Shown: piece after piece, positions 1-64,000 of the stretch | Numbering within the stretch: position 1 is the stretch's first letter | How the letters are laid out: every line of letters begins with the position of its first letter | Origin: an uncultured Fibrobacteraceae bacterium | Lineage (GTDB): Bacteria; Krumholzibacteriota; Krumholzibacteriia; LZORAL124-64-63 | Assembly (NCBI GenBank): GCA_964476155.1 | Contig: CAYYYS010000003.1 | Coordinates: 52,489 to 116,488, forward strand | Direction: 5' to 3' | DNA length: 64,000 nucleotides | Made by a program: the position numbers and the translations under genes | The notes under the pieces: model-generated | What the model was told of the DNA's origin: nothing | What the model saw: the letters and a program-made list of their open reading frames with translations, nothing else | Databases searched by the model: none

Positions 1-116
1 AGACGTGAGGCAATAGACTGCCGCAGGGAGTCCTGACGGCTGGCGGCGGGATCTTCGGCGATGACCATGACCGGCGACAGGATCGCCATCACACACAGCA
101 ACATGAACCCGGCCAT
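1..116 (-). CDS. partial CDS (5' end only), putative secreted protein downstream of the anti-sigma gene
   Basis: Minus-strand ATG at 116-114 opens a frame running off the window start. The translation MAGFMLLCVMAILSPVMVIAEDPAAS looks like a signal peptide. The gene is truncated by the window edge. Confidence 0.25.
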   Translation of the reverse strand, partial: MAGFMLLCVMAILSPVMVIAEDPAASRQDSLRQSIASR

Positions 117-159
117 CAAGGCCGAGCTCGCGCGCGGACGGAGTGAGGCGGTCCGCGGG

Positions 160-675
160 TCAGCGTGCGGAAGAACGTTGCATGACACCGGTATAAATCC
201 TCCGGGACGCACTCTGGAGACGTACCAGACCCTCCGGCAGAGCGCCGGCGAGCCCAAAGGCCGCCCAACCACCGGGTAGCGCATCGGTCGCCAGACCAAC
301 AGCGGCCAGAACGGCAAGCAAGCCGCCCACGGCACGCGTTGCCCCCGCTCGGATGAAGGCAGGCAAGGTCTCCTCGTCCAGGATTACCGGCATGCGTTCG
401 CGGCGCAGGGGTTCCATGGCCTTGTAGGCCTCGTAAGGCACCGAATCGAGAATGCGTGCGTCAAAGTCCTCGGGCGGCGCGATGGACGGCAATCCGCCCA
501 GCAAGCCGTAGAGGCGCTCCATTGCCTCGAGTTCCTCGTTGCAGCCTCGACATTCGCGCACATGCAGAAAAAGCGCCATGGATTCCTTGCGGGACAAGGT
601 CTTGTCCAGGTACGCCTGTAGTTGCGAGCGTGTCTCTGTGCAGTTCGGTGCATTCATTTGTTTGTTCTCGTTCAT
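160..675 (-). CDS. putative zinc-finger (zf-HC2) anti-sigma factor
   Basis: 171 aa. An N-terminal HVRECRGC motif (HxxxCxxC) is typical of ChrR/RsrA-type anti-sigma factors, followed by a hydrophobic segment. It lies immediately downstream of an ECF sigma gene on the same strand, and a GGAGG SD precedes the ATG. Confidence 0.6.
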   Translation of the reverse strand: MNENKQMNAPNCTETRSQLQAYLDKTLSRKESMALFLHVRECRGCNEELEAMERLYGLLGGLPSIAPPEDFDARILDSVPYEAYKAMEPLRRERMPVILDEETLPAFIRAGATRAVGGLLAVLAAVGLATDALPGGWAAFGLAGALPEGLVRLQSASRRIYTGVMQRSSAR

Positions 676-843
676 GATGTTTCCTCCAGGGTCTCCTTCC
701 CTCAGTACGGAGGCTGGTTGTTCCGGGTTCTAAAAACGAGCGCCAAATGTCAGATCAGCGCCTGCCAAAACCACCCCTACCAGCTTCCCTACGGACGCCC
801 TCCCAGGAGGTTGCACGACGAATCGACCTTTTTTCGTCCTCTA

Positions 844-1464
844 TCATATATCATAAGACCGTGTTTTCAACATCTGCTGGACCATGGCCCTGGCGCGATG
901 GATTCGGGCCTTGACCGTGCCGAGCGGCAGGTCGAGCACCGTGGCAATCTCCTCGTACGTCAGTTCCTGATCATGGCGCAGCAAAATGATGGCCTTGTAA
1001 TGAGGAGGCAGGTCGGCGATGACCTCCTCCAGCTTTGTCACGGCTTCTTTGAGTTCCATGACCCGATCGGGACGGGCGCCCTTGTCGGGGATAGGGATCT
1101 CGATCTGATCCCCGTCGGGTGACGTGTATCCGTCGAGAGACAGGAACCGCAAGCGGTTTCGTCTCAGATGATCGATGCAATGGTTTGTGGCGATCCGGAA
1201 AATCCAGCTGGAGAAGGCATAGCTTTCGTCGTAACGATCCAGCAGGGAAAAGACCTTGATGAAGACTTCCTGGGCCAGATCCCGCGCATCTTCCGCGCTG
1301 TGGGTCATCCGGTAGCACAGACCGAAGATGGCGCTCCGATAGCGGGTGAGAAGTTCCTGGAAGGCTACTTCCTCGCCTCGCTTGCAACGCTTGATGAGCT
1401 TCAGGTCCTGCTTGCGGTCGAACATGGTTCCTCTCCGCGCGACGGCCCGCGGGCGCACCTGCAC
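844..1464 (-). CDS. RNA polymerase ECF-type sigma-70 factor
   Basis: The sigma-70 region 2 (FQELLTRYRSAIFGLCYRMT...DLAQEVFIKVF) and region 4 (LTYEEIATVLDLPLGTVKARIHRAR) are clearly recognisable. The true start is probably the internal Met at 1425 (MFDRKQ...). Confidence 0.85.
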   Translation of the reverse strand: MQVRPRAVARRGTMFDRKQDLKLIKRCKRGEEVAFQELLTRYRSAIFGLCYRMTHSAEDARDLAQEVFIKVFSLLDRYDESYAFSSWIFRIATNHCIDHLRRNRLRFLSLDGYTSPDGDQIEIPIPDKGARPDRVMELKEAVTKLEEVIADLPPHYKAIILLRHDQELTYEEIATVLDLPLGTVKARIHRARAMVQQMLKTRSYDI

Positions 1465-1553
1465 CCGGTCGACGGCTCCGGCGAAGATAGGCTCGGGTCA
1501 TACCGTCGGTCAACAAACGACCTGCGGATCTTGTTCTTTTCGTGGCGACCGGT

Positions 1554-3314
1554 TCATTTCACCAGGACGGACGGGCGTGTGTAACGCAAGCCCGCGGTCT
1601 CGAGCGTGAAATGATAAATACCCGACGGCAAGGCCCGCCCCAGGGAGTCGCAACCATCCCATTCCACGCGGGTCAGTCCGGCCGGGCAAATCTCTCCATC
1701 GATAAGGCGGCGAACCTCGCGGCCCCGTGCGTCGTGAACGAACAACCGCGCGGGCGCCGGATCACGCAACTCGAAAGAGAAGGTCGTGGACGGGTTGAAG
1801 GGATTCGGTCGGTTGGGCAGCAGACGGGCCACGGTGGGAAGTCCGGGCACGCCCGTGGTCTGCCGGAGAATGGGAAAGTCGTACCAATGGTTCGGCGCCG
1901 TGCGGGGCATGCCCTCCTGTCGGCCTTCATTGTCCGCCGCCAGGATGTAGTATTCGACCGTTGTATCCTCGGCCGGCGCCGGGATAACGCCTTCGTAGAG
2001 GTCGTCACCCAGAGAACCCATGGGAACGGCGCTCCACTCCCCGCCCGCAAAGCGGAACCAGAGGCTCACACCGGCCAGACCGGCCTCGCTGCGGTCGTCG
2101 ACGAAGGCGGTGACGGCCACCGGGCCTTCCAACTCCTCGTGGATGGGCACATGGCCGACCCGCAGCATGCCCCGATCGTACACGCCCTTGGTGCGGCAGT
2201 GCAGGGCGTCGTCGGTGATGAATCCACTGTAGTAGTAACCCTCGACAGTGTAACCGGGCGCCGCCGCCTCGTAGGTCGCGAGGGCCGCCTGATCGTGGGC
2301 CGTATTGCCGAAAATGGGTACATAGATCTTATCGTTGAGAATCAAGCTGTTGGTGTACGAGGCCGGGGAACCGTAGCCGATGTCGTAACAGTAGACCCGG
2401 TGCACATCGTAGTTCCGGCCGGTCGAGGCGGTCAATGACCCCAGCAGGGTCGCTCGCTGCTCCAGCTCGACAAAGGTGTGGTGGGAAGCCCAGACCGCCT
2501 TGAGCAGGATCGTTTCCTCGTCGAGAAATTTGGCAAAGGTGTCGATGTGGTGGATGCCGCCGGACTCGATGTACTCGATCGTGTGATAAGTAGTGACACC
2601 ATAGTAGTCAGACATGAGCTGCATGACTTCGGCTTCGGACATGCCGTTGTGGGACGCTGCCTCGTTGAGCACGAGTTCGGACGACATGCCCAGATTGGCG
2701 CCGTCGGTCATGTAATTGCCGCCGGTGTGATACATGTCGTGGCTGATGACCGGCAGCCCCTGTTGCTGGGCGAAGTAGATGGGAATGAGATTGTCGTTGG
2801 GTCGCCACGGGCGATTGTAGGTGTGGTCGATGATCGTCAGGTCACCGGCCCCGTCGAAGACGTACCAGGGGCCGTAGTCGCGGGTCCAGATGGAGTCGTT
2901 GGGACGCACCAGAAATTCGACTCGGTCCATGTTCACGCCATTGGCGGCGAGATTGCTCTGGGCGGTGGATTGGTACCCGCTGGAAACGACCACGTGCAAA
3001 GTGACGTCGTCGTCCAGATCGGTCAGCAGGCCATAGGGCAGGCCCAGGGGATAGCGGATCAACACGCCGGTGGCGGGTTCCCATTCAGCCACGTTGCGCA
3101 CCGGCACGAGCGGCGGTGCGTCGGCCCGGGTGCCACGGGTCGGCATGAGGTGTTCCCGCCCACGCCAAACCTCACGCTCGGCCAATGTCTCGGCCTGGGG
3201 CAGCAAGTATTCTAGATCGTCCACATCGCGTTGCAGAGGGGGTTCCGGTGCCGCCGAAGCGGTAACGACGAGCAGCAACGACAAAATCATTACGGACCGG
3301 CAACTGCGGAGCAT
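1554..3314 (-). CDS. agmatine deiminase / Porphyromonas-type peptidylarginine deiminase family protein with a T9SS C-terminal sorting domain
   Basis: A W(T)RDYGP motif (SIWTRDYGPWYV) and a C-terminal HCRT catalytic Cys motif match the agmatine deiminase/PAD_porph family. The start at 3314 (MLRSCRSVMILSLLLVVTASA) gives a signal peptide. The C-terminal LPNRPNPFNPSTTFSFEL... with a beta-rich tail is typical of T9SS type A CTDs. Confidence 0.7.
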   Translation of the reverse strand: MLRSCRSVMILSLLLVVTASAAPEPPLQRDVDDLEYLLPQAETLAEREVWRGREHLMPTRGTRADAPPLVPVRNVAEWEPATGVLIRYPLGLPYGLLTDLDDDVTLHVVVSSGYQSTAQSNLAANGVNMDRVEFLVRPNDSIWTRDYGPWYVFDGAGDLTIIDHTYNRPWRPNDNLIPIYFAQQQGLPVISHDMYHTGGNYMTDGANLGMSSELVLNEAASHNGMSEAEVMQLMSDYYGVTTYHTIEYIESGGIHHIDTFAKFLDEETILLKAVWASHHTFVELEQRATLLGSLTASTGRNYDVHRVYCYDIGYGSPASYTNSLILNDKIYVPIFGNTAHDQAALATYEAAAPGYTVEGYYYSGFITDDALHCRTKGVYDRGMLRVGHVPIHEELEGPVAVTAFVDDRSEAGLAGVSLWFRFAGGEWSAVPMGSLGDDLYEGVIPAPAEDTTVEYYILAADNEGRQEGMPRTAPNHWYDFPILRQTTGVPGLPTVARLLPNRPNPFNPSTTFSFELRDPAPARLFVHDARGREVRRLIDGEICPAGLTRVEWDGCDSLGRALPSGIYHFTLETAGLRYTRPSVLVK

Positions 3315-3409
3315 TGAATACCCTTTCGTATCCCTTGAAAGAAGATGCAGGGCGGGGTTGAGCGACTCCGATAAGTATATCACATCTCTTCAATTATCGT
3401 AAGTCTTGA

Positions 3410-4774
<1,365 letters not shown>

Positions 4775-4847
4775 TCCGGAGCCGACGGGATGGGCCGAAA
4801 CGATCGCGGCCCATCCCCGACACCCCATGGCGTTCAAGGAGGAACAC

Positions 4848-5246
4848 ATGGCCCGCACCCCCCGCACCAACCGTTCAGTCTCCACCGACGGTCCCTTCCT
4901 GCGCGGCGCGCCTCCGGCCGGCAAGCGGATCCGCAAACCCATGCTCTATCTGTGCGGCGTGGCGGCCATGGTCCTGCTGGGCATGGCGCTGACGGGCGAG
5001 AACGGCCTGGGGACGCTTTTCGGTCTGCGTTCCGAACGTTTGCAGGCCGAGGGCGATGTAGAGCAGTTGCGCGAGCATCACGACGAACTTCAGGCCGGTC
5101 TGGCGGCCCTGGACGAAGAGTCCGGCGATCCGGAAGCGCTGGAGCGCGTGGCCCGGGAAAGATACCGCATGCTCAAACCCGGCGAGACCGCCATCGAAGT
5201 CGTCGGAGAAGACGAGTTGCCCACCGCCGATTCTCAAGAAGACTGA
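4848..5246 (+). CDS. ftsB: septum formation initiator FtsB/DivIC-like protein
   Basis: A strong SD (AAGGAGG) sits 7 nt upstream of the ATG at 4848. The protein has a single TM helix followed by a coiled coil (LQAEGDVEQLREHHDELQAGLAAL) and RYRMLKPGE. The eno-ftsB arrangement is conserved in many bacteria. The longer ORF from 4557 is an upstream in-frame artifact overlapping eno. Confidence 0.7.
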   Translation: MARTPRTNRSVSTDGPFLRGAPPAGKRIRKPMLYLCGVAAMVLLGMALTGENGLGTLFGLRSERLQAEGDVEQLREHHDELQAGLAALDEESGDPEALERVARERYRMLKPGETAIEVVGEDELPTADSQED

Positions 5247-5332
5247 AGAAGATCCCGCACCAACTTGACAGGGGCCGATCCCACCTCTTATATTGGCCCC
5301 CGCTTCCACAGGAAGCCGAATACAGTTCTGGT

Positions 5333-5409
<77 letters not shown>

Positions 5410-5423
5410 AGTTTGAGCAACCT

Positions 5424-5451
5424 CCGGTCACGTGACCGGGGGTTGTTTTTA
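5424..5451 (+). terminator. rho-independent terminator after tRNA-Met
   Basis: A perfect 16-nt palindrome CCGGTCACGTGACCGG is followed by GGGTTGTTTTTAT. Confidence 0.55.
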
Positions 5452-5559
5452 TATCATGGCAACAACAAGACCTATTCCTGGTTGACATCGCATTATCTAG
5501 AATCGAATTTCGTGGGGTAACCAAATCTACGCCAGGGGCCTCATGACAGGAGAGAGATC

Positions 5560-6528
5560 ATGACCACGAACGCCGCACCCGGGAACAAGCCCCTTTGGTT
5601 TTCCATGGAGGGGATGATTCTTGAACTGTCGGCCCAGGATCTGGCGTCCGACAAGAAAGAAGACACGATCAAGTACCTGGCCAGCGGTCTGGATGAAGCG
5701 GGATACACCGTCTCTGGCCACGCGGGGAACATGCTCGAACTGCGCGCCGCCGTCGACGAGCGGATCACCGCCGGCCACGCGCTCATGCAGGATTTCAACG
5801 GCGCGGTGTCGGCCCTGACGATCGAGGACGTGGAGAACACGAAGGTGGCCGCCGCGAAACTGGCCGTCGATGTGGGCGGGGCCTTCCCCCTGCTCAAGGA
5901 CCTCGCGCGCCGCCAGGACATCCTGGACATCGTGGAGCAGACCCGGCTCGACCTGCATATCGCCAAGGCCAAGACGTTGGGCGGTGAAGACGGTGTGCGC
6001 TATTTGATCACCATCGGGATCGACGTCGACGTAGTTACCGAGGCGCTCGACATCACGCGAGAGAGTTACGACGAGGTCGTGGCCAAGATGGCCGCCGAGC
6101 AAGCCGAGCGCGAGCGGGTGATCGGCCTGCTGGAGAAGATCGCCAACGCCTCCGACGCCGAGAAGGTCAAGCACCTGATCACCAACGACGTCGCCGAGCC
6201 GCTGATCCTGGAGATCGCCGGGGTCGACCAGGGCGCCATCGACGAAGCCAACAAGCTCATGGAAGCGGAGATCGCCGAGAAGAAACGCCTGGCCGAGGAA
6301 GAGGCCGCGCGCAAGGCGGCCGAGGCCGAGGGCCCGTCCCTGGACAGCATTGACGACGACGACATGCTCGAGTATATCGAGGGCATCAAGGAGATCATGG
6401 AGTTCTCGGATGTGGAGGACGAGATCCGGACCATGTGCGAGCAGAGCGATTATCCGAAATGTCTGGTGGACATCGCGGTGAGTGAGCCGGACAAGCTGGA
6501 TGAGTTGGAGACGAAGGCCGGAGGCTAG
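5560..6528 (+). CDS. hypothetical highly acidic protein (322 aa)
   Basis: AGGAGAG SD upstream and coding-like composition. The protein is very D/E-rich with predicted coiled-coil segments (EANKLMEAEIAEKKRLAEEEAARKAAEAE). I recognise no family. The antisense 438-aa ORF is an R-rich artifact. Confidence 0.5.
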   Translation: MTTNAAPGNKPLWFSMEGMILELSAQDLASDKKEDTIKYLASGLDEAGYTVSGHAGNMLELRAAVDERITAGHALMQDFNGAVSALTIEDVENTKVAAAKLAVDVGGAFPLLKDLARRQDILDIVEQTRLDLHIAKAKTLGGEDGVRYLITIGIDVDVVTEALDITRESYDEVVAKMAAEQAERERVIGLLEKIANASDAEKVKHLITNDVAEPLILEIAGVDQGAIDEANKLMEAEIAEKKRLAEEEAARKAAEAEGPSLDSIDDDDMLEYIEGIKEIMEFSDVEDEIRTMCEQSDYPKCLVDIAVSEPDKLDELETKAGG

Positions 6529-6589
6529 ATCCGCGACCAATGCAGCAAAAGGCCCGGGCCGCGATGGCCCGGGCTTTTTCTTTCCGGAA

Positions 6590-7373
6590 TTACACCGTCT
6601 TGATCTTAACGGCCCGGGTGGCGATGAAACCGTCCATGTACGCATCCAGTGGGCCCTCGCCGGACTTGTCTTCGTAGAAGCCCACGATCGAAAATCCGGC
6701 CGCGATCTGTCCCTGGATCTGGTCTGCCAGCGAATGGCCGTAACAGACGGGATCGTCCTGGTCGATGACGAGTTCGCGAAGTTCTGTCGCCGAGAGAGCC
6801 TTCGTATCCGCATAGGGTATGCTATGCCTGACCACCAGTTCACCCTCGTTGAAGGCCTTCAGATCGAAGATGTACTCGACGGGATTGGCGAATCCCGACA
6901 GCAAACTCCCTTGCGGCTTCAGGACACGATGAGCCTCGCGCCAGACCGGCAGAACCGATTCCACAAAACAATTTCGAGACCGGGTGAAAGACAAGATCGA
7001 AGGTCTCGTCCGTGAATCGTGAGAGGTCGCACATGTCGCCGAGTTCGGTGACGATCGCCAGATCGTGGCGTCGGGCCACCATATCGTCCTGCGCGAGTTG
7101 GGCGGAAGAATTGTCGAACACGGTCACGTCGGCGCCGGCGGCCGCCAGGATGGGACCTTGCTGGCCTCCGCCGGACGCGAGGCACAGCACCTTGCAGTTG
7201 GACAGGTCGTCCTGGAACCACGAGCGGGGTACGGGCTTCAGGGGCGTCAGCAGGAGACTCCACTCGCCGTTGCGGGCGGCTTCGATCAGGCCCGTGTCGA
7301 CGGGACGGGTCCAGACGTTGCCTTTGGCGACCTGTCGATCCCAGGCTTGGCGGTTGTATTCAGGGACATCCAT
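6590..7373 (-). pseudogene. class I SAM-dependent methyltransferase, interrupted by a +/-1 frameshift near 6970
   Basis: The N-terminal ORF carries methyltransferase motif I ([27 protein letters not shown]) and motif II (FDLVFHPVS). The C-terminal part continues in another frame ([25 protein letters not shown]...). The two frames meet at a TCGAAATTG homopolymer stretch, where removing one A gives the continuous sequence [15 protein letters not shown]. Confidence 0.6.
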
Positions 7374-7561
7374 TACTCGCTCGCAGATTCGTGTGCCGTC
7401 AGGGTCGCCAAGGCTGAATTCGCAGTGTATTCCGCTCGCCTGGCCAGAGTCAAGGCGGTGGACGAGCACGGCGAAGCTCCCGGTCCGGCCGGGGCTTCCC
7501 GTTCCCGCTTGAGCCTACGACATCCCGGAAAATAACTCTTGCACTCCTCCCTGATCTCGAT

Positions 7562-7595
7562 TATCGTACGTTTATCAAACTTCATGTACCCGAAG
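7562..7595 (+). promoter_or_regulatory. candidate promoter/operator upstream of umuD
   Basis: A possible -35 TTGCAC (7539) and -10 TATCGT (7562) are present. They are followed by the imperfect palindrome GATTATCGTACGTTTATC and a CTTC-N8-GAAG inverted repeat overlapping the SD. No canonical LexA box of any known class is evident, so this is speculative. Confidence 0.2.
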
Positions 7596-7604
7596 AGGTG
7601 AATC

Positions 7605-8225
7605 ATGGCATCTTCCAACCGCACAACACTTTCCGCCAGCCACGGCGGTAAGCGCCCCGGCGCCGGACGCCCCGCGGGTACCGGCCCCTACGGCGAGCCG
7701 ACGCGGCCCATGCGCATCCCCGAGAGCCTGATCGTGCCCATCCGCGAACTGCTCGAGCGACGCCTGGAGGCCGCCAACGCCGAGCGTGACGCCCTACCCG
7801 TGGGCGACAACATCCTGACACCGGACTTCGCGTCCGGGTCGCTCCCCCTGCCGCTGTTCAGCGACCGGGTCGCTGCTGGTTTCCCATCCCCCGCCGACGA
7901 CCACCTGGAGAACAAACTCGACCTGAACGAGCACCTCGTGAAGCACCCCGCCGCCACCTTCTTCGTGCGCGTGGAGGGCCAGTCGATGATCGGCGCAGGG
8001 ATCCATCCCGACGACATCCTGGTGGTGGACCGGTCCATGGAGGCGAGCAACGGCAACATCGTGGTGGCGGCCGTGGACGGCGAGTTGACCGTGAAGCGTC
8101 TGCAGTACCGGCGGGCCCGCTTGTTCCTGGAGCCCGAGAATCCCGACTACGACCCCATCGAGATTACCGGCGACACCGATCTGATGGTGTGGGGCGTCGT
8201 GACCAGCGTCATCCATCAAGTCTAG
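7605..8225 (+). CDS. umuD: translesion DNA polymerase V accessory subunit UmuD-like S24 peptidase (LexA-like autopeptidase) with N-terminal extension
   Basis: The C-terminal S24 domain is FVRVEGQSMIGAGIHPDDILVVDRS...NGNIVVAAVDGELTVKRL, with the catalytic Ser in GQSM and Lys in TVKRL. An N-terminal extension of ~60 aa rich in G/R/P (GGKRPGAGRPAGTGPYGEP) precedes it. The gene sits directly upstream of umuC. Confidence 0.75.
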   Translation: MASSNRTTLSASHGGKRPGAGRPAGTGPYGEPTRPMRIPESLIVPIRELLERRLEAANAERDALPVGDNILTPDFASGSLPLPLFSDRVAAGFPSPADDHLENKLDLNEHLVKHPAATFFVRVEGQSMIGAGIHPDDILVVDRSMEASNGNIVVAAVDGELTVKRLQYRRARLFLEPENPDYDPIEITGDTDLMVWGVVTSVIHQV

Positions 8226-8236
8226 GAGATCCCGTC

Positions 8237-9520
8237 ATGTCCCGCACTTTTGCCCTGGTCGACTGCAACAACTTCTACGCCTCGTGCGAACGGGTCTTCA
8301 AGCCGCAGCTGCAAAACGAGCCGGTGGTGGTCCTCTCCAACAACGACGGCTGCGTGATCGCGCGCTCGGCCGAAGCCAAGGCGATGGGCATCCCCATGGC
8401 GGCGCCCTTCTTCAAGTTCAAGCGGCTGGCCGAGCACCGAAAGGTGACGGTCTTCTCGTCGAACTATCCGCTGTACGGGGACATGTCGGCCCGCGTGATG
8501 CGTACGCTGGCGGATTTCACGCCTCGCCTGGAGGTCTACTCCATCGATGAGGCCTTCCTGGACCTGAGCGGCAACGAGCGGCGCGGGCTGACCGCCTACG
8601 GACGGGAGATCGCCGAGACGGTGTGGCGCGTCACGGGCATTCCGGTCTCGGTGGGGATCGGACCGACCAAGGTGCTCGCCAAGGTGGCCAACCGCATCGC
8701 CAAGCGGAACCCCGAGACCGGCGGTGTGCTGGACTTCACCGCCCTGGGGCCCCATCGCGAGGCACACCTGGCGCAGATCGACGTGAAGGACGTGTGGGGG
8801 ATCGGCCGGCGCTGGTCCGAGAGGCTCAAGCATCTGGGGATCAGCACCGCGCTGGACCTCCGCGAGGCCGACCCCCATCTCGTCCGACGCCGGCTGAGCG
8901 TCGTGGGCGAACGCATCGTCCACGAACTGCGCGGGACCTCTTGCCTGGATCTGGATGAGGCTCCGCCGGCCAAGCAGCAGATCATGACCTCGCGCACCTT
9001 CGGTGAGCGCGTCACCGACGCGCGGGATATGCGCGAAGCCATCGGCACCTTCGCCACCCGCACCGCCGAGAAACTCCGTGACCAGCACTCGCGCGCCCGG
9101 GCCGTCATGGTCTTCATCGCCACCAGCCCCTTCAACGAGGCCGAGCCCCGCTACCACAACAGCGCGACACGCGCCCTGCCCGACGCCAGCCAGGACTCCG
9201 GCGAGATCATCGGCGCGGCGATCGACGCGCTGGCGAATATCTGGCGCCCCGGGTACCGCTACATGAAGGCCGGAGTCATGCTGCTGGACATCGTGCCCGA
9301 AACCCATCACCAGGGGACGCTCTTCGCCGCGCCGCGTGATGCGTCGCGCGCCCGGTCGGGCAACCTGATGGGCGCACTGGACCGACTGAACCGTAACCTG
9401 GGCCGCGGCACCGTCGGCTACGCAGCCGAAGGGCTGCGCAAGGCCTGGCGTATGAAGCAGGAGCACCGCTCCCCTGCCTATACGACACGGTGGGATCAGT
9501 TGCCGGTGGTTCGGGGATAG
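8237..9520 (+). CDS. umuC: Y-family DNA polymerase (UmuC, DNA pol V catalytic subunit)
   Basis: MSRTFALVDCNNFYASCERVF..., SIDEAFLDL and the overall length are typical of UmuC/DinB. The start at 8237 lies 12 nt after the umuD stop. Confidence 0.9.
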   Translation: MSRTFALVDCNNFYASCERVFKPQLQNEPVVVLSNNDGCVIARSAEAKAMGIPMAAPFFKFKRLAEHRKVTVFSSNYPLYGDMSARVMRTLADFTPRLEVYSIDEAFLDLSGNERRGLTAYGREIAETVWRVTGIPVSVGIGPTKVLAKVANRIAKRNPETGGVLDFTALGPHREAHLAQIDVKDVWGIGRRWSERLKHLGISTALDLREADPHLVRRRLSVVGERIVHELRGTSCLDLDEAPPAKQQIMTSRTFGERVTDARDMREAIGTFATRTAEKLRDQHSRARAVMVFIATSPFNEAEPRYHNSATRALPDASQDSGEIIGAAIDALANIWRPGYRYMKAGVMLLDIVPETHHQGTLFAAPRDASRARSGNLMGALDRLNRNLGRGTVGYAAEGLRKAWRMKQEHRSPAYTTRWDQLPVVRG

Positions 9521-9570
9521 AAAGAGCGGGGGTAGATTCGGGACACGACCAGAGGTATGGTGGAGGGATC

Positions 9571-10644
9571 ATGAAACACGCTGCTAGATTCGTAGTGTTC
9601 ACCGTCGCACTGGCCACCGCCGCGATCGCCCTGCTGACCACCGGCTGCAGCGACTCCGGCGACATCCACCGCTTCGACTACCAGGTCATGGGTACCCGCG
9701 CCCAGGGCGAGATCTACGTCTGGGACCGGACCGCGCGCCACTCCCCGGTCCATCTCGTGCAGGCCACTTTCGACAGCGTGAACACCCGGCTCAGTTCGTG
9801 GAACAGCGACTCAGAAGTCGGACGCTTCAACACGGCCCCGGTCGGCACCACCTTCACGGTGTCGAAATGGTTGAGCACCTGCCTGCGCGTGAGCGAAGAA
9901 CTGGGCAAGATCAGCGGCGGCGCCTTCGATCCCAGCGCCGGGCCCTTGATGCGCCTCTGGGGCTTTCGCAGCCGACACGGTCACATCCCGACGGCAGCGG
10001 AGTTGGACTCGGCGCGGGCCCTGCTGGGCGGTTACAAGCACGACCCCTTCCAGCGCAAGCTGACCAAGACGCGCGCCGGCACCCAGATCGACCTGGGCGG
10101 CGTGGCCAAGGGCTTCGCCGTGGACCGGGCCATCGCCAACCTCATCGAGTTCGGCACCAGCAGCGCCCTGCTCGACCTGGGCAGCACCGTCTTCGCGCTC
10201 GGGTTACCCGACGACCGTGACACATGGCGCGTGGGAATACGCGATCCGCAGGACCCCGACGAGATCTTTGCCACTTTCGGCATGGTCAACCGCGCCGCCG
10301 CCACCAGCGGATCCTATGAACGCTTCGTGGTGATCGACGGGCACCGCTACGGACATATCATGAATCCCGCGACGGGACAGCCGGCCGAAGGCCTGCTCAG
10401 CGTGACCGTCATCAGCCGCTCCGCTACCCTGGCCGACGCCTTGTCCACAACCCTCTTCGTGCTCGGCCCGGCGCGGGCACAAAGTCTGCTCCATGACCAT
10501 TATCCCCACGTGGACGCCATCCTGATCCTGCCAAGCGGCGAACCCGGGCGGGCCCGCGTGATCGCCACCGAGGGACTACGCGACAACCTGCGGTTGCTTC
10601 CCGAATATCAGGATCGTTACACGCTCGAATACATGGATTTCTGA
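9571..10644 (+). CDS. apbE: FAD:protein FMN transferase (ApbE family) lipoprotein
   Basis: A signal peptide with lipobox LLTTGC is followed by the motifs GGAFDPSAGPL and DLGGVAKGFAVD and a C-terminal ATSGSYERF...HIMNP. GGTGGAGGG is the SD. Confidence 0.85.
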   Translation: MKHAARFVVFTVALATAAIALLTTGCSDSGDIHRFDYQVMGTRAQGEIYVWDRTARHSPVHLVQATFDSVNTRLSSWNSDSEVGRFNTAPVGTTFTVSKWLSTCLRVSEELGKISGGAFDPSAGPLMRLWGFRSRHGHIPTAAELDSARALLGGYKHDPFQRKLTKTRAGTQIDLGGVAKGFAVDRAIANLIEFGTSSALLDLGSTVFALGLPDDRDTWRVGIRDPQDPDEIFATFGMVNRAAATSGSYERFVVIDGHRYGHIMNPATGQPAEGLLSVTVISRSATLADALSTTLFVLGPARAQSLLHDHYPHVDAILILPSGEPGRARVIATEGLRDNLRLLPEYQDRYTLEYMDF

Positions 10645-10805
10645 GCTCTCGGCACACCCCCCGAAAGCCGCCATTCTTTCTTGGCGGCGTCACTTAAACG
10701 GTTGTACCATTCCTACGAGAATGTGGAGTCATTACGCCCGCATTCATTTATCACACAAAGTCAACCCGTTACATGCACCGGCCCGATACGCCGGCAGGGG
10801 TAACC

Positions 10806-12641
10806 ATGACAGCCGAGGTCATCAAGCAGGAAGACGTTGTCATCCGATTCGCCGGCGATTCCGGCGACGGCATGCAAATCACCGGCAGCCAGTTCACCGA
10901 CACCACGGCCAAGGTCGGCAACGACCTGGCCACCTTTCCCGATTTCCCGTCGGAAATTCGCGCCCCGGCCGGCACGCGCGCCGGTGTTTCGGGCTTCCAG
11001 ATCCGTTTTAGTTCGGGGGATATTTTCACACCCGGCGACACGCCCGACGTGCTGGTGGCCATGAACCCGGCCGCGCTGATCACCAACTACCAGGACCTGA
11101 AGCCTGGCGGCATCGTCATCGCCAACACCGGCGCCTTTACCGACAGGGATCTGAAGAAGGCGCAGTTGGAGAACAACCCCCTCAAGGACGGCACGCTCAA
11201 GGCCTACCGGATCATCGAGATCGACATCAACAAGCGAGTGGCGCAGGCGCTCGTCGATTCGACCCTGAGCAAGAAGGACATTCTCCGCTGCAAGAACTTC
11301 TATACCCTGGGGTTGATGTACTGGCTGTTCAGCCGTCCCGTCGAACCCACCATCGAATGGCTCGAAAAGAAGTTCGTCAAGAAGCCGGAGCTGATCGAAG
11401 CCAACCAGACAGCGCTGATGGCCGGTTACAATGCCGGCGACATCCACGAGTTCTTCCAGGGGCGCTATACCGTGGCTCCCGTGGACGACATACCGCCCGG
11501 CACCTACCGCAACATCATGGGCAACGAGGCCCTGGCGCTGGGTCTGACCGTCGGCGCCGACTTGGCGGGTTGCCAGGCTTTCCTGGGCTCGTATCCCATC
11601 ACACCGGCGACCGATATCCTGCAGCACATGGCGGCCATGAAGGATCACGGCGTGATCACCTGTCAGATGGAGGACGAGATCGCGGGTATCTGCACCGCCA
11701 TCGGCGCGTCCTTTACGGGCAAGCTGGGCATGACGACGACCTCGGGTCCCGGCCTGGCGCTGAAAGCCGAGGCGCTCGGCCTCGCCGTGATGACGGAGCT
11801 GCCGCTGGTCGTGGTCAACGTCCAGCGGGCGGGACCGTCCACCGGCATGCCCACCAAGGTCGAGCAGTCCGATCTGAACCAGGCCCTCTATGGGCGTAAC
11901 GGAGAAGCCCCCATTCCGGTGATTTCCTGCGCCTCGCCTTCGGATGCGTTCGATTGCGCCCGCGAGGCCTGTCGCCTCGCCGTCGAATACATGACGCCCG
12001 TCCTGCTGTTGAGTGACAACTACATCGCCAACGGCACCGAACCGTGGCGATTGCCGGACCTGGACGATCTGAAACCGTTCAAGGTCAGCCGGATCGACTC
12101 CGCCGAAGACTTCCAACCCTACGGACGGGACGATCGCCTGGTGCGGCCCTGGGCCGTGCCGGGAACACCGGGTCTGGAGCACCGCATCGGCGGCCTGGAG
12201 AAGGAAGATCTGACGGGTAGCGTGAGTTACGATCCCGAGAACCACCAGAAGATGGTTCAGTACCGTTTGGACAAGGTGCTCGGCATCCGGGACACCATTC
12301 CCGTGCCCGAAGTGGATGGCGCCGAGACAGGCGACGTTCTCGTGATCGGTTGGGGCTCCACATACGGCGCTATCCGCACGGCCGTGGCCCGGCCGGAGAA
12401 ACCGGAGCAGCGTGTCGGGCATCTGCACCTGCGACACATCTTCCCCTTGCCTCCCGGTGTCGAGGATATCTTTGGCCGATTCAAGAAGATCCTGGTCCCC
12501 GAACTCAACATGGGGCAGTTGGCCAGGTACCTGACCGGCGAGTACCCGCAATTCCGTTTCGAAACGCTGTCGAAGGTCATGGGCAAGCCCCTGAAGGCCG
12601 CCGAGATCCGCGCCCGCGTCACCGCCATGCTGGAGGAGTAG
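10806..12641 (+). CDS. korA: 2-oxoacid:ferredoxin oxidoreductase subunit alpha (gamma-alpha fused; KorA/OorA type)
   Basis: The N-terminal gamma-like domain (VIRFAGDSGDGMQITGSQF) is fused to the alpha domain (GNEALALGLTVGADLAG...YPITPATDI...VNVQRAGPSTGMPTKVEQSDL). Substrate specificity (2-oxoglutarate versus another 2-oxoacid) cannot be decided from sequence alone. Confidence 0.85.
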   Translation: MTAEVIKQEDVVIRFAGDSGDGMQITGSQFTDTTAKVGNDLATFPDFPSEIRAPAGTRAGVSGFQIRFSSGDIFTPGDTPDVLVAMNPAALITNYQDLKPGGIVIANTGAFTDRDLKKAQLENNPLKDGTLKAYRIIEIDINKRVAQALVDSTLSKKDILRCKNFYTLGLMYWLFSRPVEPTIEWLEKKFVKKPELIEANQTALMAGYNAGDIHEFFQGRYTVAPVDDIPPGTYRNIMGNEALALGLTVGADLAGCQAFLGSYPITPATDILQHMAAMKDHGVITCQMEDEIAGICTAIGASFTGKLGMTTTSGPGLALKAEALGLAVMTELPLVVVNVQRAGPSTGMPTKVEQSDLNQALYGRNGEAPIPVISCASPSDAFDCAREACRLAVEYMTPVLLLSDNYIANGTEPWRLPDLDDLKPFKVSRIDSAEDFQPYGRDDRLVRPWAVPGTPGLEHRIGGLEKEDLTGSVSYDPENHQKMVQYRLDKVLGIRDTIPVPEVDGAETGDVLVIGWGSTYGAIRTAVARPEKPEQRVGHLHLRHIFPLPPGVEDIFGRFKKILVPELNMGQLARYLTGEYPQFRFETLSKVMGKPLKAAEIRARVTAMLEE

Positions 12642-12643
12642 TC

Positions 12644-13639
12644 ATGAGCCCCACCGAACTGAAACCCAAGGATCTGCGCTCCAACCAGGAAATCCGCTGG
12701 TGTCCCGGTTGCGGCGACTACGCCGTGCTCAACGCGACCCAGCAGGCCCTGGCGGAGATCGGCGTGCCCAAGGAACAGATCATGGTCGTGTCGGGCATCG
12801 GCTGCTCGAGCCGCTTTCCCTACTACATGGACACTTATGGCTTCCACAGTATCCACGGTCGCGCCCTGGCCTTCGCCACGGGTATCAAGACCGCCAACCC
12901 GGACCTGTCGGTCTGGGTAGCCACAGGCGACGGGGACGCCATGTCCATCGGGGGTAACCACCTGATCCACGCCCTGCGCCGCAACGTGAACGTGAAGATC
13001 CTGATGTTCAACAACGAAATCTACGGTTTGACCAAGGGACAGTATTCGCCCACCAGTCCGAAGGGTAAAAAGACGAAGACCTCCCCCTTCGGTTCGATCG
13101 ACCATCCCTTCCATCCCATCGAATTGGCTCTGGGCGCCGGTGCTACCTTCGTGGCCCGCACCATGGACACGCAGCCGAAACACATGAAGAAGGTGTTGCT
13201 GGCGGCCGCGGCCCACAAGGGGGCGGCTTTCGTCGAAATCTGGCAGAACTGCGTGATTTTCAACAACGGAGCCTTCAAGAACTGGACGTCCAAGGAAACG
13301 CGGGCCGAGCACACCGTCGACATGGTCGCCGGCGAACCGCTGGTCTTCGGGGCCGACAGGGACAAGGGCCTCATGGTCGATTGTCACGGCACGAATATCG
13401 TCTCCCCCGAGAACGCCACGGTTTGGGATCCCTCGACACCCACACCGGTTCCCGGCTTCCTGATGGCGGATCTCGATCGTTACGATGATCTCCCCCGTGC
13501 GATCGGCATCTTCCGCGACGTGGAGACGGAGACCTACGAAGACGCCATCCACAGGCAGGTCGACCGGGTCATCGACAGCAAGGGCCCCGGCACCCTCGAG
13601 AATCTGCTGTACACGCCAGACACCTGGACGGTGGACTGA
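12644..13639 (+). CDS. korB: 2-oxoacid:ferredoxin oxidoreductase subunit beta (TPP-binding)
   Basis: Starts 3 nt after the korA stop. Shows IRWCPGCGDY, the TPP-binding GDGDAMSIGGNH motif and NNEIYGLTKGQ. Confidence 0.9.
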   Translation: MSPTELKPKDLRSNQEIRWCPGCGDYAVLNATQQALAEIGVPKEQIMVVSGIGCSSRFPYYMDTYGFHSIHGRALAFATGIKTANPDLSVWVATGDGDAMSIGGNHLIHALRRNVNVKILMFNNEIYGLTKGQYSPTSPKGKKTKTSPFGSIDHPFHPIELALGAGATFVARTMDTQPKHMKKVLLAAAAHKGAAFVEIWQNCVIFNNGAFKNWTSKETRAEHTVDMVAGEPLVFGADRDKGLMVDCHGTNIVSPENATVWDPSTPTPVPGFLMADLDRYDDLPRAIGIFRDVETETYEDAIHRQVDRVIDSKGPGTLENLLYTPDTWTVD

Positions 13640-13660
13640 CGTCCGCTCCTCCCCTCGCAT

Positions 13661-13694
13661 GAAGACGGCGCCGCCGACCCGCGGCGCCGTCTTC
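13661..13694 (+). terminator. strong hairpin downstream of korB (possible intrinsic terminator)
   Basis: GAAGACGGCGCCGC-cgaccc-GCGGCGCCGTCTTC is a 14-bp perfect stem. It has no obvious U-tract, hence the low confidence. Confidence 0.4.
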
Positions 13695-13785
13695 GCGTCC
13701 GGCTAATCGTGTCGATCGTTGACAAGCGAGGACCCGCATCGGTACGCTGCGCCAACTATCGAACATGATCCTGAGGGGAGTATGG

Positions 13786-15177
13786 ATGACACAGCAACGC
13801 GGGCAATGGAGCGGACGGCTCGGATTCATCCTCGCCGCGGCGGGCAGCGCCGTCGGCCTGGGCAATCTCTGGAAGTTCCCCTATATCGCCTACGAGAACT
13901 CCGGCGGCGCCTTCGTGATCGTCTACATCGGCGCGGTGGCCCTGGTGGGGCTGCCCATCATGGTGTCCGAAATCGTCCTGGGACGGAGCAGCAAGCTCAG
14001 TCCCGTCGGCGCCTTCAAGCTGCTGGGAGCGGGTCGCCCGGGCGGCGCCCTTTGGACCGGCGCGGGTATGCTCGGTGTGATCACAGGCTTCGTGATCCTC
14101 TCGTACTACTGCGTGATCGCCGGCTGGACCCTGCGCTATATACTGATGGCCATCGGCGGCCAGCTGGGCGAATTGGCCTCGACGACCACGGGGCTCGAGG
14201 ATTTCTTCGGCGGCTTCCTCGCCAGCGGACCACAGCAGACTCTCTGGTACACCCTGTTCATGTCCCTGACCGTGGGCATCGTGTTTTTCGGCGTGAAGCG
14301 CGGTATCGAACGTGTGGCCCTGGTTTTGGTGCCGATCCTCATCGCGATCCTGATCGCGCTGGCGATCTACGCCACGACCACCGACGGTTTCGGACGGGCC
14401 ATGACCTTCCTCTTCCGCCCCAACTTCAGCGAGCTGAGCCGGGGCGCGGTTCTCGAAGCCCTCGGCCACAGCTTCTTCACGCTGAGTCTCGGCATGGGCG
14501 CCATGCTGACCTACGGCAGCTACATGCGGCGTCAGGACTCCATTCCCCGCGCGGCGCTGACGATCAGCATCCTGGACACGGCCATCGCCCTGTTGGCCTG
14601 CGTGATAATGTTCTCGATCATCTTCAGCTTCGACCTGGAAGTGCGCAAGAGCTCCACGATCCTGTTCACCACCCTGCCCCTGGTCTTTTTCAAGCTGCCG
14701 GGCGGATCGTTGATCAGCGCGATCTTCTATCTGCTGGTGGCCGTGGCGGCCCTGACCAGCACGATCAGCCTGCTGGAAGTGGTTACGAGCTTCGCCATCG
14801 ATCAGCTCAAGTGGACGCGTCGCCAGGCGGTGTTGGCCATGGGCGGATCCATCTATGTTTTCGGCGTGCTCAGCGCCTGGAGTTTCGGCGGCAGCGCGAC
14901 ACTATCGGAGATCAACCTGATCGGGCGGGAATCGACGGCCGGCATCTTCGGAACGCTGGACTATCTGGCGAGCAACTGGTTCCTGCCGGTGGGCGGATTC
15001 CTGATCGCGTTGTTCACGGGGTGGGTGTTGTTGGGCAAGACTGCGCGCGAGGAGTTGGAAGAGGGCCATGGGCCCTTTGCCCTGTTCGACGGTTGGCGGG
15101 TGCTGGTGCGCTTCGTCGCACCGCTGGTGGTCGGGGCGATCATCGTCAGCGTAATCCTGGGTGCGGAATACCAGTAA
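13786..15177 (+). CDS. sodium-dependent transporter, neurotransmitter:sodium symporter (NSS/SNF) family
   Basis: The GLGNLWKFPY motif is present with about 11-12 predicted TM helices. A GAGGGGAG SD precedes the ATG at 13786. A possible TTGACA -35 lies at 13719. Confidence 0.85.
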   Translation: MTQQRGQWSGRLGFILAAAGSAVGLGNLWKFPYIAYENSGGAFVIVYIGAVALVGLPIMVSEIVLGRSSKLSPVGAFKLLGAGRPGGALWTGAGMLGVITGFVILSYYCVIAGWTLRYILMAIGGQLGELASTTTGLEDFFGGFLASGPQQTLWYTLFMSLTVGIVFFGVKRGIERVALVLVPILIAILIALAIYATTTDGFGRAMTFLFRPNFSELSRGAVLEALGHSFFTLSLGMGAMLTYGSYMRRQDSIPRAALTISILDTAIALLACVIMFSIIFSFDLEVRKSSTILFTTLPLVFFKLPGGSLISAIFYLLVAVAALTSTISLLEVVTSFAIDQLKWTRRQAVLAMGGSIYVFGVLSAWSFGGSATLSEINLIGRESTAGIFGTLDYLASNWFLPVGGFLIALFTGWVLLGKTAREELEEGHGPFALFDGWRVLVRFVAPLVVGAIIVSVILGAEYQ

Positions 15178-15197
15178 CCATGTCTCCTGAAAATACA

Positions 15198-15226
15198 AGA
15201 GGCCCGGCTCTATCGGTCGGGCCTCT
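15198..15226. terminator. hairpin between convergent transporter and cco operon ends
   Basis: AGAGGCCCG-gctctatcggt-CGGGCCTCT is a 9-bp stem located between convergent gene ends. Confidence 0.35.
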
Positions 15227-15247
15227 CGCCATCGATATCGAGTCGAT

Positions 15248-15369
15248 CAGTTGACCAGGATCGGCTTCTGGTAGATGGAGATCATCACGAACGCCAGGTT
15301 CACCCCAATCATGAACAAGAAGAAAAATACGATCCAGATCCAGGGGTTGCGCTTCATCCACCGCCACAT
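15248..15369 (-). CDS. small membrane ORF resembling only the N-terminal TM helix of FixH/CcoH
   Basis: Begins 2 nt after the ccoG stop (translationally coupled). The translation MWRWMKRNPWIWIVFFFLFMIGVNLAFVMISIYQKPILVN resembles the KRNPWPW...TM start of FixH-family proteins but is only 40 aa. It is below the cutoff of the supplied ORF track. Confidence 0.35.
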
Positions 15370-15371
15370 GG

Positions 15372-16775
15372 TCAAGGCCCCCGGAAAGTGATCGAGAGAT
15401 CTATGAAGTTGCCCGTCAAGGAGTCGGTCACCGACAGGACGATGGGAAACGGTCCGGTGAAATCCTGCTTGGCAAGATACATGAATATCGGCGCGTTGCC
15501 GTCCTGCAGCCCATCGAGTCGCAGCGTACTCTGGGGGATGATCATATCCAGATCCCGGCCCTCACTGTCCTTCAGGGCGATGAGATAGGTATTGGGATGA
15601 TCATCCTTGTTCTGGATATGCAGACTGACCAGGTTGCGGATGCGATCCCCCTCGATCACATAGGGCATCCCCCTGGCGCGCAGCGCGTTGGCGTGAAAAC
15701 TTTCGCGGCTTCCAATCGACAACAGGGCCACGATCAATCCCAACACCCCCATGAAAGTGTAGATGAAGAAGCGCGGTCGCAAGAGTTTCCGGCGACCTTC
15801 ACCGCGAAACGAACGTTGGGAGTCGTAGCGGACCAGCCCCCGCGGCTTACCGATTTTGGTCATTATGTCGTCGCAGGCGTCGATGCAGTTCGCGCAACCG
15901 ACACACTCCATCTGAAGACCGTTGCGGATGTCGATGCCGGTGGGACAGACGTCGACGCAACGGTAGCAATCCACACAATCGCCGCCTTCGCCCACACCCT
16001 TGTGCCGGGGTTCGCCGCGCTGCGCGTCGTAGCCGATGATGATCGTGTCCTCGTCGATCAGCGCCGACTGGAGCCGGCCGTAGGGACAGATGACGATGCA
16101 GGTCTGCTCACGGAACCAACTGTAGTTGAAATACAGGATCAGGGTCCAGAAGGTGGTCCAGCCGAAGGCCGACTTGTGGTTGCCCGGGTTCTCCCATACC
16201 GCCTGGATCAGTTCCCGTACGGGCAGAAAATAGGACAGGAAGATGTGTGCAATCAGCGAGGAGCCCGCCAGGATCAGTATGTGTTTCAGAAACTTGCGGA
16301 AGACCCTGTCCGCGGTCATGGGGCCGCGGTCGCGCCGCATACGCGTAATGCGCGGGCCCTCGATAAGACGCTCCAGTTTCCGGAAGACACCCTCCAGGAA
16401 AACGGTCTGGGGACAGACGTAGCCGCAGAAGACGCGTCCCCAAAGAGCGGTCACCACGAAGAGGCTGAAGCCGATCCCCGTGAGGACGAAGAACATCAGG
16501 TAGAAATCCTGATTAGTGAAAGTGAGGCCGAAGAGATGCGCCACGCGGTCGGGAAGATCCACGTGAATCAACGGATAACCACCGACCTGCAGCCACGGCA
16601 TCAGGGCGTAGATCATGATCAGCAAAGGGAAGGCGAGGTTCTTGAGCACTTGCCAATAGCCCCGCACATCGGCCGGGTGGATGACGTTGCGGGAACCGTC
16701 GGTATTGATGCTGTAGACCGTATCAAGATCGGGGCGCCGCTTGTGCGGCGCCCCCTTCTTGGCTTGATCAGCCAT
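15372..16775 (-). CDS. ccoG: cytochrome c oxidase accessory protein CcoG/FixG (4Fe-4S polyferredoxin)
   Basis: WGRVFCGYVCPQT, the two ferredoxin motifs CVDCYRCVDVCP and CVGCANCIDACD, the TM topology and a C-terminal beta domain all match CcoG. The start is the Met at 16775 (MADQAKKG). Confidence 0.85.
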   Translation of the reverse strand: MADQAKKGAPHKRRPDLDTVYSINTDGSRNVIHPADVRGYWQVLKNLAFPLLIMIYALMPWLQVGGYPLIHVDLPDRVAHLFGLTFTNQDFYLMFFVLTGIGFSLFVVTALWGRVFCGYVCPQTVFLEGVFRKLERLIEGPRITRMRRDRGPMTADRVFRKFLKHILILAGSSLIAHIFLSYFLPVRELIQAVWENPGNHKSAFGWTTFWTLILYFNYSWFREQTCIVICPYGRLQSALIDEDTIIIGYDAQRGEPRHKGVGEGGDCVDCYRCVDVCPTGIDIRNGLQMECVGCANCIDACDDIMTKIGKPRGLVRYDSQRSFRGEGRRKLLRPRFFIYTFMGVLGLIVALLSIGSRESFHANALRARGMPYVIEGDRIRNLVSLHIQNKDDHPNTYLIALKDSEGRDLDMIIPQSTLRLDGLQDGNAPIFMYLAKQDFTGPFPIVLSVTDSLTGNFIDLSITFRGP

Positions 16776-17370
16776 TGCCGGCCTCCGCTTCCGGAGCAGC
16801 CTCATCACCTACGACTTCCAGCTCACCCTCAGGAGCCTTGCCCGCTACATCTGTGTTCTTGATGCTCAGGACAAAGGCCACCAGGTTCTGCACCCGGGTG
16901 GGGCCAAGTTGGCCGCCCCATGCGGCCATGCCCTTGGCGGGCACACCATCGGTAACGATTTTGAGGATGTTCGTGGGCTTGCCGCCGTGTACCCAGTACC
17001 CGTCGGTCAGGTTCGGGCCGACCAGGCCCTGCCCCTGGTCCAGGTGGCAGACTACGCAATAGGTCGTGAAGAGCTGTCGCCCTTCGGCCACGGTCTCGGG
17101 CATTGTTGCCATCAAGGCGAGCCTCTCGTCGGTTATGCCTCCCTCGGACATCCTGGCGAGTTGGGCCTCCGCCGCCGCGATCATCTCCTTGTCGTACTTG
17201 GCCAACGGCAGATCCACGATCTGGAACGTGTGGAAGACGAGCCAGTAACCCAGGGCGAAGATGCAGGAGCCGAATAGAATGAAGAGCCACCAGTTGGGCA
17301 ACCGGTTGTCATACTCCTCGATCCCGTCGTATGTATGCCCGCGTAGTTCGTCGGGCCTGTATTCGCTCAT
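16768..17370 (-). CDS. ccoP: cbb3-type cytochrome c oxidase subunit III (CcoP), monoheme form
   Basis: The N-terminus YDGIEEYDNRLPNWWLFILF matches the CcoP signature. Only a single CVVCH heme-binding motif is present. Confidence 0.8.
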   Translation of the reverse strand: MSEYRPDELRGHTYDGIEEYDNRLPNWWLFILFGSCIFALGYWLVFHTFQIVDLPLAKYDKEMIAAAEAQLARMSEGGITDERLALMATMPETVAEGRQLFTTYCVVCHLDQGQGLVGPNLTDGYWVHGGKPTNILKIVTDGVPAKGMAAWGGQLGPTRVQNLVAFVLSIKNTDVAGKAPEGELEVVGDEAAPEAEAGNG

Positions 17371-17567
17371 TCCTGTACTCCCTCTGCTTCGGGGGTCGCA
17401 TCGGCGGCGTCATCGAGCGGCAACGAGGCCATTCGCTTTACCTCATCGCTCTTGCGCAACACCACGAAGACATAGAACAACACCGCTATGAAAGCGATGA
17501 CGAAGATCACCAAACCCACCAACGGCCATACCAGAAACTTGTTGTCCTGGAAAAACCACTGGAACAT
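17367..17567 (-). CDS. ccoQ: cbb3 oxidase small subunit CcoQ/FixQ-like
   Basis: A 66-aa single-TM protein located between ccoNO and ccoP. The call rests on position and size. Confidence 0.5.
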   Translation of the reverse strand: MFQWFFQDNKFLVWPLVGLVIFVIAFIAVLFYVFVVLRKSDEVKRMASLPLDDAADATPEAEGVQE

Positions 17568-17568
17568 C

Positions 17569-19935
17569 TCAGTCCTCCCCCTGGGCCGCTACCGCCGCGT
17601 CGGTCACCGATCCCAGCGGCTGTGGGCCTCGGCCCAGGCGCTGCAAATAGGCGATCAGGGCGGTCAGCTTGCTGTCCGGGTCCACCAGTAGATCCTGGTC
17701 GGCCAGATCGTCGGAGATGAGCCGTCCCTGGGCGAGTGCGGTCTCGTTCGCCGCCGCGATCAGCTCGTTGCTGTAGGGCACGCCGATGGTGCGCAGCACT
17801 TCCATCTTCTTGGCCGTACCGGCGAAATTCACCTTCTGGTCCTTCAGATGGGGGTACATGGGCATATTGGAGCCCGGCGAGGTGTTGCGCGGGTCCATCA
17901 TGTGCAGGTAGTGCCAGAGGTTGGCGTACCGGCCGCCGACCCTGTGCAGGTCGGGTCCCGTGCGCTTTGACCCCCACTGGAAGGGCGTATCGTAGATGAA
18001 CTCCTCCGCTCGCGAGTACGCGCCGTAGCGCAACGTCTCGTGTCGGAAGTATCGGATCATCTGGCTGTGACAGACGTAGCAGCCCTCGCTGACATAGATG
18101 TCGCGGCCCTCGAGTTCAAGGGGACTGTAGGGCATCTGCACAAAGACGTATTCGCCCGTGGCGGCGTATACCGAATCGGCATAGGCCACCTGCTGGGGCA
18201 CGTCCTTCTTGGCGATCACCATCGGAATGATTTCTACCATGCCGCCGACCAGAATGGCCAGGAGCACCAGTACGGAGAAGGCTACCGAATGGCCCTCCAC
18301 CAGCTCGTGCCAACCCTTGCCGCTGCGCTTGACTCCGACGGCCATGGTCGCCGAGATGGTCACGATGATGAAGCCGGCCACTGCCAGCGCGCTACCCAGT
18401 ACACCGGTGGCGAAAAGCACCAACGAGAGCAGGATCAGGATCGTCGAGTAGACGACCGGGGCGCCGCTTATCAGCCTCCAGAATCCGGGCCCACCCTTCT
18501 CATAGCTCTGTACATCGATCTCCACGTTGTGGGCCTTGCCGCTGCGGATCGTCGCCCAGAGGTTGACCACCATCATGAGGGCGCCGATGAGATAGACCGT
18601 GCCGCCGAACAGGCGCGTATGGTACATCATCTTCGAGGCCAATAGACCCTCGATGAAGTCGGGGTACTTGAGGAAGGCGTCGGCGTCCAGCGCCCGCCAG
18701 AATAGGCCCTGGCTCACACCGGAGATCCACATGGAGACGAGGTAGAGCATGATGCCCAGAGTGCCGATCCAGAAGTGGGCCTCGGCCCATTTCACCGACC
18801 AGAGCTTGGTCTTCCATAGGCGCGGCACCATCCAATAGAGCATGCCGAAGGTCATGAAACCGTTCCAGCCCAGGACACCGCCGTGGACGTGACCGATGAT
18901 CCAGTCCGTGTAGTGCCCCAGGGCACTGACGCTTTTGATGGACAGCAGCGGTCCCTCGAAGGTCGACATGCCGTAGAAGGTCACCGCGACGATGTAGAAC
19001 TTGATGACCGGGTCGGTGCGCAGCTTGTCCCAGGCACCGCGCAGGGTCAGTAGACCGTTGAGCATGCCGCCCCAGGAGGGCGCCCACAGCATGATGCTGA
19101 AGATCATGCCCATGGTCTGGGCCCAATCCGGCAGAGCCGTGTACAGCAGATGGTGCGGTCCGGCCCAGATATAGAGGAAGATCAGGGACCAGAAGTGCAC
19201 GATGGAAAGGCGGTACGAATAGACCGGCCGCCCCGCCGCCTTGGGCAGGAAGTAATACATGATGCCCAGAATCGGTGTCGTCAAAAAGAAGGCCACGGCG
19301 TTGTGGCCGTACCACCACTGGACCAGCGCATCCTGCACGCCCGTGAATATCGAGTAGCTGTGGGTCCAACTCGTGGGAATCTGCAGGTTGTTGACGATGT
19401 AGAGCACCGCAATGGTTACGATCGTGGCTATGTAGAACCAGATGGCGACATAGAGATTGCGCTCGTTGCGTTTTCCCAGGGTCCAGAAGAAGTTCACGGC
19501 GAAGACGACCCAGATCAGCACGACGGCGATGTCGATGGGCCAGATCAGCTCCGCGTATTCCTTGCTCTGGGTGAGCCCGAGCGGGTAGGTCACCGCGGCG
19601 GCGACAATGATGAGCTGCCAGCCCCAGAAATGGATCCAGCTGAGAGCATCCGAAGCGAGCCGCGTCTTGAGAAGACGCTGGGTCGAATAATAGATGCCGG
19701 CGAAAATCATATTGCCCACGAACGCGAATATGGCCGCGTTGGTGTGCAGCTGGCGTAATCGTCCGAACGATGTCCACTGCAGGTTGAGGTTCGCCTGCCA
19801 GAAAGACAACTGGGTCGCAACTATCACACCAACGAGCAATCCCACCACAGCCCACAAAATGGTCGCGATGGAAAAGGCCCGCACGATTCCGTCATCGTAA
19901 ACGATGTGTTTGGTCTCGGGAGTCGCGGTTTGCAT
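17569..19935 (-). CDS. ccoNO: cbb3-type cytochrome c oxidase subunits I and II fused (CcoN-CcoO)
   Basis: 788 aa. The N-terminal 12-TM heme-copper oxidase domain shows the WWYGHNAV and HHLLYT His ligands. The C-terminal CcoO-like domain carries CYVCHS heme c and MPMYPH. Confidence 0.9.
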   Translation of the reverse strand: MQTATPETKHIVYDDGIVRAFSIATILWAVVGLLVGVIVATQLSFWQANLNLQWTSFGRLRQLHTNAAIFAFVGNMIFAGIYYSTQRLLKTRLASDALSWIHFWGWQLIIVAAAVTYPLGLTQSKEYAELIWPIDIAVVLIWVVFAVNFFWTLGKRNERNLYVAIWFYIATIVTIAVLYIVNNLQIPTSWTHSYSIFTGVQDALVQWWYGHNAVAFFLTTPILGIMYYFLPKAAGRPVYSYRLSIVHFWSLIFLYIWAGPHHLLYTALPDWAQTMGMIFSIMLWAPSWGGMLNGLLTLRGAWDKLRTDPVIKFYIVAVTFYGMSTFEGPLLSIKSVSALGHYTDWIIGHVHGGVLGWNGFMTFGMLYWMVPRLWKTKLWSVKWAEAHFWIGTLGIMLYLVSMWISGVSQGLFWRALDADAFLKYPDFIEGLLASKMMYHTRLFGGTVYLIGALMMVVNLWATIRSGKAHNVEIDVQSYEKGGPGFWRLISGAPVVYSTILILLSLVLFATGVLGSALAVAGFIIVTISATMAVGVKRSGKGWHELVEGHSVAFSVLVLLAILVGGMVEIIPMVIAKKDVPQQVAYADSVYAATGEYVFVQMPYSPLELEGRDIYVSEGCYVCHSQMIRYFRHETLRYGAYSRAEEFIYDTPFQWGSKRTGPDLHRVGGRYANLWHYLHMMDPRNTSPGSNMPMYPHLKDQKVNFAGTAKKMEVLRTIGVPYSNELIAAANETALAQGRLISDDLADQDLLVDPDSKLTALIAYLQRLGRGPQPLGSVTDAAVAAQGED

Positions 19936-19961
19936 GATTATGCCGAGCCTCCTCTCCTGGG

Positions 19962-20162
19962 TTAGGGGTTCTTCGGATCCTCATTATCAAGACTATCGTC
20001 TTCGAGTTCCTGTTCGTCGACAGAGTCGTCGTCATCCAGGGGCAGCAGTGAAAGACGATCGCCATGTTCGAAGTCGCCGCTCTTGAGGCGCCAAACGAAC
20101 AACACCAGCCCACCGGCGACCAGGATCAGGCTGACGAAGATCGTCGCGGTCAGGACATCCAT
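19962..20162 (-). CDS. ccoS: cbb3-type cytochrome oxidase assembly protein CcoS
   Basis: MDVLTATIFVSLILVAGGLVLFVWRLKSGDFEHGD...DDDD: one TM helix plus an acidic tail, typical of CcoS/FixS. Confidence 0.7.
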   Translation of the reverse strand: MDVLTATIFVSLILVAGGLVLFVWRLKSGDFEHGDRLSLLPLDDDDSVDEQELEDDSLDNEDPKNP

Positions 20163-22597
20163 GCGGACCTCCCGCGTGAGAGCCGCAGGATCGTCAGGCC
20201 CACCACACTCACCGAACTGAGGGGCATCAGCACCGCGGCGACGACCGGCGTGACCAGGCCGCCGAGGCAGAGCCCCACCGCGCCCAGGTTGTAGATCGCC
20301 GCAAAAACCAGATTGCCGTGCTGCACGGTACGGAGTTTTCGAGCCGCGGAGAGAGCGCGCCGGACCGCCGATACGCCGTCACCGAGGTAGTAGAAATCCG
20401 CCTTGTGCGGTAGCACGGCACGATCGATGGCCGGGGTCGCCGCGCACCAGGCGCGATCGAAACTGGGACTGTCGTTGAGGCCGTCGCCGACCATCAACGT
20501 ATCCTCATCATCCAGTTCCACGACCATCTCTGCTTTGGTTTCGGGCGTGAGTCCCCCTCGCACCCGATCGGCTTGCAGGCCCAGCCGGTCGGCAATCTGT
20601 TCCACGCGCGCCAATTCGTCTCCGCTGAGCAGGTGCACTTCATAGCCGCTGTCCAGCAGACGCGCCACCTCGTCGGCAGCATCGTGTTTCAAATCTTCGA
20701 TGCAGCTTATACTTATTATCCGGCGTCCGTCCAGACTAAAAAAGGATGATCCTGGTATAGGTTGTCCCCCTGACTCGTCTGGTACCGCGAAAGCGAGCCG
20801 TCCCAGCCGCCACTCCCCGCGTTCGTTGGTCCAAACGAGCCCCTGGCCACTGACTTCGCGGACTTCATCGGCTTGGCTGTCGAGATCGATGTCCTGCATT
20901 TCCGCCAGGGCCTCGGCCACACAGCGGCTGACCGGATGGTTGCTGCGGCTGGACATATTCCGGAGAACGATGCGGTCGGCGGCGGATAGAGCCCGCAGAT
21001 CGCGGCGGGTACGATCGTCCAGTGTCAAACGGCCATGGGTCAGGGTACCGGTCTTGTCGAAGAGGACCTTGCGGACCTGCCGGGCCTTGTCCAAAAAGTC
21101 GGCACTGCGCAGCAGGACACCGTGCCGACGCAGGGCCACATGGACCAATTCACGAGCCAGGGGCACCGCCAAGCCAAGGGCGCAGGGACAGGTCACAATC
21201 AGCACCGCCACGGACACCTCGATGGCTTTACGCGTGTCCGTTGCCGACCAGACGGCAAAACCCACCGCGGCCAGGGTGATGACCGTGATCACATAGATGG
21301 TCGACACCCGATGCCACCAGTTGCGTCCGACCGCACGCTCGGCGCCACCGACGCGCAAGAGATCGTGCAGACGGGAGTCGGAGAAGTCCTCGACAACCGC
21401 GGCGCGGAATCCGTACTCGCCGGCGTTGAAGGCTCCCGCCGGCACCTTGTCGCCGGGAGCGCGCGTCCGGGTCTCCGATTCTCCGGTGATCCAGTCCAGT
21501 GAAATCAGGGCCTCGCGTTGCAGCAGAATACCGTCCACGGGCATCAGATCACCCGGCGCTATCCACAACTCGTCACCCGTCACGATGCGCACCGCCGGCG
21601 TGGCCTCGAACTCGCCGTCCAGTAGGCGCCGCGCGTAGAGGTCGGCAATTCCGCCCGATTCGAGCAGGGCGTTGCGGTTCTTTTCCAGCACCCACTCCTG
21701 CAGCCAGCGCCCGACCAGCATAAGGGCCACGAAGATGCTGATGGTGTCGAAGTAGGCGGCCTCGGGTCCTTCGCTCAGGTACGCGACCACAGAGCCGCCG
21801 TAGCCCAGCAGCATGCCCAGGGCGATGGGTAAATCCAGATGGACGACACCGCGACGCAGACCGTGCCAGGCGGCGGAAATAAAGGGCCAGCCGCCGAAGG
21901 CCACCACCAGGCCCGCCAATATCAGACCGAGGCGTCCGAACAGGATATAGGCCGGACCACTCTCCTCGGGCGACAACCCAAAGTAGTAGCCGAGGCTGTA
22001 CATCATCACGTTCAGGGCGACCGCGATGGTGATCCCCATGCGAATCTGGAGCGAGCGCGACGCCCGGTGGCGTGACTTGCGGGGCGGGCCGAAGCGGTAG
22101 CCGAAACGCTCCGCCTCGGCAAAGTACAACCCGAGTTCGCCGGCGTTCGTGTCCCAGACGAGATCCACGGTGCCCAGGGCGGGATTGATCGTCAGCGCGC
22201 GTCCCCCGGTATGCCGCGCAAAGAGTTGTTCGAGCAGCCAGACACAGGCCGCACAGTGCACGCCCTGCAGGTCGAGTCGCAGACGAACGATGCCGCCACC
22301 CATATCCATGTCCGGGTCGGCCAGCATCATCTCCAGCCAGGCCAGGTTGTCGGGTCGCAGATCCGCCGGCGGCGCGATGGTGTCGCAGCGCAGGTCGTAG
22401 AAGCGCTCGAGTCCGGTCTTGTTGATGAGTTCGTAGACGGTGCGACACCCCTGGCAGCAGAAAGGGCCGGCGGCGGGATCATGGGTCTTGTCGAGGTCGA
22501 GGCCGCAGTGGATACACTTGCCGGGCATGACGCGTGCAGCGTCCGCATAGGGAAACGTCGGCTCCGGCCGGGGCTGTTGAGAATCCGGGCTACCCAT
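20150..22597 (-). CDS. ccoI: heavy-metal (copper)-translocating P-type ATPase CcoI/FixI
   Basis: An N-terminal Zn-ribbon-like CIHCG...CCQGC is followed by TGES, the CPC motif (IVTCPCALG), DKTGTLT and GDGLND. The start is probably the Met at 22597 (AGGAA SD). The 5' in-frame extension to 23305 overlaps the upstream gene and is an artifact. Confidence 0.85.
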   Translation of the reverse strand: MGSPDSQQPRPEPTFPYADAARVMPGKCIHCGLDLDKTHDPAAGPFCCQGCRTVYELINKTGLERFYDLRCDTIAPPADLRPDNLAWLEMMLADPDMDMGGGIVRLRLDLQGVHCAACVWLLEQLFARHTGGRALTINPALGTVDLVWDTNAGELGLYFAEAERFGYRFGPPRKSRHRASRSLQIRMGITIAVALNVMMYSLGYYFGLSPEESGPAYILFGRLGLILAGLVVAFGGWPFISAAWHGLRRGVVHLDLPIALGMLLGYGGSVVAYLSEGPEAAYFDTISIFVALMLVGRWLQEWVLEKNRNALLESGGIADLYARRLLDGEFEATPAVRIVTGDELWIAPGDLMPVDGILLQREALISLDWITGESETRTRAPGDKVPAGAFNAGEYGFRAAVVEDFSDSRLHDLLRVGGAERAVGRNWWHRVSTIYVITVITLAAVGFAVWSATDTRKAIEVSVAVLIVTCPCALGLAVPLARELVHVALRRHGVLLRSADFLDKARQVRKVLFDKTGTLTHGRLTLDDRTRRDLRALSAADRIVLRNMSSRSNHPVSRCVAEALAEMQDIDLDSQADEVREVSGQGLVWTNERGEWRLGRLAFAVPDESGGQPIPGSSFFSLDGRRIISISCIEDLKHDAADEVARLLDSGYEVHLLSGDELARVEQIADRLGLQADRVRGGLTPETKAEMVVELDDEDTLMVGDGLNDSPSFDRAWCAATPAIDRAVLPHKADFYYLGDGVSAVRRALSAARKLRTVQHGNLVFAAIYNLGAVGLCLGGLVTPVVAAVLMPLSSVSVVGLTILRLSRGRSAWMS

Positions 22598-22656
22598 GTC
22601 GATTCCTGTCCCGTCTGCAGAGGATCCGTTTCCCAGATGCCGCACGCGCCGGCAAT

Positions 22657-23375
22657 CTACCAGATCACGACTTCCCCGTAACGAAGGTGCCCCACCAGGC
22701 TCCAGGCCGCGAGCCCGCGCAGGATCAGTTGCAGGGCCATGGCCAGCACCAGGACCGCGCCCAACCGATTGAAGAACCGGCGTCGCGTGGCACTCAGTTT
22801 GGCGGCGCCGAGACCCAGCGCCAGCAATACCGGGACGGTTCCCAGGCCAAAGAAGAGCATGGCCAGGGCACCTTTGCCCGGGCTGCCGGTGGCGGCCGAG
22901 GTCATGGCCACCGTGTAGACGGGACCGCAGGGCAGGAAACCGTTGGCCAGACCCAGAGCCCAGCGGGCGGGCATGCTTCGGGCGGAAAGCAGCCTCTGCA
23001 GACGGCCGGCCACCAGGCCCTGGACACGGCCGCTCTCGAGCCAGCGCTGGGTCGGCAACCAGCCGAGCAGGCCGATGCCGAGAAGCAGCATGAAGACACC
23101 GACCAGGATCGACAGACCGCCCTGGATCGTCTTGCCGTCGCTGGTCAGAAGCGTCGCCGAGCCGAGCAGGCCGAGGACGGCGCCAATGAACATGTAACCG
23201 GAGAGTCGCCCCAGATGGTAGATCAGCAGGCGCAGGAAGAGGGTGATCGAACCGGCCCCGTCGGCGCGTTGCGACACCGAGACGGCCCCGACCAAGGGGC
23301 CGCACATACCCACGCAGTGACCGAGGCTGATGGCTATTCCCGTACCGGCCAGCAGAGCAAAGGTAAAGGGCATTG
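22657..23375 (-). CDS. TauE/SafE-like (DsbD_2-type) membrane protein associated with the cco cluster
   Basis: ~239 aa, 6-7 TM helices with an HCVGMCGP motif. Proteins of this kind are commonly annotated as sulfite exporter TauE/SafE family next to ccoI/ccoS. The family assignment comes from motif memory only. Confidence 0.5.
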
Positions 23376-23608
23376 TCGTTTCGGCGCCACCGCAGCAGTC
23401 CACGTTGTCTTCCTTTCCATGGTCATCAGAATTACAGACTCTTTTGCTCAGGTTACCCCAGGGCAAAAGCACGCGCAACACGTATTGCGATCGGAAGTTA
23501 GCAAGACTGACTTGAAGTGGACAGAGCCACGCTTTCCTGTTCCCGCGCCGCAGGTGTTGCTCTAGTATCGGCATAGCATCATCCTGACCACAAACCAACG
23601 GTGAGACC

Positions 23609-26600
23609 ATGACGACAGACGGAACACATCTGACGAGCGACTTGGCGGCCTGGCGCGACGGCGAGGCCGATCCCGCCTCGGCGGCAACCCTCCTGGATAC
23701 CTACAGTCACCATCTGGAAACGGATGCTCTGGACGAGGGCGTTTGGCGCGCGTTCCTGGAAATCACCCGCGAACCCGACTTCCTGGAGGCCCTCCCCGAC
23801 GACGACGCCCGTCGCCGCTGGGCGGACCTGGCCATCGGTGTGGTCCGGCGCACGGGCTTCACGTTGGCAGATCTGCTCGACCAGCGGGTGGCGGCTCATC
23901 CCTCGCGCATCTGGCTGCGGGAGAGCCCTCTGACCGACGGCTCCGAGTGGAGTTACGATCGTGTCCGCACGAAGGCGCGCACCTACGCCGCCGCGTTCCT
24001 GGGCACCGGGCCGTTGCCTCGCGTGGCCCTGCTCACACCCAACACGGCACGCGGCGCTTTCTGCGATCTGGCCTGCCTGCTCCACGGTATCCTGGTTACG
24101 CCCCTGTCTCCCCAAACCGACGCCGAGACCATCGCCTGGATCTGCGACACCCTCGGCGTGACCGTCATCGTCAGCGGCGGCGCGGAGCAGGCGGTTACGG
24201 CCACGGCGGCCATCAAGGCGGCCGACATCGACATCGTCCACCTCGTCCTGGAGGATCAGGCTCCCGCCGGCTGCGACGCGCGTCCCCTGGAAGCCCTGTG
24301 CGCGACCTTGACCCAATCGGACATCGACAATGCCCTGGCGGCTCAGCCCCGCTTCGGGCTGGACGACGTGGCCACGGTGATGTTCACCTCCGGCAGTACC
24401 GGCCGGCCCAAGGGCGTGGAGTTCTCCCTCTACAACCTGGTCAGCAAGCGCTTCGCGCGCGCCGCGGCCCTGCCGTCGGTGGGTCGCGACGAGGTCATGC
24501 TCTGCTTCCTGCCGCTCTTCCATACCTTCGGCCGCTACCTGGAACTGCTGGGCTCCATGTTCTGGGGCGGCGCGTACGTCTTCGTGGGCAACAACTCCCG
24601 CGCCACGCTGCTGACGCTGCTGCAACGGGTCCAACCCACCGGATTGATCAGCATCCCCCTGCGCTGGGCCCAGATCCAGGAGAGCTGTCTGAACCACATG
24701 GAGGATCAGGGCGCCGGCAAGCTGTCGGACGAGGACTTCCGCGCGGTGGCCGGTGGAAACCTGCGGTGGGGGCTGTCGGCGGCCGGCTATCTCGAACCGC
24801 GGATCTTCCGCTTCTTTCAGCGCCACGGCGTGGACCTGTGCAGCGGTTTCGGCATGACCGAAGCCACCGGCGGCATCACCATGACGCCCCCGGGCGACTA
24901 CCTGGACGATTCGGTGGGCAAGCCCCTGCCGGGCGTGAACGTACGTCTGACCGAACAGGGCGAGATGCAGATCTCGGGCCCCTACATCGCCAGTTACCTG
25001 GACCAGGAAGGCCACCCCGGCGACGGGAGCTGGCTGTCGACGGGCGATCTGTTCGCGCGTCACGAGAACGGTCACCTGGAGATCGTCGACCGCATCAAGG
25101 ACATCTACAAGAATTCCCGCGGCCAGACCATTGCGCCACGACGCGTGGAGCAGCGCTATGTCGAGGTGCCGGGCATCAAGCGTGTTTTCCTGGTCGGCGA
25201 CCATCGCGCGGACAACGTGCTGCTCATCGTGCCCGATCCCGAGGATCCGGTCCTGCAGGGAGATCCCGCGGGCAAAGAGACGCGCGACTACTTCCACCGC
25301 ATCGTGACCGCCGCCAACCGCGACCTGTCCTCGTTCGAGCGCGTCGTCAACTTCGCGGTGCTCGATCGCGACTTCAGCGAGGAGCGAGGCGAACTCACAC
25401 CCAAGGGTTCGTTCCGGCGCAAGACCATCGAGACGAACTTCCAGGACGTCGTGGACGATCTGTACCTGAGCGACAACGTGGATCTGCAGGTGAACAGCCT
25501 CACCCTGCGTGTGCCTCGCTGGTTTTTCCGCGATCTCAGCATCCTGGAGACCGACATCACGGCGGGATCGAAACATCTGCGAAACGTGGTCAACGGTTAC
25601 GAACTCGAAGTGGAACGGGTGGACGAGTCCTTCGTGCGGGTCGGCGACCTGCTCTACGAACTGCCCGGAGACACGGTCGACCTCGGCCGCCTGTCCCGTC
25701 AGCCCGGACTGTGGGCCGGCAACCCCCAATTGGCGGCCTTCTGCCCGGTCCGCGACGGTTGGGATACGCCCTACGCGCCCTTCACGCCCCATGTGTACCT
25801 GCCCTGGCGAAGCGAGAGCGGCGAGCCGTCCGATCCGGGCGCCCTGCCCCCCATGAGCGACCACCGGCTACCGCGCATCCACGATCTGTGTCGCAAGGCC
25901 CTGCTCGGGGTCGGCGAGTACGCCTTGAAGGCCGTGGTCGAGTTGGAAAAATCCCTGGCCATCGCCGATCACCGGACAGCCGAACTTATTCGGCGGCGAG
26001 TGGAAGCCCTGTCGCGCCATCCCGAGATGGACATCCGCTGCTATGCCTACCGCACGCTGGTGCTGGACGAACCATCACCCGACTTCAGCGAGTTGCGGCC
26101 CAAGTTCATCAGCTCCGGTCTACCGTTCCTGGACGCCAAGACCATCACGACGATTACCCGTGAGGGCATGGAGGGCCGCCGTCTGGATGCCTTCCGGCGT
26201 CGTCTGCACGCCTACCGCCTGCACCTGACCTGGCCGGGCGACGACCTGGTCCATTCCCAGTTCGAGAGCATCTTCACCATGCTGGCCGAGTTCGTGCGGC
26301 TTCATCCGGGCTACTACCGGGTGGTCCGCGACGAACTCGTGAGCTGGATCCTGCTGCGCGAGGATCCGGTGATCGCGGACCTGGCCGAACGCACGACCCT
26401 GGAACTCGGCAACTGGTACGAGGACTGGCTGGCCGGGACGCAGCCGTATCATGGCGAAGCCGTGTGGGAGCAGAAGATCCTCTTCCAGGACGGCTTGTCC
26501 CAAACGGAGATCACGCGTCTCGAGGAGACGCTAGCGGGCACGACCTTCCTGGAGCAGTCGGTCCGGCTGACCACCGGCGGCGAGATCCTGGATATGCGCG

Positions 26601-28204
26601 ATGTGCCCCAGGGGGGTATCTGGATCGGGCGGACGGCGGTCCGTCACCATCAGCGCATCTATCGGATCAGCGTGAACACGAACTCCGGCAAACACTACGA
26701 TCTGCTCATGGTGCTCTGGGACCAGGAAATCGTATCGCGGGACCGTGACGAACTCCTGGCCACGATCTACTGGCTGATCGCGCTCAGCGGCCACCCCCAC
26801 GGTACACCGGTCCTACCTCGCTTCGGCGCCTTCCGGCCCGGCATCGGCGCCCTGTCCCTGGCTTTCGTGAGTGACCTGAGTGTCTGGGAGCGGATTCGCG
26901 AATATGCCGGGGAGCGCGATCAAGGGCTCGACGTGGATCGCACCCTCGACTGGCGTACGCTCTTCGTGAAGGCTTTCACCACGTTCTTCCGCGGCTGGCG
27001 GATCAGCGGCGAGCGGATCGTGCCGGGCATGCTCACGCCCACCAACGTGGCAGTGCCGTCGCCCGATTTCCGCGAGGGTGCGCGCGTCCTGTCCCTGGCC
27101 GGGCTGCGCCCCTATGACAATCCCCTGAGCCTGGTGCAACCCATCCTGCACAATTTCTTCAAGCAGACGACGGTCACCTATCCCTGGACGCGCAACCGGC
27201 TCGAGCTCACCTGGATCTGCGACGCCTGTCTGGAGGCCATGCCCCGCGAGCGCGCCGAAAGTTTCCTCGCCGAGTTGCAGGACCTGATGCAGGACAGTCC
27301 CCTGGACGGTTACCGGGCTCAATTCGCGCGGGAACTCACGACCTACCGCGAACGCATGAAGATGGAGCCCCACATGAGCACCGCCCTGCGCGGCGCCGTG
27401 AAGCGTTACCGCAGTTGGGAACACTCGAATCCCGAGGCGTCTTCGACCGCCCGCGAACAGATCATCGTGGAGATGCGACACCTGTACGACCTGGACGCCC
27501 AGCCCCCGGTCGTCCGCTACATGCTCTACCGCCATACCTGGTTCCGGTGGTCGGCCGCACCGGTCCGCGAGGCCTTCGACGCCTTGCTGAGGACCCTGCA
27601 CACGACGCCGGACCGCGCGGCCACGGATCTGGTCGAGATTTCCAGGCTCCAGGCGCTGCTTCAGGATCCCGACGACCTGCGGATCTTCCGGCGCATGGTC
27701 TTCCCCCACTCGCCCTCGTCCCAGCAGCCCGTGCTGATGACCGTCGGCTCCGAGGAGGACCGGCATGTGGTGGTGGGCACCGAGATCGCCGACAAGACCG
27801 GCGCCACATACACGGTGCGGGTTCCCCTGGCACCGGCCGAATACGGCAAGCTGTACAGGCTTTTCTTCAAGGCAGGGTACTACAAGACCATCTCCGAGCA
27901 GGACCAGCTCTTCATCGTGTTCGACGAGCAGGAGCAGGTCATCGGCGGCATCAGCTGGACCGAGGTGGATCGTCAGGTGGTCCACCTGAACGGCATCGTG
28001 GTCGCGACGTCCCTGCTGGGCCGCGGTATCAGCAGCGTGTTGATCGAGGACTGCTGCGATCGCCTGGCCAACATGGGATACGAGACCGTCAAGACGCTGT
28101 TCGTGTTGCGTCCCTTCTTCGAACGGCACGGCTTCCATCTGGACAAGCGCTGGGGCGGATTGGTGCGGTCGTTGCAGGACATGCCGGAGGATGCTGAGAC
28201 GTGA
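23609..28204 (+). CDS. giant multidomain protein: N-terminal AMP-forming acyl-CoA synthetase/ligase domain, ~750-aa unknown central region, C-terminal GNAT acyltransferase domain
   Basis: Single 1531-aa ORF. Residues ~100-620 carry the adenylate-forming enzyme motifs (VMFTSGSTGRPKGV, GFGMTEATGG, GDL...DRIKD, PKGSFRRK). The C-terminal ~150 aa carry a GNAT CoA-binding motif (IVVATSLLGRGISSVLIEDCCDRLANMGYETV). The middle region has no motif I recognise. The overlapping 806-aa ORF in another frame is an R/P-rich artifact. Confidence 0.7.
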   Translation: MTTDGTHLTSDLAAWRDGEADPASAATLLDTYSHHLETDALDEGVWRAFLEITREPDFLEALPDDDARRRWADLAIGVVRRTGFTLADLLDQRVAAHPSRIWLRESPLTDGSEWSYDRVRTKARTYAAAFLGTGPLPRVALLTPNTARGAFCDLACLLHGILVTPLSPQTDAETIAWICDTLGVTVIVSGGAEQAVTATAAIKAADIDIVHLVLEDQAPAGCDARPLEALCATLTQSDIDNALAAQPRFGLDDVATVMFTSGSTGRPKGVEFSLYNLVSKRFARAAALPSVGRDEVMLCFLPLFHTFGRYLELLGSMFWGGAYVFVGNNSRATLLTLLQRVQPTGLISIPLRWAQIQESCLNHMEDQGAGKLSDEDFRAVAGGNLRWGLSAAGYLEPRIFRFFQRHGVDLCSGFGMTEATGGITMTPPGDYLDDSVGKPLPGVNVRLTEQGEMQISGPYIASYLDQEGHPGDGSWLSTGDLFARHENGHLEIVDRIKDIYKNSRGQTIAPRRVEQRYVEVPGIKRVFLVGDHRADNVLLIVPDPEDPVLQGDPAGKETRDYFHRIVTAANRDLSSFERVVNFAVLDRDFSEERGELTPKGSFRRKTIETNFQDVVDDLYLSDNVDLQVNSLTLRVPRWFFRDLSILETDITAGSKHLRNVVNGYELEVERVDESFVRVGDLLYELPGDTVDLGRLSRQPGLWAGNPQLAAFCPVRDGWDTPYAPFTPHVYLPWRSESGEPSDPGALPPMSDHRLPRIHDLCRKALLGVGEYALKAVVELEKSLAIADHRTAELIRRRVEALSRHPEMDIRCYAYRTLVLDEPSPDFSELRPKFISSGLPFLDAKTITTITREGMEGRRLDAFRRRLHAYRLHLTWPGDDLVHSQFESIFTMLAEFVRLHPGYYRVVRDELVSWILLREDPVIADLAERTTLELGNWYEDWLAGTQPYHGEAVWEQKILFQDGLSQTEITRLEETLAGTTFLEQSVRLTTGGEILDMRDVPQGGIWIGRTAVRHHQRIYRISVNTNSGKHYDLLMVLWDQEIVSRDRDELLATIYWLIALSGHPHGTPVLPRFGAFRPGIGALSLAFVSDLSVWERIREYAGERDQGLDVDRTLDWRTLFVKAFTTFFRGWRISGERIVPGMLTPTNVAVPSPDFREGARVLSLAGLRPYDNPLSLVQPILHNFFKQTTVTYPWTRNRLELTWICDACLEAMPRERAESFLAELQDLMQDSPLDGYRAQFARELTTYRERMKMEPHMSTALRGAVKRYRSWEHSNPEASSTAREQIIVEMRHLYDLDAQPPVVRYMLYRHTWFRWSAAPVREAFDALLRTLHTTPDRAATDLVEISRLQALLQDPDDLRIFRRMVFPHSPSSQQPVLMTVGSEEDRHVVVGTEIADKTGATYTVRVPLAPAEYGKLYRLFFKAGYYKTISEQDQLFIVFDEQEQVIGGISWTEVDRQVVHLNGIVVATSLLGRGISSVLIEDCCDRLANMGYETVKTLFVLRPFFERHGFHLDKRWGGLVRSLQDMPEDAET

Positions 28205-28222
28205 CGGAACCGCGGCCGGTGA

Positions 28223-29128
28223 TCAGGACACGAACCGATCGTGGAAGACACCGTGGCGCAGTCCGCGATCGCAGATGATCATGTCATCGGTCCCCAGACG
28301 CGACATCAGGGCCGCAACGATCGACGCGCCGGCGAGCATCACGTCGGCGCGCTGCGGATGCAGGCCGGGGATACGCCGACGGTCGCGCAGGGACATCTCC
28401 CGCAGACGGCCGATGGCGGCCTCCACCACGCGCCGCGACACGGTCCGGCCGTGAACCTCGGCGTGATCTTCCCACCCCACACCGTAGTGCACCGTCCCCA
28501 GGCTGACCGCCGTGGCGCCGATGCCCACCAGCTTGCCGCTGCGCACCGGGACCGTCTCGATCACGCGACGCAGGGCGTCCGACAACTCGGCCAGCTCCGC
28601 AACGGTCACCGGATCGGACAGCAGGTGGCGGTCTGTCAACACGCGCGAGCCCACCGGCAGGCTGCACGATTCGTCGATGCGGCCGTCGATCCCCTGCACG
28701 ACTTCGGTGCTGGCGCCCCCCGCGTCGAAAACCTGCACGGGGTCGTCGCCCAGATCGAGGGATGACGTGGCGGCCAGGAAGGCGAGCCGCGCTTCCTCCG
28801 CGCCCGACAGGACGCGAACGCCGATCTTGCAGCGGTTGCGGATCCAGGTCACGAACTCCTTGGCGTTGTCGGCCTGACGCAGGGCCTGGGTGCCCACGGC
28901 CGCGATCTTCTCCGCGCCGAGACCCTCGGCGTGGGCCTTGAATTCCTTGATGGCGACGAGCGTCCGGTCCATGGCGGCTTCCGACAATTCGCCCGAGCCG
29001 GCCAGTCCCTCGGCCAGACGATTGACCACGGCCATGTCGGCCACTTCGGTCACGCGCCCGTGGACCACACGGCCCACGTACATCTTGAGCGAGTTCGAGC
29101 CGATATCTATAATCGCCTGCCTGATCAC
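28223..29128 (-). CDS. ppx: Ppx/GppA family phosphatase (exopolyphosphatase / guanosine pentaphosphate phosphohydrolase)
   Basis: The N-terminal IIDIGSNSLKMYV, FDAGGASTE and overall actin-like ATPase fold signature match. 301 aa. Confidence 0.8.
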   Translation of the reverse strand: MIRQAIIDIGSNSLKMYVGRVVHGRVTEVADMAVVNRLAEGLAGSGELSEAAMDRTLVAIKEFKAHAEGLGAEKIAAVGTQALRQADNAKEFVTWIRNRCKIGVRVLSGAEEARLAFLAATSSLDLGDDPVQVFDAGGASTEVVQGIDGRIDESCSLPVGSRVLTDRHLLSDPVTVAELAELSDALRRVIETVPVRSGKLVGIGATAVSLGTVHYGVGWEDHAEVHGRTVSRRVVEAAIGRLREMSLRDRRRIPGLHPQRADVMLAGASIVAALMSRLGTDDMIICDRGLRHGVFHDRFVS

Positions 29129-29174
29129 CGGTTACCTTCTTAGTCTTATGTAGGACGCGAACCCGACAAACAGG

Positions 29175-29210
29175 CGCCGGGGGACCGTGCGGGTCCGCCC
29201 GGCGCCGTCT
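29175..29210 (-). terminator. hairpin downstream of the sdh operon
   Basis: GGCGCCGGGGGACCGTGCGGGTCCGCCCGGCGCC is a nested GC-rich stem followed by a short T-rich stretch. Confidence 0.35.
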
Positions 29211-29223
29211 TTTCGGTCCGAAT

Positions 29224-29979
29224 CTATTTGTCATTCAGGGCACCCTTGAAGAACTCGCGACGCATGCGCGCGATGTTCTCGATGGACACTTCCTTGGGAC
29301 AGACCGCTTCGCACTCGCCGTGGTTTGAGCAGTTGCCGAAGCCTTCGGCGTCCATCTGCCCGACCATGGCCAGGGCCCGTCGACCACGCTCGACCTGTCC
29401 CTGGGGAAGATACGAAAGCTGGCTGATCTTGGCGCTCACGAACAGCGAGGCCGACGCGTTCGGGCACGCCGCCACGCAGGCGCCGCAACCGATGCAGCTG
29501 GCCGCGTCCATGGCCTTGTCGGCATCGACCTTGGGGATCGGCACCGCGTTGCTGTCGGGAGCCGAGCCCACGTTGGCCGAAACGAAGCCGCCCTGCTGCT
29601 GGATCCGATCGTAGGACGTACGGTCCACGACCAGGTCCTTGATGATCGGGAACGGCCGCGCCCGGAACGGCTCCACGGTGATCGTGTCGCCGTCCTTGAA
29701 GTGGCGCATGCGCACCTCGCAGGTGGTCGTCGCGGGGTTGGGGCCGTGGGCGATCCCCTGAATGACGAGACCGCAGGTGCCGCAGATCCCTTCGCGACAG
29801 TCGCTGTCGAACTCCACGGGTTGCTCGCCCTTGCGGGCCAGATCCTCGTTGAGGATGTCGAGCATCTCGAGGAACGACATCTCGGGAAGGATCTCCTTCA
29901 CGGTGTACTCGACGAACCGGCCGTTGGGGTCTCCGCAGGCCTGCCGCCAGATCTTCAGTTTGATGGTCATCGCGCTCAT
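29224..29979 (-). CDS. sdhB: succinate dehydrogenase/fumarate reductase iron-sulfur subunit
   Basis: The cysteine clusters match those of SdhB/FrdB: 2Fe-2[11 protein letters not shown], 4Fe-4[13 protein letters not shown] and 3Fe-4[13 protein letters not shown]. Confidence 0.9.
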
Positions 29980-29993
29980 GTCCGCCTCCTTCC

Positions 29994-31910
29994 CTACTTG
30001 TAGCTCCGGGTTTTGACTTCGATGTTCTCGTATTCGAGATCTTCCTTGTGCATCGTCGGTTCGCCGGAAGCGTTGTGCTCCCAGGTCGAGACGAACATGA
30101 AGTTCTTGTCGTCGCGTTTGGCTTCGCCCTCTTCGGTCTTGTGCTCCTCGCGGAAGTGTCCGCCGCAGGATTCCTCGCGGGCCAGGGCGTCGCGGGCCAT
30201 GAGCTCACCGACTTCGAGGAAGTCGGCCACGCGGCCGGCCTGCTCGAGCTGCTTGTTGAAGTCCTTCGCGTCGCCGGGAACCTTCACGTCCTGCCAGAAC
30301 CGTTCGCGCAGGGCGGCGATCTCGGTGATGGCCTCCTTCAAGGCGCCCGCCTCGCGCGACATGCCGACCTTGTCCCACATGATCCGACCGAGGTCCCAGT
30401 GGAACTCGCGGATCGTGCGCGACCCGTTCACCTTGAGCAGCTTGTCGTAGTGGCCGTTAACGGCGTTCTCGGCTTCGGCGAAGCTGTCGTGCTCGGTGGT
30501 CGCGGCGTCGAAGCCGCCCGCGGCGAGGTAACCCGCCACCACCCGCGGCACCACGAAGTAGCCGTCGGCGCAGCCCTGCATCAGGGCCGACGCACCCAGC
30601 CGGTTGGCGCCGTGGTCGGAAAAGTTGGCCTCCCCCGCCACGAACAGACCCGGGATGGTGCTCTGCAGGTTGTAGTCCACCCACAGGCCGCCCATGGTGT
30701 AGTGCGGCGCGGGGTAGATCATCATCGGTGACTTGTAGGGATTGTCGTCGGTGATCTCCTCGTACATGTCGAAGAGATTACCGTAACGGTCCCGGACCAC
30801 ATCCTCACCCAATCGGCCGATGGCTTCCTCGAAATCGAGGTACACCGACTGGGACGACATGTAGGCCGACTTGCCGGCGTCGCACTCGACTTTGGCGGCC
30901 CGCGCCGCGATGTCGCGCGGCACCAGGTTGCCGAAGGCCGGGTAGCGGCGCTCCAGGTAGTAGTCGCGCTCGTTCTCGGGAATGTCGTTGGGCTGACGGT
31001 CGTCGCCCGGCTTCTTGGGCACCCACACCCGTCCGTCGTTACGCAACGACTCGCTCATCAGCGTGAGCTTCGACTGGTAGTCGCCCATTTGCGGCACGGC
31101 GGTGGGATGGATCTGCGTGTAGCAGGGATTGGCGAAGTAGGCGCCGCGGCGGTAGGCCCGCCAGGCGGCCGTGGCGTTGCAGTTCACCGCATTGGTCGAC
31201 AGGTAGTACACCGGCGAGTAGCCGCCGGTGGCCAGAACCACCGCGTCGGCCACGTAGCGCTTTAGTTCACCGGTAATCAGGTCGCGGCAGATGATGCCGC
31301 GGGCCCGTCCGTCGATCACCACCAGGTCGAGCATCTCGTGCCGCGGGAACATCTTCACCGTGCCGGCGCCGACCTGGCGCGACAGCGCGGAGTAGACGCC
31401 CAGCAGGAGCTGTTGGCCGGTCTGGCCGCGGGCGTAGAAAGTGCGACTCACCTGCACACCGCCGAACGACCGGTTGGCCAGGGTGCCGCCGTACTCCCGG
31501 GCGAAAGGCACGCCCATCGCCACCATCTGGTCGATAATGCCGGTCGACAGCTGGGCCAGTCGATACACGTTGGCTTCACGGGACCGGTAGTCGCCGCCCT
31601 TGATGGTGTCGTAGAACAGGCGGTAGGTGTTGTCGCTGTCGTACTGGTAGTTCTTCGAGGCGTTGATGCCGCCCTGGGCGGCCACGCTGTGCGCGCGACG
31701 CGACGTATCGTTGATGCAGAAGTTGAGCACGTTGTAGCCGAGCTCGCCGAGGGTCGCCGCGGCGCCGCCTCCGGCCAGGCCCGTGCCCACGACGATCACG
31801 CTGTACTTGCGCCGATTGGCCGGTGCGACCAGCGGTGTGTCCATGGCGTGCTGGTCCCATTTGTCGGCCAGCGGTCCGCTGGGGATCTTGGCGTCTAGTA
31901 GCTGGCTCAT
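29994..31910 (-). CDS. sdhA: succinate dehydrogenase/fumarate reductase flavoprotein subunit
   Basis: [17 protein letters not shown]-binding start, the covalent-FAD His region ([13 protein letters not shown]), HYTMGG, and a 638-aa length typical of type-B enzymes. Confidence 0.9.
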
Positions 31911-32638
31911 CAGTGACCTCCCTGCTGGACCGCTTCTTCAGCGGCGGCGGGATCGACGAAGAAGTAGAGGTAGAGCGGCAGGATGATGTACCCGACCGCC
32001 ATCACCAATGCGAAGATCAGAGAGACGCGGTTCAGCAGCGGGATAGTCCGGTCGTTGGTCCAGCCCAGGGACTGAAACATGCTCCAGAATCCGTGGCGGA
32101 GATGATATCCCAACAGGATCATGCAGGCCGGGAAACCAAAGGCCCAGATGGGCTGCTTGAACGCCGCCAGGACCACGCCATAAAGGTCCTTCATGTCGTG
32201 ACCGTCTGGCTTCGGAATGAGTTCGGGGTTACCGAACTTGAACATCTTGACGTGCAGCACCACGAAGGCCGCCAGGGCCAGGCCGGTGATGATCATCGTC
32301 CGCGACGACAGCGTCTTCTTGCTGGCGCCGCCGGCGTTACGCTGCACGGCGTACTTGACCGGCCGCGCACGGTTCTTGTCGATCCAGGCGACCATGATGG
32401 CCGTCAGGATATGGAAGCCGAAGATCACGAGCATCGCGGTCTCGAAGGCGTAGATCAGCCACCCGTGCAGGGCCGTCTCCAGGAAGTAGGCGTACCCGTT
32501 GAGGGCGCCCGGCCCGATGAAGATGGTGAGGTTGCCGATCAGGTGCACGGTGATGAATCCGACGAGCATGAATCCGGTCAGGCCGTTGATGTACTTCTTG
32601 CCGACCGACGACCAGATCTTTGGTTGGGTAGTGGACAT
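31910..32638 (-). CDS. sdhC: succinate dehydrogenase cytochrome b558-type membrane subunit
   Basis: A 242-aa 5-TM protein with conserved His residues sits at the head of sdhAB, the Bacillus/Bacteroidetes type-B architecture. Confidence 0.8.
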
Positions 32639-32825
32639 TGACTGGCTCCAGCGCTGATGGCCAGGAAGATCGGGGTTATCCCGTTAGAAATAGCACCTTG
32701 CCGGGGAGGTTTCAACCCGGGATGTACGAGCGGGCTCGTTGAAAACGACCCTCATTGCGAAGACGAATCAGGAGGCTTTGCGTCCAATATAACCCTTTGA
32801 CTCGCATCACGTTACCGAAACAACC

Positions 32826-34037
32826 TCACCAGTCCAGCAGTTGGACTCTCAATTCAGCACCCGCGACAAGCGTGTCCACCTCGCGCGGCACCTCGAGCAG
32901 GGCGTTGGCGCTCGCAAGACCACTGAGCATGTGGGAGCCCTGTCCCTGGGTTGCGCGGGCCTCGAACCGCCCGTCCACAAGCTCCACGACACCGCGGGCC
33001 CATTCCAGGCGACTGGACTTTTTAGTGATGGGCCTGGTCAGGGTAGCGATGGGATGCCGGGCCGTATCGGCCGTCTCCCCCCGCAGACGCCGCAGGGCCG
33101 GGGCGACGAACTGGTGAAAGGAAACCAGCGCGGAGACCGGATTGCCGGGCAAGCCGAACATGAAGCATCCGCCGGGCGCCAGGCCGAAGACGTTGGGCTT
33201 GCCGGGCTTCATGGCCACGCGGTTGAACAGCTCCCGCACACCCAGGTCCGTGCGCACCGCTTCCACATGGTCATGATCGCCGACCGAGGCGCCACCGATG
33301 GTGATCACCACGTCGCAGCGCTTCATCTCGCGCGCCAGGACACGGCGCAACGCCCGCGGATTATCGCCGACCGTCGCGCGACGTATGCGGCCGACGTCCA
33401 ATCGCTTCAGGGCCGCGGCCAGGGCCGGTCCGTTCGCGTCGCGGATCTGCCCCGCCCTGAGCGGAGTCCCCGGCGCCGCGAGTTCGTCGCCGAGCGTGAC
33501 CAGGGCCACGTCCGGCCGGCGATGTGCGCTCAACGTACCGATGCCGTTGGCGGCCAGCAGGCCCACGACCGGCGGCGTGACGATCGTCCCCGCCGCCACG
33601 AGCGGACTCCCCCGACGCAATTCCTCACCGCGAAGCCGGATGTGCTCGCCGGTCGCGGGAGTCCGGCTGACGACCACCGTGTCGTCATGCTCCGTGGTGT
33701 ATTCCTTCATGACGACGGCGTCGGTATCGCGAGGGATCATCGAGCCCGTAAAAACCTTCACGGCACAACCGGATCGCAAAGGCAATCGGCGTGTGCAGCC
33801 GGCCGGCATTTCGCCGGTCAGACGCAACTCGACGGGCCGGCGCGACGCGTGTGAGGTGTCGGGCAGAAGAACGGCGTAACCGTCCATGGCCGACTGGTCG
33901 AAGCGAGGCAGATCGACCCGCGTTCGCACGTCGCGGGTCAGGACACGCCGGTCCGACTCCGCGAGCGGAACCGACTCCGCCGGCAGGGGACGCACCGCGT
34001 CCAGGGTCGTGTTGATGGCATCCGCGTAGTCTATCAT
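32826..34037 (-). CDS. moeA: molybdopterin molybdenumtransferase MoeA
   Basis: SAMDGYAV, the GGVSVGDHD-like region and the C-terminal MoeA domain are present. The start at 34037 (MIDYADAINT) overlaps the upstream gene stop by 4 nt. Confidence 0.85.
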   Translation of the reverse strand: MIDYADAINTTLDAVRPLPAESVPLAESDRRVLTRDVRTRVDLPRFDQSAMDGYAVLLPDTSHASRRPVELRLTGEMPAGCTRRLPLRSGCAVKVFTGSMIPRDTDAVVMKEYTTEHDDTVVVSRTPATGEHIRLRGEELRRGSPLVAAGTIVTPPVVGLLAANGIGTLSAHRRPDVALVTLGDELAAPGTPLRAGQIRDANGPALAAALKRLDVGRIRRATVGDNPRALRRVLAREMKRCDVVITIGGASVGDHDHVEAVRTDLGVRELFNRVAMKPGKPNVFGLAPGGCFMFGLPGNPVSALVSFHQFVAPALRRLRGETADTARHPIATLTRPITKKSSRLEWARGVVELVDGRFEARATQGQGSHMLSGLASANALLEVPREVDTLVAGAELRVQLLDW

Positions 34038-34972
34038 CGGGTCACCTCGGGACGGGCATCGTCCTCGTGCCCACCGCCCCACAGCATCTTGAAGGCGTGG
34101 GGAAGCCCCGGAAAGAGCGCGTCCAGGGAATCGCTCACACCGCCGCGTGATCCCGGCAGATTCACGATGAGCGTATGGCCGCGAATACCGGCGCGGGCCC
34201 GGGACAGCATCGATAACGGTGTGCGGGCCTGTCCGTGGGCCCGCGCCGCTTCGGGGATACCGGGGGCTTCGCGTTCGATCACCTTGGACATGACTTCGGG
34301 CACATTGTCGCGCGGGCCGAAGCCCGTGCCGCCGGTCGTGATGACGAGATCCAGGCGATCCTCATCGGCATAGCGGCACAGCTGCGTCTCGATGCCCGCC
34401 GGCTCGTCCGAGACGATCGCATAATCGGCCACCTGGAAACCCTCGTCCTCGAGACGCTCGCGGATCATCAGACCGGACAGGTCCTTCTTCTTCCCCGCGG
34501 CGATGGAGTCGGACAGCACCAGCACCGCCGCCCGCAGCACCGTCGCGTCGAACTTGTGGAAATCGCTCTTGCCGCCCCGCTTGCGCAGCAGCCGGGTCTC
34601 GCCGATGTGCATGTCGGCGTCGAGCATCTTCAGCATGTCGTAGAGGGTAAGGGTCGCCACGGACGCCCCGGTCATGGCCTCGACCTCCACTCCGGTGCGA
34701 TCGATACCCGTGACCGTCACCTCGGCAACGATGGTCCCGTCACCCGTCTCGAACGTCACCTCTACGCCATCGATACGAATAGGATGGCAATAGGGAATGA
34801 TCTGCGGCGTGTTCTTGACCGCCTGGACCGTGGCCACCTTGGCGACCTCCAGGGGATTGCCCTTGGGTACGCCGCCGGCTTCGATGATGGCCATGGTTTC
34901 GGGCGCGAGGTGCAGGACGGAGCACGCCGTGGCCGTGCGCAGGCTGGGTCCCTTGCGATTGACGTTGATCAC
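34034..34972 (-). CDS. moaC: bifunctional MoaC (cyclic pyranopterin monophosphate synthase) / MogA-MoaB domain protein
   Basis: The N-terminal MoaC region shows IPYCHPIRIDGVEV and EAMTGASVATLTLYDM. The C-terminal MogA/MoaB domain shows VLSDSIAAG...ITTGGTGFGPRD. The true start may lie upstream at a non-ATG codon. Confidence 0.8.
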   Translation of the reverse strand: MINVNRKGPSLRTATACSVLHLAPETMAIIEAGGVPKGNPLEVAKVATVQAVKNTPQIIPYCHPIRIDGVEVTFETGDGTIVAEVTVTGIDRTGVEVEAMTGASVATLTLYDMLKMLDADMHIGETRLLRKRGGKSDFHKFDATVLRAAVLVLSDSIAAGKKKDLSGLMIRERLEDEGFQVADYAIVSDEPAGIETQLCRYADEDRLDLVITTGGTGFGPRDNVPEVMSKVIEREAPGIPEAARAHGQARTPLSMLSRARAGIRGHTLIVNLPGSRGGVSDSLDALFPGLPHAFKMLWGGGHEDDARPEVTR

Positions 34973-35196
34973 TGTGGTTTCTCCGTTTCGGGTCGGTCGC
35001 TGACGGCGGACTCCAGATCCGCCAGATCCTGCGGCGTATTGACGTTGAGAAAACTCGATCCGCGAGGATCGACCTCGCGCAGGTCGGTTTCGGTTAAGGT
35101 TCGAAACCCGATACTGTCGACGGCGCCGATGCGTCGCGACCGACCGCCGGCCAGCACCACGGCACCGACACTCTCGGCTGACGGCCTCCCGTCCAC
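34969..35196 (-). CDS. mini MobA-like ORF (75 aa), possible degenerate molybdenum cofactor guanylyltransferase
   Basis: Contains the MobA N-terminal motif VVLAGGRSRRIG and a C-terminal ending NVNTPQDLADL, but lacks the ~110 central residues. It overlaps the MOSC stop and the moaC start, so it is translationally coupled. Confidence 0.4.
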   Translation of the reverse strand: MDGRPSAESVGAVVLAGGRSRRIGAVDSIGFRTLTETDLREVDPRGSSFLNVNTPQDLADLESAVSDRPETEKPQ

Positions 35197-35199
35197 CGC

Positions 35200-35652
35200 T
35201 CAGGCCTCCGCGCTCGCGACGGTCAGACGAACGACTTCGTCACCGGGCTTCAGGTCCCCGCCCTGGAGCACCTGGCAAAAAATGCCTTCCCGCGGCATGA
35301 TGCAATCACCGGTCTTCTCGCGGATGACACACCCGTGATGGCATTCCTTGCCGATCTGGGTGACCTCCATCAGGATCTCGGCACCGATGCGCACGCGATC
35401 ACCGATGGTCGTCTCGCGCCAGTCGATACCGCTGGTGATCAGGTTCTCGGCGAAGGCGCCATCCTCGATTTCACTGTAGAGGGCGCGCATGCGCTCGATG
35501 CTCTCCAAGGCCAGCACCGAGACCTGGCGATGCCAGGGGCCGGCGTGAGCGTCGCCTTCGATACCGTGTTCGGTCCGCATGACCGCCGTCGGCACGGACA
35601 CCTTGGTTGTGCCCTTTTCCTCGCTGATACAGATCGCTTCCAAACGCGCCAT
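35200..35652 (-). CDS. MOSC domain-containing protein
   Basis: MARLEAICISEEKGTTK..., GDAHAG and a conserved Cys (IGKECHHGC) are typical of small MOSC beta-barrel proteins (YiiM-like). The longer ORF to 35805 is a 5' extension. Confidence 0.6.
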   Translation of the reverse strand: MARLEAICISEEKGTTKVSVPTAVMRTEHGIEGDAHAGPWHRQVSVLALESIERMRALYSEIEDGAFAENLITSGIDWRETTIGDRVRIGAEILMEVTQIGKECHHGCVIREKTGDCIMPREGIFCQVLQGGDLKPGDEVVRLTVASAEA

Positions 35653-35874
35653 TGGTCCTGTCCATCCTCTCAAGCATGAGCCGTCGATGAACGTATCCGG
35701 GACATCCGTCGCGCGAATATCCATCCCGCCGCCAAGGCTCTCGCCAGGTTTCTGGTCATGAAGGCGATGGCCCCTGTAATCAACGTGACAAGGGACAGGG
35801 TGCAAACCCCGTTGACGAGTCTCATTTCACCCCACCAACTCCAGTTCGATCGCTGCGCAGCGACGAGCTTCACG

Positions 35875-37281
35875 TCATCCGCCGATCTGCGCCATGCTGT
35901 CGAAGGTCCGGTCGGTCCGTTCCCGTTCCGCGGCCCGACCATCCAGAAGTCGATTGGCGACCGACGTCCGAATGGCCTGTTCGAGCAGATCGTCTCGGGC
36001 GCCCTCGCGCTGCAGACGACCCAGATCGGCTCCGGTGGCTCCGTAGAGACAGGTCCGCAGCCGTCCCCTCGCGTCCAGGCGTAGTCGGCTGCACCCCGCG
36101 CAGAACGTGCGGCTGTGCCCCCTGATGACGCCGACCCGGCCCCGGTGTCCGGGTATCGTGTACAGGTCGTCGACGTCGGCCGCCGCGTTCGGGCTCTCTT
36201 GCAACTCGAAGCGGACGCGCAGACGCTCGATGATCTCGTCCCCCGTTATGCCCCGAGCGAGCCTCTCACCCGACCCGACGAAAGGCATGGGCTCGATGAA
36301 GCGTACGGTAACGTCCCGCTCGCGAGTCAATTCGACGAAGGCCGGGAGTTCGTCGTCGTTGACGCCGGGGATCACCACGACGTTGATCTTGAGAGCCAGC
36401 CCCGCCGCGGGGATCAGGTCCAGCAGGGGGCGAACCCGCGGCAATTCGTCGCGGCGCGTGACGTGCCGATAGGTGTCGCGATCCAGGGAGTCGAGGCTGA
36501 GATTAACGCGGCGGACACCCGCCGCGGGGAGGTCGGCGAGGCGGTCAGCAAGCAAGACGCCGTTGGTGGTGAGCAGGATCTCGGGTCGTGAGGGCAGCTC
36601 CGCCAAACGGGCCATGAAGCGAAGCACGCCTTTGCGAACCAGGGGTTCACCGCCGGTCAGGCGAATCTTACGTATCCCCACCCCTGCGAACAGGGCGGTC
36701 AAGCGATACAATTCCTCGAAGGACAGCACATCGCGGTGACTCACAAGCGGAATACCGTCAGTGGGCATGCAGTACCGACACCGCAGATTGCAGCGATCGG
36801 TGACCGACAGGCGCAGATAGTCGAGCTGGCGGCCCTGGGGATCGCGAAGTGGTTCGATAAGAGCAGATCCAGCCGACGCTGAAGCACCAGGAGGCCCGGT
36901 GTGCGGGAGGGGCATGTTTTCCTTCCAAGTACGGGAGCTGATCACGCCGTTTCCCGCGTGACCGTAGCGGCCCTTCGCCGTGTCCCGATCAGGGGATTTA
37001 GGTAGCCGGGCTGGGAAAACACAGTCTTGTGTTGTATGCTGCGACTCCAGAGACGCCCTGTACACTTCCAGTTTTGGTAGCGCGCTGGTCTTGTCGCCCT
37101 CAACCAAAACGAGATCCATCGCATTAAACCACAAGGACAGGATACTGTCCAGAGAGTGCTCGGGCCTAGCCCGGGTCACTACGGCAATCCTGGTCCCCGA
37201 TGCGATGACCTTTTCCAACAGGGTCGTCTTGCCCGTACCCGAACGAGCGACGAAAGCCACGGCCGGTGGATGTCTGGTCAT
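35875..37281 (-). CDS. moaA: fusion of shortened MobB-like P-loop domain and GTP 3',8-cyclase MoaA (radical SAM)
   Basis: The N-terminus AFVARSGTGKTTLLEKVI...DLVLVEGDKTSALPKLEVYRA resembles MobB with an internal deletion. It runs in-frame into a MoaA domain with CNLRCRYC (the radical SAM CxxxCxxC) and GGEPLVRKG. The start is ambiguous between 37356 and 37281. Confidence 0.75.
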   Translation of the reverse strand: MTRHPPAVAFVARSGTGKTTLLEKVIASGTRIAVVTRARPEHSLDSILSLWFNAMDLVLVEGDKTSALPKLEVYRASLESQHTTQDCVFPARLPKSPDRDTAKGRYGHAGNGVISSRTWKENMPLPHTGPPGASASAGSALIEPLRDPQGRQLDYLRLSVTDRCNLRCRYCMPTDGIPLVSHRDVLSFEELYRLTALFAGVGIRKIRLTGGEPLVRKGVLRFMARLAELPSRPEILLTTNGVLLADRLADLPAAGVRRVNLSLDSLDRDTYRHVTRRDELPRVRPLLDLIPAAGLALKINVVVIPGVNDDELPAFVELTRERDVTVRFIEPMPFVGSGERLARGITGDEIIERLRVRFELQESPNAAADVDDLYTIPGHRGRVGVIRGHSRTFCAGCSRLRLDARGRLRTCLYGATGADLGRLQREGARDDLLEQAIRTSVANRLLDGRAAERERTDRTFDSMAQIGG

Positions 37282-37470
37282 AGCTTGCCTCCCAGGCCTT
37301 CGATCTGCGTCAGAAGTGTATCCGCATATATCCTGTAACATGAGACCACTCTGCACAGCCGAAATGGCCTCAGACTGAATCCCCCCGATCCCCCCGATTC
37401 CAGTTTACCCCCACCCGACAATCGGCTATCATGATGATTCACACGACGCCCCTACCCGAAAGGAGCGGAC

Positions 37471-37776
37471 ATGCTGCGAATCCTCCTGCTGCTGATCCTA
37501 GTCCTCCTGGCCTGTACATCCTGCACCCCTCAATACGAAGAATCCGATGGACTGGTCGACTTCACCGACATCCCCGCCGAGTGGGGCCAGTTGGTTTCGG
37601 TGACCAAGTACAAGGATTCCCGCTACTACGAACTGTGGTTCAGCAATGCCGAGACGGGCTCGATCACCCACGTCCCCTTGGCCCGTGATTCCTGGAAGAT
37701 CAAGCTGGAGAAGGTGCGAACCGTTCCGCGCAGCGAAGCGACCACGGACCTGTTGAGAGTCGGAGGTGGGTCATGA
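37471..37776 (+). CDS. hypothetical small lipoprotein
   Basis: An AAAGGAG SD, a signal peptide and a lipobox (LLILVLLACTSC). 101 aa, no recognisable family. Confidence 0.5.
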   Translation: MLRILLLLILVLLACTSCTPQYEESDGLVDFTDIPAEWGQLVSVTKYKDSRYYELWFSNAETGSITHVPLARDSWKIKLEKVRTVPRSEATTDLLRVGGGS

Positions 37777-38003
37777 GGTTCGAAACCCTGTTGAGCGCCT
37801 TCAGCCGCACACTCTTTATCGTAGCTTTGCTGGTCTTCGTACTGGCGGTAGTGGAGAAGACGGCCAACATGAACGGCCAGACCCTGGCCTTCATGAACTA
37901 TTCACCCGGACGATTGATGGAAATCTCGGGAATCCTGCTGCTCTTCGTGGTCACGGTAACGCTCAGACGAATTCGCAAGATATTACAGAAGCCGCAAGAG
38001 TAG
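37773..38003 (+). CDS. hypothetical small membrane protein (2 TM)
   Basis: Its start overlaps the stop of the lipoprotein gene (ATGA). Two hydrophobic helices and a basic C-terminus (RRIRKILQKPQE). Confidence 0.4.
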   Translation: MRFETLLSAFSRTLFIVALLVFVLAVVEKTANMNGQTLAFMNYSPGRLMEISGILLLFVVTVTLRRIRKILQKPQE

Positions 38004-38072
38004 CAGGCTGCTGAAGAATTCATCCGGTACACGGCGTAGCCTCTCGTCGGCCTCACGTGGGGCTGACGGGGC

Positions 38073-39176
38073 TCAGTCGTCCGAATCATATTCGGGGACC
38101 TGACCACGGGCGTGATGATACTTGGGGTCGTCCAACTCCTGCACGCGCCATTGGAATTCATCCCGTGAGATACTCGTGTGCCAGGCCCCTGCCAGTTTGG
38201 CGACGCCGATCCCCCCGAAAAAGACCAGGACCACGCCGGCCGCGAAGACCATTGGGCGCACCTTGCCGCGCCAGCCCAAGGTCGACCGCACTTCCAGCGC
38301 TTCGGGAGCGGGACACTGGGTGACACACTCCAGACAACCCGTACACTCGGGGTCGTCCACGCGGGTCCTGCGATCCACATCCAGATAGGCGGGACACACC
38401 GCGGCACAACGACCGCAATCGGTACAGTCGGGGGCGCGGCGTACGATCTTCAGGGGCGAAAGCGCCGAGAGCAGGCCCAGCAGGGCGCCATAGGGACATA
38501 GATACCGACACCAGAAATAGGGAGCCACGAACGACAGGCCGACCAGCACGGCCAGCACCTGGGCGGTCAGCGACGACATGCGGGTAAAAAAATAGAGCAT
38601 CTTGATGTCGGCGATCCTGTTGTACGGCGATTCCAGGAAGAGCGCGATATCGCGCGGGTTCATCTGGATGAAGACCGCGTAGACGAGGTAGCCGATCAGC
38701 AGGTATTTCAGCGACATCAGGGGACGGTCGATCCAGACGGGCAGCTTCAGGCGCCGCCGGAAAATCCGGTAAGAGGCGCGCGCCAGGTATTCCGAGATCG
38801 TCCCCGCAGGGCACAGCCACGAGCAGAATGACTTCTTGAGCAGCACCGCCGACAGGCAGATCAAACCGAAGAGCACCAGACCGGCGGGGTGGATCAGGGA
38901 GAAGTCGCCGCTGGCGAGCCAGTGCTTGAGACTGATCATGGCCGAGATGGGCAGGAAGCCCTCGACCCCCGGGGGCCGCACACCGCCGGCTTCCAATCGC
39001 TCCAACCGGGAGACCCAGTCCGCGAACTGCACGCCGATCACGACGATCACCGCAAGCGTGATGAGCTGCACCGCTTGGCGGATGCGCAGGGGGTGACGCT
39101 GCTTGGACTTGAAGACGAGGGCCTTACGCTTGGCGCGGTCGACGCGCTCGGCAAGGTCACGCTTGGGGAAAATCAT
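38073..39176 (-). CDS. membrane-bound 4Fe-4S polyferredoxin (NapH/MauN/CcoG-N-terminal-like)
   Basis: CSWLCPAG and CRYLCPYG TM-embedded motifs, plus two ferredoxin motifs CTDCGRCAAVCP and CTGCLECVTQCP. The start is the Met at 39176 (MIFPKRDL). Confidence 0.75.
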   Translation of the reverse strand: MIFPKRDLAERVDRAKRKALVFKSKQRHPLRIRQAVQLITLAVIVVIGVQFADWVSRLERLEAGGVRPPGVEGFLPISAMISLKHWLASGDFSLIHPAGLVLFGLICLSAVLLKKSFCSWLCPAGTISEYLARASYRIFRRRLKLPVWIDRPLMSLKYLLIGYLVYAVFIQMNPRDIALFLESPYNRIADIKMLYFFTRMSSLTAQVLAVLVGLSFVAPYFWCRYLCPYGALLGLLSALSPLKIVRRAPDCTDCGRCAAVCPAYLDVDRRTRVDDPECTGCLECVTQCPAPEALEVRSTLGWRGKVRPMVFAAGVVLVFFGGIGVAKLAGAWHTSISRDEFQWRVQELDDPKYHHARGQVPEYDSDD

Positions 39177-39600
39177 GGGTACCTTCGACACGCAGTTCCA
39201 CATCGACCGTTCCGTCGGCCATCTCACGGACCGTATGCTCGTCGAGCATCGACAGGATGCGGGTGCGCAGTTTGAGCCAGGCGGGGTGCAGGGCGCAGGG
39301 GTTCGTATCGTCGCAGTGGGACAGTCCCATCAGACAGCCGCTCCCCCATGAATCGCCCTCGGTCGGGGCGACGACTTCCCGTAGGTGGATTTCTGCGGCC
39401 GGTCGGGACAGGGTGTAACCACCGCCCGGTCCGCGACGGCTGGTCACCAGCCCGGCCTGGACCAGACGGTTGAGGATCTTGGCCACCATGGGCAGGGAGA
39501 TGTCGAGCTTGACGGCCAGTTCGGCGTTGGCCACCAGCCCCTTGGCACGGGCGAGCACCGTTGCGGCATGTAGCGCGTAGCGGGTCTCCGTCTTGAACAT
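39157..39600 (-). CDS. Rrf2 family transcriptional regulator (IscR/NsrR-like, Cys-containing)
   Basis: The Rrf2 wHTH N-terminus (YALHAATVLARAKG...LPMVAKILNRLVQAGLVTSRRGPGGGYTL) is followed by three spaced Cys residues (C..C.....C) for a likely Fe-S cluster. Its 3' end overlaps the polyferredoxin start by 20 nt. Confidence 0.85.
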   Translation of the reverse strand: MFKTETRYALHAATVLARAKGLVANAELAVKLDISLPMVAKILNRLVQAGLVTSRRGPGGGYTLSRPAAEIHLREVVAPTEGDSWGSGCLMGLSHCDDTNPCALHPAWLKLRTRILSMLDEHTVREMADGTVDVELRVEGTHDFPQA

Positions 39601-39651
39601 CGCATCCCCGATCGGGTGTACGAGACTGATATCCCTGGTTAATTCTATACC

Positions 39652-39733
39652 TATCGATAATCTTTTGAGGGCGTCTCGTCAAGTAGCTTGCGGACAACGA
39701 TAGTCTTGTTCATCGCGATATATCGATTATTAT
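39652..39733. promoter_or_regulatory. AT-rich divergent promoter region with two TATCGAT(A/T)AT motifs (candidate Rrf2 operators)
   Basis: Lies in the 200-bp gap between divergent Rrf2 and resB starts. It has a locally low GC, the palindrome TATCGATA at 39652-39659 and ATATATCGATTATTAT at 39718-39733. Confidence 0.3.
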
Positions 39734-39799
39734 GGTCCGATGTGATCGGGTTGCTCCCCAATCATCCCGGCCACCTTCGACCGACCAACGAACGTCTCC

Positions 39800-41524
39800 A
39801 TGAAATGGACGGTAAACGTGAACGGTTTTCTTCGTCTTCGACCGGTCAGGGTCCTGGCCTCGATGAAGCTGAGCGTGGTGCTGCTGGTAATTTTTGCCGT
39901 GGCCATCGCCAAGGCGACCTTCATCGAGTCGCAATGGGGCGCCGTCGGCGCCCGCGACATGGTCTACAACGCCCCTTGGTTCGAAGGGCTCCTGGCCCTG
40001 TTGATCGTCAGTCTCACCCTGGTGCTCTTCGCGCGCGCTCCCTACAAGCCGCGTCAGTACGGCTCGGTCGTGATCCACATAGCCGTGATCTGGATCCTGG
40101 TTGCCGCCGGCATCACGCGCTATATGGGCTACGAGGGCATCATGCCCATCCGCGAGGGTGCGTCGATCGATCATATGTTCTCCCGCCAGCCCCATGTGCA
40201 GTTGACGATCGACGGTGTAACCAAGTCGTTCCCGGTCAGGCTATACCGACCAGGCGCAACCGGCATTCACCAGGATCTCGACGGCTACCACGTGGCGGTC
40301 GAAGAGTACTGGCCCCGTTTCGCCGAGAGCCTCCAGGCCTCCGACGAGGGCCCGGCGGCCCTGCGCCTGACCCTGAGCGGCGACGACGGCGTCGAAGACG
40401 TCTTCCTGATCGAGAACGAGCGTCGCACCTTCGGCGGTTTGGCCATGCACTACGAAAACGGCCCCCTGCCCGAATCGAGCGGTGTCTCGCCCTGGGGCCG
40501 ACTCCGCATGCGCGGCGGCGGCGAACCGATGAGCTTCGACGTACCCGACGCGGTGCCGGCGACCTTCGAGCAGGCCGGCTGGCGATTCACCATTACCGAG
40601 TTCCAGACCGACTTCAAGGTGGGCGGCGAGACCGACTATTCCGGCGAGTTGCGCAACCCCATGATCCGCGTGGACGTGGCCGCGCCCGACGGCCGCGTCG
40701 GTGAGAAGGTCCTCTTCGCCTTCCACCCCGAGTTCTCCATGAACCACGGCGGCGCCGAGGAGGACTTCCCCGATCTCGATATCCTTTTCCAGTTCGAACG
40801 CGGCGTGACCTTTGGCCGGGACGACACCGGCAACCTGGTTGCCCGCGCGTCACAGCCCCTGGAGTCGATGGGTATGGCTGATGAAGCCGAACCGTCGGCA
40901 ATCGAGGCGGGCCAGGCCTTCCCGATCGACACCGCAACGGAGTATCGCGGCGACGGCGGCGGCCCCGCGTTCATGATGCGGGAAGCCCTCGACCACGTGC
41001 AGACCCTGCCGGCCCTGTCCCACGACGAGCGCGCCCCGGCGGCCGCCCGCATCTCGGTGACGAACCAGGCCGGCGCCCGCGCCGAAGCCATCGCCATCAA
41101 GGGCGACAAGCGCGGCGAGACGGTCATGATCGGCGACCGGCAAGCCGTGCTGCGACTGGGATCGATCGTCATCGATCTGCCCTACGAGATCCATCTGGAC
41201 GATTTCAAACTGCTCAACTATCCGGGCAGCCGCAACCCTGCCAGTTACGAGAGCCACGTTCGCCTGATCGACTCTGAACTGGGCATCGACGGCGAACCGG
41301 CGCGCATCTACATGAACCATCCGCTCAGTCATCGGGGGTTCAAGCACTTCCAGTCGTCATACGATCCCGACGAACTGGGCACGGTGCTGTCGGTGAACTA
41401 CGACCCCGGCAAGATCCCCACCTATCTCGGCTACGGGTTGCTCACCCTGGGCTTCCTGTTGCTTCTGCTCCGGGACCTCATCTGGCCTGCCCGACACGGC
41501 GAATCCGCAGGGAGGACGTCATGA
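39800..41524 (+). CDS. resB: cytochrome c biogenesis protein ResB/CcsB (System II)
   Basis: An N-terminal TM region (VVLLVIFAVAIAKATFIE) is followed by a large periplasmic domain and a C-terminal TM helix. The C-terminal region HPLSHRGFKHFQSSY is typical of ResB. Confidence 0.85.
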   Translation: MKWTVNVNGFLRLRPVRVLASMKLSVVLLVIFAVAIAKATFIESQWGAVGARDMVYNAPWFEGLLALLIVSLTLVLFARAPYKPRQYGSVVIHIAVIWILVAAGITRYMGYEGIMPIREGASIDHMFSRQPHVQLTIDGVTKSFPVRLYRPGATGIHQDLDGYHVAVEEYWPRFAESLQASDEGPAALRLTLSGDDGVEDVFLIENERRTFGGLAMHYENGPLPESSGVSPWGRLRMRGGGEPMSFDVPDAVPATFEQAGWRFTITEFQTDFKVGGETDYSGELRNPMIRVDVAAPDGRVGEKVLFAFHPEFSMNHGGAEEDFPDLDILFQFERGVTFGRDDTGNLVARASQPLESMGMADEAEPSAIEAGQAFPIDTATEYRGDGGGPAFMMREALDHVQTLPALSHDERAPAAARISVTNQAGARAEAIAIKGDKRGETVMIGDRQAVLRLGSIVIDLPYEIHLDDFKLLNYPGSRNPASYESHVRLIDSELGIDGEPARIYMNHPLSHRGFKHFQSSYDPDELGTVLSVNYDPGKIPTYLGYGLLTLGFLLLLLRDLIWPARHGESAGRTS

Positions 41525-43287
41525 ACCGCACCACGAAGACCCTGGCGACAACCTTCCTGATCATACTCGCCCTGGCCACGACGGCCAGCGCCCAGGAACA
41601 CGACCACACCCAGGCCCAGGCGCCGCGCTTCAACTACCTGGACCCGTCCAACCGCGACCTGGCCCGCGACCTGGCCCTGCAGGATTTCCGGGGACGCATG
41701 AAGCCCCTGGACACCCATGCGCGCGAGATCATCATGAAGGTCGCCAAGCGCGAGACCTTCGAGGGCTGGGAGCCGCTGGACCTCTACCTGAGCTGGGCTA
41801 CCCATGCCTCGTTCTGGTACGACTACGATCTGGTCTACGTGAAACATCCCGGCGTGAAGGCCCTGCTCGGCATTCCCGAGGACCAGGGCGAGGCCCATTT
41901 CGGTTCGCCGGGCAAGGCCGTGTGGATCAGCGCCGCCCGCCTGATCGACGGCAACCGGTACGTGCTGGGCGACGCCGTGCGCGAAGCCCTGCGGACACCC
42001 GACGCCGAGCGGACCAAGGTGCAGCGCAAGCTCCTGAAGTTCGACGAGCGCTTCAACATCTTCTGGAACGTGATCAACGGGGGCGGGCTCAAGATTTTCC
42101 CGATTCCCGGCGACGCGAACAATACCTGGCTCGACTTCAACGAGATCCGCGAGACGGATCTCCCGGCGGAGATCACCACGGCGGCCGACGCCCTGGCCCT
42201 GGGCCTGCGCGACATGGACAACGGTCGTATCCGACTGGCCCTCGAGACCATGCGCACCCTGCAGGCCACCCACGGCGCCGAGGTGCTCCCTTCGGGGGCC
42301 TCGCTCGACGCCGAGCTGTGGCTCAACGCCCACCATCCCTTCCGCAACGTGACGCTGCCGTATCTGGTGGCGTTCCTGGTGCTGATCGTAGCGTTTTTCT
42401 GGAGCCTGGGTAAGCGCAACGGCGAACCCTACCGGTGGCGGCATCCGCTGTACGCCATTGGCCTGTTGGTCTATTGGTGTGCGACCGGCTACCTCCTCTA
42501 CGCCTTTGTCCTGCGCTGGGTCGCCTCGGCGCGAGCGCCCCTGAGCAACGGCTACGAATCGCTGATCTTCATCGCCCTGTCCACGGCCATCGCCGGCGCG
42601 ATCTTCGAGTTCCGCGACCGGCGCGGGTCGGCGGCGGCCGTTTCGGCACTGCTGACGACGTTGATCCTGTCGGTGGCCATGCTGTCGACCTTCGACCCGG
42701 CCATCGGGCCGCTGGTGCCGGTGCTCGCCTCCTACTGGCTCAACATCCACGTCACCGTGATCACCGGCAGCTACGGTTTTCTGGGACTCGGCTCGCTGCT
42801 GGGCGGCCTGACCCTCATCCTCCACCTGCTCAAGGGACCGGGGCGCCGGACCATCCGCGACGCCATCATCAAGCTGGATCACCTCCAGTTCCGCGTGCTG
42901 GTGACCGGCCTGGGACTGCTGAGTATCGGCACCTTCCTGGGCGGCGTGTGGGCCAACGAGTCGTGGGGGCGCTACTGGGGCTGGGATCCCAAGGAGACCT
43001 GGAGCCTGGTCACCATCCTGGTCTACGCGGTGGCGATCCACTTCCGCTGGATTCCGCAATTGAACCGCCCCATTGTCCTGGCCACGAGCGCCTACGCGGG
43101 TATCGCCTCGGTGGTGATGACCTATTTCGGCGTCAACTATTTCCTGAGCGGACTGCACAGCTACGCCCAGGGCGACTCCACACAGGTGCCCGACTGGGTC
43201 TACATCATATCGGCGTTCATGCTGGTCCTGATCACGGCGGCCTGGCTGGTCGATCGGGCCCGCAGCTGGGAACCCGAATCGAACTGA
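41521..43287 (+). CDS. ccsA: cytochrome c biogenesis protein CcsA/ResC with large N-terminal periplasmic domain
   Basis: Overlaps the resB stop. A signal peptide precedes the W-rich heme-handling motif WANESWGRYWGWDPKETW (WWD domain) and multiple TM helices. Confidence 0.85.
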   Translation: MNRTTKTLATTFLIILALATTASAQEHDHTQAQAPRFNYLDPSNRDLARDLALQDFRGRMKPLDTHAREIIMKVAKRETFEGWEPLDLYLSWATHASFWYDYDLVYVKHPGVKALLGIPEDQGEAHFGSPGKAVWISAARLIDGNRYVLGDAVREALRTPDAERTKVQRKLLKFDERFNIFWNVINGGGLKIFPIPGDANNTWLDFNEIRETDLPAEITTAADALALGLRDMDNGRIRLALETMRTLQATHGAEVLPSGASLDAELWLNAHHPFRNVTLPYLVAFLVLIVAFFWSLGKRNGEPYRWRHPLYAIGLLVYWCATGYLLYAFVLRWVASARAPLSNGYESLIFIALSTAIAGAIFEFRDRRGSAAAVSALLTTLILSVAMLSTFDPAIGPLVPVLASYWLNIHVTVITGSYGFLGLGSLLGGLTLILHLLKGPGRRTIRDAIIKLDHLQFRVLVTGLGLLSIGTFLGGVWANESWGRYWGWDPKETWSLVTILVYAVAIHFRWIPQLNRPIVLATSAYAGIASVVMTYFGVNYFLSGLHSYAQGDSTQVPDWVYIISAFMLVLITAAWLVDRARSWEPESN

Positions 43288-43309
43288 CCGCCATCTTATT
43301 GGATGACAA

Positions 43310-43341
43310 GGGCCTCCCGTTTTTCACGGGGGGCCTTTTTC
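43310..43341 (+). terminator. rho-independent terminator after ccsA
   Basis: GGGCCTCCCG-tttttca-CGGGGGGCC followed by TTTTT. Confidence 0.6.
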
Positions 43342-43487
43342 ATGTGAATTTCCGGGAAAAACCGATATCAGGTATCCGGAAAGTTGTGGTAGGGTCGGGC
43401 GGTTAACTTGAAAATCACATGGGAACGTGTCACTCCCCACACCACCGGGCGCCATCGCGCTCGGCAGCACAAGCCAAAGGAGGCGCG

Positions 43488-44837
43488 ATGGACAGGACCA
43501 AGAAACTGCTCCTTCTCGCGGGCATTGTATGCCTGCTCGGAGCCGGAGCCGCGTACGGCAGCGGCTTCAACATCTACGAGGCCGGCGCCAGGGCCACGGC
43601 TCTCGGCGGCGCCTTTACCGCCACGGCCGACGACGGCTCGGCCATTTTCTACAACCCGGCCGGACTGGCCTTCCTTGAAGGTACAGGTCTGGACATCAAC
43701 CTGATGCCGATCATTCCCACGGCCGAGTTCACGGGAGTCGTCAATCCTGACGGCATCAGCGATCCAGCCTCGGGCAAAACCGCGGACCAGACCTTCCCCA
43801 TTCCCGGCGCCTACTTCTACAAGAACACCGGCGAACTGACCTGGGGCATCGGCCTCTACGCGCCCTTCGGTCTGGGCGTCAAGTGGGCCGATCCCGACGA
43901 ATGGGTCGGTCGCCAAGTGAGCTACAACGTGGACCTGGCCACCGTCTACATCACGCCGGCGATCGCCTGGAAGGTGAACGAGGACGTGGCCCTGAGCTTC
44001 GGCGTGGACATCGCCCACACCTCGCTCACGCTTAACCGGCGTATGCTGTCGGAAGCTCTCGGCGAAGTCACCGAGTTCGACGCGGTCGACGTGACCATCG
44101 AAGGCGACAGCAAGTTCAACTTCACGCCCTCGGCCGGCGCCATGATCAAGGCCAACGACGAGTTGACCTTCGGCCTGATGTACCACCACAAGAAGACGAT
44201 GCTGGTCACCGAAGGCACGCTGACGCTGGAGAACATCGCTCCGGACGGCTTCGCCGCGAACGTGGACGATTTGATCTCCGGCCTCGGCGGCAACACCCAC
44301 ACCGGCAGCACCGAGATGAAACTGCCCCACATGCTCAGCCTGGCGGTGGCCTACCAGCTCACCGAGAAAGCCCGCGTCGAGTTCGACGCCGTGCACTTCG
44401 GCTGGAGCCACTTCGACGAGATCTATCTGGACTTCGGCAACGAACTGCTCAACAGCACCATCCCCGAAGCCTACGAGGACGTGTGGCAACTGCGCTTCGG
44501 CGCCGAGTACGACGTCAACGAGAAGCTGAGCCTGATGGGCGGCTATGTGCGCGACAAGTCGCCGCAGCCCGTCGAGTCCATGAGCCCGTTGCTGCCCGAC
44601 TCCAGCCGCGACGACTTCAGCCTCGGTGTGCAGTACAAGATCAGCGACAAGGTTACGCTGACGGGTACTTACATGGGCGTGAACTTCGAGGAGCGCACCA
44701 ACGTGGGTGCGGACGGTCGCCAGATCGTCTTCCCCGACGAGTTGGAAGAGCACGGGTTGGGTCCCTATCCGAACCCGGCCGGAACCTATGACTCCTATGC
44801 CGACATCTTCGGTGTGGGCATCAGCTACCGCTTCTAG
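43488..44837 (+). CDS. outer membrane transport protein, OmpP1/FadL/TodX family
   Basis: An AAAGGAGG SD and signal peptide (MDRTKKLLLLAGIVCLLGAGAAYG) are followed by a beta-barrel-like alternating pattern and GFNIYEAGARATALGGAF. It ends in the aromatic C-terminal ISYRF. Confidence 0.75.
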   Translation: MDRTKKLLLLAGIVCLLGAGAAYGSGFNIYEAGARATALGGAFTATADDGSAIFYNPAGLAFLEGTGLDINLMPIIPTAEFTGVVNPDGISDPASGKTADQTFPIPGAYFYKNTGELTWGIGLYAPFGLGVKWADPDEWVGRQVSYNVDLATVYITPAIAWKVNEDVALSFGVDIAHTSLTLNRRMLSEALGEVTEFDAVDVTIEGDSKFNFTPSAGAMIKANDELTFGLMYHHKKTMLVTEGTLTLENIAPDGFAANVDDLISGLGGNTHTGSTEMKLPHMLSLAVAYQLTEKARVEFDAVHFGWSHFDEIYLDFGNELLNSTIPEAYEDVWQLRFGAEYDVNEKLSLMGGYVRDKSPQPVESMSPLLPDSSRDDFSLGVQYKISDKVTLTGTYMGVNFEERTNVGADGRQIVFPDELEEHGLGPYPNPAGTYDSYADIFGVGISYRF

Positions 44838-44851
44838 AAAGGAGGACTGCC

Positions 44852-46234
44852 ATGACCAAGCTCAACAAGATCCTGATCGGCGTGGCCCTGACGGCCTTCC
44901 TGGGCGCGGGCTGCAGCCTGGACACACCGGCTCCGGGGGAGCTCGACTACACCCTGGCGGGTGCCGAGTACTTTGAGGACTACGTGGCCATCGGCAACAG
45001 TTTGACCGCGGGCTACATGGACGGCGGCCTGATCGGCTTCGATCCGACTACGGAGAGTGCCGCCTACGCCCAGATCAACAGCTATCCGCAGTTGCTGGCC
45101 TCGGCCATGGGCTACGCGCCCGGCTCGTTCTACCAGCCGTACATCGCCTTCCCGGGCATCGGCATCAGCGATACGGGTGACCCCGCCCTGATCGCCGGCG
45201 TGCTGCGCTTCGACGGCGCGGGCATCAGCCTGGCCGGTGCGACATCGGCTGCCGAGGTAGCGACCCTGGCGATTGCCGCGCTGTACCCCTTGCCCTACAA
45301 CAACCTCGGCGTACCCGGTGCGACAACCTGGGATGTGACCGGCGCCCTGGACTCATCGACCAGCCAGTCGCTGGGCAACAGCTTCTTCGACCTGATCCTG
45401 CGCAACCCGGACTTCGGGAACGTGAGCATGATCAACCAGGCCATCGCCATGGGGCCGAAGATCATGACCTGCTGGATCGGCAACAACGACATCCTCGGCG
45501 GCGCCACCAGCGGTTCGCCGGTGCTGGGTGACAACATTACGCCGGCGGCATCCTTCACGCCCATGTACCAGGGCATCCTGGATCAGCTGACCACGGGTAT
45601 CGCCGAACGTCACGGCTACACGCCCATGATCGTCGTGGGTAACGTGCCTGACATCGCAAGCGCGCCGTACTTCGTACCCAAGGCGCTCTTCGACGTGCTC
45701 GCCGGCGGGGCCATCCCCACGGTCGAGGACGCCGTCTACGTGCGCTTCCCGGCCCTGAGCTATCTCGGCGCCGGCGGTGCGATGCCGCTGCCCGAGGAGT
45801 ACACCCTGGACGCGGCTGAAGTCGCCGTGGTCAACACGGCCGTGACCGACATCAACGCCGCCATCGACGCCGAGGTCGCGGCCCGCGACAACGTCTATCT
45901 CTACGACGCCAACGCGGTGCTGGCCGGCCTGGACCCGAACACCGAAGCGGCCCACTTCGTGACGCTGCTGGGTAGCGGTCTTTTTGACGTGGAGACCGCC
46001 GCGGCCACGACCTACTTCTCGCTCGACGGTATTCACCCCAACAATCGCGGCTACGCCCTGGTGGCCAACGGCATGATCGACGTGATCAACGCCGCTCTGG
46101 GCACCGAACTGGCTCAGATCCCCATCGCGGCGATCACCTGGGACCCGACCTACGGTATCCCCATCACCGCCAAGGCCGACGGCCCGCTGCTGACACCGAC
46201 TGCGGCCCGAGCCATGGACGCCGTCTTTCGCTAG
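44852..46234 (+). CDS. SGNH/GDSL hydrolase family lipoprotein (lipase/esterase-like)
   Basis: A lipobox (FLGAGCS), a GDSL block (VAIGNSLTAG) and the catalytic DGIHPN near the C-terminus. Confidence 0.75.
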   Translation: MTKLNKILIGVALTAFLGAGCSLDTPAPGELDYTLAGAEYFEDYVAIGNSLTAGYMDGGLIGFDPTTESAAYAQINSYPQLLASAMGYAPGSFYQPYIAFPGIGISDTGDPALIAGVLRFDGAGISLAGATSAAEVATLAIAALYPLPYNNLGVPGATTWDVTGALDSSTSQSLGNSFFDLILRNPDFGNVSMINQAIAMGPKIMTCWIGNNDILGGATSGSPVLGDNITPAASFTPMYQGILDQLTTGIAERHGYTPMIVVGNVPDIASAPYFVPKALFDVLAGGAIPTVEDAVYVRFPALSYLGAGGAMPLPEEYTLDAAEVAVVNTAVTDINAAIDAEVAARDNVYLYDANAVLAGLDPNTEAAHFVTLLGSGLFDVETAAATTYFSLDGIHPNNRGYALVANGMIDVINAALGTELAQIPIAAITWDPTYGIPITAKADGPLLTPTAARAMDAVFR

Positions 46235-46255
46235 ACGTCGTTCCGCGTGATACGG

Positions 46256-46285
46256 ACAGGGCGGGGACTCCGGTCCCCGCCCTGT
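46256..46285 (+). terminator. hairpin terminator after GDSL hydrolase gene
   Basis: ACAGGGCGGGGA-ctccgg-TCCCCGCCCTGT, an 11-bp stem with a weak T tail. Confidence 0.45.
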
Positions 46286-46289
46286 TATC

Positions 46290-47195
46290 GTGAATTCCCA
46301 CGTGCCAACGCCGCTAATCTCATGTAGGTTTTGTAGCGAGATCAACCCACCCCCTATAGGAGGCCACCCGTTGCGCCAAGGATTCCGTTCGCCCCTGGGC
46401 GGCTTCGGCCCGCCGCTGGCACAGACCATCAAGGTCCTGCTCGCCGCCAACATCACCGTCTTCGTCATCCAGTTCATGCTGGACGGAGTCGGGGCTCGAC
46501 ACTGGTTCGACCAGTTCTTCGGTCTGGTCCCCAGCAAAGCCGTCATGAAGCTGCACGTCTGGCAGTTCGCCTCCTACATGTTCCTGCACGGCGACTTCTG
46601 GCACCTGTTCTGGAATATGTTCATTCTCTGGATGTTCGGCTCGGAACTCGCCTCGCTCTGGGGGCGCCGGGGCTTTTTGCAGTACTACTTCGTCGCGGGT
46701 ATCGGCGCCGGGCTGGTCTACTTCCTGTTGATGCCGCTGATCGAATCGGCCTCGGCCAATATCCCGCTGATCGGCGCCTCGGGCGCCTGCTTCGGCCTGC
46801 TGATGGCCTACGGCATGCTCTTCCCCGATCGCAAGGTCATGCTCTGGTTGATCATTCCGATCAAGGTCAAGTGGTTCGTACTGGGTATCGGCCTCTTCGA
46901 ACTCATGTCCATCTGGCAGACCGACAGCGTCGGGCACCTGGCCCATCTGGGCGGCCTGCTCTTCGGCTTCATCTACCTCAAGGGCGGCAAACGTTGGGTC
47001 GACGGCCTGCTGAGCAGTCGCCGCAAGCGCAAGGCCGGATCGCGCTTCCGCGTGGTCGACGACCAGAAGCCCGGCAACGGCCAATCGGTCGGCCGTGACA
47101 AGGTGGATCAGATCCTTGAGAAGATTTCGCGGGAGGGGTTGGACAGCCTGACGCCCGAGGAGCGCGACATCCTGCGTCGCGCCAGTCGAAAATGA
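46290..47195 (+). CDS. rhomboid family intramembrane serine protease
   Basis: GASGACFG (GxSG catalytic Ser) and HLAHLGG (catalytic His) lie in TM helices, with a basic C-terminal tail. The exact start is uncertain. Confidence 0.75.
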   Translation: MNSHVPTPLISCRFCSEINPPPIGGHPLRQGFRSPLGGFGPPLAQTIKVLLAANITVFVIQFMLDGVGARHWFDQFFGLVPSKAVMKLHVWQFASYMFLHGDFWHLFWNMFILWMFGSELASLWGRRGFLQYYFVAGIGAGLVYFLLMPLIESASANIPLIGASGACFGLLMAYGMLFPDRKVMLWLIIPIKVKWFVLGIGLFELMSIWQTDSVGHLAHLGGLLFGFIYLKGGKRWVDGLLSSRRKRKAGSRFRVVDDQKPGNGQSVGRDKVDQILEKISREGLDSLTPEERDILRRASRK

Positions 47196-47199
47196 GCCT

Positions 47200-48156
47200 A
47201 TGATCGATCTGTCCATCATCATCGTCAGCTGGAATACGCGCGAGTTTCTGCGCGACTGTCTGGCGTCGCTGCCGACCGGCTGCGGCGCGCTCGTGACCGA
47301 GACCTTCGTGGTGGACAACGCCTCGGCCGACGGTTCGCCGGACATGGTGCGCGAGGACTTCCCGCACAGCCAACTCATCGAGTCCGGCGGCAATCTCGGT
47401 TTTGCCCGCGGCAACAATCTCGCGCTGCCCCGGTGCCGGGGCCGTCACATCCTGCTGCTGAATCCCGATACGATTTGCGCACCCGGCGCCCTGGCGCGAC
47501 TGAGTGCGTTTCTCGACGCAACGCCCGACGCGGGCGCCGTCGGCCCGATCCTGACCGACGCGACCGGCACGCCGACCCTGTCCTGGGGAACCGCGCCACG
47601 CCTGCGCTATCACCTGCTGTCGCTCATCGATCCGGGACGCCGCTGGCTGCCCGCCGGCCTGCGCGACACGACCACGGCCCGCATACCTGTCGACGCCTCC
47701 TCCCCCTATCGAGTCGACTATGTGGTGGGCGCCTGTCTGATGACCACGCGCGCGGCCCTCGATGCGGTGGGTCCCCTGGACGAGCGCTTCTTCATGTACT
47801 TCGAGGAGACCGACTGGTGTATGCGCGCGGCCGCCGGCGGCTACACCGTCTACCTGGAACCGGGCGCCCGGGTCGCACACCTCGAAGGCCGCGCCGCCGC
47901 CCGCGCCCACGATTTCACCCTGGCCCAGTTCCAGAAGAGCTATCGTCTGTTCGTGGCGAAGCACCGGGGCGAGCACTGGGTCCCCCTCTTCCGCGCCGCC
48001 CAGTTCCTGGAGTACGGATTCAAGGGCGGCCTGCGCCGCCTGGCCGCCCGCTTGCGTCCGGCGAACAGCGACCACCATACGGCGCTGGCCGACAACTACC
48101 TGCGAACCGCCGCCCTTCAGTTGCACGGCGAGGTCGATGCGACCCCTCCCGTCTGA
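47200..48156 (+). CDS. glycosyltransferase family 2 protein
   Basis: LSIIIVSWNTREFLRDCL, the DNASADGS (DxD-like) motif and FFMYFEETDWCMR are typical of GT2. Confidence 0.8.
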   Translation: MIDLSIIIVSWNTREFLRDCLASLPTGCGALVTETFVVDNASADGSPDMVREDFPHSQLIESGGNLGFARGNNLALPRCRGRHILLLNPDTICAPGALARLSAFLDATPDAGAVGPILTDATGTPTLSWGTAPRLRYHLLSLIDPGRRWLPAGLRDTTTARIPVDASSPYRVDYVVGACLMTTRAALDAVGPLDERFFMYFEETDWCMRAAAGGYTVYLEPGARVAHLEGRAAARAHDFTLAQFQKSYRLFVAKHRGEHWVPLFRAAQFLEYGFKGGLRRLAARLRPANSDHHTALADNYLRTAALQLHGEVDATPPV

Positions 48157-48181
48157 TCCCGACACCCCCGGACAAAACGAA

Positions 48182-48202
48182 GGCCCCGACAATGCCGGGG
48201 CC
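48182..48202. terminator. hairpin between convergent GT2 and rne genes
   Basis: GGCCCCG-acaatgc-CGGGGCC. Confidence 0.4.
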
Positions 48203-48226
48203 CTCTCTCATGGTTACGATCCCGTA

Positions 48227-49960
48227 TCAGCTGTCGCCACCGGAACGCGGCGTGTTAGAGCGTCGGCGCCCACCGCGGCGTCCGCGTCGACGCGGACGGC
48301 CGGAGCTCGTGGCTGCGGTGGTCTGCTGCTCGCGTCCGCGCGGTGCGGGCTTGGGCTGTCGCGAGGGCTGCGCGCCGCGACCCCGCTGGCGACTGCCCCG
48401 ACCACGGGGCATGCTCTTGCGGTCGGCTTCGGCGATGAGGTCCTTGTCCGTACGCAACGACACGACCTGGAAGAGTTCGCGGTGGCGCGACGGATCGTCC
48501 AGGATATCGATGGTCAGGTCGTGCTCACTCGACAGTTCCTCGAGCTGCTCGGACCGATCGCGCAGGAGATAGAGCGCCAGCAGAGGATTGACCTGGATCT
48601 GGATCTGCTTCTCACGCGTCTTGTGGTGGACCCGGTGCACCTCGCGCTCGATGCGGTTGGCGAGCGTGGCGAGACTCAGTACCTTGCCGCCGCCTTTGCA
48701 GTAGGGGCAGTCGTCGCTGAGAAAGCTCGTCAGCGAAGGCCGCACCCGCTGGCGACTCATCTCGATCAGCCCCAGGTTGCTGACCGGAAAGATCTTGGTC
48801 CGCGCGCGGTCGCGACGCAGCACGCCGCGCAGCTCGTTCTGGACGCGCCGCTTGTTGCCCTCATGCTCCATGTCGATGAAATCGATGACGATGATGCCGC
48901 CGATATCGCGCAGACGCAGCTGACGCGCCACCTCGCGAGCGGCCAGCATGTTGGTCTCGACGATGGTTTCTTCCTGGCTGCGACGGCCGGTAAAACGACC
49001 GGTGTTCACGTCCACCGAGACCAGCGCCTCGGTCTGTTCGATGATGATGTAGCCACCCTTCTTGAGCCAGACCCGCGGCTCCGTACTCTTACGGATCTCC
49101 TGCTCGATGCCGTATTTCTCGAAGATGGCCTGCGCGTCCTTGTAGGGCTTTATCCGGTTCTTGAGGTCCGGCGCGAAGATCTGCACGTACTTCTGCAGGC
49201 GCTTGAAGTCGTCCTTGTCGTCGATGATCAGGCATTCCACGTCATCCTTGAAGATGTCGCGGATCAGGCCGACCACCATGCCCACGTCCTCGTGAACCAG
49301 GCAGGGCGCCTCGCCGGCCTCCTTCTCACTCTGCGCGATCTCCTTCCACACGTTCGACAGGTACTTCACGTCGTTGCGGACGGCCTTCTCGTCGGCGCCT
49401 GCGGCCGCCGTACGAATTATGAAGGCGCCCGTGTCGGGCCGCGCCTCCTGCAGGATGTTCTTGAGCCGGACCCGCTCGCGCCGGTCCTCGATCTTGCGTG
49501 ACACGCCCACATGGGTGCCCTGGGGCATGTGCACCAGGAAGCGCCCGGGCAGACTGATGTCGGCGGTCAGGCGGGGGCCCTTGGTGCTGATGGGTTCCTT
49601 GGTGACCTGTACGAGCAGTTCGTCGCCGACACGCAGCGTGTCACCGATGTTCGGCACGTTCCGGTACGAGCGTCCGCGACCTCCCCGTCTGGTCGGGCCG
49701 GGTCCATCGACCTCCTCGGCCGAGTCGGGTTCGGCGTGCACCAGATCCGAGGCGTGCAGGAAGCCGGCGCGCTCGAGACCGATGTCCACGAATGCGGCCT
49801 GGAGCCCCGGCTTGACCGAGGTAACGACGCCCCGGTACAGGTTGCCGACGATTCGCTTGGCGTCGGCCCGCTCAATGAGCAGCTCGACGAGGTCGCCGTC
49901 TTCGAGAATCCCGATACGGATCTCATGGGGATCCGAGTTTATGATGATTTCCTTGCGCAT
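48227..49960 (-). CDS. rng: Rne/Rng family ribonuclease (RNase E/G) with Arg-rich C-terminal tail
   Basis: The S1 domain (GNLYRGVVTSVKPGLQAAFVDIG) and the catalytic domain through DFIDM are present. The C-terminal R/G/P-rich tail (RGRGSRQRGRGAQ...RRRGRRGGRRR) is attached. Confidence 0.85.
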   Translation of the reverse strand: MRKEIIINSDPHEIRIGILEDGDLVELLIERADAKRIVGNLYRGVVTSVKPGLQAAFVDIGLERAGFLHASDLVHAEPDSAEEVDGPGPTRRGGRGRSYRNVPNIGDTLRVGDELLVQVTKEPISTKGPRLTADISLPGRFLVHMPQGTHVGVSRKIEDRRERVRLKNILQEARPDTGAFIIRTAAAGADEKAVRNDVKYLSNVWKEIAQSEKEAGEAPCLVHEDVGMVVGLIRDIFKDDVECLIIDDKDDFKRLQKYVQIFAPDLKNRIKPYKDAQAIFEKYGIEQEIRKSTEPRVWLKKGGYIIIEQTEALVSVDVNTGRFTGRRSQEETIVETNMLAAREVARQLRLRDIGGIIVIDFIDMEHEGNKRRVQNELRGVLRRDRARTKIFPVSNLGLIEMSRQRVRPSLTSFLSDDCPYCKGGGKVLSLATLANRIEREVHRVHHKTREKQIQIQVNPLLALYLLRDRSEQLEELSSEHDLTIDILDDPSRHRELFQVVSLRTDKDLIAEADRKSMPRGRGSRQRGRGAQPSRQPKPAPRGREQQTTAATSSGRPRRRGRRGGRRRSNTPRSGGDS

Positions 49961-49985
49961 TTCGCAACGAGTCCCTTCTGAGCGG

Positions 49986-52700
49986 TCAGGCCGACATGTG
50001 TGTGCGCAGCCACAACCGCAGGTTCAATTCACTGATTCTCGCCAGGGGCGACATCCACCCGTCATCGTTTCGGCGCGCCAGCAGGGCTGTGCGCCGTACG
50101 CGCGCCAGGCGCGGCTCGGGCAGTCGGTCGCCGCAAAGAACGGCGAGAAAGTCATAGGCAGGCAGCCCGGCCTCGCCGGGTCGCCGTCGCAACGAGAAGT
50201 CCAGGACCGCGCCGCCCGTCTCGGGGCACGGGGTCTCGGATACCGATAGGCGATCCCCGCAGAGCAGGGGTCGCACGTCCACTTCAAGATCTCCCTTGGG
50301 CCGTCGGCGCAGATAGATGCGTGACGACTCGCTCAGAAACGTCGCGATGAGGCCTTGCAGCACCGCGATGTCCGGGCCACCCTCGGCAGGTGGCGGCAGG
50401 ACGGCCGAATAATCGTATCGATCCACGTCCTTGTCTATGGCGCCGGGCAGGATGGGACCCACCTCGACGCTGCGCAGTATGCGCACACCCGCGGGCAAAT
50501 GTCCGTTGAGAATATCAACCCACTCCGGAACATGCCGGGTGAACGCCACGTCGAGCATCTCCCCGTCCCCCTCGACGCCGAGAGGCAACGGCGGCCCGAA
50601 CTTGATCAACGGGTGGGGATTAAAGCCCTGGCTAGAGGCGATCGGCAGACCCGCGCGACGCAGGACGAGGCGCAGTTGCCGCTGAAAATCAAGGTGTCCC
50701 CAGAAAGCGGCGTCACCCGTTTTTGCATAGACCACGCGGTGCCAGCACTTGCCGGGTGAGCGGTCGCGCCACTTTTTCCAACAGACGCGTTCACGATCAG
50801 GGTTTTTCGAATCCGCGTTGCGGGGATCGAAGTCCGGCACGGTGATGACTGCCGTTTTGGTCACGGGACCGCTCGCCGGCAGTGCGAAAACGTGATCCAG
50901 GTCGTCTTCACAGGCTTCGCACTGGGTGCAGAGTCCTTCGCTGCGACAGTCTTCGAGAGTTTCGACACGCTGGGCGGCGGCCCAGTCCTGACGCAGGAAA
51001 TCCGGGTCAACCTGAGCGAAGACGCCGTCCCAGGGCAGGGGGGCCTCGGGGTCGCGGGGTTCGAGGTATTGGTCCTGCGCTATCCCGCCGGCAGCGAGGG
51101 CGTCCTCCCACAAACGGATGTCGAAAACTTCGTCCCAACCATCGAAACGGGCGCCGGCGCGCCAGGCGGTCTCGACCACGGGGCCGAGACGCGCATCGCC
51201 CAGCCCCAACAGGCCTTCCAGCATGGAGACATCGGGGTCGCGCAGGCTCACCTTCACCTTGTAGCGTCGCAGGGCGTCTTTCAGCTTGTAGTTGCGACGG
51301 GTGATCTCCTCGCGCGAGATCTGGCCGGCCCACTGGAAGGGCGTGTGCGCCTTGGGCGAGAACGGCGAAACCGAAACCGTGAGCTGAGATCCGCCGCGGG
51401 GCGCAATGGCGACGCACTTGGCGATCAGGGCCACGGCGGCGTCGAGGTCCGCGTCGGTCTCGGTCGGCAGACCGATCATGAAGTAGAGCTTGATGCGCTT
51501 GGCGCCGGCGTCGAAAGCCCGCGTCACGCTGTCCAGCACGTCCTGCTCGGTCACGCCCTTGTTGATCACGTCGCGCAGGCGCTGGCTGCCGGCTTCAGGC
51601 GCGAAGGTGAAGGACCCCGGCTTCTCGCCCCGGATCAGGTCGTAGACCGCTTCGTCCAGGGCGTCCACGCGCAGGCTGGGCAGTTCGAGATTGGTGCGCG
51701 TGCCTTTGAGCCCCGCCATGATGCCGGTCATGGCCTCGCCCAGACCGCTGTAATCGCAGGTCGACAGGGACAACAACGAGATCTCGTCCCAGCCCAGTTC
51801 ACGTGTACTTCCGACGGCGGCGAACACGACCTTGTCCACGTCACGCTCGCGTACCGGCCGGGTGATCATGCCCGCCTGGCAGAAGCGGCACCCCCGCGTG
51901 CAGCCGCGCATGACTTCCAGGCTCAGTCGATCGTGGACGGGTTCGATGACGGGCACCAGGGTGGCCGGCGGTCGATGGGTGTTCAGGTCCGCCACGACTC
52001 GGGCCTCGGTACGATCGGTTTGACCGGCCCACCAGGTACCGGGAATGCGGCGAACTCGCGCCAATCGCTCCGCCCGGGATTCGCCCGCGGCCTTGCCCTC
52101 GCGAACCGCGCGGGCGACATCCACGACCAGGTCTTCCCCGTCGCCGATGCAGAACACATCCACGAACTGCCCCAGTACGGTCGGGTTGGCGGCGCAATGG
52201 CCGCCGGCAATGACCAGGGGATCGTCCTCGCCGCGATCGGCGGCCTGCAGGGGAATACCCGCCAGGTCGATCATGTTCAGGACGTTCGTATAGCAGAGTT
52301 CGTAACCCAGTGAAAAACCGAACACATCGAAGCGTCGGGCTGGGATTTTCGACTCCAGCGCAAAGAGAGGGACTTTCTCGTCCCGCATGCGCTTTTCCAT
52401 GTCGAGCCAGGGAGCGAAGGTCAGGTCGGCAAAGGTGTCGGGAGCGTCGTTCAACGCCGTATAGAGGATGCGCATTCCGTTGTTGGAAATACCCACTTCG
52501 TAGGCGTCGGGAAAGGCGAGCAGGACATTGGCCCGGTCCTCGCGCCACGGCACGCGTACGGCGCCGAGCTCGCCGCCGAGATAGCGGCCGGGCTTGGCGA
52601 CCAGGGGCAACAGACGACGCCGCAGCACGGAGTCGAGCTGCGTCGGATCGTCGTACCGCGAATCGGGTCGGCGGGCGCCGCCCGGAGCGGGTGCCTGCAC
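49986..52700 (-). CDS. radical SAM protein (TIGR03960-like) fused to DUF2344/TIGR03936-like domain, RNase E/G-associated
   Basis: CTRGCRFCQAG is the radical SAM CxxxCxxC motif, and a B12-binding-like N-terminus is present. The 904-aa length and a position immediately upstream of rne/rng match the widely conserved rSAM-Rne pairing. Confidence 0.75.
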   Translation of the reverse strand: MQAPAPGGARRPDSRYDDPTQLDSVLRRRLLPLVAKPGRYLGGELGAVRVPWREDRANVLLAFPDAYEVGISNNGMRILYTALNDAPDTFADLTFAPWLDMEKRMRDEKVPLFALESKIPARRFDVFGFSLGYELCYTNVLNMIDLAGIPLQAADRGEDDPLVIAGGHCAANPTVLGQFVDVFCIGDGEDLVVDVARAVREGKAAGESRAERLARVRRIPGTWWAGQTDRTEARVVADLNTHRPPATLVPVIEPVHDRLSLEVMRGCTRGCRFCQAGMITRPVRERDVDKVVFAAVGSTRELGWDEISLLSLSTCDYSGLGEAMTGIMAGLKGTRTNLELPSLRVDALDEAVYDLIRGEKPGSFTFAPEAGSQRLRDVINKGVTEQDVLDSVTRAFDAGAKRIKLYFMIGLPTETDADLDAAVALIAKCVAIAPRGGSQLTVSVSPFSPKAHTPFQWAGQISREEITRRNYKLKDALRRYKVKVSLRDPDVSMLEGLLGLGDARLGPVVETAWRAGARFDGWDEVFDIRLWEDALAAGGIAQDQYLEPRDPEAPLPWDGVFAQVDPDFLRQDWAAAQRVETLEDCRSEGLCTQCEACEDDLDHVFALPASGPVTKTAVITVPDFDPRNADSKNPDRERVCWKKWRDRSPGKCWHRVVYAKTGDAAFWGHLDFQRQLRLVLRRAGLPIASSQGFNPHPLIKFGPPLPLGVEGDGEMLDVAFTRHVPEWVDILNGHLPAGVRILRSVEVGPILPGAIDKDVDRYDYSAVLPPPAEGGPDIAVLQGLIATFLSESSRIYLRRRPKGDLEVDVRPLLCGDRLSVSETPCPETGGAVLDFSLRRRPGEAGLPAYDFLAVLCGDRLPEPRLARVRRTALLARRNDDGWMSPLARISELNLRLWLRTHMSA

Positions 52701-52729
52701 TAGGCCTCTATTCCGATCTGGACCGGGCT

Positions 52730-54166
52730 TCAGTGCCCTCCCGGAGTGCCCACTTCCGGGATATCGAGGCTCCGGTCCAGTATCTCCTTGGTGATGTCCG
52801 ACTCGAAGGGCACGGGGTAGTCGCCGGTGAAACAGGCCGAGCAGTAGAGCTCGGAGTTTCCGGTCGCCCGCAGCAAACCTTCGGTAGACAGATATGCGAT
52901 GGAATCGACACGCAGATAGGTGGCGATCTCGTCGACCGAGTGGCTCGACGCGATCAGCTCGTTGCGAACGGGCGTGTCTATTCCGTAGTAGCAGGGGTGC
53001 GTGATGGGTGGCGACGCGATGCGCAGATGCACTTCGGTCGCGCCGGTGTTGCGGACCAGCTTCACTAGTTTGCGCATGGTCGTGCCGCGCACGATGGAAT
53101 CGTCGATCAAGACGACACGCTTGCCTGCCATGATGCGTTGGACGGGATTGAACTTGATGCGAACCGACATGTCCCGAACCTTCTGGGCTGGCGATATGAA
53201 GGTACGGCCGACATAGTGGTTCCGGATCAGTCCGAGCTCGAACGGCAGGCCCGTCTCGTGGGCATAACCGAGGGTCGCCGTGTTGCTCGAATCGGGTACC
53301 GAACAGACGAAATCGGCGTCGACCGGGCTCTCCTGGCCCAGGATCGCGCCGCAGCGGCGGCGGATCTCGTCGACACTTTCACCGAAGACGGTACTGTCGG
53401 GTCGCGAGAAGTAAATATGCTCGAAAACGCACTGGGATATGCGTTCCCGGGGTGCGATGCGCCGACTGACAAGGCCACTCCCGTCCAGGATGGCCATCTC
53501 GCCCGGCTCAACGTCCCGTAGATAGGTGCCGCCCATGATGTCGAAAGCGCAGCTCTCCGAGGCGACCGTGTAACTGTCCTTGAATCGTCCCAGGCACAGG
53601 GGACGGAACCCCTGGGGATCGCGCACGGCGATCAGCTTGTCTCGCGTCAGAACCAGCAGGCTGTAGGCGCCTTCCACCTGCTTGAGGGCTTCGGTCACGG
53701 CGTCCTCGAAGGTCGCGGCGTGACTGCGGGCTATCAGATGCAGAAAGACCTCGGTGTCGCTTGTCGTGCCGAAGATGGAGCCTTGCTCTTCCATCTCCCG
53801 GCGTAGAACGTGGGCATTGACGAGGTTGCCGTTGTGAGCCACCGAAACAGCGCCGCGGTGACAGGTGACCTGCATGGGCTGCGCGTTCTCCACACGGGAC
53901 GTCCCGGTCGTGGAATAGCGTACGTGCCCCATGCTGAAAGTGCCGTCGAGGGTCTTGACCACGTCCTCGGTGAAGACATCGGCCACCAGGCCCATGCGGC
54001 GGTGGGTGGATAGGGTATGCATGTCGGAAACGGATACGCCGGCGCTCTCCTGGCCGCGATGCTGGAGGGCATGAAGCGCCAGGGCGGCCATCTCGCCGGC
54101 GCCGCTGCAGCCGGCGATGCCGACCACACCGCATTCGTCGCGCCAGTGATGTCCTTCCAGAGCCAT
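52730..54166 (-). CDS. purF: amidophosphoribosyltransferase
   Basis: An N-terminal CGVVGI (Ntn nucleophile Cys), the PRTase motif VVLIDDSIVRGTT and a C-terminal Cys cluster. An AGGAGG SD is present. Confidence 0.9.
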   Translation of the reverse strand: MALEGHHWRDECGVVGIAGCSGAGEMAALALHALQHRGQESAGVSVSDMHTLSTHRRMGLVADVFTEDVVKTLDGTFSMGHVRYSTTGTSRVENAQPMQVTCHRGAVSVAHNGNLVNAHVLRREMEEQGSIFGTTSDTEVFLHLIARSHAATFEDAVTEALKQVEGAYSLLVLTRDKLIAVRDPQGFRPLCLGRFKDSYTVASESCAFDIMGGTYLRDVEPGEMAILDGSGLVSRRIAPRERISQCVFEHIYFSRPDSTVFGESVDEIRRRCGAILGQESPVDADFVCSVPDSSNTATLGYAHETGLPFELGLIRNHYVGRTFISPAQKVRDMSVRIKFNPVQRIMAGKRVVLIDDSIVRGTTMRKLVKLVRNTGATEVHLRIASPPITHPCYYGIDTPVRNELIASSHSVDEIATYLRVDSIAYLSTEGLLRATGNSELYCSACFTGDYPVPFESDITKEILDRSLDIPEVGTPGGH

Positions 54167-54190
54167 GCCGCCTCCTGCGGTCGTAGTGCT

Positions 54191-54340
54191 TTGTCAAACC
54201 TAGAACGGCGGGTTAGGCAGCCCACAAGAGGCCATCTGCCGCGTTACACTCGCTTGAATTAGCTACGGCTAGTCCTGCGCTCGCGCGCCTTGCATTTGTC
54301 CACTCGTGATCAGCCTAACCCGCCGTTCTAGGTTCGACAA
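54191..54340. repeat. 150-nt element bounded by 28-bp near-perfect inverted repeats (candidate MITE or structured RNA) in the purF leader
   Basis: TTGTCAAACCTAGAACGGCGGGTTAGGC (54191-54218) pairs with GCCTAACCCGCCGTTCTAGGTTCGACAA (54313-54340) at 27/28 positions, enclosing 94 nt. It lies between the stop of the upstream gene (54315) and the purF SD. Confidence 0.5.
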
Positions 54341-54950
54341 AACACTCAGGCTGGGCGATGAGCCATCCCTGCATGTGCGGGTTGACGAGCAGCCCGTCCT
54401 TGGCACCCCGCGCCTCGGTGAGTCGAGCGGCCAGAGCGGCCGGATCCGACGTACCGGGAACGAAGACCAGACGCCAGACGACTCCCGAAAGCAGTGGTCC
54501 GCTCTCCCCCAGGGGGAAGGCGCAGACATCCATCACTGCGGCGCCCAGCGCGGGCGTGCCGCCCAACAGACGATGATATGGGCCGCCGTCGCCGACGGGA
54601 AGATCCGTCGCGACGAGTTCACCGGGCCAATCGGATGGCAGCGAGCCTCCCCGCGGATTCGCGGTGTACCAGGCCTCGCCGGCCGACTCACGCCTGAAAT
54701 GGGCGTGGTGATGCTTGTTGGGGTTGAAGAAACGTCCGACACCCAACAGGCGCGCCACAGATTCCGGCGCCGTATCGTCTTCGTCCTGCCAGAACGTGTG
54801 AAACTCCGCACGAAAAAGGCCCGCGAGGGCCTCGCCGCCAGCCAACCGGAGACGCATGACGCGCTCGGCGGTCTCGGCGTGCAGGTCCACGCCCTTGTGG
54901 CAGGTCATCAAGGTAACCTGAATGATCATCCTTCGCCTCCAGGAAGGCAA
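54315..54950 (-). CDS. hypothetical protein downstream of purLQ (possibly PurS-like N-terminus)
   Basis: A 211-aa ORF on the same strand, 39 nt after the purLQ stop. Its N-terminus MIIQVTLMTCHKGVDLH could be a PurS-like ferredoxin fold, but I cannot confirm this. Its 3' end overlaps one arm of the inverted-repeat element. Confidence 0.35.
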   Translation of the reverse strand: MPSWRRRMIIQVTLMTCHKGVDLHAETAERVMRLRLAGGEALAGLFRAEFHTFWQDEDDTAPESVARLLGVGRFFNPNKHHHAHFRRESAGEAWYTANPRGGSLPSDWPGELVATDLPVGDGGPYHRLLGGTPALGAAVMDVCAFPLGESGPLLSGVVWRLVFVPGTSDPAALAARLTEARGAKDGLLVNPHMQGWLIAQPECFVEPRTAG

Positions 54951-54988
54951 GTCCCGAGCCGGACTGATCTCCCGGCAAGGTCCTGCCG

Positions 54989-57900
54989 TCAGCAGAGTTC
55001 CACAAGCCTGCGCAACAAGGACATGCCCGGACCGTCACCACGCAGGGCGGCGCCGTCGCCGACCGATTCGCGGCGTCGGACACCCCAAAAATGGTTCAGA
55101 TCCTCCGGAACCTGGAAGAGCCAGGCCGCGCGTTCGGGATGGGGCATCATGGCCAGGACATTGCCGGCCGGATTGGTCAGGGCCGCCGTCGCCAGCAGCG
55201 AACCGTTGGGATTGCCGGGCCCGCTACCGCTATCGTCCGCGCCCGCATAACGATAGGCCAGCAGGCCTTCGTCCGCGAAGGTCGCGAATTCTGCCGGATC
55301 GGCATGGGTGAAGCGGCCCTCGGCGTGGGCGATGGGCACCGGCAAGGTCGTCGGCAGCCCTTCCAGGAAACGGCAATTCGTGCCGGGGACCTTCTCGAGT
55401 ACCACCCAACGCGAGTAGTAGCCACGCCGTCCGGGGTGGCGATTGGGCGCCAGGGCCACTTCCAGGCGTCCCGGTGTACGACCGGGGACCAGCCCGGCTT
55501 CCACCAGCACCTGGCAGCCGTTGCAGATACCCAGAATGGGCTTGCCCAGCCCGGCGGTGCCCAGTAGCGCCTCGATCAAGGGATCCTTGGCCGCCACGGC
55601 ACCCGCGCGCACGCGGTCCTGATAGGAAAAACCGCCCGGCACGAGGAACCCGTCGAAGTCGGCGAGATCCGCGGCCGACCGGGTCCAGCGGAAGATCTCC
55701 GGTGTGGCGCCGGCGGCCGCCACTGCGCGGGCCGATTCGTCCTCGCAGTTCAGGCCCGGCATCTGCAGCACGGCCACGCGCGGTCCCGCGCCGCTCAATG
55801 GCGTAACGCGGTAAGGCGCTTCATCGGCCACATCCATGATGGGAGGACGGCGATCGGCGGGATCGGGCAGATCACTGGTGGCCATCAGGCGGGTCAAGCC
55901 CTCGCTCCAGGACAGGGCCAGTTCGTCCAGAGCCGTGTCACAAACGATCTCGCCGGACAGGTCTCTCAGTGTCAGGCTCGGGGTTTCACTCACCCGGCCC
56001 AGCAGGCCCCAGCGCACGCTCTTGTCCGACAGCACGCTCTCGACGCGATCATGGTCGGTGTCGGCGACCTCGATCACGAACCCCCCGCGCTCGTTGTATA
56101 GGAATTCACGCGGCGTCAGGGCCGCGCATGCGGTGGGGATGGCCAGATCGGCGCCCAGGATTTTTTGGTCCGCCAGGCCCAGGGCCATTTCGGCCAGGCA
56201 GACGGCCAGGCCACCGTCGCTCACGTCGTGGGCGGCCTTGACCAACCCGGTCTCCACCAGGGTACAGACCGCGTCGATTCCGGCGCGGGCTTCGTCCAGG
56301 TCCAGGCCCGGCAAACGCTCGTTGCCCACCGCCACGTCCGCCGAACGCGCCAAAGACGCGCCCATGCCGTCGTCGGGCAGGCCGACGAGGTAGAGACGAT
56401 CGCCCGGAGTCTTGAAATGCAGGCTGCGGCAGTGTGACACGTCCGCCACGTTGCCCACGCAGGCCACGATCGGCGACGGCGCCACCGAGTTGCCGGCGGC
56501 GCTCTGATTGTAGAAGGATACGTTCCCGGACACGACCGGCAGGGGTTCGCCGCCCTTGGCGTGCAGGGTGACGGCGCGACAGGCGTCGCCCACGCCACGC
56601 ACGGCCTCGCGGAACTGGCGGAAGACCTCGGGCACCTCGGGATTACCGAAGTTGAGGCAGTCGGTCACGCAGGCGGGGCGTCCTCCCACACAGGCCACGT
56701 TGCGCGCCGCTTCGACCACCGCGCGCGCGCCGGCCTGGTAGGAATCGGCCAGGCCGAAGAGCGGATTGCCGTCGGCACTCAGGGCCACCCCCAGATCGCT
56801 GCCGGGAACGGGGGCCACAACGCCCGCGTCGGCCTCGCCGGGACGCAACACGGTACAGCCCCGCACTTCCGGATCGTAATGGCGATAGAGATGCTCGCGC
56901 GAGGCCACGTTCACGTGCCCCATGAGGCGTGTCCACTCGTCGGCGATTTCGGTCGCCGGGCCTTCGTCGGCCTTGGGTCCTTCGGCAACGGGCGCGGGCG
57001 CGGGCGCTTCCTCGCGGGTGTAGCTCACGCCGCAGGTCACGGTCTCGACAGGCGATTCGCTCAGGATGCGGTCGCCGTGGCGCAGGCGATAGACACCATC
57101 GGTGGTGACGACCCCGATCTTGCTGGCGCAGGCGCCTTCGTAAAGGGTCGGCAGGGCGAATTCCTCGTTGTAGACGCGCAGGACCTCGTCGGTGAAACGG
57201 GCCGGCACGGCCAGGCAGTAGCGCTCCTGGGTTTCGGAGCAGGCCACGACACGCGCGGGCACGTCGTCGTCGGCCGTGTGCACTTGTGCCAGGTCGACAT
57301 CGCAGCCGAAGCCGCCGGCGTCGGCCAGTTCGCTGGTGACGCAACTCACGCCGCCGGCGCCCAGGTCCTTGAACCCCACCACCAAGCCGGCTTCGCGGGC
57401 CAAGCGCAGCACCTCGCGGTTGGCCACGGTCAGCACACGCTTGAGGAAGGGATCGGGCACCTGCACGCTGCCCTTGTTCTCGGTGGCGGCTTCGGCGTCG
57501 AGTGTGGCCGACGCGAACGCCGCGCCGCCCATGCCGCTCCAGTCGGTGGGCTTGCCCACGAGCACCAGGTCGTAGGGTTCGTCCTTGGCCTCCGGCGGCA
57601 CCGCCGAGTGGGTGATGTGGTCGGCGGGCACCAGGCCCATGGCCACCACGTTGACCAGGCAGTTGTCGTCGAAGCTGGGATGGAAGTAGGCGTCGCCGCC
57701 CAGGCAGGGCACGCCCAGGGCGTTGCCGTATTCCCAGATGCCGGTCACGACCTGACGCGCGATGTCCAGGCTGTGCGCGGCGCCGTCCCCGTGGGGCCAG
57801 CCGAAGCGCAGGGGGTCGAGCGTGCCGATGACCTCGCCGCCCATGCAGTACACGTCGCGCACGATGCCGCCGATGCCCGTGGCCGCGCCCTCGACGGGCA

Positions 57901-58254
57901 TGACCTGACTGGGATGGTTGTGGCTCTCGTGAGCGATGATCACGCCATAGCGCACGCCGTCGACCGTTCCGAAATCCACGATGCCCGCGTCCTCCACCGG
58001 TCCGACGATCACATTGCTGCCGGTCGTCGGCAGGAACTCTTTTAATGTGGGTCGACTGCTCTTGTACGAGCAGTGCTCGCTCCACATGGTGTCGAAGAGG
58101 GTGAGCTCGGTCAGCGTCGGCGGGCGTGCGAGGAGGTCCTGGACCCGGCGCGCCTCGGTGGGCGACAGGGTCAGGGCGTGGGTCTTGAGCGTGGCGCGAA
58201 GGGCGTCGTCACCCAGGGCCGCGGCGTCCAGGGTGTCAAAGGAAGGATCGTGGG

Positions 58255-58258
<4 letters not shown>
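54989..58258 (-). CDS. purL: phosphoribosylformylglycinamidine synthase, PurL-PurQ fusion
   Basis: A small-PurL-type N-terminus (MWSEHCSYKSS) with two AIRS-like domains is fused in-frame to a class I glutamine amidotransferase domain (LGICNGCQVL, HPER). 1089 aa. Confidence 0.85.
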
Positions 58259-59559
<1,301 letters not shown>

Positions 59560-59724
59560 AATAGACCTCGCATCTCGGGCACGAGTGAGTTAATTGCCAT
59601 GTTTTTCAATGTCTTGCAGCCCTTCCCGTCAGAGGTGACGGAGGACGATCCGGTCCGCTTGGTCAGGATCGATTGGAACATAAACCAGTAAAATGGTGAA
59701 GGAAAGGCCCATTCGCGATTTCGC

Positions 59725-60954
59725 CTATTCCACCGGTGCCCGGCGCCGCGGATCCTCCTCCAAGACAATGGTCCCCGAGAACTGCTCGCCCTCGCGATAG
59801 GCGATGTACTCGAGCTGGGTCCCCACCTTGGCTTCGTAAACCAGTCGATTGAAGGTGTCGGCATCGTTCAGATCCACGCCGTTGATGGAGATGATAACGT
59901 CGTAGGGCATCAGCCCCGCCTTGGCCGCCGGCGACCCGTTGATCACGTCGCGCACCACGAAACCATCGGTGCTCGGCAGGTTCAGGGACTGGGCGATGAG
60001 CTCGTTGACTTCCACGATGCCGAAGCCCACATACGCCCGCCGGAAGTAGCCGTACTCGCGGACCTCGCGGATGATCCACTGACCACGCGCGATGGGCACC
60101 GCGAAGCCCAGGCCGATGCTGCCGCCGCTCTCGGTGAAGATGAAGGTGTTGATGCCGATGACCTCGCCCCCGCTGTTGATCAGCGGACCGCCGCTGTTGC
60201 CGGGGTTGATGGCCGCGTCGGTCTGGATCATGCCCAGGAAGGTCTGCCCCTCGCTGCTGGTGTTCTTGATGTCGCGATTGAGGGCGCTGATCACGCCGAT
60301 GGTTACCGTGGGTTGGGTGTCGGCCAGCAGATACCCGAACGGCGAGCCGATGGCGATGGCCCACTCCCCGATGTACAGATCCGCCTCGCCGTCGGCCAAC
60401 GGCGCCACGGGCAGATCCGCGGGCGGGTCGAGCAGTTTGATCAGGGCCAGATCCCAGGTGGGCACCATCTCCAGCACGATGGCCCCGTATTGACGTCCGT
60501 CGTTCAGGGCGACGACCAGTTCGTCGGCGTTCTCCACCACGTGCACGTTGGTCAGGATGAAACCGTCGTCGGACACGACCACGCCCGAGCCCAGGTTCGC
60601 CACGTCCTCGCGAAAGGTCCGCCGGTGAAACATGCCCGGATAGAACCGCTCGAAGTACTCCCAACCGCGCGGCACCAGGGCGCGCGTGACGGTCCGGTGC
60701 TGGATGGCGTTGATGCTGACCACCGCCGGGGATATCCGTTCGGTGGCGCGGACGATGGCGTTGCGTCGGCCCATGCTCACGGCCTCGTCCGTACCGGCTT
60801 CCACGATTTCCCGTACGACGACGGTATCGCGCTCTCCACCACCGCCGGTCAGGGGCCGCGGCGCCGAACGCCAGCCGATGATGTAGGCGGCGCCCAGCAA
60901 CAGGCCGAGAAGCGCGCCGATGACGATACCGGTCCAGATGGGAGCTGTCTTCAT
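59725..60954 (-). CDS. HtrA/DegP-family serine protease with PDZ domain
   Basis: An N-terminal TM helix, the catalytic His (LTNVHVV), Asp, and Ser in GNSGGPL, followed by a C-terminal PDZ domain (GFVVRDVINGSPAAKAGL). Confidence 0.85.
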   Translation of the reverse strand: MKTAPIWTGIVIGALLGLLLGAAYIIGWRSAPRPLTGGGGERDTVVVREIVEAGTDEAVSMGRRNAIVRATERISPAVVSINAIQHRTVTRALVPRGWEYFERFYPGMFHRRTFREDVANLGSGVVVSDDGFILTNVHVVENADELVVALNDGRQYGAIVLEMVPTWDLALIKLLDPPADLPVAPLADGEADLYIGEWAIAIGSPFGYLLADTQPTVTIGVISALNRDIKNTSSEGQTFLGMIQTDAAINPGNSGGPLINSGGEVIGINTFIFTESGGSIGLGFAVPIARGQWIIREVREYGYFRRAYVGFGIVEVNELIAQSLNLPSTDGFVVRDVINGSPAAKAGLMPYDVIISINGVDLNDADTFNRLVYEAKVGTQLEYIAYREGEQFSGTIVLEEDPRRRAPVE

Positions 60955-61014
60955 GGGGGTCCTCCGGAGTCGACGGAAACGGGCCGCCCGACGCGGCCCA
61001 TCTCCCTTAAACGA

Positions 61015-61662
61015 CTATCCTTGCAGCTTGTTCCAGTCGGCGAGGAAAGCGTCCATGCCCTTGTCCGTCAGCGGATGGGCCAACAACTGCTTGATGACCT
61101 TGTGCGGGATGGTCGCGACGTCCGCGCCCAGCAGGGCCGACAGGCGCACGTGTTCCGGATGCCGGATGCTGGCCACGATGACCTCTGTGGCGAACTCGTA
61201 GTTCTCGTAGATCTCCACGATGTCCTCGATGAGCTGCAGACCGTCCTGGCTGATGTCGTCGAGACGACCCACGAAGGGTGAGATGTAGGCGGCGCCCGCC
61301 TTGGCCATCAGCAAAGCCTGGTTCGCGGAAAAACAGAGCGTGGCGTTAACGGGAATGCCCTCGTCGCTTAGGGCGCGCGTGGCTTTCAGGCCGTCCAGGG
61401 TGGTGGGGATCTTCACCACGATATGCTCGCTGATCCCGGCCAGCCGCTTGCCCTCCTCGATCATGCCGGCAGTATCCAGGGCCACCACTTCGCCGCTGAC
61501 CGGTCCTTCGACGATGTCGCAGATCTCCTTGAGCAGGGCGTCGGTGTCCTTGCGCCCGGCCTTGGCCATCAGGCTGGGGTTGGTCGTTACACCGTCGAGC
61601 ACACCCATGGCCTTGGCGTCACGGATCTCGTCCAGGTCGGCTGTATCGATGAAAAACTTCAT
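61015..61662 (-). CDS. fsa: fructose-6-phosphate aldolase / transaldolase (Fsa/TalC family)
   Basis: [13 protein letters not shown], the Schiff-base Lys region (VVKIPTT) and a 215-aa length. Confidence 0.85.
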
Positions 61663-61675
61663 GGGGTCTCCTCTT

Positions 61676-62479
61676 TCAGGGGGTCTTCTCGGAAGTCTGG
61701 TCCGGGATATCGCCCGGAACGGTATAGGCCGGATCGTCGAATGCCGGGTCGTAACCCACCTCGGCCATGTACAGCCCGTGGGCCGGCGCCATGGCGCCGG
61801 CGGCTCGCCTGTCGCGAGTCGCCAGAATGGCGGTCATTTCCTCGGGAGCGCGTTGTCCGCGTCCCACTTCCTCCAGGGTGCCGACCAGGATCCTGACCAT
61901 GTGATGCAGGAAGCGATCGGCCCGCATGTCGAGGGTAGCCGAGTCGTCGGCCCAGGCAAAGCGGCAATACTCCACGCAACAGCGGTTGTTCTCCTTGATC
62001 GACGACGTCTTGCAAAAGCTGGCAAAGTCCTTCTCGCCGACCACGAGGGCGGCGGCGGCGTCCATGGCGGCGCGGTCGAGCACCCGGTTCGGCTGCCATT
62101 CAAGGGTGCGACGGAAGATGTCCGGGCGGAACCCCAGGCGGTATTCATAGCGGCGCCAGCGCGCCGAGAAGCGCGCGTGAAAATCGGCCGACACCTCGCG
62201 CACGCCCCGGACCGCCATGTCCACGGGCACCATGCCCGCCAGGGCGCGGTCGATGCGCGCGATCTCGTCGGTGTTCAGATCGGACAGATGGGCCACCTGG
62301 CCCAGGGCGTGGACACCCGTGTCGGTACGGCCGGCGCCGGTAGGATTCGCGTCCCGGCCGAGTAGTCTCGACAACTGGCGCGCCAGTTCCCCCTGCACGG
62401 TGCGCAGCCCCGGCTGAATCTGCCAGCCGTGGAACGCGGCCCCGTCGTAGGCCAGGTCGATACGAACGGTTCGGGTCAT
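61676..62479 (-). CDS. truA: tRNA pseudouridine(38-40) synthase
   Basis: [18 protein letters not shown], the catalytic Asp in GRTDTGVHA and RYEYRL. The start is the Met at 62479. Confidence 0.85.
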
Positions 62480-63504
62480 GATGGCTCGCCCGCCACCAGG
62501 CGATCGGCGATCTGCACGGCGTTCAGGGCAGCACCCTTGCGCAGATTGTCGGCGACGACCCACAGCAGCAGCACGTCGTCGCGGCCGGCCTCGAGACGCA
62601 CGCGACCGACAAAGCAGTCGTCTTCGCCGCTGGCGCCGAGGGCGGTGCGATACCCGTGGGGCGAGTCGGCCACCTGCAGGCCGGGGAACCCGCTCATTAC
62701 TTCGAGAGCACGATCGCGATCCACGGGCTTCGCGAAGACGGCGCGGATGGCCGTCGAGTGCGCGTTCCAGACGGGGACCCGGGTGGCGATGCAGCTCACC
62801 GCCAGCTCGGGCAGAGCGAAGATCTTACGCATCTCGTCGACGACCTTGGCCTCCTCGGCGAAAGAGCCGTCATCCATCGGCGCGCCGATCTCGGGAATGG
62901 CGTTGAAGGCGATCTGACGCGGATAAACACCGCCGGTTACGTCTTCCTCCTGGCTCGGACCAGTCGTGCCGTGCAGACGGGGCAGGCACAAACGCAACTG
63001 CTCTTCGAGCGCGCTGCGGGCGATCCCGCCGGCCCCGGAAACGGACTGCAGCGTGGTGACGTGGCAGGCCTTCAGGCCGAAGGCCTCGTGCAGGGGCGCC
63101 AAGGCCATGGCCACCTGGATGGTCGAACAGTTGGGATTGGCGATGACCTGGGGGTTGTCCGGCAGGGTCGTCGCGTTGATCTCGGGGACGACCAGGGGCA
63201 CGGTGTCATCCATGCGAAAGGCCGTCGAATTGTCGACAACCCAGGCGCCGGCCGCGGTGAACCGCGCGGCCTGGTCGAGACTGGCCACGGCGCCGGCGCT
63301 GAACAGGGCCAATTCGACGCCGTCTATGGGCGTGTCGGCCGAGTGCACACAGGCCAGATCCTCGCCCCGGAACGGCAGGGGCTTGCCCTCCGAACGTTCG
63401 CTCACGAGCAACAGGGGCGGCTCGTCCACCCAGTCGCGTGTCTCCAGCAATTCCAGCATGACCCGGCTCACGAGTCCCGTGGCGCCGAGAATGGCGGTGC
63501 GCAT
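62476..63504 (-). CDS. asd: aspartate-semialdehyde dehydrogenase
   Basis: MRTAILGATGLVS (NAD-binding), the active-site NPNCSTI and SVSGAGG. It overlaps the truA start by 4 nt. Confidence 0.9.
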   Translation of the reverse strand: MRTAILGATGLVSRVMLELLETRDWVDEPPLLLVSERSEGKPLPFRGEDLACVHSADTPIDGVELALFSAGAVASLDQAARFTAAGAWVVDNSTAFRMDDTVPLVVPEINATTLPDNPQVIANPNCSTIQVAMALAPLHEAFGLKACHVTTLQSVSGAGGIARSALEEQLRLCLPRLHGTTGPSQEEDVTGGVYPRQIAFNAIPEIGAPMDDGSFAEEAKVVDEMRKIFALPELAVSCIATRVPVWNAHSTAIRAVFAKPVDRDRALEVMSGFPGLQVADSPHGYRTALGASGEDDCFVGRVRLEAGRDDVLLLWVVADNLRKGAALNAVQIADRLVAGEPS

Positions 63505-63663
63505 CGATGACCCTCGCCTTCTATTCGTGTGGGGACTGTTTCGTCGGGTAGTGTAACAACCGGTTGCTCCCGGGTCAAAGCAAGCCGACACGGGTCAAAG
63601 CCTGCGCGTGGACAGCCTGGATCGGTGATGCTAGGCTACTCTCCAAACCAAGGAGTGATTCCC

Positions 63664-64000
63664 ATGCGAGATACCGGTTGGATACGTGGCAACATCGTGG
63701 TTTACGCGACGCTCGTCCTGGCCCTCGGCGCCCTGTCGCTACCGGGCTGTCTGGTCCCCGAGGGCCGTGACGACGCCCTGTCGTCCCTGGCCCGCTGGGA
63801 GGACCGGCGACTGGCCGACACCGACTCGCTGATCGCCATGCTGACCGACGATGACGCCCACGTGCGACTGTCCGCCTTGCGCGCCGCGGGCCGGATCGGA
63901 CGCACCGACGTGGTTCGCGAAGTGATCGCGGGACTGGCTGACCCGAGCGACGCGGTCAAAACCGCCGCGGCCGAGGCCCTGGGCTACCTGGACGACGAGA
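63664..64000 (+). CDS. partial CDS (3' truncated): HEAT/PBS-lyase repeat lipoprotein
   Basis: An AAGGAG SD, a signal peptide with lipobox (LSLPGCL), then HEAT-like repeats (DDAHVRLSALRAAGRIG, DPSDAVKTAAAEALGYL). It runs off the window end. Confidence 0.5.
   Translation, partial: MRDTGWIRGNIVVYATLVLALGALSLPGCLVPEGRDDALSSLARWEDRRLADTDSLIAMLTDDDAHVRLSALRAAGRIGRTDVVREVIAGLADPSDAVKTAAAEALGYLDDE

What the first reader, a model, noticed from the sequence alone, without database searches (positions are those of the whole stretch)
23609..28204. 1531-aa single-polypeptide fusion of an AMP-forming acyl-CoA synthetase domain, a ~750-aa unknown domain and a C-terminal GNAT acyltransferase
The N-terminal ~620 aa carry the motifs of the adenylate-forming (ANL) superfamily, including the P-loop-like TSGSTGRPKG. 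The last ~150 aa carry a clear GNAT CoA-binding signature (LLGRGISSVLIE...). The ~750 aa between them match nothing I recognise. Known protein acetyltransferases of the Pat/YfiQ type fuse a GNAT to an NDP-forming synthetase-like domain and act on AMP-forming synthetases in trans. Here the AMP-forming enzyme itself is fused to a GNAT. One possible function is self-regulation of the synthetase by acylation. Another is a one-polypeptide amide-bond-forming machine that activates an acid and transfers it to an amine, for example an N-acyl amino acid or lipoamino acid. The ANL A10 lysine region is atypical (PKGSFRRK instead of PKTxSGK). The gene is divergently arranged with the cbb3 operon and convergent with ppx, so context gives no functional clue. 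That makes the protein itself the point of interest.
Basis: partly seen in the sequence, partly recalled or inferred. Interest (0 to 1): 0.8.

Follow-up and report, generated by a model that had tools for sequence, protein, structure and literature searches.

The report
Acyl-CoA synthetase–pseudokinase–GNAT fusion protein family
The 1531-residue gene is real and belongs to an uncharacterised protein family, so far seen only in uncultured bacteria of several phyla, that always joins an intact acid-activating enzyme, a helical-repeat scaffold, a degenerate kinase-like domain and an acyl-transferase in one chain; its substrate is unknown.

Summary

In this protein and its main clade the PKL domain lacks the catalytic Asp, the alphaC Glu and the Gly-rich loop. 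It keeps the metal-binding Asn and the DFG-Asp. A divergent clade keeps more canonical kinase motifs.

The architecture is fixed in all 184 full-length homologues and in all 80 fetched species-representative loci where the contig is long enough. These come from Gemmatimonadota, Acidobacteriota, Bacteroidota, Zixibacteria, Krumholzibacteria and others, all MAGs. The central module occurs nowhere else among 1.84 billion representative proteins. No neighbouring gene is conserved, and I found no literature on the family.

Best guess (confidence 0.4): the ANL domain makes an acyl-CoA, and the rigidly mounted GNAT transfers that acyl group to an amine acceptor selected or gated by the HEAT/PKL platform. 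Self-acylation of the ANL domain is the main rival.

I rate it a new variant of a known kind, interest about 0.6.

The parts
23609..28204 (+). Whole gene, 1531 codons plus stop. Soluble protein with no TM segment.
   Evidence: maximum Kyte-Doolittle 19-residue window 1.5; homologues start at the same Met
23609..23878 (+). N-terminal extension, residues 1-90. Conserved (W46, L50, T53, L62, W71). No family match.
23879..24970 (+). ANL N-terminal subdomain (PF00501), residues 91-454. It includes A3 TSGSTGRPKG (24386-24415) and A5 GMTE within FGMTEATGGIT (24848-24880).
   Evidence: motif invariance in 184 sequences
25040..25468 (+). ANL hinge and C-terminal subdomain, from A7 TGD (residues 478-480) to residue 620; PF23562 covers 503-620. 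A8 DRIKD..G..I.P lies at residues 494-510.
25397..25423 (+). Atypical A10 loop TPKGSFRRK (residues 597-605). Ser601 occupies the canonical Lys position. K599 and R604 are invariant, and K605 is about 90% conserved.
25469..25744 (+). Small beta-rich domain, residues 621-712, with the invariant P-R-W-F-x-R-D motif (P636, W638, R641). Its fold was not identified.
25865..26572 (+). HEAT/ARM-like alpha-solenoid, residues about 753-988. R797, H804, R810 and Y814 are invariant in the main clade.
26618..27700 (+). Protein-kinase-like (PKL) domain, residues about 1004-1364. The N-lobe is 1004-1085 and the helical C-lobe is 1092-1364.
27014..27076 (+). Remnant catalytic loop and DFG region, RIVPGMLTPTNVAVPSPDFRE (residues 1136-1156). 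M1141 sits at the HRD-Asp position. N1146 and D1153 are conserved.
   Evidence: The mapping onto kinase motifs is my inference from the model's secondary structure and the APH-type HGDxxxxN...D pattern.
27725..28171 (+). GNAT domain, residues 1373-1521. The CoA-pyrophosphate motif [RKL]-G-R-G-I-[SGA] lies at residues 1470-1475 (28016-28033).

Best explanation
The protein is a self-contained acyl-activation and acyl-transfer enzyme.

Step 1 (inferred from strictly conserved motifs): the ANL domain adenylates a carboxylic acid. Its nearest relatives are ACSL/FadD11-type ligases and CAR adenylation domains, so the acid is probably not acetate. The domain then thioesterifies the acyl group to CoA.

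Step 2 (inferred): the acyl-CoA is used in cis by the C-terminal GNAT, which transfers the acyl group to an amine on a separate acceptor and regenerates CoA. The net reaction would be acid + ATP + amine -> amide + AMP + PPi.

Step 3 (inferred): the beta domain, HEAT-like solenoid and degenerate kinase-like domain form one rigid body with the GNAT. This body supplies acceptor recognition and/or a ligand-gated switch. The kinase-like pocket keeps its metal-binding Asn and Asp and several invariant Arg/Trp residues. It therefore probably still binds a phosphate-bearing ligand such as a nucleotide or a CoA ester, but in this clade it cannot act as a conventional kinase.

Shown here: the domain identities, the motif conservation, the fixed architecture and the exclusivity of the central module. 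Not shown: any substrate, the use of CoA, or the acceptor.
For: Both catalytic ends are under strong constraint.
- ANL motifs A3, A5, A7 and A8 are invariant or nearly so in 184 full-length homologues of both clades.
- The GNAT motif-A core G1473 is kept in 176/184 sequences and position 1475 is S/G/A in 164/184.

The three-part architecture is never split or shuffled.
- Every full-length hit to the central profile among 1.84e9 representatives is a 1470-1710 aa protein with the centre at about 630-1400.
- The shorter hits whose sequences were read (6) begin inside the ANL C-subdomain or just after it, so they are fragments.
- In the fetched loci where the contig is long enough, the central domain lies in one ~1500-residue or longer ORF at the same relative position. 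Six loci that missed the ANL or GNAT motif patterns were checked by tblastn: four align to the whole query in one frame, one reaches its contig end, and one has an assembly-type frameshift.
- This pattern is what one expects when cis cooperation, such as hand-over of a product, is obligatory.

The segment 621-1531 is predicted as one compact body (pTM 0.89, pLDDT 91.8).

The ANL C-subdomain aligns end to end with CAR/ACSL-type domains that thioesterify to a pantetheine thiol. No carrier-protein domain is present, which leaves free CoA as the thiol.

Two-enzyme ANL->GNAT amide-forming cascades exist. An engineered CoA-ligase/N-acyltransferase cascade appears in the listing (PMC13493320, title and abstract only). 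The mammalian ACSM/GLYAT glycine-conjugation pair is cited from my own knowledge.
Against: - No acceptor, acyl substrate or CoA dependence has been demonstrated.
- Gene context gives no partner or pathway.
- The A10 lysine is displaced, so ANL kinetics or chemistry may be unusual.
- The same conservation pattern is also compatible with cis self-acylation.
- I could not inspect the model coordinates, so the orientation of the GNAT site relative to the kinase-like pocket or the ANL domain is unknown.
- The full-length chain exceeds the predictor's size limit.
Confidence: 0.4

Rival explanations
1. Built-in autoregulation. The GNAT acylates a lysine of the ANL A10 loop (K599 or K605) of the same chain or a partner chain and switches the synthetase off. 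This is what Pat, AcuA and MtPat do in trans. The kinase-like domain would act as the sensor that gates the switch, for example by reading energy charge or acyl-CoA level.
For: - ANL enzymes are the best-established substrates of bacterial GNAT lysine acyltransferases, and regulatory domains fused to the GNAT are the rule (types I-III in PMC8556138).
- K599 and K605 are highly conserved next to the ANL-to-platform junction.
- A catalytically degenerate, pocket-conserved kinase-like domain fits a sensor role.
Against: - The canonical PxxxxGK acceptor motif is absent, and the canonical A10 position is Ser.
- A 1:1 covalently attached inhibitor of one's own active site is not known for any ANL enzyme (own knowledge).
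- About 750 residues of rigid scaffold seem excessive for reaching a loop about 20 residues from the junction.
- No deacylase is linked in any locus examined.
Confidence: 0.22
2. A three-step small-molecule pathway on one chain. The ANL domain activates an acid to its CoA ester. The kinase-like domain binds that CoA ester and, in the divergent clade, phosphorylates it, as the APH-type domains of ACAD10/11 and LvaA do with 4-hydroxyacyl-CoAs. The GNAT-fold domain then performs acyl transfer or a GNAT-type decarboxylation.
For: - APH-like kinase domains acting on acyl-CoAs are documented (PMC12440821, PMC11342911).
- The divergent clade keeps a Gly-rich loop, the alphaC Glu (23/30) and the catalytic Asp (13/30).
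Against: - In the clade that contains this window's protein, the catalytic Asp, the alphaC Glu and the Gly-rich loop are all lost, while the rest of the protein stays conserved. Phosphotransfer therefore cannot be essential to the family's function.
- Even within the divergent clade the Asp is present in only 13 of 30 sequences.
- No pathway genes are linked.
Confidence: 0.13
3. The ANL domain is a non-catalytic sensor or oligomerisation module for a GNAT protein acetyltransferase. This would be analogous to the inactive NDP-forming synthetase-like domain of Pat/PatZ.
For: - The overall layout resembles type I Pat: a large synthetase-like N-terminus and a C-terminal GNAT.
- The displaced A10 lysine could indicate impaired adenylation.
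Against: - Every ATP-binding and catalytic ANL motif (A3, A5, A7, A8) is invariant across 184 sequences and two deeply diverged clades. That is not expected of a dead domain.
- Pat's domain, by contrast, has lost its catalytic His (PMC8556138).
Confidence: 0.05
4. An artefact: two or three genes joined by sequencing or assembly errors, or a chance ORF in GC-rich DNA.
For: GC-rich DNA here does give long spurious ORFs, for example the 761-aa antisense ORF at 23579-25864.
Against: - The identical 1531-aa protein occurs on 13 independent contigs.
- A single ORF of the same length is found in the fetched homologous loci where the contig allows.
- AlphaFold models are confident across the domain junctions within residues 621-1531.
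Confidence: 0.01

Closest known systems
Type I/II bacterial protein acetyltransferases (Pat/YfiQ/PatZ, S. lividans PatA)
   Different: - Pat's big domain is NDP-forming-type and catalytically dead (PMC8556138). Here it is an AMP-forming ANL domain with all catalytic motifs intact.
- Pat has no HEAT or kinase-like insert.
- None of the five published GNAT architecture types matches this protein.
AcsA-AcuA complex and cAMP-regulated MtPat/MsPat acting on FadD/ACS enzymes
   Same: In both, a GNAT is physically coupled to an ANL enzyme, and a regulatory ligand-binding domain controls the GNAT.
   Different: - Those are separate polypeptides that act on the PxxxxGK A10 lysine.
- Here the two are fused and the canonical lysine position is Ser601.
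- The candidate regulatory module here is a pseudokinase, not a cNMP, ACT or CBS domain.
CoA-ligase plus GNAT N-acyltransferase amide-forming pairs (mammalian ACSM2B/GLYAT glycine conjugation; engineered cascade PMC13493320)
   Same: The proposed chemistry is the same: acid -> acyl-CoA (ANL) -> N-acyl product (GNAT), with CoA recycled.
   Different: - Those are two independent enzymes without a scaffold.
- The acceptor here is unknown and may be a macromolecule.
- The ACSM2B/GLYAT example is cited from my own knowledge.
Bifunctional AAC(6')-Ie/APH(2'')-Ia aminoglycoside-modifying enzyme
   Same: A GNAT and an APH-type kinase-fold domain sit in one rigid polypeptide (own knowledge).
   Different: - The domain order is reversed and both domains are catalytically active.
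- It has no ANL domain and no solenoid, and it is a mobile resistance gene.
- The protein here is a chromosomal gene with a kinase-dead domain.
APH-like kinase domains of ACAD10/ACAD11 and bacterial LvaA
   Same: A kinase-fold domain is combined with acyl-CoA metabolism and binds acyl-CoA substrates (PMC12440821, PMC11342911).
   Different: - Those are active kinases fused or paired with acyl-CoA dehydrogenases.
- No sequence similarity was detectable here.
- The catalytic Asp is missing in this clade.
Carboxylic acid reductase (CAR) adenylation domains and FadD11/ACSL-type ligases
   Same: These are the closest sequence relatives of the ANL part: 6oz1 at E 2e-20 and 5msp, FadD11 and PRK06187. 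They share the same C-subdomain type, PF23562.
   Different: - All NCBIfam scores are far below the family cut-offs (154.8 bits against 476; 135.5 against 950).
- There is no PCP or reductase domain.
- The A10 lysine is shifted by two residues.

Membership tests
ANL (adenylate-forming) superfamily | Match to PF00501 above the gathering score, plus a C-terminal subdomain | tested here: met
   183.4 bits against a cut-off of 29.9; PF23562 scores 42.4 against 20.8
ANL (adenylate-forming) superfamily | Core motifs A3 (T-S-G-S/T-T-G-x-P-K-G), A5 (G-x-T-E), A7 (T-G-D) and A8 (D-R-x-K-D...G) | tested here: met
   Present at residues 260-269, 415-418, 478-480 and 494-505. The sampled positions of these motifs are invariant or nearly so in 184 homologues.
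ANL (adenylate-forming) superfamily | Catalytic A10 lysine at the canonical position | tested here: not met
   The CAR A10 Lys aligns with Ser601. Invariant K599 lies two residues upstream. Whether K599 substitutes for it cannot be tested with these tools.
ANL subfamily: acyl-CoA ligase, as opposed to FAAL, carrier-loading or amide synthetase | CoA-dependent thioester formation | not testable with these tools
   The only evidence is indirect: no carrier domain, and NCBIfam equivalog scores far below their cut-offs.
GNAT superfamily | GNAT fold | tested here: met
GNAT superfamily | Motif A, Q/R-x-x-G-x-G/A (CoA pyrophosphate loop) | tested here: met
   Residues 1470-1475 are L-G-R-G-I-S. In the family, position 1 is R/K/Q in 97/184, the Gly is kept in 176/184 and the last position is S/G/A in 164/184.
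GNAT superfamily | Conserved general base or acid (Glu/Tyr) | tested here: inconclusive
   The usual Tyr in the F-Y-x-x-x-G-F motif is Y/F/C/L at position 1504. No invariant Glu could be assigned without coordinates.
Pat-type (type I/II) protein lysine acetyltransferase | NDP-forming acyl-CoA-synthetase-like domain fused to the GNAT | tested here: not met
   No NDP-forming-type synthetase family appears among the Pfam hits. The large domain is an AMP-forming ANL.
Pat-type (type I/II) protein lysine acetyltransferase | Acetylates the PxxxxGK lysine of ANL enzymes | not testable with these tools
   The protein's own A10 loop lacks the motif (TPKGSFRRK).
Protein-kinase-like (PKL) superfamily | Bilobal kinase fold | tested here: met
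Protein-kinase-like (PKL) superfamily | Catalytic residues: beta3 Lys, alphaC Glu, HRD/HxD Asp, Asn and DFG Asp | tested here: not met
   Main clade: the Asp position is A/M/L/P/T, the alphaC position is Thr, and there is no Gly-rich loop or beta3 Lys (R1019 instead). Only N1146 (151/154) and D1153 (143/154) are kept. In the divergent clade the Asp is present in 13/30 and the Glu in 23/30. The residue mapping is inferred from secondary structure, not from a structural superposition.
HEAT/ARM alpha-solenoid | Stacked helical hairpin repeats | tested here: met

The most novel reading that the evidence does not exclude
This family would be a sixth, previously unrecognised class of bacterial GNAT acyltransferase. 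It makes its own acyl-CoA donor from a free (fatty or aromatic) acid and ATP. It uses a HEAT-plus-pseudokinase platform to pick a macromolecular acceptor. Availability of a specific carboxylic acid, and perhaps nucleotide status read by the pseudokinase pocket, would then be written directly onto target proteins as an acyl mark in Gemmatimonadota, Acidobacteriota, Bacteroidota and related uncultured lineages.
Probability: 0.15. Interest if true: 0.85.

Novelty: new variant of a known kind. Interest (0 to 1): 0.6.

Why it matters
If the coupled mechanism is right, this is a natural single-chain ATP-driven amide- or acyl-mark-forming enzyme that recycles CoA internally. That would interest biocatalysis, where CoA-ligase/N-acyltransferase cascades are currently assembled from separate enzymes. 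It would also interest the study of bacterial protein acylation, where no AMP-forming synthetase-GNAT fusion is in the current classification.

It also adds a bacterial pseudokinase whose pocket stays conserved while the catalytic residues are lost. A sister clade keeps those residues, which gives a clean system for asking what kinase folds do after they stop phosphorylating.

The family is found only in uncultured members of several major environmental phyla, and annotation pipelines name it only generically. It is therefore a real blind spot in annotation.

Tried and rejected
- **Central region against sequence libraries.** Pfam at E<=10, a three-sequence profile of residues 625-1385 against all PDB sequences, NCBIfam and PADLOC gave nothing for the centre. 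NCBIfam gave only sub-threshold generic ANL hits.
- **afdb50 fold search.** The library was not available, so I could not look for named UniProt structural relatives.
- **Foldseek on residues 621-1000.** It gave only non-significant ARM/TOG matches. The small beta domain (621-712) remains unidentified.
- **Conserved gene neighbourhood.** I ran an all-against-all BLAST of flanking ORFs from about 77 loci. The best family is present in only 12 loci. The recurring neighbours are unrelated: a sensor kinase, an Rrf2 regulator, a PrsW protease, a prolyl oligopeptidase, an SNF transporter and isocitrate dehydrogenase. I rejected an operon partner, a linked deacylase or a lipid pathway.
- **ANL-less variants.** Hits of 900-1000 aa to the central profile looked like variants lacking the ANL domain. 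Their sequences begin inside the ANL C-subdomain or just after it, so they are fragments.
- **A GNAT-less homologue.** L084 has a frameshift, with the GNAT intact in the next frame.
- **A hidden carrier-protein domain.** There is no PP-binding hit. The conserved S836-G837 lies in a solenoid loop and does not fit the carrier motif.
- **Cultured hosts.** None appears among the named proteins of about 240 best hits or in the cluster look-ups. All 80 listed species-representative loci are MAG or metagenome assemblies.
- **Literature.** Four full-text searches found no description of this architecture.
Full report
**1. Observation**

The ORF at 23609-28204 (+) is present exactly as described: ATG start, 1531 codons, no internal stop.

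Pfam places three domains:
- AMP-binding at residues 91-454 (E 7.7e-54).
- The ACSL/CAR-type C-terminal subdomain PF23562 at 503-620 (E 1.1e-10).
- GNAT families at about 1424-1510 (PF00583, E 4.2e-8, above the gathering score).

NCBIfam gives only generic ANL hits, all far below the family cut-offs. The best are a long-chain-fatty-acid-CoA ligase subfamily, FadD11 and carboxylic acid reductase. The closest solved structures to the ANL part are CAR adenylation domains (6oz1 at E 2e-20, 5msp).

Residues 621-1400 have no Pfam match even at E<=10. The protein has no hydrophobic segment and no defence-system match.

Upstream and divergent lies a cbb3 oxidase assembly and structural cluster: a DsbD_2-family gene, a CcoI-type ATPase, a FixS homologue, fused ccoNO, ccoP and ccoG. 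Downstream and convergent lies Ppx-GppA, followed by sdhBAC and a Moco biosynthesis cluster.

**2. It is a real, conserved, single gene**

The identical protein sits on 13 independent metagenome contigs with the same neighbours.

A protein search returns at least 120 full-length homologues of 1470-1590 aa at 44-92% identity. The sources name them only "GNAT family N-acetyltransferase", "AMP-binding protein" or "long-chain acyl-CoA synthetase". A second search seeded from a Bacteroidales homologue returns another roughly 120.

An 18-sequence alignment is conserved along its whole length (mean column identity 59%), including the centre, and most N-termini coincide.

A scan of one genome per GTDB species with two central-domain peptide patterns found 145 species. 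The 80 loci fetched come from Gemmatimonadota, Krumholzibacteria, Zixibacteria, Eisenbacteria, Acidobacteriota (several classes), Bacteroidota/Ignavibacteria/Kapabacteria/Chlorobiota, Deltaproteobacteria, NC10 and a few Gammaproteobacteria. All are MAG or metagenome assemblies.

In those loci the central domain lies at the same relative position inside one ORF of about 1500 residues or more wherever the contig is long enough. tblastn of six loci that lacked the ANL or GNAT motif patterns, or had a short ORF, showed four full-length single-frame matches, one match running to the contig end, and one exception, L084, which carries a simple frameshift with the GNAT intact in the next frame.

**3. 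The central module is exclusive to this architecture**

I searched an HMM of residues 625-1385 against 1.84 billion representative proteins. It finds only 380 proteins at E<=1e-3 and 192 at E<=1e-30. Every full-length hit is a 1470-1710 aa protein with the match at about 630-1400.

Hits of 900-1000 aa start inside the ANL C-subdomain or just after it, so they are fragments.

Thirty of the 184 full-length sequences form a divergent clade with 18-29% identity to the window protein in the centre. Six members of that clade scanned with Pfam all have the same ANL...GNAT layout.

**4. What the "unknown" 750 residues are**

An AlphaFold2 model of residues 621-1531, built on 119 homologues, is confident: mean pLDDT 91.8 and pTM 0.89. 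I read this as one compact body rather than beads on a string.

From the secondary structure, the kinase-like domain spans about 1004-1364. The N-lobe strands are 1004-1037, the alphaC helix is about 1039-1060, and a long helical APH-like C-lobe follows.

**5. State of the three nucleotide/CoA-handling sites**

These figures come from an alignment of 184 full-length sequences.

*ANL domain.*
- A3 (TSG[ST]TGxxK), A5 Glu, A7 Asp and A8 D-R-x-K are invariant or nearly so in both clades. I conclude the domain is catalytic.
- The A10 loop is unusual. HMMER alignment to CARs puts their catalytic Lys opposite Ser/Thr601.
- K599 is kept in 181/184 sequences, R604 in 184/184 and K605 in 160/184.

*Kinase-like domain, main clade (this protein).*
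- The HRD-Asp position (1141) is A/M/L/P/T.
- The alphaC position (1052) is Thr.
- There is no Gly-rich loop and no beta3 Lys; an invariant Arg1019 sits on the neighbouring strand.
- N1146 (151/154) and the DFG-like D1153 (143/154) are kept.
- R1266 and W1270 are nearly invariant in both clades.

*Kinase-like domain, divergent clade.*
- There is a Gly-rich "LGxxHGK[ST]VYR" loop.
- Glu is present at the alphaC position in 23/30 and Asp at the catalytic position in 13/30.

So the domain descends from a working kinase or ATP-binder. In this protein it is a pseudokinase with a conserved pocket. The mapping of residues to kinase motifs is my inference from sequence pattern and predicted secondary structure. 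I could not obtain a residue-level superposition.

*GNAT domain.* Motif A reads [RKL]-G-[RK]-G-[IL]-[SGA], with the Gly kept in 176/184. A conserved general acid or base could not be assigned.

**6. Context**

I extracted flanking ORFs from about 77 non-redundant loci and clustered them. No family recurs in more than 12 loci. The recurrent ones are unrelated housekeeping or regulatory genes (examples).

The gene therefore behaves as a stand-alone unit. No deacylase, lipid, siderophore or natural-product genes are linked to it.

**7. Mechanism**

The best-supported reading is a coupled machine. The ANL domain activates an acid to acyl-AMP and then acyl-CoA. No carrier domain exists, so CoA is the plausible thiol. 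The GNAT then uses that acyl-CoA in cis to N-acylate an acceptor. The rigid HEAT/pseudokinase platform provides acceptor binding and/or ligand gating.

The arguments for it are:
- Both catalytic ends are strictly conserved.
- The fusion is absolutely constant, and the central module is exclusive to it.
- The 621-1531 segment is predicted to be rigid.
- Two-enzyme ANL->GNAT cascades provide a precedent.

I give this 0.40.

The rivals are:
- **Cis autoregulation of the ANL domain by lysine acylation (0.22).** It is attractive because ANL enzymes are the classic GNAT targets, and regulatory domains fused to GNATs are common (PMC8556138). It is weakened by the missing PxxxxGK motif and the size of the scaffold.
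- **A three-step small-molecule route in which the kinase-like domain handles the acyl-CoA (0.13).** The precedent is ACAD10/11 (PMC12440821, PMC11342911). It cannot be the family-wide function, because the main clade has lost the kinase catalytic residues.
- **A dead, Pat-like sensor ANL domain (0.05).** This is contradicted by the motif invariance.
- **An assembly artefact (0.01).** This is excluded.

The remaining probability, about 0.19, is for functions I have not thought of.

**8. Comparison with known systems and novelty**

The published classification of bacterial GNAT protein acetyltransferases has five architecture types, and none includes an AMP-forming synthetase. Four full-text searches found no description of an ANL-HEAT-kinase-like-GNAT protein.

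The protein works like a member of the ANL, GNAT and PKL superfamilies at the fold level. It fails one defining feature of canonical ANL enzymes (the A10 Lys position) and most catalytic features of kinases. It is not a Pat-type enzyme, because it has no NDP-forming-type domain.

I file it as a new variant of a known kind: a multidomain GNAT acyltransferase with a synthetase partner. It is not categorically new, because every domain is of a known fold and no new chemistry has been shown.

Interest is 0.6. The architecture would surprise specialists in ANL, GNAT or pseudokinase enzymology, and it is widespread in uncultured phyla. However, function is unknown, no cultured host was found, and it does not yet unlock a specific open question.

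Noticed in passing
window 36903-37029 (-): A Moco (molybdenum cofactor) riboswitch, RF01055, at 40.3 bits against a gathering score of 36. It lies at the 5' end of the minus-strand moaA / MOSC / moaC-mog / moeA cluster (gene content).
   Followed up: no
window 17572-19935 (-): ccoN and ccoO of the cbb3 oxidase are fused in one 788-aa ORF: COX1 at residues 17-447 and FixO at 543-769. The same fusion is called on the matching metagenome contigs.
   Followed up: no
window 5333-5406 (+): A tRNA gene, 66.4 bits.
   Followed up: no
window 23579-25864 (-): A 761-aa antisense ORF overlaps the ANL-coding part of the gene. I take it to be a GC-rich shadow ORF, because the sense frame carries all the conservation.
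   Followed up: partly
P0197, P0202, P0207, P0215, P0225 and others (divergent clade; related proteins, not in the window): A sister clade of 1546-1710 aa proteins has the same architecture but a more canonical kinase domain: Gly-rich loop LGxxHGK[ST]VYR, alphaC Glu in 23/30 and catalytic Asp in 13/30. Some members are labelled Ignavibacteriales. This clade may retain phosphotransfer or ATP hydrolysis.
   Followed up: partly
L084 8108-8151 (Gammaproteobacteria MAG): The homologue switches reading frame between the kinase-like domain and the GNAT (tblastn frames 1 to 2 at query residues 1332-1346). This is either an assembly error or a pseudogene.
   Followed up: yes
family-wide: Every named source of this family among about 240 best hits is labelled MAG, and all 80 listed species-representative loci are MAG or metagenome assemblies. 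No isolate genome was seen, although Bacteroidota, Acidobacteriota and Gemmatimonadota have many cultured members.
   Followed up: partly

Follow-up and report, generated by a model that had tools for sequence, protein, structure and literature searches.

A probable rrf2-polyferredoxin operon lying back-to-back with resB-ccsA in an uncultured Fibrobacteraceae bacterium

In a contig of an uncultured Fibrobacteraceae bacterium, the genes of an Rrf2-family regulator and of a membrane polyferredoxin (polyFd) face away from the cytochrome c biogenesis genes resB and ccsA, across a short intergenic gap. Does this arrangement reflect a common control, through which a redox- or NO-sensing regulator would tie an electron-donating protein to cytochrome c maturation, as a preliminary description of the sequence had suggested, or do two independent transcription units simply lie side by side? 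We addressed the question in the window, that is, the whole 64-kb stretch of DNA analysed, and in related loci. The answer we favor, with a probability of roughly 0.6, is that rrf2 and polyFd form a bicistronic and probably autoregulated operon, placed back-to-back with a separately promoted resB-ccsA, and that its link to cytochromes is one of synteny.

The first pair is tightly packed on the reverse strand. The gene rrf2 (39157-39600) encodes 147 aa, and its end, with the stop codon at 39157-39159, overlaps the start of polyFd (38073-39176) by exactly 20 nt (39157-39176), in a manner suggestive of translational coupling. The polyFd reading frame spans 38073-39227 and offers an alternative GTG start at 39227; the ATG at 39176, preceded by GAAGG, yields a protein of 367 aa, a length matching many of the closest homologues. 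The overlap already noted for this locus is kept in relatives, where one of 17-20 nt is called in L161, L163, L164, L165 and L166, and a coupled operon is supported by this gene arrangement. Two small convergent ORFs of 101 and 76 aa (37471-38003, forward strand), conserved in L001, L145 and L162 and without any family match, mark the end of the operon.

The regulator proved to be the Cys-containing Rrf2 protein that had been announced. It matches PF02082 (E=6e-30, 104.5 bits for a cutoff of 30) and TIGR00738 (99.9 bits, cutoff 73.3), and carries the set C89-x6-C96-x5-C102-x2-H105, which is kept across 26 polyFd-linked Rrf2 proteins. Its further description as an Fe-S sensor such as NsrR or IscR holds in part: the nearest solved structure is IscR 4hf2 (E=7e-13) and the Cys3-His residues align with the cluster-ligand positions of IscR, H105 falling on H107, but the protein stays below the equivalog cutoffs of both IscR (TIGR02010, 70.3 vs 207.55 bits; NF008110, 60.7 vs 275 bits) and NsrR (NF008240, 43.2 bits vs 182). 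The likeness to the [2Fe-2S] protein IscR (E. coli, PDB 4hf2, and relatives) extends to the winged-helix N-terminus. IscR autoregulates, and the putative operator over the regulator's own promoter discussed below would resemble this. In contrast with IscR, whose first Cys spacing is C-x5-C, the window protein has C-x6-C and a different recognition helix (SLPMVAKILNRL), and its gene lacks isc or suf neighbors, neither of which was found among the ORFs scanned in the 64-kb window. In relatives, a separate Rrf2 located ahead of suf is just 32% identical to the polyFd-linked one. NsrR, the NO-sensing [4Fe-4S] repressor, has in common with our protein the Rrf2 fold and three Cys, whereas the latter has a conserved His beyond the third Cys, and no hmp, hcp or nor gene adjoins rrf2 in the window. 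A neighborhood that may recall NsrR is seen in other phyla, where polyFd-linked Rrf2 operons often contain hemerythrin or DUF438-hemerythrin-PAS proteins; NO induces a protein of this kind in Desulfovibrio desulfuricans (PMC5701242).

PolyFd belongs to the NapH/MauN/CcoG superfamily (two Fer4_5 matches and one Fer4_10) and has more than 7860 homologues. It is predicted to contain five TM helices, two Fer4_5 CX3CP motifs and a 2x[4Fe-4S] domain, and its AlphaFold2 model reaches a pLDDT of 86. The motifs C118/C122-P, C223/C227-P, C251-C261 and C278-C288 do not vary among 27 homologues and are all predicted, from the helices, to lie in the cytoplasm; the conserved C-terminal tail (W332, E340, R344, P351, Y353, H355 and G358 invariant) is predicted to be periplasmic. 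Its top NCBIfam match is the NapH/MauN family TIGR02163, which it resembles in being a polytopic membrane protein with two CX3CP motifs and, at the C-terminus, a 2x[4Fe-4S] domain, but the scores are far below the cutoffs (TIGR02163, 76.5 vs 213.05 bits; NF007013, 72.8 vs 234), and polyFd differs by its fifth TM helix and its conserved tail. It also differs in context: polyFd is surrounded by rrf2, small ORFs and Moco genes, with neither napG, napA nor mau genes nearby, and the Nap and Mau families are absent from the 25 commonest families in the upstream and downstream neighbor sets of polyFd. The window contains a genuine CcoG (Fer4_18 plus FixG_C, 15372-16808), to which polyFd is 25% identical over the membrane core (E=2e-11), the two proteins sharing the dicluster domain and the pair of CX3CP motifs; by this similarity polyFd is a paralogue of CcoG. 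In profile searches, however, it gives no match to FixG_C and just 19 bits to Fer4_18, and it is not inside a ccoGHIS cluster. The Ig-like FixG_C domain is also lacking in YccM. CcoG is a characterized cupric reductase with two [4Fe-4S] clusters, of which smaller YccM-type homologues exist (PMC7558416). We regard polyFd as one of the short, YccM-like proteins of the NapH/CcoG superfamily.

On the other side of the gap, the forward strand carries, divergently as described, resB (also ccsB; 39800-41524; PF05140, 84.6 bits) and ccsA (41521-43287; 588 aa; PF01578, 132.6 bits). These are typical System II genes, overlapping by 4 nt, and the ccsA product has an N-terminal periplasmic extension and the tryptophan-rich WWD motif (WGRYWGWD); its TIGR03144 score of 180 bits is marginally under the cutoff of 187.6. 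The true resB start is probably the GTG at 39818, behind the ribosome-binding site GGACGG, because GGA(A/C)GG-N5-GTG is conserved in L001. System II associates ResB/CcsB and CcsA with CcdA and ResA/CcsX, and it is in this thiol-reduction arm that the window departs from it: as previously reported, neither a canonical CcdA (PF02683) nor a thioredoxin-like ResA is present among the window ORFs scanned, and nothing links polyFd with that role. A DsbD_2 (PF13386) membrane protein is encoded at 22657-23610, inside a cbb3 oxidase maturation cluster.

The gap itself (39601-39799) is indeed AT-rich, its 199 bp having 50% GC vs 64% for the window. Footprinting against eight relatives revealed a pair of divergent promoter architectures of sigma-70-like type, whose sequence and spacing are conserved in all eight. 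Toward rrf2, on the reverse strand, the -35-like box TTGACG (39677-39682) and the -10-like box TATCGA (39654-39659; TATCAA, TATCTA or TATCTC in relatives) follow TTGA(C/T)N-N17-TATCNN, with a spacer of exactly 17 nt in 8/8 relatives, which can be summarized as TTGAC(G/C)-N17-TATC(A/G/T)A (Prrf2). Toward resB, on the forward strand, the boxes TTGTTC (39706-39711) and TATTAT (39728-39733) follow TTGT(T/C)(C/A)-N16/17-TAT(C/T/A)(A/T)T, again in 8/8, or TTGTYM-N16/17-TATYAT in short (PresB). The -10 boxes are weak, TATCGA having 3/6 consensus matches, and a strict sigma-70 consensus scan of the gap returned no promoter, although this consensus may not be that of the host. Such candidate promoters suggest that resB-ccsA is probably expressed separately from rrf2-polyFd, out of the gap that they share.

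Within the gap, the best candidate for an operator is the 21-mer ATTATCRATNGGTATAGAATT, found at 39641-39661 on the reverse strand (ATTATCGATAGGTATAGAATT). It covers the -10/+1 region of Prrf2, a position that suggests autorepression by Rrf2. It forms a pseudo-dyad, ATCGAT-AGGT-ATAGAA, and is identical (ATTATCAATCGGTATAGAATT) in L001, L161 and L162 despite diverged flanks and a protein identity of only 72-77%. No locus contains it more than once; at its position the dyad of L163 is a perfect 6-4-6, and in L167 no copy turns up even with 6 mismatches allowed. In most relatives the palindrome is weak (4/6 per arm), and the 21-mer could therefore belong to the promoter or discriminator instead of being an operator. 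Distant rrf2-polyFd loci have a different dyad, AAGAC-N6-RTCTG, matched at 8/10 or better in 14/21 loci, a count to be read knowing that the consensus was derived from and scored on the same sequences and that 5% of shuffles score equally well. In 12 of those 14 it lies 20-41 nt ahead of the rrf2 ATG, a location consistent with operators at the promoter of rrf2.

How far does the neighborhood extend across relatives? The layout of resB-ccsA divergent from rrf2-polyFd is kept in seven fetched loci on distinct contigs (L001, L161, L162, L163, L165, L166 and L167), whose polyFd is 63-75% identical to that of the window. Conservation of the neighborhood, proposed earlier as a check, is hence real among these loci but does not go further: the layout is missing in two relatives, one at 58% and one at 66% identity (L082), and in nearly all of about 150 other polyFd loci, L153 being the only exception, with a weak CcsA-like match about 6 kb off. 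Among the loci compared, ResB and CcsA do not accompany polyFd outside the close clade and this match, and from these comparisons the resB-ccsA adjacency is a lineage-specific synteny, not a functional module. The rrf2-polyFd pair, for its part, recurs across phyla (Bacteroidota, Ignavibacteriota, Chlorobiota, Zixibacteria, a Chromatiales-labelled MAG and the window's own lineage). Rrf2 is immediately upstream of polyFd in 25/121 eligible loci and, among distant loci, it is the upstream neighbor in 22/91, the next family reaching 4. Downstream, the neighbors vary, with 11 methyltransferases, 11 hemerythrins and 7 histidine kinases among 92. Pairwise divergences of Rrf2 and polyFd are correlated (Mantel r=0.886, 0/2000 permutations), which is not decisive since shared vertical descent would also yield such a correlation. 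We found no paper on this two-gene unit.

In this context, the possibility that a single Fe-S sensor co-regulates polyFd and resB-ccsA according to redox state or NO, using two TATCGAT motifs as Rrf2 operators, appears very unlikely to us. The motifs are real and located as described: TATCGATA at 39652-39659, whose core is the Prrf2 -10 box, and ATATATCGATTATTAT at 39718-39733, which covers the PresB -10 box and adjoining spacer. Each therefore lies on or directly beside a core promoter element, a suitable place for a repressor, and the persistence of the divergent layout in seven related loci would also fit. However, the CG core is replaced in relatives (TATCAAT in most, TATCTAT or TATCTCA otherwise), the TCGAT part of the second site is not conserved, and the copies, which show no extended dyad symmetry, are at non-equivalent promoter positions (Prrf2 -10 box vs PresB spacer) and 69 bp apart, a separation judged too large for half-sites of one Rrf2 dimer, as they had been taken to be. 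An excess of the repeat over chance is not confirmed either: 1129/3000 (38%) dinucleotide-preserving shuffles of the gap contain two directly repeated 10-mers that differ at no more than one position. A search of the 64-kb window did place the exact 10-mer TATCGATWAT at only two sites, both in the gap, but allowing one mismatch gave 4 matches vs 1.3 expected, a number reached by 7/100 shuffles; TATCGAT is over-represented in the window (11 vs 3.7), and all but one (15231) of the copies outside the gap are inside coding ORFs. With no second copy of the 21-mer near PresB, and the adjacency to resB-ccsA gone outside one lineage, the proposed co-regulation finds little room; the first site may instead be half of an operator whose partner is ATAGAA, 4 bp away, and not the second site. 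Alternatively, Rrf2 or another regulator could control resB-ccsA through an imperfect dyad, GGACAACG-ATAG-TCTTGTTC (39692-39711), at the PresB -35 box. This dyad is perfect (8-2-8) in L162 (AACAAGAG-TA-CTCTTGTT), scores 7/8 in L001 and 5/8 in the window, and in the window and L163 the region can be read as AAGAC-N7-GTCY, resembling the dyad that precedes rrf2 in other phyla. Yet it is absent or weak in L161, L165, L166 and L167, its spacer varies (2 or 4 nt), and one arm coincides with the conserved -35 box, which already accounts for half of the symmetry. The Rrf2 recognition helix of this clade is also unlike that of the clades with AAGAC dyads, and we consider such a control unlikely.

A last reading concerns the role of polyFd rather than its regulation. 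In this lineage, the protein could serve metal-cofactor biogenesis, delivering reductant either to cytochrome c maturation, for apocytochrome thiols or haem iron, or to the SUF assembly of Fe-S clusters, and this would explain its position between resB-ccsA, on one side in the seven related loci, and a second Rrf2 followed by a suf operon (sufCBDSU where the locus reaches that far) on the other in L001, L161, L163/L164, L165, L166 and the P0023 contig. It would also be in line with the function of the paralogue CcoG, a reductase required for cofactor insertion into the cbb3 oxidase (PMC7558416), and with the lack of CcdA and ResA among the window ORFs, although these could sit elsewhere in the genome, beyond the 64-kb window. 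We find this role highly improbable. The synteny is confined to one clade and is therefore not independent evidence, the window itself has Moco genes in place of suf, and about 150 distant loci have neither resB-ccsA nor suf adjoining polyFd. Besides, the homologue alignment shows no Cys pair other than the four invariant motifs, all of them predicted cytoplasmic, and no transmembrane pair as in CcdA, which leaves the suggestion that polyFd replaces CcdA/ResA unsupported.

Coming back to a probably autoregulated rrf2-polyFd operon, its functioning can be pictured as follows. The Rrf2 protein would carry an Fe-S cluster on its Cys3-His set and, when cluster-bound, would bind the 21-bp element ATTATC(G/A)AT-NGGT-ATAGAATT over the -10/+1 region of its own promoter, repressing the operon. 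Once the cluster is lost, oxidized or nitrosylated, repression would be lifted and polyFd would become more abundant. This protein, anchored in the membrane with its two [4Fe-4S] clusters and two CX3CP motifs predicted to face the cytoplasm, may then, as its likeness to NapH and CcoG suggests, mediate electron transfer linking a small acceptor, for example a metal ion, with either the quinone pool or a donor in the cytoplasm. A wider proposal, which we put forward as a long shot, is that rrf2-polyFd is a widespread and uncharacterized stress unit in which a dedicated Cys3-His Fe-S sensor would induce a YccM-like membrane reductase; in the lineage of the window, placed between the haem-attachment genes resB-ccsA and, in most members, suf, it might supply reductant for metal-cofactor maturation, with regulatory cross-talk through the shared 200 bp.

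The useful result of this work is a negative one, of modest importance: the palindromes are parts of two promoter-like architectures, the tie with cytochrome c biogenesis amounts to local synteny, and nothing points to a new reductant pathway for System II. What is left on the positive side is a conserved unit, present in several phyla, that joins a Cys3-His Rrf2 to a short polyferredoxin of the CcoG/NapH type. With one sensor, one target and a 21-bp candidate operator, rrf2-polyFd offers a handle on the function of the YccM-like branch.

The polyferredoxin encoded with the Rrf2-family regulator gene rrf2 (polyFd hereafter) belongs to a very large family, with 7860 homologues at E<=1e-10 among 8000 scored candidates, spread over many phyla, and we collected 167 polyFd loci, numbered here with an L. 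In 25 of the 121 eligible loci the gene directly upstream of polyFd on the same strand encodes an Rrf2 protein, and no family is more frequent than Rrf2 among 91 distant upstream neighbours (22 cases, PilZ coming next with four). All the polyFd-linked Rrf2 proteins have C-x6-C-x5-C-x2-H-x2-W in common, and their divergence tracks that of polyFd (Mantel r=0.886), as shared descent alone could also bring about. The genes downstream of polyFd vary, with SAM methyltransferase counted 11 times, hemerythrin 11 times (DUF438-hemerythrin-PAS_10 among them) and histidine kinase seven times, besides porins. Since Rrf2 recurs upstream and the downstream partners vary, the real conserved unit is rrf2-polyFd, and at the level of sequence comparison the two genes are paired across phyla. 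Genes that often come after the pair in Bacteroidota and Ignavibacteriota encode a TehB-like SAM methyltransferase, a multihaem cytochrome c, an alginate-export-type porin, or a protein of hemerythrin or DUF438-hemerythrin-PAS_10 type (loci with such genes include L026, L038, L041, L046, L047, L055, L065 and L070), and they hint at a role in stress or detoxification. Our literature search found no relevant paper on Rrf2 with a polyferredoxin, a NapH-like protein or ResB, nor on DUF438-hemerythrin with NO.

The System II cytochrome c biogenesis genes resB (39800-41524, plus strand) and ccsA (41521-43287, plus strand) have a narrower history beside this pair. ResB/CcsA adjoin polyFd in one close clade only, at 63-75% polyFd identity (L001, L161, L162, L163, L165, L166 and L167, plus L081, the window's own population), in all members of which the arrangement GDSL-FadL-ccsA-resB divergent from rrf2-polyFd is kept. 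The adjacency is thus conserved within the clade but lost beyond it: in a 58%-identical relative FadL is directly divergent from polyFd, a second Rrf2 and sufCBDSU come after polyFd, and there is neither resB-ccsA nor an upstream rrf2; L082 (66% identity) lacks resB-ccsA beside polyFd; and so do about 150 further loci, save for a weak CcsA-like match 6 kb off in L153. On this comparison, the resB-ccsA neighbourhood is lineage-specific. A second Rrf2 and a suf operon follow polyFd in most clade members (L001, L161, L163-L166), and not in the window, L162 or L167. Sharing about 32% identity with the first Rrf2, this second one heads the sufCBDSU Fe-S assembly operon, on the P0023 contig as well, and an FNR-like NAD_binding_1 gene lies between it and polyFd in L161, L165 and L166.

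Within the window, the preliminary description was accurate in what it observed (genes, overlap, gap and motifs), and family profile matches agree with its calls of rrf2, polyFd, resB and ccsA. The polyFd reading frame (38073-39227, minus strand) encodes a ferredoxin domain for two clusters along with two CX3CP motifs of Fer4_5 type; its ATG at 39176, preceded by GAAGG, yields 367 aa, a length matching many of the nearest homologues, and it is with this start that the claimed overlap with the rrf2 stop is seen, at exactly 20 nt. Comparison with L001 suggests that the true resB start is the GTG at 39818, after the ribosome-binding site GGACGG. The Cytochrom_C_asm domain of CcsA is preceded by about 300 additional N-terminal residues that include a signal peptide (41521-42500, plus strand), and the protein measures 581-588 aa in all clade relatives. 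The roughly 700 bp 3' of polyFd hold two small convergent ORFs without family match, one of 101 aa with a lipoprotein-like signal (37471-37776, plus strand) and one encoding a 76-aa membrane protein (37773-38003, plus strand) that overlaps the former by 4 nt; the two recur together in L001, L145 and L162. The rrf2-polyFd operon is therefore bicistronic. The Moco genes beyond (32826-37356, minus strand), with unusual fusions (MobB-MoaA, 493 aa; MOSC; MoaC-MoaB/Mog, 312 aa; MoeA), were rejected as operon partners of polyFd, given these intervening 700 bp and convergent ORFs and their presence there in 0/7 clade loci. An sdh/frd operon lies past the Moco genes, and 3' of ccsA come FadL, a GDSL lipase, a rhomboid protease and a GT2 glycosyltransferase. 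No Rfam family matched within 37200-40000, which makes an RNA element unlikely. Elsewhere the window encodes an SOS mutagenesis cassette in which the gene of a LexA-like S24 peptidase overlaps that of a Y-family polymerase (IMS/DUF4113; 7605-9520, plus strand); a 1531-aa protein that begins with an AMP-binding (acyl-CoA synthetase-like) domain and ends with a GNAT acetyltransferase (23609-28204, plus strand), adjoined by a Ppx/GppA phosphatase (28223-29128), both genes being close together in L167 too; and a PurL-PurQ fusion in one 1089-aa ORF between purF and purB (54989-58258, minus strand).

The gap between rrf2 and resB (39601-39799) is indeed AT-rich, with 50% GC over 199 bp against 64% for the window, and contains both motifs that had been proposed as paired Rrf2 operator half-sites, TATCGATA at 39652-39659 (site 1) and ATATATCGATTATTAT at 39718-39733 (site 2). 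The evidence that they exceed chance is weak. Within the 64-kb window the exact 10-mer TATCGATWAT occurs only in the gap, and with at most one mismatch it has four matches in the window versus 1.3 expected, a number reached in 7 of 100 shuffles; when the gap itself is shuffled with its dinucleotide composition preserved, 38% of the shuffles contain a direct repeat of 10 nt with no more than one mismatch. TATCGAT itself is commoner than expected across the window (11 versus 3.7), the copies outside the gap lying inside coding ORFs except for one at 15231, and no extended dyad symmetry was found around either site in the window. When the gap was aligned across eight relatives, four blocks were conserved and the rest had diverged. 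The TCGA core, to which the motifs owe their palindromic look, is specific to the window: at site 1 the relatives have TATCAAT, TATCTAT or TATCTCA, and where site 2 has TCGAT their sequence is unrelated.

What the alignment reveals in the gap are two conserved promoter-like architectures. In the rrf2 sense, most relatives have TTGAC(G/C), exactly 17 nt and TATC(A/G/T)A, corresponding in the window to candidate -35 (39682-39677) and -10 (39659-39654) boxes of a promoter Prrf2 on the minus strand, with GGTATAGAATT directly 3' of the -10 box; L167 has slightly deviating boxes (TTGATT, TATCTC) at the same 17-nt spacing. In the resB sense, TTGT(T/C)(C/A), 16-17 nt and TAT(C/T/A)(A/T)T are found in 8/8 relatives, the candidate boxes of PresB being at 39706-39711 (-35) and 39728-39733 (-10) on the plus strand. 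Neither in the gap nor in L001 did strict scans for sigma-70 promoters and terminators call a promoter, so that both assignments are made from conservation only. Site 1 would then be the -10 box of Prrf2, and site 2 spacer and -10 box of PresB. With a repeat near chance, a window-specific core and sites falling in two promoter-like elements, paired Rrf2 operators are not supported. An imperfect dyad at 39692-39711, overlapping the PresB -35 box, is possibly a control site for resB; it is perfect in L162, good in L001 and absent in half of the relatives.

A better candidate operator lies at Prrf2, where a single element of 21 bp is conserved. L001, L161 and L162 have it in identical form, ATTATCAATCGGTATAGAATT, although the proteins they encode share no more than about 72-77% identity with the window's and the flanking sequence has diverged. 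The window copy (39641-39661, minus strand) differs from this 21-mer at two positions, those of L163, L165 and L166 at three to five, and L167 has none within six mismatches. The 21-mer is single-copy in every locus where it occurs, with no further ones in the window or in the relatives' loci. It contains a weak 6-4-6 pseudo-dyad (ATCNAT-NGGT-ATAGAW; 4/6 in most relatives, perfect in L163) and overlaps the -10/+1 of Prrf2, and it is over the -10/+1 of their own promoter that autorepressors usually sit. Distant rrf2-polyFd loci have another dyad, AAGAC-N6-RTCTG, scoring at least 8/10 in 14 of 21 loci and lying 20-41 nt before the rrf2 ATG in 12 of the 14; 5% of shuffles match its score, for a consensus derived post hoc from the same sequences it scores. 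The Rrf2 recognition helices differ accordingly between the window's clade and these loci. In Bacteroidota, Ignavibacteriota and Zixibacteria this dyad is just downstream of -10-like boxes (loci include L012, L023, L033, L041, L046, L055, L064, L070 and L072), and L005 and L123 have TGAC-N6-GTCA in its place.

The regulator (39157-39600, minus strand; 147 aa; PF02082 E=6e-30; TIGR00738 99.9 bits) contains C89-x6-C96-x5-C102-x2-H105. It had been described as likely an Fe-S sensor such as NsrR or IscR; IscR is indeed its closest solved relative (E=7e-13), with IscR H107 aligned to H105, but by profile score it is far under the cutoff of each characterised equivalog (IscR, 70 vs 207 bits; SUF regulator, 69 vs 111; NsrR, 43 vs 182; RirA, 43 vs 193). 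Similarly, NapH/MauN is the best curated match of polyFd, although at 76.5 bits against a cutoff of 213. PolyFd is a paralogue of the window's own CcoG (25% identical, E=2e-11). CcoG, which has two [4Fe-4S] clusters, acts as a cupric reductase, and E. coli YccM and similar shorter homologues lack its Ig-like domain (PMC7558416), a short architecture that polyFd shares. Its structure model is confident (pLDDT 86, pTM 0.84), with five predicted TM helices. From helix order, both CX3CP motifs and both clusters are predicted to face the cytoplasm, and the C-terminal tail, which is conserved, to lie on the opposite side together with loops containing invariant His, Met, Tyr and Asp residues. A PDB sequence search with polyFd matched only via the generic ferredoxin domain and a PDB fold search gave nothing under E=2.8, leaving the membrane fold without a solved relative.

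That polyFd might supply reductant in place of CcdA/ResA is not supported, even if, as had been noted, neither a canonical CcdA nor a thioredoxin-like ResA was found among the window ORFs scanned. The window holds a complete cbb3 oxidase cluster (15372-23610, minus strand) with CcoG (Fer4_18+FixG_C), CcoP, a CcoN-CcoO fusion (788 aa) and maturation genes, among them FixS/CcoS (19962-20162), a CcoI-like P-type ATPase (20150-22660) and a DsbD_2 membrane protein (22657-23610), all on the minus strand. The last was considered as a hidden CcdA and rejected, being directly upstream of the ccoI-like gene, with GHCxxMCGP and PCGP motifs and no NCBIfam match.

We propose that Rrf2 in its Fe-S form would repress its own operon at the 21-mer, and that cluster damage or loss would derepress rrf2-polyFd, the polyferredoxin then transferring electrons at the membrane or serving as a membrane-bound reductase; resB-ccsA would have a promoter of their own and probably be outside the Rrf2 regulon. 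An Rrf2 sensor and a NapH/CcoG-superfamily protein are known kinds of protein, of which the window holds a new, uncharacterised example, and the rrf2-polyFd pair is of modest interest.
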